This document shows positions 1 to 22,232 of a DNA stretch of 22,232 nt, in pieces. Source of the DNA: Octopus sinensis (lineage: Eukaryota). How positions within the stretch are numbered: the stretch's first letter is position 1; each line of letters starts with the position of its first letter. Position numbers and translations under genes: made by a program. The notes beneath the pieces are model-generated. The model was not told where the DNA came from. It made no database searches and worked only from the letters and a program-made list of their open reading frames with translations. The stretch is from contig NW_021836364.1 of NCBI RefSeq assembly GCF_006345805.1, positions 1 to 22,232 of the forward strand, given 5' to 3'.

Positions 1-877
1 GTTAAGAGAAACACTAAACACTATTGTAAAAGTGATAAACTATATTCGATCTCGACCACTTAATTATCGAATTTTCCAAACTCAAATAATAATGGCTTTT
101 AAAAAAAGTTATTATTGTGGATAATGAAAATAAAAAAAGGAATAACATCAATGTTCCCAATGCTTGAATATCATCTCGGACACAACCCACCGGATAATGT
201 TCTTCTAAGTCTGATAATCAAACATCTGGAAAATCTCAAGACAAAATTTGATGATTATTTTCCTGTTGAAGACCCAATTCCAAACTGGATCGTTCAACCT
301 TTCTTGACCTCATTTAAAGAATATCAGGAACTCAATTTTCAGCAGAGCTTGATTGAACTTCAATGTAATCAGTCTGCTCAGATTATTTTCAAATGTACTT
401 CATTATTAGATTTTTGGTATTCTCATTAATAATTACTTTTTATTGTTAGGTGTCAGATGGCGAAAGAATTCCCCATTTTGAGTAAAACTGCATTGGAATC
501 AATACTTGCATTCCCCACTACTTATCACTGTGAAATGGCGATGTCGTGTCTGACTTTTCTAAAAACAAAATATAGAAATAGACTACGGGTACAAGATGAT
601 ATGCGAGTAGCTTTGTCGAACATAGAGCCTGATATAAGTAAAATTATTCTGAACAAACAAGATCAGAAATCTCACTAAATTACTATTAAATTTTCTGTTA
701 TTTTCATAATGTTCATGTTATTTTTATAATAAATATTCGAACATGTCTAAACCTGGCCCTGACGAGGTCAAAAATTGTGCGCTAATACCAAAAAATGTTT
801 ATTTTATTTAAGGTGGTCCCCACAAAATTTTATAGTTCAAAAGTGGTCCCCAGTCTAAAAAAGGTTGAGAACCGCTG
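1..877 (+). mobile_element. hAT DNA transposon (Buster/Charlie, ZBED5/SCAND3-like), internally deleted 3' part with intact right end
   Basis: Frame at 2-100 reads LRETLNTIVKVINYIRSRPLNYRIF. ORFs 115-429 and 457-678 join through a 33-nt GT-AG intron (417-449) to give LLDFWCQMAKEFPILSKTALESILAFPTTYHCEMAMSCLTFLKTKYRNRL (hAT dimerization region). Terminus GGTTGAGAACCGCTG (863-877) is followed by CTATATAC, an nnnTAnnn Buster-type target. Confidence 0.9.
417..449 (+). other. 33-nt spliceosomal intron in hAT transposase
   Basis: GTATTCTC...TTGTTAG contains in-frame stops; removal fuses DF-W-CQMAKEFP, matching the hAT consensus DFW-x4-EYP. Confidence 0.8.
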
Positions 878-886
878 CTATATACT

Positions 887-1098
887 ATGGATTGTTCACG
901 TTTGGTTTTCCAAAACAAAAGAAGTTATATAAGAAATAACAATGAATATGATCAAATCAAGTCAATTCTCCAAGGGATCGATGTAAAGACAAGAAATAGA
1001 TATTAGGAAAGAAGGCTTTTGACCAAGTCAAAATCTTTTATACTATTAAATGACTGCCTTTATTATCGTGTTGAAAACGGGAGTCACAAATTAGTTAT
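887..1098 (+). mobile_element. Ginger2/Tdd-like integrase, N-terminal fragment of the outer (interrupted) element B
   Basis: ATG 887 reads MDCSRLVFQNKRSYIRNNNEYDQIKSIL...*...KSKSFILLNDCLYYRVENGSHKLVI. This aligns with the N-terminus of the 1203-2387 integrase (RSIHINSKGEYDSILLYL...KTLHFADDQLFSYSKSGTHKIVI) and stops abruptly at TGTCG (1099). Confidence 0.7.
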
Positions 1099-1137
1099 TG
1101 TCGTAAGTTATAGCGTCCGGGCCAGTTCTAAGTGTCC

Positions 1138-1164
1138 GGAGTGATAAATCGGATTTATCACTCC
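1138..1164. repeat. Perfect 13-bp-arm palindrome in the subterminal region of element A
   Basis: GGAGTGATAAATC-G-GATTTATCACTCC. Confidence 0.95.
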
Positions 1165-1202
1165 AAATTATTATGATTTTGGGAATAAATTTTAAACTGT
1201 TC

Positions 1203-2387
1203 ATGGTGCGCTCGATACACATCAATAGCAAAGGAGAATATGATTCTATTTTACTATATCTATTGTCTAAAAAATATGAACCTGGAATGACAGAAACCAA
1301 AAAGCGAACAATTCGAAGAAAGTGTAAAACTCTTCATTTTGCAGACGATCAATTATTCTCTTATTCCAAATCAGGAACACATAAAATTGTTATATGTCCT
1401 TTTGAACATGAAAGGATTCAATCTATTCTTTGTGATGAACATAATGAAGGACATCCTGGGTTCAATAAAATGTGTTATCTAATTTCTCAAAAATATATTG
1501 GAATTAAACAATGTATAATTCGTGATTTTGTATCAAAATGCATACCGTGCCAATCATTTAACTCTTTAAGTACTTGTGAAAATATCAGAATGATTTCTGT
1601 GGAAAAAAAATACGAAAGATTTATCGCCGACTGTATAGATCTAAGGCGGTATTCTGCAAATAATGACAATTTTAAATGGATACTTACTGTCATCGATGCA
1701 TACACAAAGTTTGCATGGTCATTCGCGTTAGAGAATAAAACATCACAAAGCATCTATAATGCAATTGAGAGTTTATTCCAGACTGTCGGTCCTCCAATTT
1801 ATTTTCATTCGGACAATGGAAAGGAATTCCGCAACAAAGAAGTTTCAAAACTTCTTGATGATTGGAAAATAACTCCGATAAATGGAAGACCAAGACACCC
1901 ACAATCTCAAGGACAAATAGAAAGATATAACCAAACTCTCAAACGTTGGTTGGGGAAGACTTTGTTCGCAACAGAATCTATAAGGTGGAGAGAAATTCTA
2001 CAGAAGGTGGTGTATAAATACAACATAACTTGTCATCGCGCAACTGGAAAGTCACCATTTTGGTTAGTCTCTTTTTATTTACCCAGTCTATTTTACGGAA
2101 TAACGGGTTTTAATATTTTGCCATGTGGAGGCGCAGAAGAAGAGATTAACTCAGAATCGGAAGAAACGGAATTATCCTTAGAAGTAAAAACTCATAATGA
2201 AAAGTATAAAAGAAAAGTTACAGAAGACGCAAATAAAAATTTTCGAAAAAAAGATATCACAATTGGAGATAATGTTACAATTAAAATTGATTTCGATAAA
2301 AATATAAAAACAAGAAAATATCCACTCACTAATTTTTTTAGCAAGGAACAATTTCTAGTAGTGGAAGAAGTTTCTCTGCTTTATTAA
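1203..2387 (+). CDS. Gypsy-like DDE integrase/transposase (HHCC zinc finger, rve core, C-terminal extension)
   Basis: HNEGH...CIPC zinc finger; catalytic IADCID, HSDNG and QIER with D-35-E spacing. Probable start is ATG 1203. A 24-nt in-frame intron (2063-2086) converts KSPFWLVSFYLPSLFYG to KSPFCLFYG. The last few codons are probably a deletion junction. Confidence 0.9.
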   Translation: MVRSIHINSKGEYDSILLYLLSKKYEPGMTETKKRTIRRKCKTLHFADDQLFSYSKSGTHKIVICPFEHERIQSILCDEHNEGHPGFNKMCYLISQKYIGIKQCIIRDFVSKCIPCQSFNSLSTCENIRMISVEKKYERFIADCIDLRRYSANNDNFKWILTVIDAYTKFAWSFALENKTSQSIYNAIESLFQTVGPPIYFHSDNGKEFRNKEVSKLLDDWKITPINGRPRHPQSQGQIERYNQTLKRWLGKTLFATESIRWREILQKVVYKYNITCHRATGKSPFWLVSFYLPSLFYGITGFNILPCGGAEEEINSESEETELSLEVKTHNEKYKRKVTEDANKNFRKKDITIGDNVTIKIDFDKNIKTRKYPLTNFFSKEQFLVVEEVSLLY

Positions 2388-2530
2388 ACGTGAAATCATC
2401 CGTGATGTTGTTATCAACTGTGACATTTGCCGCTTTTCTGGACCTTTAAAGGACCATGATACAGAATTTCACGTTTTTGCTAATAAACCAAATGAAAGCT
2501 TTCAAATGGATTTAATCAATCTTAAAAGGT
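2383..2530 (+). mobile_element. Element B integrase, middle fragment (CxxC of zinc finger to first catalytic D)
   Basis: IKREIIRDVVINCDICRFSGPLKDHDTEFHVFANKPNESFQMDLINLKR. Confidence 0.75.
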
Positions 2531-2660
2531 GCTTTTTCTGATTTTTTCATCATTTATGTAATATTTTTTGATTTTTACAAAAACTGTAATATCGATAATT
2601 AATTTCCCTTTTTCTGATTATTTTAGATTTTTGAGTTCCAATGATTCTTTTTCATGGCTG

Positions 2661-2851
2661 TTAACTTGTATTGATGTATACAGTAATAGATTTTTCATCA
2701 TGATTTACTGATCCACTGTTTCCGTGAAATTTTCTTAACTTGATACCATTTCGTAATTTAAACTTTTCTAGCCACCCACGACTTGCTTTAAATTCTGGAA
2801 AATTTTTTCCAAACTTAAGAGCTTTTGCAATTAACATCGAATCTGATGGAT
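2661..2851 (-). mobile_element. pogo/Tigger transposase fragment (CENP-B-type HTH)
   Basis: KALKFGKNFPEFKASRGWLEKFKLRNGIKLRKFHGNSGSV; no TIR or TA duplication seen. Confidence 0.85.
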
Positions 2852-3297
2852 TCACAAGAAAGATAAAAAATAAATCTGGACTCGAGGTTTCAAAAAATAT
2901 TCAAGATATATTTATCGAGCATGGACCATGTCTATATCTACAAACAGATAATGGGACAGAGTTCAATAATTCTTACCTTACTGACTTGTGTGGAAAATAC
3001 AACATTCTCCAAATTCACGGAAGGCCTAACAATCCACGCAGTCAAGGGATCATTGAGCGCTTCAAAAATGATTTTAAATTGGGAGATATGGTTTTCTATA
3101 AAAATTTATAAATATAGGTCCGAATAAAAAAGGATTTTGGAACGAATCCTTCACTAAAATTAAATAAATTTGAAAGTCCATATGGTTCTCCGGTTAAAAT
3201 TGTTCAGATTTTTTCAAATAACTATGCTGAGATTGAGAAAAAAGATGGCTCAAAAGATAAAATTCAAATTCATCGGCTTAAAAAGAAAATTAATTAA
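2852..3297 (+). mobile_element. Element B integrase, core and C-terminal fragment with internal deletion
   Basis: LQTDNGTEF...GRPNNPRSQGIIERF, then a jump to FKLGDM. A 27-nt intron (3091-3117) joins to VRIKKDFGTNPSLKLNKFESPY...KKIN*. Confidence 0.85.
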
Positions 3298-3329
3298 TTT
3301 TTTGAATTTTTATTAAAAATTTGTTTCAA

Positions 3330-3940
3330 TCTGAGAGTTAAACACCGATATATGCGTGCGGATAAATGCAGTGTTCTCAAAGTCTGTAAAAGGACGAGGG
3401 GTTACACTAATTACGCTCCTAGGTTATTGCTGAACGGGTCAGCGATTGCTGCAGTTGATCGGATGACTTATTTGGGCGTGCTCTTTAAGCCGTCCGGTAA
3501 GTTTGATGATCACATTGCACGTACGAAAATGCGTGCAATTCAGCGATTAGGCGCGTTGCGTGCTTTCCGGCTGCGGAGAGGTGCTTGGCTACGTGTGTTT
3601 AACACCATGGTGTTACCCGTGTTGACCTATGGTGTACATGCCTGGCACTTCTGTGAGGACCGAGAGAAGTACGTTGACGCGCTCAAGAAAGTCAGAAGAC
3701 GAGCCATCCGGCTAGCCCATGGCTTAGGATGGCGAGTGGAGCTCACGGACACCCAGGAATTGTCCCTCAAAGGCCTCCCTGAGGTCTTAGAAAAGATAAT
3801 GTCTGGGTGGCAGGTAAGACGGTAAGTCTTAGTTTGCGGCTGAGAGGCGAGCGTGTGTGCGGGACTGAAAAGGCAGAAATGCCGAAGTCTTAATTATACC
3901 CTCACTAACAGCCTTTTATTTAAAATAAAATTTTTCCTTC
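3330..3940 (+). mobile_element. 5'-truncated non-LTR retrotransposon (L2/I/Jockey-like RT C-terminus and 3' UTR)
   Basis: ORF 3352-3825: TYLGVLF...DDHI...FNTMVLPVLTYGVHAW...KKVRRRAIRLAHGL; GC-rich; AATAAA near 3925. Confidence 0.8.
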
Positions 3941-4019
3941 CATCTGGTGCTGAACTTTTGTATAATTATATACATCCATATGGTTATCAATCATTATTTA
4001 TTAGCGAATCAATAATGTG

Positions 4020-4155
4020 CGCTCAGGGCGTAGGGCGCGTTGTGCATGTGACATAATAAAAAAAATAATAATAAATGAATATTGATTTTTTAAGTGCCGG
4101 GAGAAAAAAAACGTAGTTTAATGTACCGTGAGCACAAAAAGGTTGAGAAACGCTG
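4020..4155 (+). mobile_element. Orphan right end of a Buster/Charlie-type hAT element
   Basis: Subterminal GTGCCGGGAGA...GTACCGTGAG and terminus GGTTGAGAAACGCTG (4141-4155), followed by GGTTAGAC (nnnTAnnn). Left end not found; the start coordinate is approximate. Confidence 0.75.
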
Positions 4156-4164
4156 GGTTAGACC

Positions 4165-4560
4165 ATAAAAAAATTAATTATAAGAACAAACAAGAAAAAT
4201 TGAGTTATAAAATGATTATTCAGAAAATTTTAAAATTAGCAAGAAAATTGAATAAAAGAGATAAAGAAGAAAATATAATTTTTTTAGAAGATTCAAAATA
4301 AGTAAAGAAATGAATTAAAGGAATAAAATCGGAAAATAACACAAAAATAATGAAATTTCATATAATTCATTAAATGAAACTACATTTCAAATTATTCCTT
4401 TTAAATCAAATCAAAAAATAAAAATAAAACTAAGGAGATTTATCAAAAGAATACCACAACGTGAAGCAACAGCGTGCTCACACGTGGCTTAATTTATTAT
4501 TATTATTAGGTTTGCCTTCATAAATTAAGATAATTAAGCAGATTATTCAAGAAATTTATT
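4165..4560 (+). repeat. A-rich repeat, copy 1 of an inverted pair
   Basis: Shares blocks GAGTTATAAAAT..TTATTCAGAAAATTTT, TTAAAGGAATAAAA, AATAATGAAATTTCA and ACACGTGGCTTAATTTATTA with the reverse complement of ~8200-8610. Confidence 0.8.
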
Positions 4561-5429
4561 ATTAAATAAAATAATTTACAAATAAAATCAGTTTCAAAAT
4601 TAATCATTTGTTTTTTTTAAATATTGTTAAATATCATTTGTTATTTTGTTTCAATGTTCGTCCATTACCGAGTTTAAGAATCCTGATAATAGTTATCTGC
4701 TTTAATAATATAGTTAAAAAAACTATAAAAGCTTATAGAAAAATTTTTGATGTGATATTGCTGCATATGGACAATCAATACTCGACATTCCAGAAGTTAC
4801 GAACTATGTATCCATAGACACTATAAGGCGAGCGAGAGAAAGACCCAGAGGAAGCGTATTTTCACATTAGTCAATGTTCCCTATTGAAGAGGGGTGTGTA
4901 TGGTTTGCGAGAAAAAAATAAGATAAAATCTTCTTAAGCACTAAGAAGTTTCATATTTAAATCCTAAATGTCTTTATTTTTGTTTGGAGATGACATCTCG
5001 AGACAATTTGCGTATCCCCGCTGCATCGTGGATACTCCAGTTTAGAACCACTAAACATTAATGGATGCGAACAAATGTCAATCTTACCGAGTCTCTTCGG
5101 TGGGTTATACACTGGAATAACTCTCCTTTATGTGAAGTGATGCTATGTTTGAGGAATGTGTGTTTTCTCAAACAAATACAATACACATCACAATTAAAGA
5201 AAAGGTCGGATTCCTGTAAATATTTTATATCATTTTCCATTCAGAAAACCACGTCGTTCTCAGCATACAATATTTCTTAATAAAACAGACAAGAGAGAAG
5301 CAGTAGAGTGACGATGGGATAGCTTTTGTGAACAGGACCAGAGAAATGTTTTTTCAAATGCATTTCAAGTACACTCGGGCAAAAAAACAGACATTCAAGA
5401 CTTATAAACCAATTTGCCTGGCAAGACAA

Positions 5430-6603
5430 ATGCAGTTCGTGCGTCTACTGTCGAGTGCGATAACTCGTTACAATGACCGAAGGACGACGATTGGGTAGAC
5501 CGAATGAGCTATAGGTATGGCACTAACATCATCCTCTTTTTCGCAATTGCCATGATGAGCAGGACCTTCACAGGGTCGCATCTCGTTTGCTGGCATCCTG
5601 CCATGTTTACATGTTTGTCTTGTCATAAAATTTTGAGATTCTTACACTTCATTCGGGGATTCTTACTGCTGTGGACTAAGGGCACATACTACGTGGCCCT
5701 TGATCAAAAACTGCCCTCATCAGATGAAATCAAGAAAAAAAGCACACTGGCATACTACCAGGGGATGCACTACATCCTTTTGTCCATGAGTCTTTTGTTC
5801 TACCTCCTATCATGGCTTGGCGTTCCTACGTCTTCGGATCCGGTCTGAATCTGCCTGGAATAGTCAATAAATGCTCGATTGCTCATAAAATTGAACGAAT
5901 CTCAGAAAAGGAAAAAATAGCGAACTAAATCGCGTACCAAATCGACCATTATTTGCGACGGAGAGACAACTGGGATGGAACATCGAACAGAGTCGTGTTT
6001 CTTATAAAAATACTGATGTGGTCTGGGGGACGGAAACACGGAAACTATTTGTCTTTTGCATACTGCATCACCAAAACACTTTTCCTCTTCAACGCGTTTG
6101 GTCAATTTTTCTACTGAACAGATTTTTTGGCTTTCAGTTTCACATGTACGGTTTACATTCTGAACGAGTACATTCACGGAAAAGAAATAAACGAGTCCTC
6201 TTCTTTCCCCGCGGGTAACCTACTGCGATATCCCCGAACGGACCATCAAACAGACACACATCTACACAGTCCAATGCGTGCTTCAACAAAATCTATTCTC
6301 AGAAAAAATATTCATAATTATTTGGTATATGCTCCTAATTGTCGGAGTTGCGACTTTGATTTCGTACGTCAAGTGGCTTCTTTATTTCTCGATTCCCCGT
6401 CTACGGGACGACTACGTTGTCAGTACATTCAGGACATTGCTCCAACTGAGAACGATCAGTTCACCAAATTCATTAACAAATACCTCAAAAACGACGGATT
6501 CTTCATTTGTCGACTTATCGTACTCAACATAAACTGGATGATGCTTGACACGGTTGTCAACATTCTCTGGCAAGACTTTAAAAACAAGAACCTGAAAATT
6601 TAA
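5430..6603 (+). pseudogene. inx: Innexin (gap-junction protein) pseudogene
   Basis: Stitched frames give DDDWVDRMSYRY...CWHPAMFT-[25-nt intron 5613-5637]-YSYTSFGDSYCWTKGTYY...YYQ...LLFYL...GRKHGNYL...NAFGQF...SFPRVTYCD...TVQCVLQQNLFSEKIFIIIWY...YLKNDGFFICRLI. About 7 frameshifts (~5481, 5670, 5818, 6110, 6155, 6210, 6418) and an in-frame TAA (5926-5928). Confidence 0.9.
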
Positions 6604-6604
6604 T

Positions 6605-7938
6605 TGTCACAGGCTGGATAATGCCCTGGGTTGGATAATGCCCCTCAACGTTATTTTTTCAAATTAATTTTGATTAGATTTTTTGATTTTCTTAATTATT
6701 TTAGTAATTTATCAAAGTTTTTTTTTTCAAATTAATCTAGCGTGCAAATTTATTTTGGTTATCTAAGTTTTCAATTTGGAAAATAATAAGTATAATCGAT
6801 CAAATTTATATTTCAGAAATGGTTTTACTCAACCTTACCGAAGATGAACTTGAAGTAATCAAAAATATTCAAATAGATGTTTTTTTATATTGACCGATTT
6901 CAGAAATTTGAAAAAAAGATACAGAAAATTACAGAACAGTTAATTTTCGAAGAGGAAGGTTTCCCCAAAAGAAGAAACGACTAAACTAATAATTATTATA
7001 GATCGAACTATGAGGACACATTTTGGGAGAGATAAATTGCTTTCGATATTGAGAAAGGAAATTTATGCAGTAACCCGAGACGAAATTACTGCTGTGATCT
7101 CAAAATGCGTTCACTGTCAGGTGCATATGTATTGAACTATTCAAAATTGATGGCGACTAAGCCGGCGAAGCATCGTTTATAATAAATATAACATGGCGAA
7201 GCATGGAACGACCAAGAGGACACCTTTCGAAATTTTTATGCGAGGAAATAAGTTTCCCGGAAGAAATAAGATCGGCGTTATTGTCATTCGATGGAAATGA
7301 AGCGGTGAATAAAGTCAATCAGAGATAATTGGATCCGATTATTCGAAACGAGGACGATTGTTTGAATCAACAGAACATGAAAGCCATGTTCTTCCCGGAG
7401 AAAAAATGAAAAGGAGGCGGAAATGGAAATTTGATGAAGATTTAGCCGTAGGAGATAATGTCCTACTGAGACATGATATTGATACAAATCCAAATAATCG
7501 AAAATACCCCCTATACGATCAGATCGATTCAACTATATATGAAATATCGGAAGTTCATAAAGACACGTGCGCACTTAAAGATCTGAATGACAAATCATCC
7601 AACATCTACACAAAAGTCGCATAAAAAAATATGACTCTTATAGAAAATTTTTATATAATAAAAATTCATCAATTTTTAATATTTGTTTATAAATTGTAGA
7701 CCTAAAAGATTGTATAATTATAATAAAATACGTTATTGATTCGGAAAAATTTGTGATGCCGGTTTTTGCCGACTCTTGGAAAAATTCATTCAATCAAAAA
7801 ACTGATAAAAAATTGAATAAATCGACTTAATTCCATTATCAAGTTATTTTTAATTAATTATCAGGTTATTTTTGTTTGACTTTAATAAAATTTTTAAGGG
7901 GGTATTATCCAACCCAGGCCATTATCCAGCCTGTGACA
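6605..7938 (+). mobile_element. Non-autonomous Ginger2/Tdd-like element C, both TIRs and TSD intact
   Basis: 40-bp TIRs 6605-6644 and 7899-7938 (38/40 match, TGTCAC...GTGACA); 5-bp TSD TTAAT (6600-6604, 7939-7943). Internal remnants: THFGRDKL...SKCVHCQ, YNKYNMAKHGTTKRTPFEIF, VGDNVLLRHDIDTNPNNRKYPL. The DDE core is deleted. Confidence 0.95.
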
Positions 7939-8199
7939 TTAATTTATTGACTTTTGTTCGGATTTTGAATTTCATAGTACGAATTTCCACTTTCCGTATT
8001 TGCTACAGATTCTAAAGAATATTCACGAACTAACTAATCCATTCATTATGCTTGAAATTTAAACATTTTCATAAATCATTCCAATTTTATACTTTAGTCC
8101 GTTTTTTGTTATTTAGAAATTCACTTATTTTTTGCAGCTAGACCTGCGAACTATTAAAAATGACACGTAAAGATTTTCTCAAAATAAAGTTTAGTACAA

Positions 8200-8610
8200 T
8201 TTTTTTGTAATTAAAATAAAATTTATTTTTATTAATTATTTTTCATTATCTTAATTTTTACTAGAAAACTTAATAAATTAAGCCACGTGTTATTACGGAG
8301 TCGATTCACTTTGTTGTATTTTATTAATTTTTGATCACACTTTATTTTTTATTTAATTGGATGTAGAAGGAATAATGCGAGATGTGGTTTCTTTTAATAA
8401 TTAAATTATCTGAAATTTCATTATTTTTTGTATATTTCCCGGTTTTATTCCTTTAATCTGTTTCTTTTATTTATTTTGAAACTTCTAAACACTATTATTT
8501 TCTTAGTCATATTATTTATCAAATTTGCTCTTATTTTTTAAAAATTTTCTGAATAACAATTTTATAACTCGATTTTATTTATTTGTTCCTTTAATTATTT
8601 TTTTTCATTA
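8200..8610 (-). repeat. A-rich repeat, copy 2 (inverted relative to 4165-4560)
   Basis: Reverse complement aligns with 4165-4560 with the same block order, roughly 70-75% identity by eye. Confidence 0.8.
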
Positions 8611-8871
8611 TTATTAAAGTACAGTAAAATTTCTTGAATCCGCCGATTTTTTGCAATGTAAATAATATTTTATAGTTGAAGCATTAACCTACAATATAGA
8701 TTAAATATTTCTTTTTATATACAAATGACTAAATACATAAAATTATTTATATTCAAAAAATCAGAAATTTTATGTTTTTTAATTAATTTTATTAACATTT
8801 CCCCAATTCGCATAATATTTTCGTGATCAATGATCACATTTAAATTAAACATTTAATAATAAAAATAACAT

Positions 8872-9240
8872 TTAAATTTTATTTATTGTAATATAATAAG
8901 AAGTAATGCTTGATATTGTCTGGATAGAAGTTTCTATCTTTTTTAAAATATTTTTCAGCATTTTAATAGCTCTTTCAACGGATGCAGAGGATGCCTGACA
9001 GCGTGAAAGTAAAAAATAATCTCGTTGGCTAATTTTCGGTTCAGTCATCTCAATAATAGGTTTAAATCCGTTTTCCTCCATTCTTTTATTCATATAATTT
9101 TTAATATTTGCCTTATCATCATAAAAATGTAGTCCTTCTATGTCATAATATTCCCGATTGATTGAATAGTCGCAACATTCCGAAACTTTGAGAATATCTA
9201 TTATTTGTGAATAATTGCATATGATCTCCGTTAATTTCAA
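8872..9240 (-). mobile_element. hAT transposase C-terminal fragment (family distinct from the Buster copies)
   Basis: CQASSASVERAIKMLKNILKK resembles the hAT motif P-x-SxxVERSFS; no termini identified. Confidence 0.6.
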
Positions 9241-9339
9241 CTTAATATCGGGATAATTGAATATGCATAGTTAATAACTATTTGTCATTATTCTATTTAT
9301 TTTTATGGGAAAAAAATATCGGGATTATTTACATCATAG

Positions 9340-10491
9340 GTTTTCACGAGAAATTTCTCGCGGCGCAAATGCTAATAAAAAATAATCTCGCGGCACATAA
9401 TCAAAAATCAAAACATAATTATAAAATTTATTATTTTTACATAATTTTTCTATGTCTGGCTCAATATTTGATAAGGCCAGTCGCATTTCTGAATCTAAAT
9501 CCAGTAGATTTTTTCGCTTATTTGTTTTAATGTTTTGTAATGCAGAAAATCCCTTTTCACACAAATAGTAAAGAAACCTGAATTTAATCATATAATAAAA
9601 CAATATACAAGTCCATTAAGTCTTCCAGACATAGATGGTGCCCCATCTGTGCATACACCAACACAATTTTTAAAGGAAATATTATGTCGCGAGCGCAGCG
9701 CGCGACCGAGCGCTAGACGCGACTTTGACAGCTAACAAGCCTGTCATCAACAAATATATTTATTAAATTATTTAAAATTTTAACATGATTTAAAATTAAA
9801 ATTGAAATAACTTAAGTTTTCCATTGAATCCCATAAAATAATTTATAAGTAGACCTTAATAGAAAAAGTAAAATCAATGAATACTGAACGCTAATTTGGT
9901 TTAGGTTGTGAGGGGGGTAATAATTTAACAGATCTCATTGCTATTTTTTCGTTTTAATCTCTAAAATTAGGTCTTCTAATCAAAAATGAACTGTGCAGAC
10001 AGGCTTGCTCCTTCAGAAGATTCTTGTTTTGACATTTTAATAAATTATGAAGCATTTAGATTTTTTCTCATTATTCTAAAATATCCATTATAAATTTTAA
10101 AATATTATTTTTATTTATGAAATCGGTTTTAAAGCTCATTCTGCTTTGGCATCGATTTTAAATTTTGTTATCGAATATATTTAAACCCAAATACCAGCCT
10201 GGGTATTTGTCAATTTATAGATTTGTTGATTGATCGGATCTAGAAATTGAGTGGTCGCTCGCTGCGCTCGGTCGCTCGCTGCGCTCGCGACATATTATGT
10301 TTATTAAAATAATCAAATATCAAATTGTACATATCAATTGCACAAGTAGTAGTAACTAATGTTTTGCAGAAAAGAAATTGTTCAATAATAGTTTCTGACT
10401 TTTCAGTACGAATATAAATAAGTAACTGTGCAATTCCTGCTACGTCAGTTGATTCGTCAATTTGCAATGAATATAAATTTTTTTTAGCCAT
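9340..10491 (-). mobile_element. Buster/Charlie-type hAT remnant, internally deleted and interrupted by a MITE
   Basis: YSLQIDESTDVAGIAQLLIYIR...FLFCKTL...YFNKHN|ISFKNCVGVCTDGAPSMSG, then YLCEKGFSALQNIKTNKRKNL.DLDSEMRLALSNIEPDIEKL; subterminal GTGCCGCGAGA motifs near 9350-9400. Confidence 0.9.
9685..10292. mobile_element. 608-bp MITE with Ginger2-like ends
   Basis: 29-bp TIRs TGTCGCGAGCGCAGCG(C/A)GCGACCGAGCGC (28/29); 5-bp TSD TATTA (9680-9684, 10293-10297). Removing it with one TSD restores the hAT frame KHNISFKNC. No coding remnant recognised inside. Confidence 0.95.
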
Positions 10492-10539
10492 GAATTATTC
10501 ACGTAAAGAAAAATAGAGAAGAGAAGTTAACTAATTTAG

Positions 10540-10810
10540 ATGAGTCGCCGAACGGATGGACAGGCAATTCCCACGTAATATCGCGAACGATATCCGCTGA
10601 AAAAGCCAGCTCGTTTCACGACTGTCGTGACTCCTCCTCGAGATGATTAAACCAATCTCTGTACGAGTTCGCACTTACGACCATTTAAAGATAGACCGAT
10701 CTCCGCGAAACCAGACGTGATTTTGTTAATGTCCTCCAAAGGTAACATCGTCCAAGTACCAAAAATTGACATTGGACGCAAGGTTGCGTGCAATATGGTC
10801 ATCGGAGGCT
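10540..10810 (-). mobile_element. CRE-like non-LTR retrotransposon RT fragment
   Basis: HIARNLASNVNFWYLDDVTFGG (YLDD at 10747-10758), then frameshifted EDINKITSGFAEIGLSLNGRKCEL. Confidence 0.75.
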
Positions 10811-11299
10811 TTATATTGGAAGTGCGAATAATTGATTTAATTCAATTTATTTTTAAGGAGTATCATCCTAAAAATGATATTTGTGTGGCCTAATTTATCT
10901 GTCAGGTTCGGAGGACTAGATAATATCCTACCTGAACTAATAAAGTACGCGCCAATGAAGCTTGCTAGAACCATTGCAAACATCCTGAACAAAGAATTTG
11001 AGCAGAATAGCCTATTAGACCTCGGCAAAGGATGGTTAATTTCACTAAAGAAACCCGGAAACCATACCCAACTTAAGACAACTTAAGACCTATTAGCCTA
11101 GTATCGACGCTTCGGATAACACTCTCACTGGTTGCATTAGAAAGAATAAGAACTAAGATGGCAAATTTTCTTTGGGTCAAAACTGACAGTTACATACATT
11201 TTTTTAAATCTGCTTTATATGGAAAGTGCAAATAATTAATCTGACTTAAAGTATATTTAAGGAGTATCATTCGAAAAATGATATTTGTATGGCATAATT
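10810..11299 (+). repeat. 86-bp ungapped direct repeat pair (10810-10895 and 11214-11299)
   Basis: 71/86 identical; the copies bracket an RT fragment. Confidence 0.9.
10905..11170 (+). mobile_element. RTE-like non-LTR RT N-terminal fragment
   Basis: GLDNILPELIKYAP...ILNKEFE...LGKGWLISLKKPG, then frameshifted NLRPISLVSTLRITLSLVALERI. Confidence 0.75.
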
Positions 11300-11994
11300 A
11301 GTACAATAATTGATTTCTATAATATAAATTTAGTAAACTAGTAAATATTAGATACGTGCCAAAAATCGAGTCTGTAAATTATAGTTCACTTACATGATTG
11401 TCTGGAAATACTACAATTATTTTTTTGATTATAATCAATTCCATAATTTTGTGTACAAGAATTATTGCAGATGCTTATTGATTATATTATTAGTCAATTA
11501 TTAAATTTCAATGTATTCTTTAAAAAAGTGATTTTAGCCAAAAACTCAAAAAATCAATTTATTAAACTACTAACTCAATTCGAGCAGATGCAATATAATT
11601 ACTTATATAATTAAAAAAATGACTTGTTATGATTGCCATGATTTTGAAAATGAACTTAAGTGATTAACCCAGTTGGTACTATTTACTCTCAAACAGCCCG
11701 ATTGGAAGACGCCTGTTAAAAACTGTATTTTAGTGGTTAGATAATCATACTTTGGTTTTAGCTTGGTATTGAGTGGTACTTAAAAGTAGGTTGGATGGTT
11801 TGCACTAGGAGTCGGAAATGACTTGTTTTTATTAATCTCAAATATATTTTATTGTATTTGCTAATCTGACTGCACTCCCCTGCGGCGTCGCTAAAACCGT
11901 ATCAAAGAGCGACTTTCAGCGTAGACACCGCTCTAACATTCCATTATACATAATTAGCGTAGTTATCATTACTGTTTTTAGTTGCTGTCCCCGC

Positions 11995-12977
11995 ATGGAA
12001 GGTCAACTGAAATGTACCAAATGTAAAGAAGTAATTTATACAAAAAACCCACATTTGCGTCTTATGGACTCATTTTATCACACTAACTGTCTTCAGTGTT
12101 CTGTGTGTTCTCAAGTACTCACAGATCTTTGTTACGTGAGGGACGAGATTTACTGTTTTAACGACTATACAATGTTTATATAAAAACTTAGTTTGTAGGA
12201 ATTTTAAGTTTTGTCCGTTGTGTAAGGTCCAAATTGAACTAAATACATTGGTGTATACCATCAAGTCACATATGTATCATGTTGAATGCCTCAAGTGTCG
12301 GTGTTGTAATAAAGAACTCAAAACTGGGGACTTCTTTTCCTATGCTGATAAATCCACACTTTACTGCATGGACTATTATCACAAAAATATATGTTTGGTA
12401 ATTGAGCTATTTTTAGTAAAAACTGAAAACACTGCGGAATCGAAAAGAAAATCAAAGTCTCCTAAATCTTGTTCGGAAGCGAATGGGAGTCCTGAAAAGC
12501 CTGAATCCATTAGTGAGGAAGTTCAAACCAACCATGAAGCCAACAATAACCTCAAAAAATGCAAACAACGTGGACGGAGGACATCAATCAAACCACACCA
12601 AATTGGGCTTCTTACAGAATTGTACGAAAGTGAAAGAAAGCCATCGCGTCATACATTGGAAGAAATGACCAAATTGACTGGACTACCAATTCGCGTGATC
12701 CAAGTCAGGATGGGGGTCTCTAGTGTTAGGTCTGGTTTCAAAACAGGAGGTCCAAGGAACGGAGAAACAACCCGAGCAACTCTAGCCTCCTACCTTCCAA
12801 TCCACCTCCAGTAACACAGAATTTGGGGTCTTCAAACATCAGTTTAATCAAAGGCCACAAATCTTCCAGAATAACAGATCTGGAAATAATTTTTTTTCGT
12901 CATTTGTGACAGATGATCAACATTATGGGCATTATCGAAACGAATATTACCCAGAAAGTATGTCGAGGAAGCAATAA
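11995..12977 (+). CDS. Lhx1/5: LIM-homeodomain transcription factor, Lhx1/5 (Lim1/lin-11) class
   Basis: Two LIM domains (CTKC...HTNC..C..C...CFND; CPLC...HVEC..C..C...CMD) and homeodomain KQRGRRTSIKPHQ...KPSRHTLEEMTKLTGLPIRVIQ|VWFQNRRSKERR. Introns: 12174-12198 (25 nt), 12393-12416 (24 nt, in-frame, optional), 12704-12729 (26 nt, at the conserved Q|V site), 12811-12842 (32 nt, less certain; without it the stop is at 12909). About 291 aa. Confidence 0.9.
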
Positions 12978-13127
12978 ATCCAATGCTGTTTCTCCCTCAA
13001 GGCATTTTTAAACTCCTGATCAGACATTCCAGTACCCTCCCAATATGCATTTCTACAGAAATCTTAATTTTTAACATTCTGCTAGTCTAATAAATATAGT
13101 GTTTAAAATGTTCAGATTGCACTTTTT

Positions 13128-13424
13128 CTAAGGTTTAGTTTTAGAATTGTCGACCGAAATGGTTCTCATTTCTTTTCTACTTTCCTAAACATCCAAATAG
13201 TGATTTTGGGATACGCTTCTTCCAGGAGATCCAAAATACAAAATAATTTTCTTTCCAGAAGTTTTTTTAGAGATTAAGGCATGATCTGCTAACGAATTCC
13301 AAGAGATTTTATTTGATTTCCTCCGTGGTAATAACATAAGTTGCTTCCTCAACAAGTATTTTATTGACTGTTTAATTAAGTACATAGACAAGTCTGAAAT
13401 CATAAGTGACAATCAAAAACTCAT
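13128..13424 (-). CDS. Possible small orphan gene (speculative)
   Basis: ATG 13424, then a 27-nt GT-AG (13394-13420) that splices into the frame of ORF 13185-13412; a possible 30-nt second intron extends it to ~80 aa. No recognisable motif. Confidence 0.2.
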
Positions 13425-13559
13425 AAAAACGACTAATCTCTACGTCTTTGGCTAGGCTCCAAAATCTGGAAACTTGGTGAATTTTTTGTATTAAAAACTA
13501 GAAATTGACAAGAAATAAAGTTATCTTTTGATAAAAAAAGAAATTTAATTTAACTAAAA

Positions 13560-14080
13560 TGGAAGGATTCAGGTATCGACTTTGGGATTATTTAGACATT
13601 CGAAGAGAATCCAATGCAATTATTGTTTCTTCGCTTCCTTTTCCAAATTGACTTCTTAGAAGTAAAGCCTTTTTTTTGTTTGCAACTTTAAAGTATAGTC
13701 GTTCCAACCTTGATATTTTCTTCGTCGTATCTCAATTTTTTTCAATCATTTTTTTGCTAACAATAATTAAATTTTCTAATGCACTTTCTTGTGCCTCTAA
13801 TAATTCCCTAGAATCAAAGGCTAAAAGTTTCTCAATTTCTTCTTCATTAATTTTCAAAGATTTCCAACATTCATAAATATGTAAAATCGGATTTTTTGTC
13901 GTAGAATGAATAGTATTGTTGTAATTATAAACATGTCTTTTATGCATGCGCAAGATTGTCCAAAACAATTTCGAGAACTTGCCGACAATATCAGGCGTTT
14001 TATGCTTTGATTAAATGAATAAATCGACCTTTCGACTTGCCTTGTATCCGAGGAGCACAAGGCCTCTCCACGTAAATGTT
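13560..14080 (-). mobile_element. Ginger2-like integrase C-terminal remnant D
   Basis: Across frameshifts: RPCAPRIQG/QVER..FNQSIKRLI, VYNYNNTIHSTTKNP, NIKVGTTIL. Confidence 0.65.
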
Positions 14081-14255
14081 TTATTATTAACGTAATTTTA
14101 GAAAATATATTTTTTTGTTTTCAAAATGAAATTTATTGCTAATTTTTTATGAGCCTGTATCGTTAATGCCGCCTGATTTATGAATTTTGAGATTCTTTAT
14201 TTCTTTGATTTTTCTATATTATTCCCCATACTAAATAGGATGAACCAAATTAATT

Positions 14256-14372
14256 GGAATCAACAGAAAATCAAGTGGAATCAACAACAAACTAGTGGGT
14301 CTAGCAGAAAACTAAGTGGGACTAACAGTAAATCAAGTGAATTTAATACAAACTAAATGGGATCAATAAAGG
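14256..14372. repeat. Degenerate 20-21-bp minisatellite, ~5.5 units
   Basis: GGAATCAACAGAAAATCAAGT, GGAATCAACAACAAACTAGT, GGGTCTAGCAGAAAACTAAGT, GGGACTAACAGTAAATCAAGT, GAATTTAATACAAACTAAAT, GGGATCAATAAAGG. Confidence 0.85.
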
Positions 14373-14419
14373 ATTATTTTTATTATAAATATTATTTCGT
14401 CTCAGAGTGCTGCCTTATT

Positions 14420-14995
14420 GTCAACAAGATGCCTACAAAGGAGATTGTCAAACGTTTTAATCAAACCATCACCCGAAAACTCTCCAAAATGAAAGACACA
14501 GATGAAAAAAAGTGGCTGGAAATTCTCAAAAAAGCAGTGTACCGTTATAACAAGGCTGTACATTCATTTTCAAATCAGAGTCCTTTCGAAAGATATCAAA
14601 AAATAAGCGGAATAAACACAGTTGATGCAGGTTATAATTATCAAATTATGTTTTAAGAAAATATTAAAAATCATTTTGAAAATTATGTTTTAAGTTGGAA
14701 TCGGTCGGCCTGATATGTTCAAATTTAGAAAATTCAAGTATTTTAACTTTGAATTTATATTTATGCGATTCTAATTGTCCAAGTCCAAAAAATTCAAACT
14801 TAATTTAAATCCGATTGATGTAAACTCAGTCTACTATAAGGCAATAAATAGGAAAATCAATGTCCACAATAGTAAATATAAATTTAGTGTTGGAGATAAA
14901 GTTTAGATAAAAAATTATACATAGTTTCGAGTTAAAAAAGATTATGGAACAAACCCTTCGTTGCGGTTGGATAAATTCGAGTCACCATTCTATCC
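14420..14995 (+). mobile_element. Ginger2-like integrase remnant E (relative of element B)
   Basis: VKRFNQTITRKL...KWLEILKKAVYRYNKAVHS...QSPF; later FSVGDK-[24-nt intron 14901-14924]-FRVKKDYGTNPSLRLDKFESPF. Confidence 0.8.
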
Positions 14996-15034
14996 GGCCG
15001 CTGAATAATTAACAATTTATTAAATAATTGAGGT

Positions 15035-15330
15035 AAACCCCTTTGGATTGCACTTATTATCGTGTCAGAGAAGCTCCGGACGCTTCCCCGACACGCTGCC
15101 CTCAACAACATAGTCAAGCGGACTCTTGAAACTGCCCGATTCCCATCACAGTTGGAACCGGTCGGCCTGATTCAGGAGGATGGTAATCGTCCTGACAGCC
15201 TAACGATTTTCCCCTTCGAAAATGGCAAGTCGCTCATCTGGAACGCAACTTGCACAGACACCTTCTCCGCCGGAAGCATCTTTACGTCAGCCACAGAGGC
15301 GGGCTCCGCAACTAACCTGGCAGAAACGCT
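15035..15330 (+). mobile_element. CRE-like non-LTR retrotransposon, zinc-knuckle remnant and restriction-like endonuclease
   Basis: FGLHLLSCQRSSGR / RHAALNNIVKRTL...LEPVGL..EDGNRPDSLTIFPFENGKSLIWNATCTDT. Confidence 0.8.
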
Positions 15331-15575
15331 AAAAATCACCAGCCTCTCCAATTCCTTTTTTGAAGTGCCCCAGGTCCCAGAGTTGTATAGAAAAATTGGT
15401 TCGATGTGTCCTATATCATTATTCTCTGTTTTATGTTATTTTTGTTTCAGTTTTAACCATAGGTTCTTCAGTCTGTGTAATGCTGCGTTTAACATGGTTT
15501 TTCTCCGTATGATATCTTTACTGTCTCCTAATAAGGAGCTAAGTTTCTTTGTGTGTCTCCAGTAATTAGCTATAG
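15330..15575 (-). mobile_element. RTE-like RT C-terminal fragment
   Basis: KKLSSLLGDSKDIIRRKTMLNAALHRLKNLW...*...IEPIFLYNSGTWGTSKKELERL. Confidence 0.75.
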
Positions 15576-15722
15576 TTTATTTAATAAAGTTCCTGTCACA
15601 AAGATTATTCAAACAGTATTTTTTAATAATCTAACTAAGAATTATTATTTCGTTTAAAAAGTAAATTTATTCTTTTAAGAATCATTTAAAAATAAAATCC
15701 AATTTTATTGCAAAAGATTAGT

Positions 15723-16535
15723 CTACTCTGCCTCTTCCTCAGAGCTCCCCAAATAATTTTTAATGTTTTCACTAATTCCATAAACTGATAATTTCAAAAT
15801 TGCCGAAACTTGATTATTAGTTGAATGATCTAAAGCCTGCATGTTATTTTTATCTAAAATTGTTGGATCGACTCCTATTCAATTTATGTTAAAATAATAC
15901 CATTTTTTAACAACAAATCTACAATATTTGCATATCCTTTAATTGCAGCTCGATGCAATGCGGTCATTCCCAATTTATTCTAAATATAATTAAACTGAAA
16001 ATACTGTGGAATTCACGTTTTCTGTAACTGAAAGAATCTTTTTTATTAATTCTTCGTCGTCAATATCCGCAGCCAAGTGAAGAAGAATATTTCCTGCACT
16101 ATCCACTGTGTTACAGGAGACCTCAAATATTGAAAAGATCAAAAAACTCCGTGTTTTATAGATTCCAGCACAAAATCTATTTCCTTTCGTCGACAAGCAG
16201 AATGAAGTGGTAAATCAATCAAAGAACAATTTTCCTGTACTAAAATGAGTTATGGTAATTATTATTCATGGGATTAATTAACAGGAACTAATTAAAATGC
16301 ATACTAAATGAGGTCTTTATCGAACCACATTTAGAACCGGATTCCACTTTTGTTTCGCTATCCTTTTGATCGTAGTTTTTTATATAAAAGAAACAGTTAT
16401 CATCAATTTCGATTTCACTTTTCTAAAATATACTATTTAATTTTACTTTCTTTTTTTTGTAGGTTTCATGTGCTATGGCTACGGTGACATCTAGATAATT
16501 ATTAAAAGTAGTTAAAGCTGACCAGGCTTATTCAT
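15723..16535 (-). CDS. Ankyrin-repeat protein (~204 aa, three to four repeats)
   Basis: Seven exons: 16535-16523, 16490-16447, 16422-16305, 16239-16148, 16121-16005, 15979-15901, 15874-15723. GT-AG introns are 32, 24, 65, 26, 25 and 26 nt and phases sum to 615 nt. Motifs LPLHSAC, GNILLHLAA, GMTALHRAAIKGYANIVDLLLKNGVDP. The three 3' introns are well supported; the 5' exons less so. Confidence 0.8.
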
Positions 16536-16635
16536 TTATAATTAAGTCAAAGTGTATTTGTCATATTTTATAAAATTTAAAATTATAATCTATATTTAAA
16601 AAAATTATTGTGTAAGTAAAAAATTAATATATTTC

Positions 16636-17390
16636 TGGCCGACGTCCCGAAACCACATTTTCCTACGAGCAGACTAATTATCTACGCGGACGATATCTTG
16701 GTTACGGATGTCTCGATGTGGGGACCCCGACACAGAAGAAGGTTGTCCTGGAGCAGACTAGAACCGTACTTGGAGGAACTTGAAATCTGGTGCAATGGTA
16801 AAGGCTTGAATCTCGCTCGGGACAAAAGTACCATTTGTTGGATTTCAATGGGTCGTGACAAAAAACCGACTTTCGAGGATTATGGGAACCTGATTATATC
16901 GAAGAACCTACGTTACCTGGGAGTAACTATAGACCCCACCGGGTCATACAACCCCATGTGCATGCAAAGCGGAAACAAGGAGCGAAAATCCTAAAAGGAC
17001 TGAGGTGTTTTTGTCTAAGCGCAGAAACGTTTCTACACATCTACCAGACTTGTGTTCAGCCACTAATAATCTATGGTTCGGAGGGCTGGTACCAAACTGA
17101 TGAAAGGGACCTTCTAATCGCCAAACTCGAAAAAACCAGACGATTTGCCATCAAACTGGCATTCGGCCTGGAGCTCAGCAGTCCGCTGGAGGACCTGCAT
17201 GAGCGGAGTGTTGACACGATAAACGCGATCCTGGCAAAAACTCGAATTCGCAGAGGGAGATAAGACAGTCTCCTGGGGCAAAACCGAGGTTGAGACCTTC
17301 GTGGCTCTCGTTATCAAGCCCCCTAAGCTCTAATTCCTCGGCCACTTTTCTTTTGGAGCTATTGTATTAAATAAACCATATTCTTCTTCT
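16636..17390 (+). mobile_element. 5'-truncated non-LTR retrotransposon (L2/I/Jockey-like)
   Basis: LIIYADD (16683-16694), LRYLGVTID, YQTCVQPLIIYGSEGW, EKTRRFAIKLAFGL; one frameshift; 3' UTR with AATAAA and a TTC-like tail. Confidence 0.85.
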
Positions 17391-17764
17391 CTAAAAAATT
17401 AAATTTTTTAAAACATACATTTTCAGTCTATATTGGGTAATCGAATAAACGACAATTACTGGAAAAAATATTCTTAAGGCCAAAGTATCATATTATATTT
17501 TCAGTGTTGGAATTTGTTTTTGAAAAGAACTAAATTCTATTTTATTTAACTAAATTTTATATTTAGAAATTCAACCTAAAGCACCGTTTCCCGATGGCTC
17601 TTTTGTTCCTCCAATTAATTGAAAGACTCGATAAGTTAAGATAATTAAATATACTAAAAATAACACAATTTGGAGATTTGAAACAATCAAGTAGTGCATG
17701 TTTTTCTCAAATAAAAATTATTCGATTTCACGTCTGAAAATAAGAAGTAAAGCTTTGTATTGCC

Positions 17765-18400
17765 TTTTGCAAGATAGAAATTTGTTCTTTTCTGCGCGTG
17801 ATGCGCTTTGCAATCATTGCAAGAAATCTAAGAGACAGTAGACCACATGGCCACTCTGTGCAACAGAATGTTAACAGTGACTATGTGTGAAGGCACGACG
17901 AGGTTGTAAAATGCATCCATTTGGACGTTTGCAAACACTTAGGAGTAAAGAAAATTGGGAAGCTAAAATCCCATTTGGTTAAATCTATAGTTTATGGACC
18001 AAAAATTTCGAGATACGGGTGGATACATCAATATCAACTATTAGTTCAATAAGCCAGATATCTTTATCCATGACAAGCTGAAGAATGAAATTACCATAAT
18101 TGAAATGGGAATTAAATCGCAGGAGAGACTCTTCAACTTGTTACAAAGCCTATATGGAAAAATTATCTGTTGAAGGCCCGACAAGAACATACATTCAGGC
18201 ACTTGTGATAAAGAAGACACTAGAAAGCATGGTGGAGGAGCATAGGCATGGCATTCATACGTCTAAAGAAAAATTTATTACAACAACCAGCCAGTTGTTT
18301 GCGAAGACTCCTCAGACAAAACAAATAGACAAATCATGAATGATTTGGAAAATAAAAGTGATAGTGCATTGGTGGATAGTTCTCCCCTGAGAAGAAAAAT
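17765..18400 (+). mobile_element. R4/Dong-like non-LTR retrotransposon 3' fragment (CCHC finger and RLE)
   Basis: Across frameshifts: LQDRNLFF...CNHCKKSK.TVDHMATLC...RHDEVVKCIH...EIRVDT...NKPDIFIHDK...ITIIEMGI...TYIQALVIKKTLES. Confidence 0.85.
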
Positions 18401-18430
18401 TTCCGAAGACTAGGGTCAATGAATTAGTTA

Positions 18431-20134
18431 CAGTCCGACCTCTAAATGGGGCACTAAGTGCCTCAAATCAGAGGTTTCCCCAAAAAAGAGGTTTTTCAAA
18501 AAGCTCAATAAATAAAGAAAAAGAACATTATTTTTTAAAATAATCAGTTAATTTTTCTCCATATTTATATTTATTTTTAATTCCTAACGACACTTTCTTT
18601 CTGAATTCATAAAAATCATGAAGAGAATCTGGAATCAAATCAAAGATGTTTGTCTCTAAGTTTTCCATCAAACTTAAAATTTGTGATATTGATAGTTAGA
18701 TATTTGGATCATTATCTTCTATTTCATCAAAACATTCATCAATAACATTATTAAATATTTCTTCAGATGATTCATTTATGCAACTCGAGTCTGATGGAGA
18801 TTGTCGAAAAACCTTTTGCCAGCAGTTATAAATAATATCCGCAGATACATTATTCCAAGCATCTGAGATTATTGTTACCACTTGCCGCAAATTTAATTTG
18901 GATAAAGACTCTATAAACAAATCCTGGTCGTCTTGAAAACATAAAAAATCAATTAGACAATTCAAATAATTATCCTTGAAATTTTTAATGATTCCAGCAT
19001 CCAATGGTTGAAGTATTAGTGTCGTATTTTTTAGAAAAAATAAAAAATCACGTTGCTAATGTCGATATTTTGTGGCAAGCAGCGTTATCTAATAACATTA
19101 AGATTTTTCTTTTTTGAATAATCATTTTTTCATTAGTTTTTTGAGCCAGGATATAAAAATGTCTCTTGTCATCCACGCATTTTTGGACGAAGAGCATAAA
19201 ATTCGATAAAAAGAGAAGTTTCGTCACAATTAAAAATGTTCTCCTTTCCATATTGTTCAACTTTGATATTTAATCTGATAAAAAATTCAGAATTATCGCA
19301 TGATCAGCAGATGCGAATTCGCCTGACAATGTTCGGAATTTTAATTCATGCCTTTGCTTGAATTTTTCTAACCATCCATTTGAAGCTTTAAACTTGTTTA
19401 AGCCCATTCTCAAAGAAACAGTTAGGGAAATTTTTTTAAAAGAGTTCCAGAAACTGGAACATTCTGATCCCTTAGACGCTGAAAAATATCAAGGACTTTT
19501 TCATCAAATCCGTTTTTATTTTCACTTAATGATGAGGAAAAGAAATCCTTTTTTGATAAATGGAAGAATATTCTTTTTTATACGAAAAATAGTTCCCTTG
19601 CTAGTATTGTACATTATGGATAATCTCCTCTCAGAATGTTCTTTCTTTAAAAGATGATCAGCAATCTTCAACTTGGTTTCATTCCTCCGGATATGGCAAC
19701 GCTCAGGAGGCACTTAATGCCTACCGAAAAAGGACTCTTAGCTTCTCAGACCCTGGGACATCGTCGTCTCAGGCCGATCTTGCGGGAAGGATTGAACCTT
19801 TCAGAAGGATCTCCCTCGTTTGGATCGGCGATCACGGGAATAACTATAATTAACTGGCTTTGCCCGTGTTTGGTCTTTAAATAATAATAATAATAATAAT
19901 AATTCAAAGGCATTACACAAGAAATTTGAAATGAAACGTGTCTTAAAATATTTATTTTTTAAATTGGTATAATTAATTTTATTTAATAAAAAATCAATGC
20001 CCCAAATAGAGATGTTAAAATTAATTGATTTTTTATAATTTGGTTAAAAAAATTTATAATGCCCCAAAACAGAGTTTTCCCCAAAAAAGAGGTGCCCCAC
20101 CCCTGGAGGTGCGCCCCAATTAGAGGTCGGACTG
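18431..20134 (-). mobile_element. pogo/Tigger-family transposon with both TIRs, decayed transposase
   Basis: TIRs CAGTCCGACCTCTAA(A/T)TGGGGC at 18431 and 20134, flanked by TA (18429-30, 20135-36). Minus-strand remnants: psq-like HTH (ETKLKI...SKGTIFRIKK), CENP-B (FKASNGWLEKFKQRH), LLLDNAACH-like motif, QPLDAGIIKNFK, AWNNVSADIIYNCW. The first catalytic D segment is missing. Confidence 0.92.
19682..19903 (+). mobile_element. GC-rich ~220-bp insert ending in (AAT)8; probable 5'-truncated LINE 3' end or SINE
   Basis: Interrupts the pogo ORF just after its probable start (minus-strand ATG 19913, MPL); (AAT)8 at 19880-19903. 5' boundary approximate; no TSD found. Confidence 0.55.
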
Positions 20135-20355
20135 TAATTAGTTTTGGGTTTAGTTAATGTTTTTTTGCTATTTTAATTATTTTTATTTAAAGATCATTTT
20201 CATATATACAAGTAATCATGATTTCATAAGATATATCGAAAAAGTTTTTTTTCCTTTTTTTCTTTGTACCAACAGCAACATTTTTGGTTTTAATATGAGC
20301 TTTTTTTGTTTCTTTGTGCTAACTTTAGGTGCCATTATTAACAAAATTTGTAAGT

Positions 20356-21265
20356 TCAATCAATCAATTTTATTGTAATTAACAGAGTAAGTGACAGGAA
20401 TTAAGGACAATGATAGCACGAGACTGAAGTCAAGGCAACTGAACTCTTCTGAGCGTGCGTCCAATTCATCTGTCGTGAGCCAGAGTTAAGAAAGCAGAGA
20501 TTTAAGAAAGCAGGAATTACTTATCCAGCAATATTGCTGTTTGAGGAAATCTGGGGGGGTCACTTGTTCCGATCGATGAACAGGTCGGTCACTTGAGATC
20601 TTCTCCGGAAAGACCGGATAGAATTCTCAATGACCAGTCGTATCTCTGGGGATCTGGACTCCGCCCAGCTTGGGACGGGGCCTCGTGGGTCAAGCCTGTA
20701 AGCTAGCTTCAGCACGTAGCGTCGAATTTTTTCTCATTGCCTGTAAATTTTCTCGAGATCTTTCGAGTAGTACCATGCTTCCATTCCGTTCAGCAAGCTG
20801 GGTAGGATGGTTGCGTGGAATACGAAGAGGAAAGTCTTAGTATCCAGATGCATGCTTGCTTCTTCTTCAATGGCTTTCGCTCTCTTTTTCTTGACATGCA
20901 CCCGAGTTAGCGTATGCAGCTGGGGCGGACAATTTCGGCTAGAGATCTGATCTGATGACTTTTTCGAGTTGATTTGTAGGTATGCGGATTTATCCATTCC
21001 TAACGAGAGCTGCTTGCTGGCGCACCACTCTTTTATTACCTCAATGTAGGTGAAAAGCCTCTTTTCTGAGGCCATCGCGTCCTTTGAGGTGTCAAGAATA
21101 AGGACGTTATCTGCATAGAGAAGTAGATTTGTCCGGGGGTCTTGGGGCAAAGGGAAACTGCTCATAACCAAATTGAAGAGATGTGGACTGAGGCAGGATC
21201 CTTGCGGAACCCCCCTTCGGAGTAAAATATCTCTTGAAAAGAATCCAGACTCGGAGATAAATTAG
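20356..21265 (-). mobile_element. 5'-truncated non-LTR retrotransposon (same L2/I/Jockey-like lineage)
   Basis: RGVPQGSCLSPHLFNLVM...LLLYADN (catalytic DD mutated to DN), ATILPSLLNGMEAW, EKIRRYVLKLAYRL; 3' AATAAA followed by a (TTGA)n tail near 20356. Confidence 0.88.
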
Positions 21266-21438
21266 CTCACTTGGTTTTAAATTAACCCCAGAGGTATTGA
21301 TTTTTTAAAATATTCTCATCATATTAAAATTTAAAAATAGATGGACCTTTTCTACATAAAACGCGAGACCTTTACTAATTTTCTGAATAAATATAATTAT
21401 CAATTAAATATTTAAATAATTTAATCTTACAATTCTTT

Positions 21439-21478
21439 TAATCCTATAATCCTATCCTATAATCCTAAATCCTATTTA
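21439..21478. repeat. Short degenerate (AATCCTAT)-type tandem repeat
   Basis: TAATCCTATAATCCTATCCTATAATCCTAAATCCTAT. Confidence 0.7.
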
Positions 21479-21794
21479 TTCTTTTATATTCCCTATTTAG
21501 ATATTTTTTTGTTTAAAAACCTGAATAGTAATATAAACTTGTTTTAAGTATCAATTTCAATTTATTAATCTGCTCCATTGTCTATCGATTCATATTTTTA
21601 ACCAGGCGAATTTCTAAAATGTCATCACCTTAAAAAAGGTCTGCATTTTAATTTAAAATCTTTGTTATTAAGTTTATACGCTTTCTTCAAGTAATCGAAT
21701 TACGTACAGCAAATTAATAGCCAGGCCGCCTTTAATCACCTCAAATTTTTTTATTTCGAATTCATATTTCCGAATATAATAACTGAATCGTGTC

Positions 21795-22107
21795 CAAACC
21801 TAAGATATAAATCGAAAAACATTCAAGAATTGAAAACAATTTGCTATGAAGAATGGGAAAATATTACTCCATTCGAATGCCAGAAACTTATCCTTACAAA
21901 AAAGATTGGATGCAGTACTACTAGCAAAAGGGAATGCAACTAAATATTAATTTGATTTTGTTCCATGACTTTTTTTCATTAAATAAATTGACTTTTTTTA
22001 AAAATTGCTAATTATTGCAGTATAAATAACTCAAGTTAGTATATTTCTTTGAAAAAATTGCCCACACATATTATAAATTAGTCGGTAATCATTATTTAAA
22101 CCCCTTG
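21795..22107 (+). mobile_element. Tc1-family transposase C-terminal remnant
   Basis: KNIQELKTICYEEWENITPFECQKLI / KRLDAVLLAKGNATKY* (stop 21948-21950). A possible TIR remnant ATTATTTAAACCCCTTG lies near 22091-22107; the end is uncertain. Confidence 0.8.
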
Positions 22108-22232
22108 TGAGGTAAAACCTAAACTGATAAAGGAGATGCAAATTTTTTTTCTACATGCATCATCAAGAAATCATCCCACTCTATTCAAATGCTTGAGTAA
22201 ACTTAAAGTGAGGTCATCGAGTCTTCATAATG

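Follow-up and report, generated by a model that had tools for sequence, protein, structure and literature searches.

Transposase genes that contain introns are known from Ac and the P element, and intron 3 of the P element is subject to regulatory retention. Nothing comparable to this retention is seen in the elements described here. CACTA elements (PMC4158355) and the Tc1-like TLEWI elements of bivalves (bioRxiv 10.1101/656579) resemble the present elements in that their transposase transcripts depend on splicing by the host and in that introns have been gained and lost along element lineages. However, the introns of CACTA and TLEWI are of ordinary host sizes, tens to hundreds of nucleotides, whereas those considered here measure 24-33 nt. 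Introners (PMC9860276, PMC12130899) similarly connect transposons with intron gain, but they become introns upon insertion, while here the relationship is reversed and the introns lie inside transposase genes. We saw no repeated intron-generating element, and the intron sequences resemble one another no more than expected by chance.

Ginger1 and Ginger2/TDD (Bao, Kapitonov and Jurka 2010, PMC2836005) are described, in the available text of that paper, as encoding, in a stand-alone gene, an integrase-like transposase that combines an H2C2 zinc finger with a DDE core, and as having terminal inverted repeats that start TGTNR and target duplications of 4-5 bp; the elements of this study agree, for the repeats and the duplication as seen on element C. 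The same text gives 5-bp target duplications for TDD-4 and TDD-5, and according to PMC3575427 KRBA2 descends from Ginger2. Some Ginger1 genes have one to four GT-AG introns whose positions are conserved among diverged families and domesticated descendants, so conserved intron positions among diverged Ginger families are already on record for Ginger1 (PMC2836005, available text). That text mentions introns for Ginger1 only, whereas the elements here resemble Ginger2/TDD, and their introns are 24-27 nt long at sites confined to single sub-lineages.

Among animals, introns below 30 nt are reported only from dicyemids and myxobolid myxozoans (PMC13644364). Two thirds of dicyemid introns are shorter than 30 bp, with a median of 27 bp (PMC6543705). 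The available reports on dicyemid host introns (Ogino 2010, cited in PMC6543705; PMC6736024; PMC13644364) describe introns of the same size class as found here (median 27 nt), which likewise combine plain GT..AG ends and an AT-rich interior with reduced splice-site motifs. As far as their available text goes, these reports cover conserved host genes, whereas the introns here sit in transposons. The string 'transpos' is absent from the text of the two dicyemid genome papers, and a literature search found no report of transposases with tiny introns.

Host genes and origin of the contig

The stretch of DNA analysed, hereafter the window, is 22,232 nt long and is the entire contig VCDQ01009379.1 of the Octopus sinensis assembly. 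Two host genes within it provide a yardstick for intron size.

11995-12840, forward strand: LIM-homeobox host gene, with introns at 12174-12198 (25 nt), 12393-12416 (24 nt) and 12704-12729 (26 nt)
15875-16004, reverse strand: ankyrin-repeat host gene, with introns at 15980-16004 (25 nt) and 15875-15900 (26 nt)

The five host introns thus span 24-26 nt. Removal of 12704-12729 restores VIQ/VWFQNRR (here and below, a slash marks the junction), and the intron positions and lengths of the LIM-homeobox gene are identical in a related contig, L004. The spliced product of the ankyrin-repeat gene gives Pfam Ank matches. On one of the parasite-like contigs of the octopus assembly, a protein bears the name of an octopus LIM-homeobox protein. 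Scans of the window for Rfam families and tRNAs gave no hits.

Because the host genes have introns of 24-26 nt and Dicyema resides in O. sinensis, the contig is most likely dicyemid parasite contamination filed under octopus, a reading drawn from intron size and host biology rather than from a match to Dicyema sequence. O. sinensis is the collection source of D. japonicum (PMC6736024). The actual host of the transposons is therefore most likely not the organism named on the record, a point on which the preliminary description of this DNA did not remark.

Candidate introns in the transposase genes

The first of the elements lies at the contig end.

1-877, forward strand: 3' portion of a hAT-like DNA transposon, interrupted on the 5' side by the contig end and with an internal deletion; terminus ...AAGGTTGAGAACCGCTG, read directly
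417-449, forward strand: putative hAT intron, 33 nt, GTAT..TTAG, phase 2 (TG/G), two in-frame stops

The element has a CAGCGGTTCTCAACC-type end; only this 3' end is in the window, the 5' end and catalytic part lying beyond the contig end. A search found 2688 homologs of the protein, the best at E 2e-32, and conservation extends to the motifs FWC...YP.LS...TTY.CE..FS and ...Q.QPSH. Removal of the interval gives LLDFW/CQMAKEFPILS, which agrees with the homolog consensus FWCxxxxEYPxLS, while its retention adds 11 codons, two of which are stops. In a protein-level alignment (the homologs were compared as proteins only) the interval is surplus, as 11 of 11 homologs read FW-----------C. Furthermore, the Pfam match to Dimer_Tnp_hAT, the C-terminal dimerisation domain, is present only when the interval is removed and is lost when it is retained, although at 21.0 bits against a cut-off of 21.4 the match is marginal. 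In contig L004 the hAT fragment has an internal deletion that spans the FW site, and another hAT-like copy, on the minus strand of the window at ~8875-10494, has lost the site too, so neither informs on this intron.

The remaining elements encode integrases.

1110-2387, forward strand: Ginger2-like element A, integrase reading frame 1203-2387, 3' end truncated and abutting B, Pfam Integrase_H2C2 and rve matches
2063-2086, forward strand: putative intron of A, 24 nt, GTTA..CCAG, phase 2 (TG/T)
2389-3297, forward strand: Ginger2-like element B, 5'-truncated and, by its translations, internally deleted (ERF/KNDFKLGD), Pfam rve match
2529-2626, forward strand: additional GT..AG interval in B, 98 nt, phase 2, not listed in the preliminary description
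3091-3117, forward strand: putative intron of B, 27 nt, GTTT..ATAG, phase 0, two in-frame stops
6605-7938, forward strand: Ginger2/TDD-like element C, coding region decayed, Pfam zf-H2C2 and Integrase_H2C2 matches
6790-6816, forward strand: candidate interval in C, 27 nt, GT..AG, upstream of the C start codon and with no coding frame on its 5' side
6879-6903, forward strand: candidate intron of C, 25 nt, GT..AG, phase 0, joining MVLLNLTEDELEVIKNIQID to KFEKKIQKITEQLIFEEEG
14429-15008, forward strand: Ginger2-like element E, 5'-truncated and decayed, extending from the catalytic E region as far as the C-terminus
14901-14924, forward strand: putative intron of E at the intron site of B, 24 nt, GTTT..ATAG, phase 0, two in-frame stops

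In A, B and C taken together, Pfam recognises the H2C2 zinc finger and the rve core of an integrase-type transposase that is encoded as a stand-alone gene. Among the Ginger-like elements transposon ends were seen only on C, A, B and E being truncated. Element C is inserted at the stop codon of an innexin gene, is flanked by a 5-bp TTAAT target duplication and is bounded by terminal inverted repeats of 40 bp (6605-6644 and 7899-7938, 95%), the first bases of which are TGTCA. With this AT-rich duplication and with KRBA2-like relatives, the integrase elements look like members of Ginger2/TDD.

Element A is 36-40% identical to stand-alone integrases of 454-456 aa. Its relatives are stand-alone proteins of 409-456 aa on contigs of ~2 kb, those with names including a KRAB-A domain-containing protein 2-like; the translations show no reverse transcriptase adjoining A. 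Its 5' subterminal motifs TAGCGTCCGG / AAGTGTCCGG recur in a relative, L001. Removal of the interval at 2063-2086 yields SPFC/LFYG, whereas its retention leaves eight codons in frame and stop-free. These eight residues are missing from 9 of 9 homologs that span the site, and the intron is also absent from elements C and E. In the closest relatives compared as DNA (L001, L002, L003 and L008), reading frames of 454-456 aa run uninterrupted, through A's site included. A metagenome relative, L007, is broken between its zinc-finger and core regions by a frameshift and an in-frame TAA, not by an intron. We considered an origin of the A intron by tandem duplication and rejected it, as its weak resemblance to the downstream exon was judged not significant in AT-rich sequence.

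In B and E, removal of the intervals gives LGDM/VRIKKDF and VGDK/FRVKKDY, respectively. The flanking exons are 56-61% identical, yet the interval falls at exactly the same codon boundary. The E intron is identical in a second contig, L006, which differs from the window by 1 nt in an A run just downstream. A homolog search with the C-terminal part of B returned no matches, so the B/E site was judged against homologs of the A family; the intervals are missing from A, from C and from six outside homologs. Homology between the two intron sequences was also considered and rejected: 20 of 27 columns are identical, but 195 of 2000 shuffles reach that value and unrelated introns score equally. With similarity at the level of chance, only position and phase argue for common descent.

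Removal of the additional B interval (2529-2626) joins MDLINLKR to FLSSNDSFSWLL, after which the alignment with A and homologs is ungapped. A 12-nt direct repeat with copies 76 nt apart suggests that this interval began as an intron of 22 nt and grew to 98 nt afterwards. Element B is further interrupted by a pogo-like fragment in antisense orientation at ~2664-2900. In C, removal of 6879-6903 joins the frame of the start codon to a frame that resembles the N-terminus of homologs; since C has further frameshifts, an intron here is plausible but not established.

Evidence for introns and rival explanations

All four intervals in the hAT-like element, A, B and E, as well as 2529-2626 and 6879-6903, begin with GT and end with AG. 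At the lengths of the four, only 0.22-0.25% of arbitrary intervals do so, or ~1.6% with 3 nt of slack, and three independent events would occur by chance with a probability of ~4e-6. The lengths of 24, 24, 27 and 33 nt compare with 24-26 nt for the host introns of the window and a median of 27 bp for dicyemids (PMC6543705). In dicyemids and myxobolids the branch-point signal is a short A run upstream of the AG (PMC13644364); the 3' parts of the introns are A-rich in B and E, and the A and hAT introns are T-rich, all being very short and AT-rich sequences. The preliminary description proves accurate on these points: its coordinates, lengths and GT/AG termini for the four intervals are exact, each interval is precisely the surplus relative to homologs, so that removal repairs the motif, and the GT-AG intervals of these mobile elements do fall within the size range of host introns. 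It was likewise correct that B and E share a phase-0 site while their introns differ in length and sequence, and that A and C lack that intron, IGDNVTIKIDF and VGDNVLLRHDI being uninterrupted. Together, the results make it probable that these are true spliceosomal introns of the GT-AG type, situated in the transposase and integrase genes of one hAT-like family and several Ginger2/TDD-like lineages of a dicyemid genome and preserved as fossils in dead copies, for every transposon copy is truncated or internally deleted. Judged from sequence features, they would be removed by splicing. Reverse-transcriptase fragments of the window have long frames without such intervals, and in translations of a pogo-like element (18422-20143) and a mariner-like fragment (~21760-21940) the breaks resemble homopolymer frameshifts or deletions, not GT-AG intervals.

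It is highly improbable that the intervals are small insertions in pseudogenised copies with GT and AG ends by accident. All copies have indeed decayed with other indels, such as the frameshifts of C and the A-run difference between the window and L006, and the stop-free A interval, taken alone, could be an 8-codon insertion. However, GT..AG ends in four of four intervals exceed the expectation of ~1.6% each even with slack, all four fall within 24-33 nt, and independent insertions would not yield an identical codon boundary in the diverged exons of B and E. We also see a very slim chance that the integrase genes, A especially, are host genes domesticated from Ginger-type transposons, as GIN1 and KRBA2 are, and that the introns are ordinary host-gene introns. 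The long intact reading frame of A and its KRAB-A domain-containing protein 2-like relative would fit such a history, and the available text of PMC2836005 and PMC3575427 describes domesticated Ginger genes whose introns are conserved. Against it, four diverged copies lie within 15 kb amid the remains of other transposons, C is bounded by inverted terminal repeats and a target duplication, A is 3'-truncated, fused to B and shares subterminal repeat motifs with the L001 element, and B is internally deleted.

The preliminary description went on to suggest that the introns could act as a host-range filter or as a splicing-based control of transposase. As a filter, they would make transposase depend on a spliceosome adapted to ~25 nt and so confine the families to dicyemids; as a switch, they would tune activity by retention. 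Regulated splicing of a transposase intron does exist in the Drosophila P element. In addition, three of the four intervals contain in-frame stops, so that an unspliced message would give a truncated protein, and animal introns below 30 nt are reported only from dicyemids and myxobolids (PMC13644364). Yet the sequence offers nothing that separates function from passive expectation: the copies are dead, the A intron stays open if retained and so would not gate expression, and the pogo-like and mariner-like remains lack such intervals, so the feature is not general. Host-sized introns in transposons are an ordinary consequence of host splicing and are expected of any resident gene. We therefore find no support for either role and regard both as unlikely.

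Probable intron gain in the transposons

The preliminary description left open whether the introns were compressed to the host size or gained at it. For the Ginger introns gain is favoured over compression, because each is confined to one lineage and the reading frames of the closest relatives are uninterrupted. As these introns look lineage-specific in two Ginger-like lineages, gain is similarly the favoured direction of change over loss. DNA transposons copy via DNA, so that each new copy would bring along the introns of a master gene; retroelements use spliced RNA as an intermediate and would lose them. The host spliceosome would then splice the transposase mRNA. The B/E intron was probably inherited from the common ancestor of the B/E sub-lineage. 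The A, hAT and B/E introns occupy different sites, each lineage-specific, and most likely arose after the families had settled in the dicyemid lineage. We suggest, tentatively and as a possibility well short of an even chance, that the transposase introns arose de novo, at a length of ~24-27 nt, once the elements had entered the dicyemid genome. A stronger form of this proposal would have dependence on a tiny-intron spliceosome confine the families to dicyemids.

These observations add to knowledge of dicyemid genomes DNA transposons with introns as extremely short as those of host genes. They also have consequences for annotation, in that gene and repeat pipelines blind to introns below 30 nt would call these transposases broken, and in that this contig, along with at least two more in the public Octopus sinensis assembly, appears to be of parasite origin. 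If de novo gain is correct, the dicyemid lineage is still acquiring ultra-short introns, and these start out short instead of shrinking gradually. In that case transposon families, whose many copies can be dated, would form a time series of intron birth and length change, the latter exemplified by 27 versus 24 nt in B and E and by the expansion from 22 to 98 nt in B. Should lineage-specificity hold genome-wide, such families could serve to time when introns were gained and how their lengths changed in a genome whose introns rank among the shortest reported for animals.

Tiny GT-AG intervals in transposase frames

Short intervals with GT..AG ends lie at 417-449 in a hAT-like element and at 2063-2086, 3091-3117 and 14901-14924 in the Ginger2/TDD-like integrase elements A, B and E, exactly where the preliminary description had placed them. 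Its further claim, that removing each interval restores a homolog-like motif, was borne out for all four.

Features of the contig
1-877, hAT-like 3' end
about 1110-2387, integrase-type fragment A, with Integrase_H2C2 and rve matches in Pfam
2389-3297, integrase-type fragment B
3298-3822, minus strand, non-LTR retrotransposon fragment
about 5477-6603, innexin gene (Pfam)
6605-7938, integrase-type fragment C, with inverted terminal repeats
11995-12840, LIM-homeobox host gene with three GT-AG introns
14429-15008, integrase-type fragment E
15032-15562, minus strand, non-LTR retrotransposon fragment
about 15700-16250, minus strand, ankyrin-repeat host gene
16620-17260, minus strand, non-LTR retrotransposon fragment
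18422-20143, pogo-like element with TA|CAGTCCGACC ends
20737-21261, minus strand, non-LTR retrotransposon fragment
near 21760-21940, mariner-like tail

With its 33-nt interval kept, the hAT frame reads DFWYSH, two stop codons and LLFIVRCQMAKEFP; spliced, it reads DFWCQMAKEFPILS. A full HMMER search returned 2688 homologs, and the 11 positions of the interval are missing in all 11 homologous proteins that were aligned from this set. The homolog consensus, FWCxxxxEYPxLS, agrees with the spliced product, and the Pfam hAT dimerisation match was obtained with the spliced form only. Similarly, the eight residues encoded by the 24-nt A interval are missing in 9/9 site-spanning homologs, which read SPFx--------LFxG. 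Because it is in frame and stop-free, this interval is the weakest of the four when taken alone.

The B (27 nt) and E (24 nt) intervals both contain stops and occupy an identical codon boundary, GD-x|x-R, where A, C and six outside homologs have no such interval. The homolog alignment thus upheld the proposal that B and E carry introns of differing length and sequence at one site, which A and C lack. The two introns are identical in 20 of 27 columns, a level reached by 195 of 2000 shuffles, so that no similarity beyond these shuffled controls was detected. Since position and phase are common to both, the flanking exons are only 56-61% identical and the intron sequences are at chance level, the site is best read as inherited from an ancestor of the B/E sub-lineage. 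A one-A homopolymer difference directly downstream of the E intron (14925-14945) distinguishes the window from positions 8334-8355 of a second contig of the assembly, VCDQ01009219.1, in which the E intron is identical; it fits either neutral decay or an error in assembly.

Arbitrary intervals of these lengths are GT..AG at 0.22-0.25% of positions (~1.6% with 3 nt of slack), and with hAT, A and the B/E ancestor counted as three independent events the joint chance is ~4e-6. At the level of sequence comparison, the four-interval observation is real and cleanly supported.

Two further candidates, which had been proposed in C, are weaker. Interval 6879-6903 (25 nt) joins a start-codon frame to a frame like the N-terminus of the homologs, and is only plausible as an intron because C carries other frameshifts; 6790-6816, a candidate only, precedes the start codon. 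An additional GT-AG interval in B, 2529-2626 (98 nt), was absent from the preliminary description. Without it B reads MDLINLKR|FLSSNDSFSWLL, collinear with homologs, and a 12-nt direct repeat within it (CTTTTTCTGATT, copies 76 nt apart) suggests later expansion of an intron that had been 22 nt long.

Identity and decay of the elements

Element A is 36-40% identical to stand-alone integrases of 454-456 aa that fill ~2 kb contigs from public sequencing runs. Among its named relatives are a KRBA2-like protein and, at only 409 aa, a 'Tf2-9 polyprotein' from a microsporidian; KRBA2 is reported to be a descendant of Ginger2 (PMC3575427). A repeated subterminal motif, TAGTGTCCGG, is common to A and the contig of a 40% identical relative, L001, and may be a conserved transposase-binding site. 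It lies near the 5' end of both, at 1110-1140 in A (as AAGTGTCCGG and TAGCGTCCGG) and at 14-47 and 236-250 in L001. Element C has 40-bp inverted terminal repeats (95%) that start TGTCA, with TTAAT on each side as a 5-bp duplication (6600-6605, 7938-7943). These features fit Ginger2/TDD, for which TGTNR ends and 4-5 bp duplications have been described (PMC2836005). The insertion site of C is the innexin stop codon.

All transposon copies with intervals are dead. The hAT copy has an internal deletion. Elements A, B and E are truncated: in A, which adjoins B, the last ~30 codons are missing. B begins within the zinc finger, has lost an internal stretch (ERF|KNDFKLGD) and carries an antisense pogo fragment; E and C contain stops and frameshifts. 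The pogo fragment (2664-2900, minus strand) covers part of the transposase DNA-binding region (FKASRGWLEKFKLRNGIKL) and is similar to the pogo-like element at 18422-20143.

Apart from the three host genes, the window consists of transposon debris, which includes small non-autonomous elements. An insert of ~600 bp, with GC-rich inverted ends (GTCGCGAGCGCAGCG...) at 9668-9713 and 10264-10309 and ATATTAT on both sides, splits a minus-strand hAT-like copy; it looks like a small transposon, non-autonomous since it has no coding capacity. Two ~335 bp copies (4165-4499 and 8271-8605), inverted and 77% identical, flank the innexin gene and C, and could be two small non-autonomous elements or the ends of a larger unit. 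A 21-nt tandem repeat of ~4.5 copies (AAATCAAGTGGAATCAACAGA, 14247-14339) lies directly upstream of E.

Host genes and origin of the contig

The window (22,232 bases) spans all of contig VCDQ01009379.1, which belongs to assembly GCA_006345805.1, filed as Octopus sinensis. In the LIM-homeobox gene, the LIM and homeodomain motifs (for example VIQ|VWFQNRR) are restored only when three GT-AG introns of 25, 24 and 26 nt are removed, and the ankyrin gene requires introns of 25 and 26 nt. A LIM-homeobox locus on another contig of the assembly (L004), with ~84% nucleotide identity across the locus, has these three introns too, at identical lengths. Among animals, introns below 30 nt are known only in dicyemids and myxobolid myxozoans (PMC13644364); dicyemid introns have a median of 27 bp, with two thirds below 30 bp (PMC6543705), and Dicyema japonicum was obtained from the renal sacs of Octopus sinensis (PMC6736024). 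Based on host-gene introns of 24-26 nt and the presence of dicyemids in this octopus, rather than on a match to Dicyema sequence, VCDQ01009379.1 is most likely dicyemid parasite DNA brought into the octopus assembly.

VCDQ01009219.1 corresponds to window 6604-22218, of which it is a 99.4% copy. It starts exactly at the left end of C, which suggests an assembly break at this repeat. The LIM-homeobox gene, or one related to it, is also found on VCDQ01009219.1 and VCDQ01013172.1 (the 99.4% copy and the ~84% identical locus, respectively), and the second of these contigs encodes the protein that NCBI lists as 'LIM/homeobox protein Lhx1-like [Octopus sinensis]' (P0022).

Origin and meaning of the transposon introns

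The explanation of these introns is ordinary. Transposase genes of DNA transposons would be transcribed and spliced as host genes are and, because the elements move as DNA, their introns would be duplicated along with them. A dicyemid spliceosome would handle introns of ~24-30 nt, so that introns in resident transposons would be host-sized. The four non-LTR fragments of the window (of three compared with Pfam, two matched RVT_1) have long uninterrupted frames in which no tiny GT-AG intervals were seen, as expected from copying through spliced RNA.

The preliminary description had left open whether the introns were compressed to the host size or gained at it. The A intron is missing in C and E, each contiguous there, and in nine outside homologs, and the closest relatives compared as DNA have a whole reading frame free of interruption. 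Because a single gain in each lineage is more parsimonious than multiple losses, this distribution of sites favours gain of the A and B/E introns inside their lineages, although each may have shrunk from an earlier, longer intron. It is also conceivable that tiny introns serve as a host-range filter or splicing control. Retention would cut the protein short for three of the four intervals. However, the A intron would not act as a gate on expression, and no such intervals were seen in the pogo-like and mariner-like remains of the window. With the ordinary explanation we see no need for a special function.

Some Ginger1 transposase genes were described in 2010 as containing one to four GT-AG introns, at positions conserved among diverged families and domesticated genes (PMC2836005). 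Furthermore, transposases of CACTA elements (PMC4158355) and of bivalve Tc1-like elements (bioRxiv 10.1101/656579) are documented to have gained and lost introns, and ultra-short dicyemid introns are well described in host genes (PMC6543705, PMC6736024, PMC13644364). The text of the two dicyemid genome papers does not contain 'transpos', and a literature search on the subject turned up no description of tiny introns in transposase genes. The finding is of modest value for work on intron evolution, and its practical value is as a flag for contamination and annotation.
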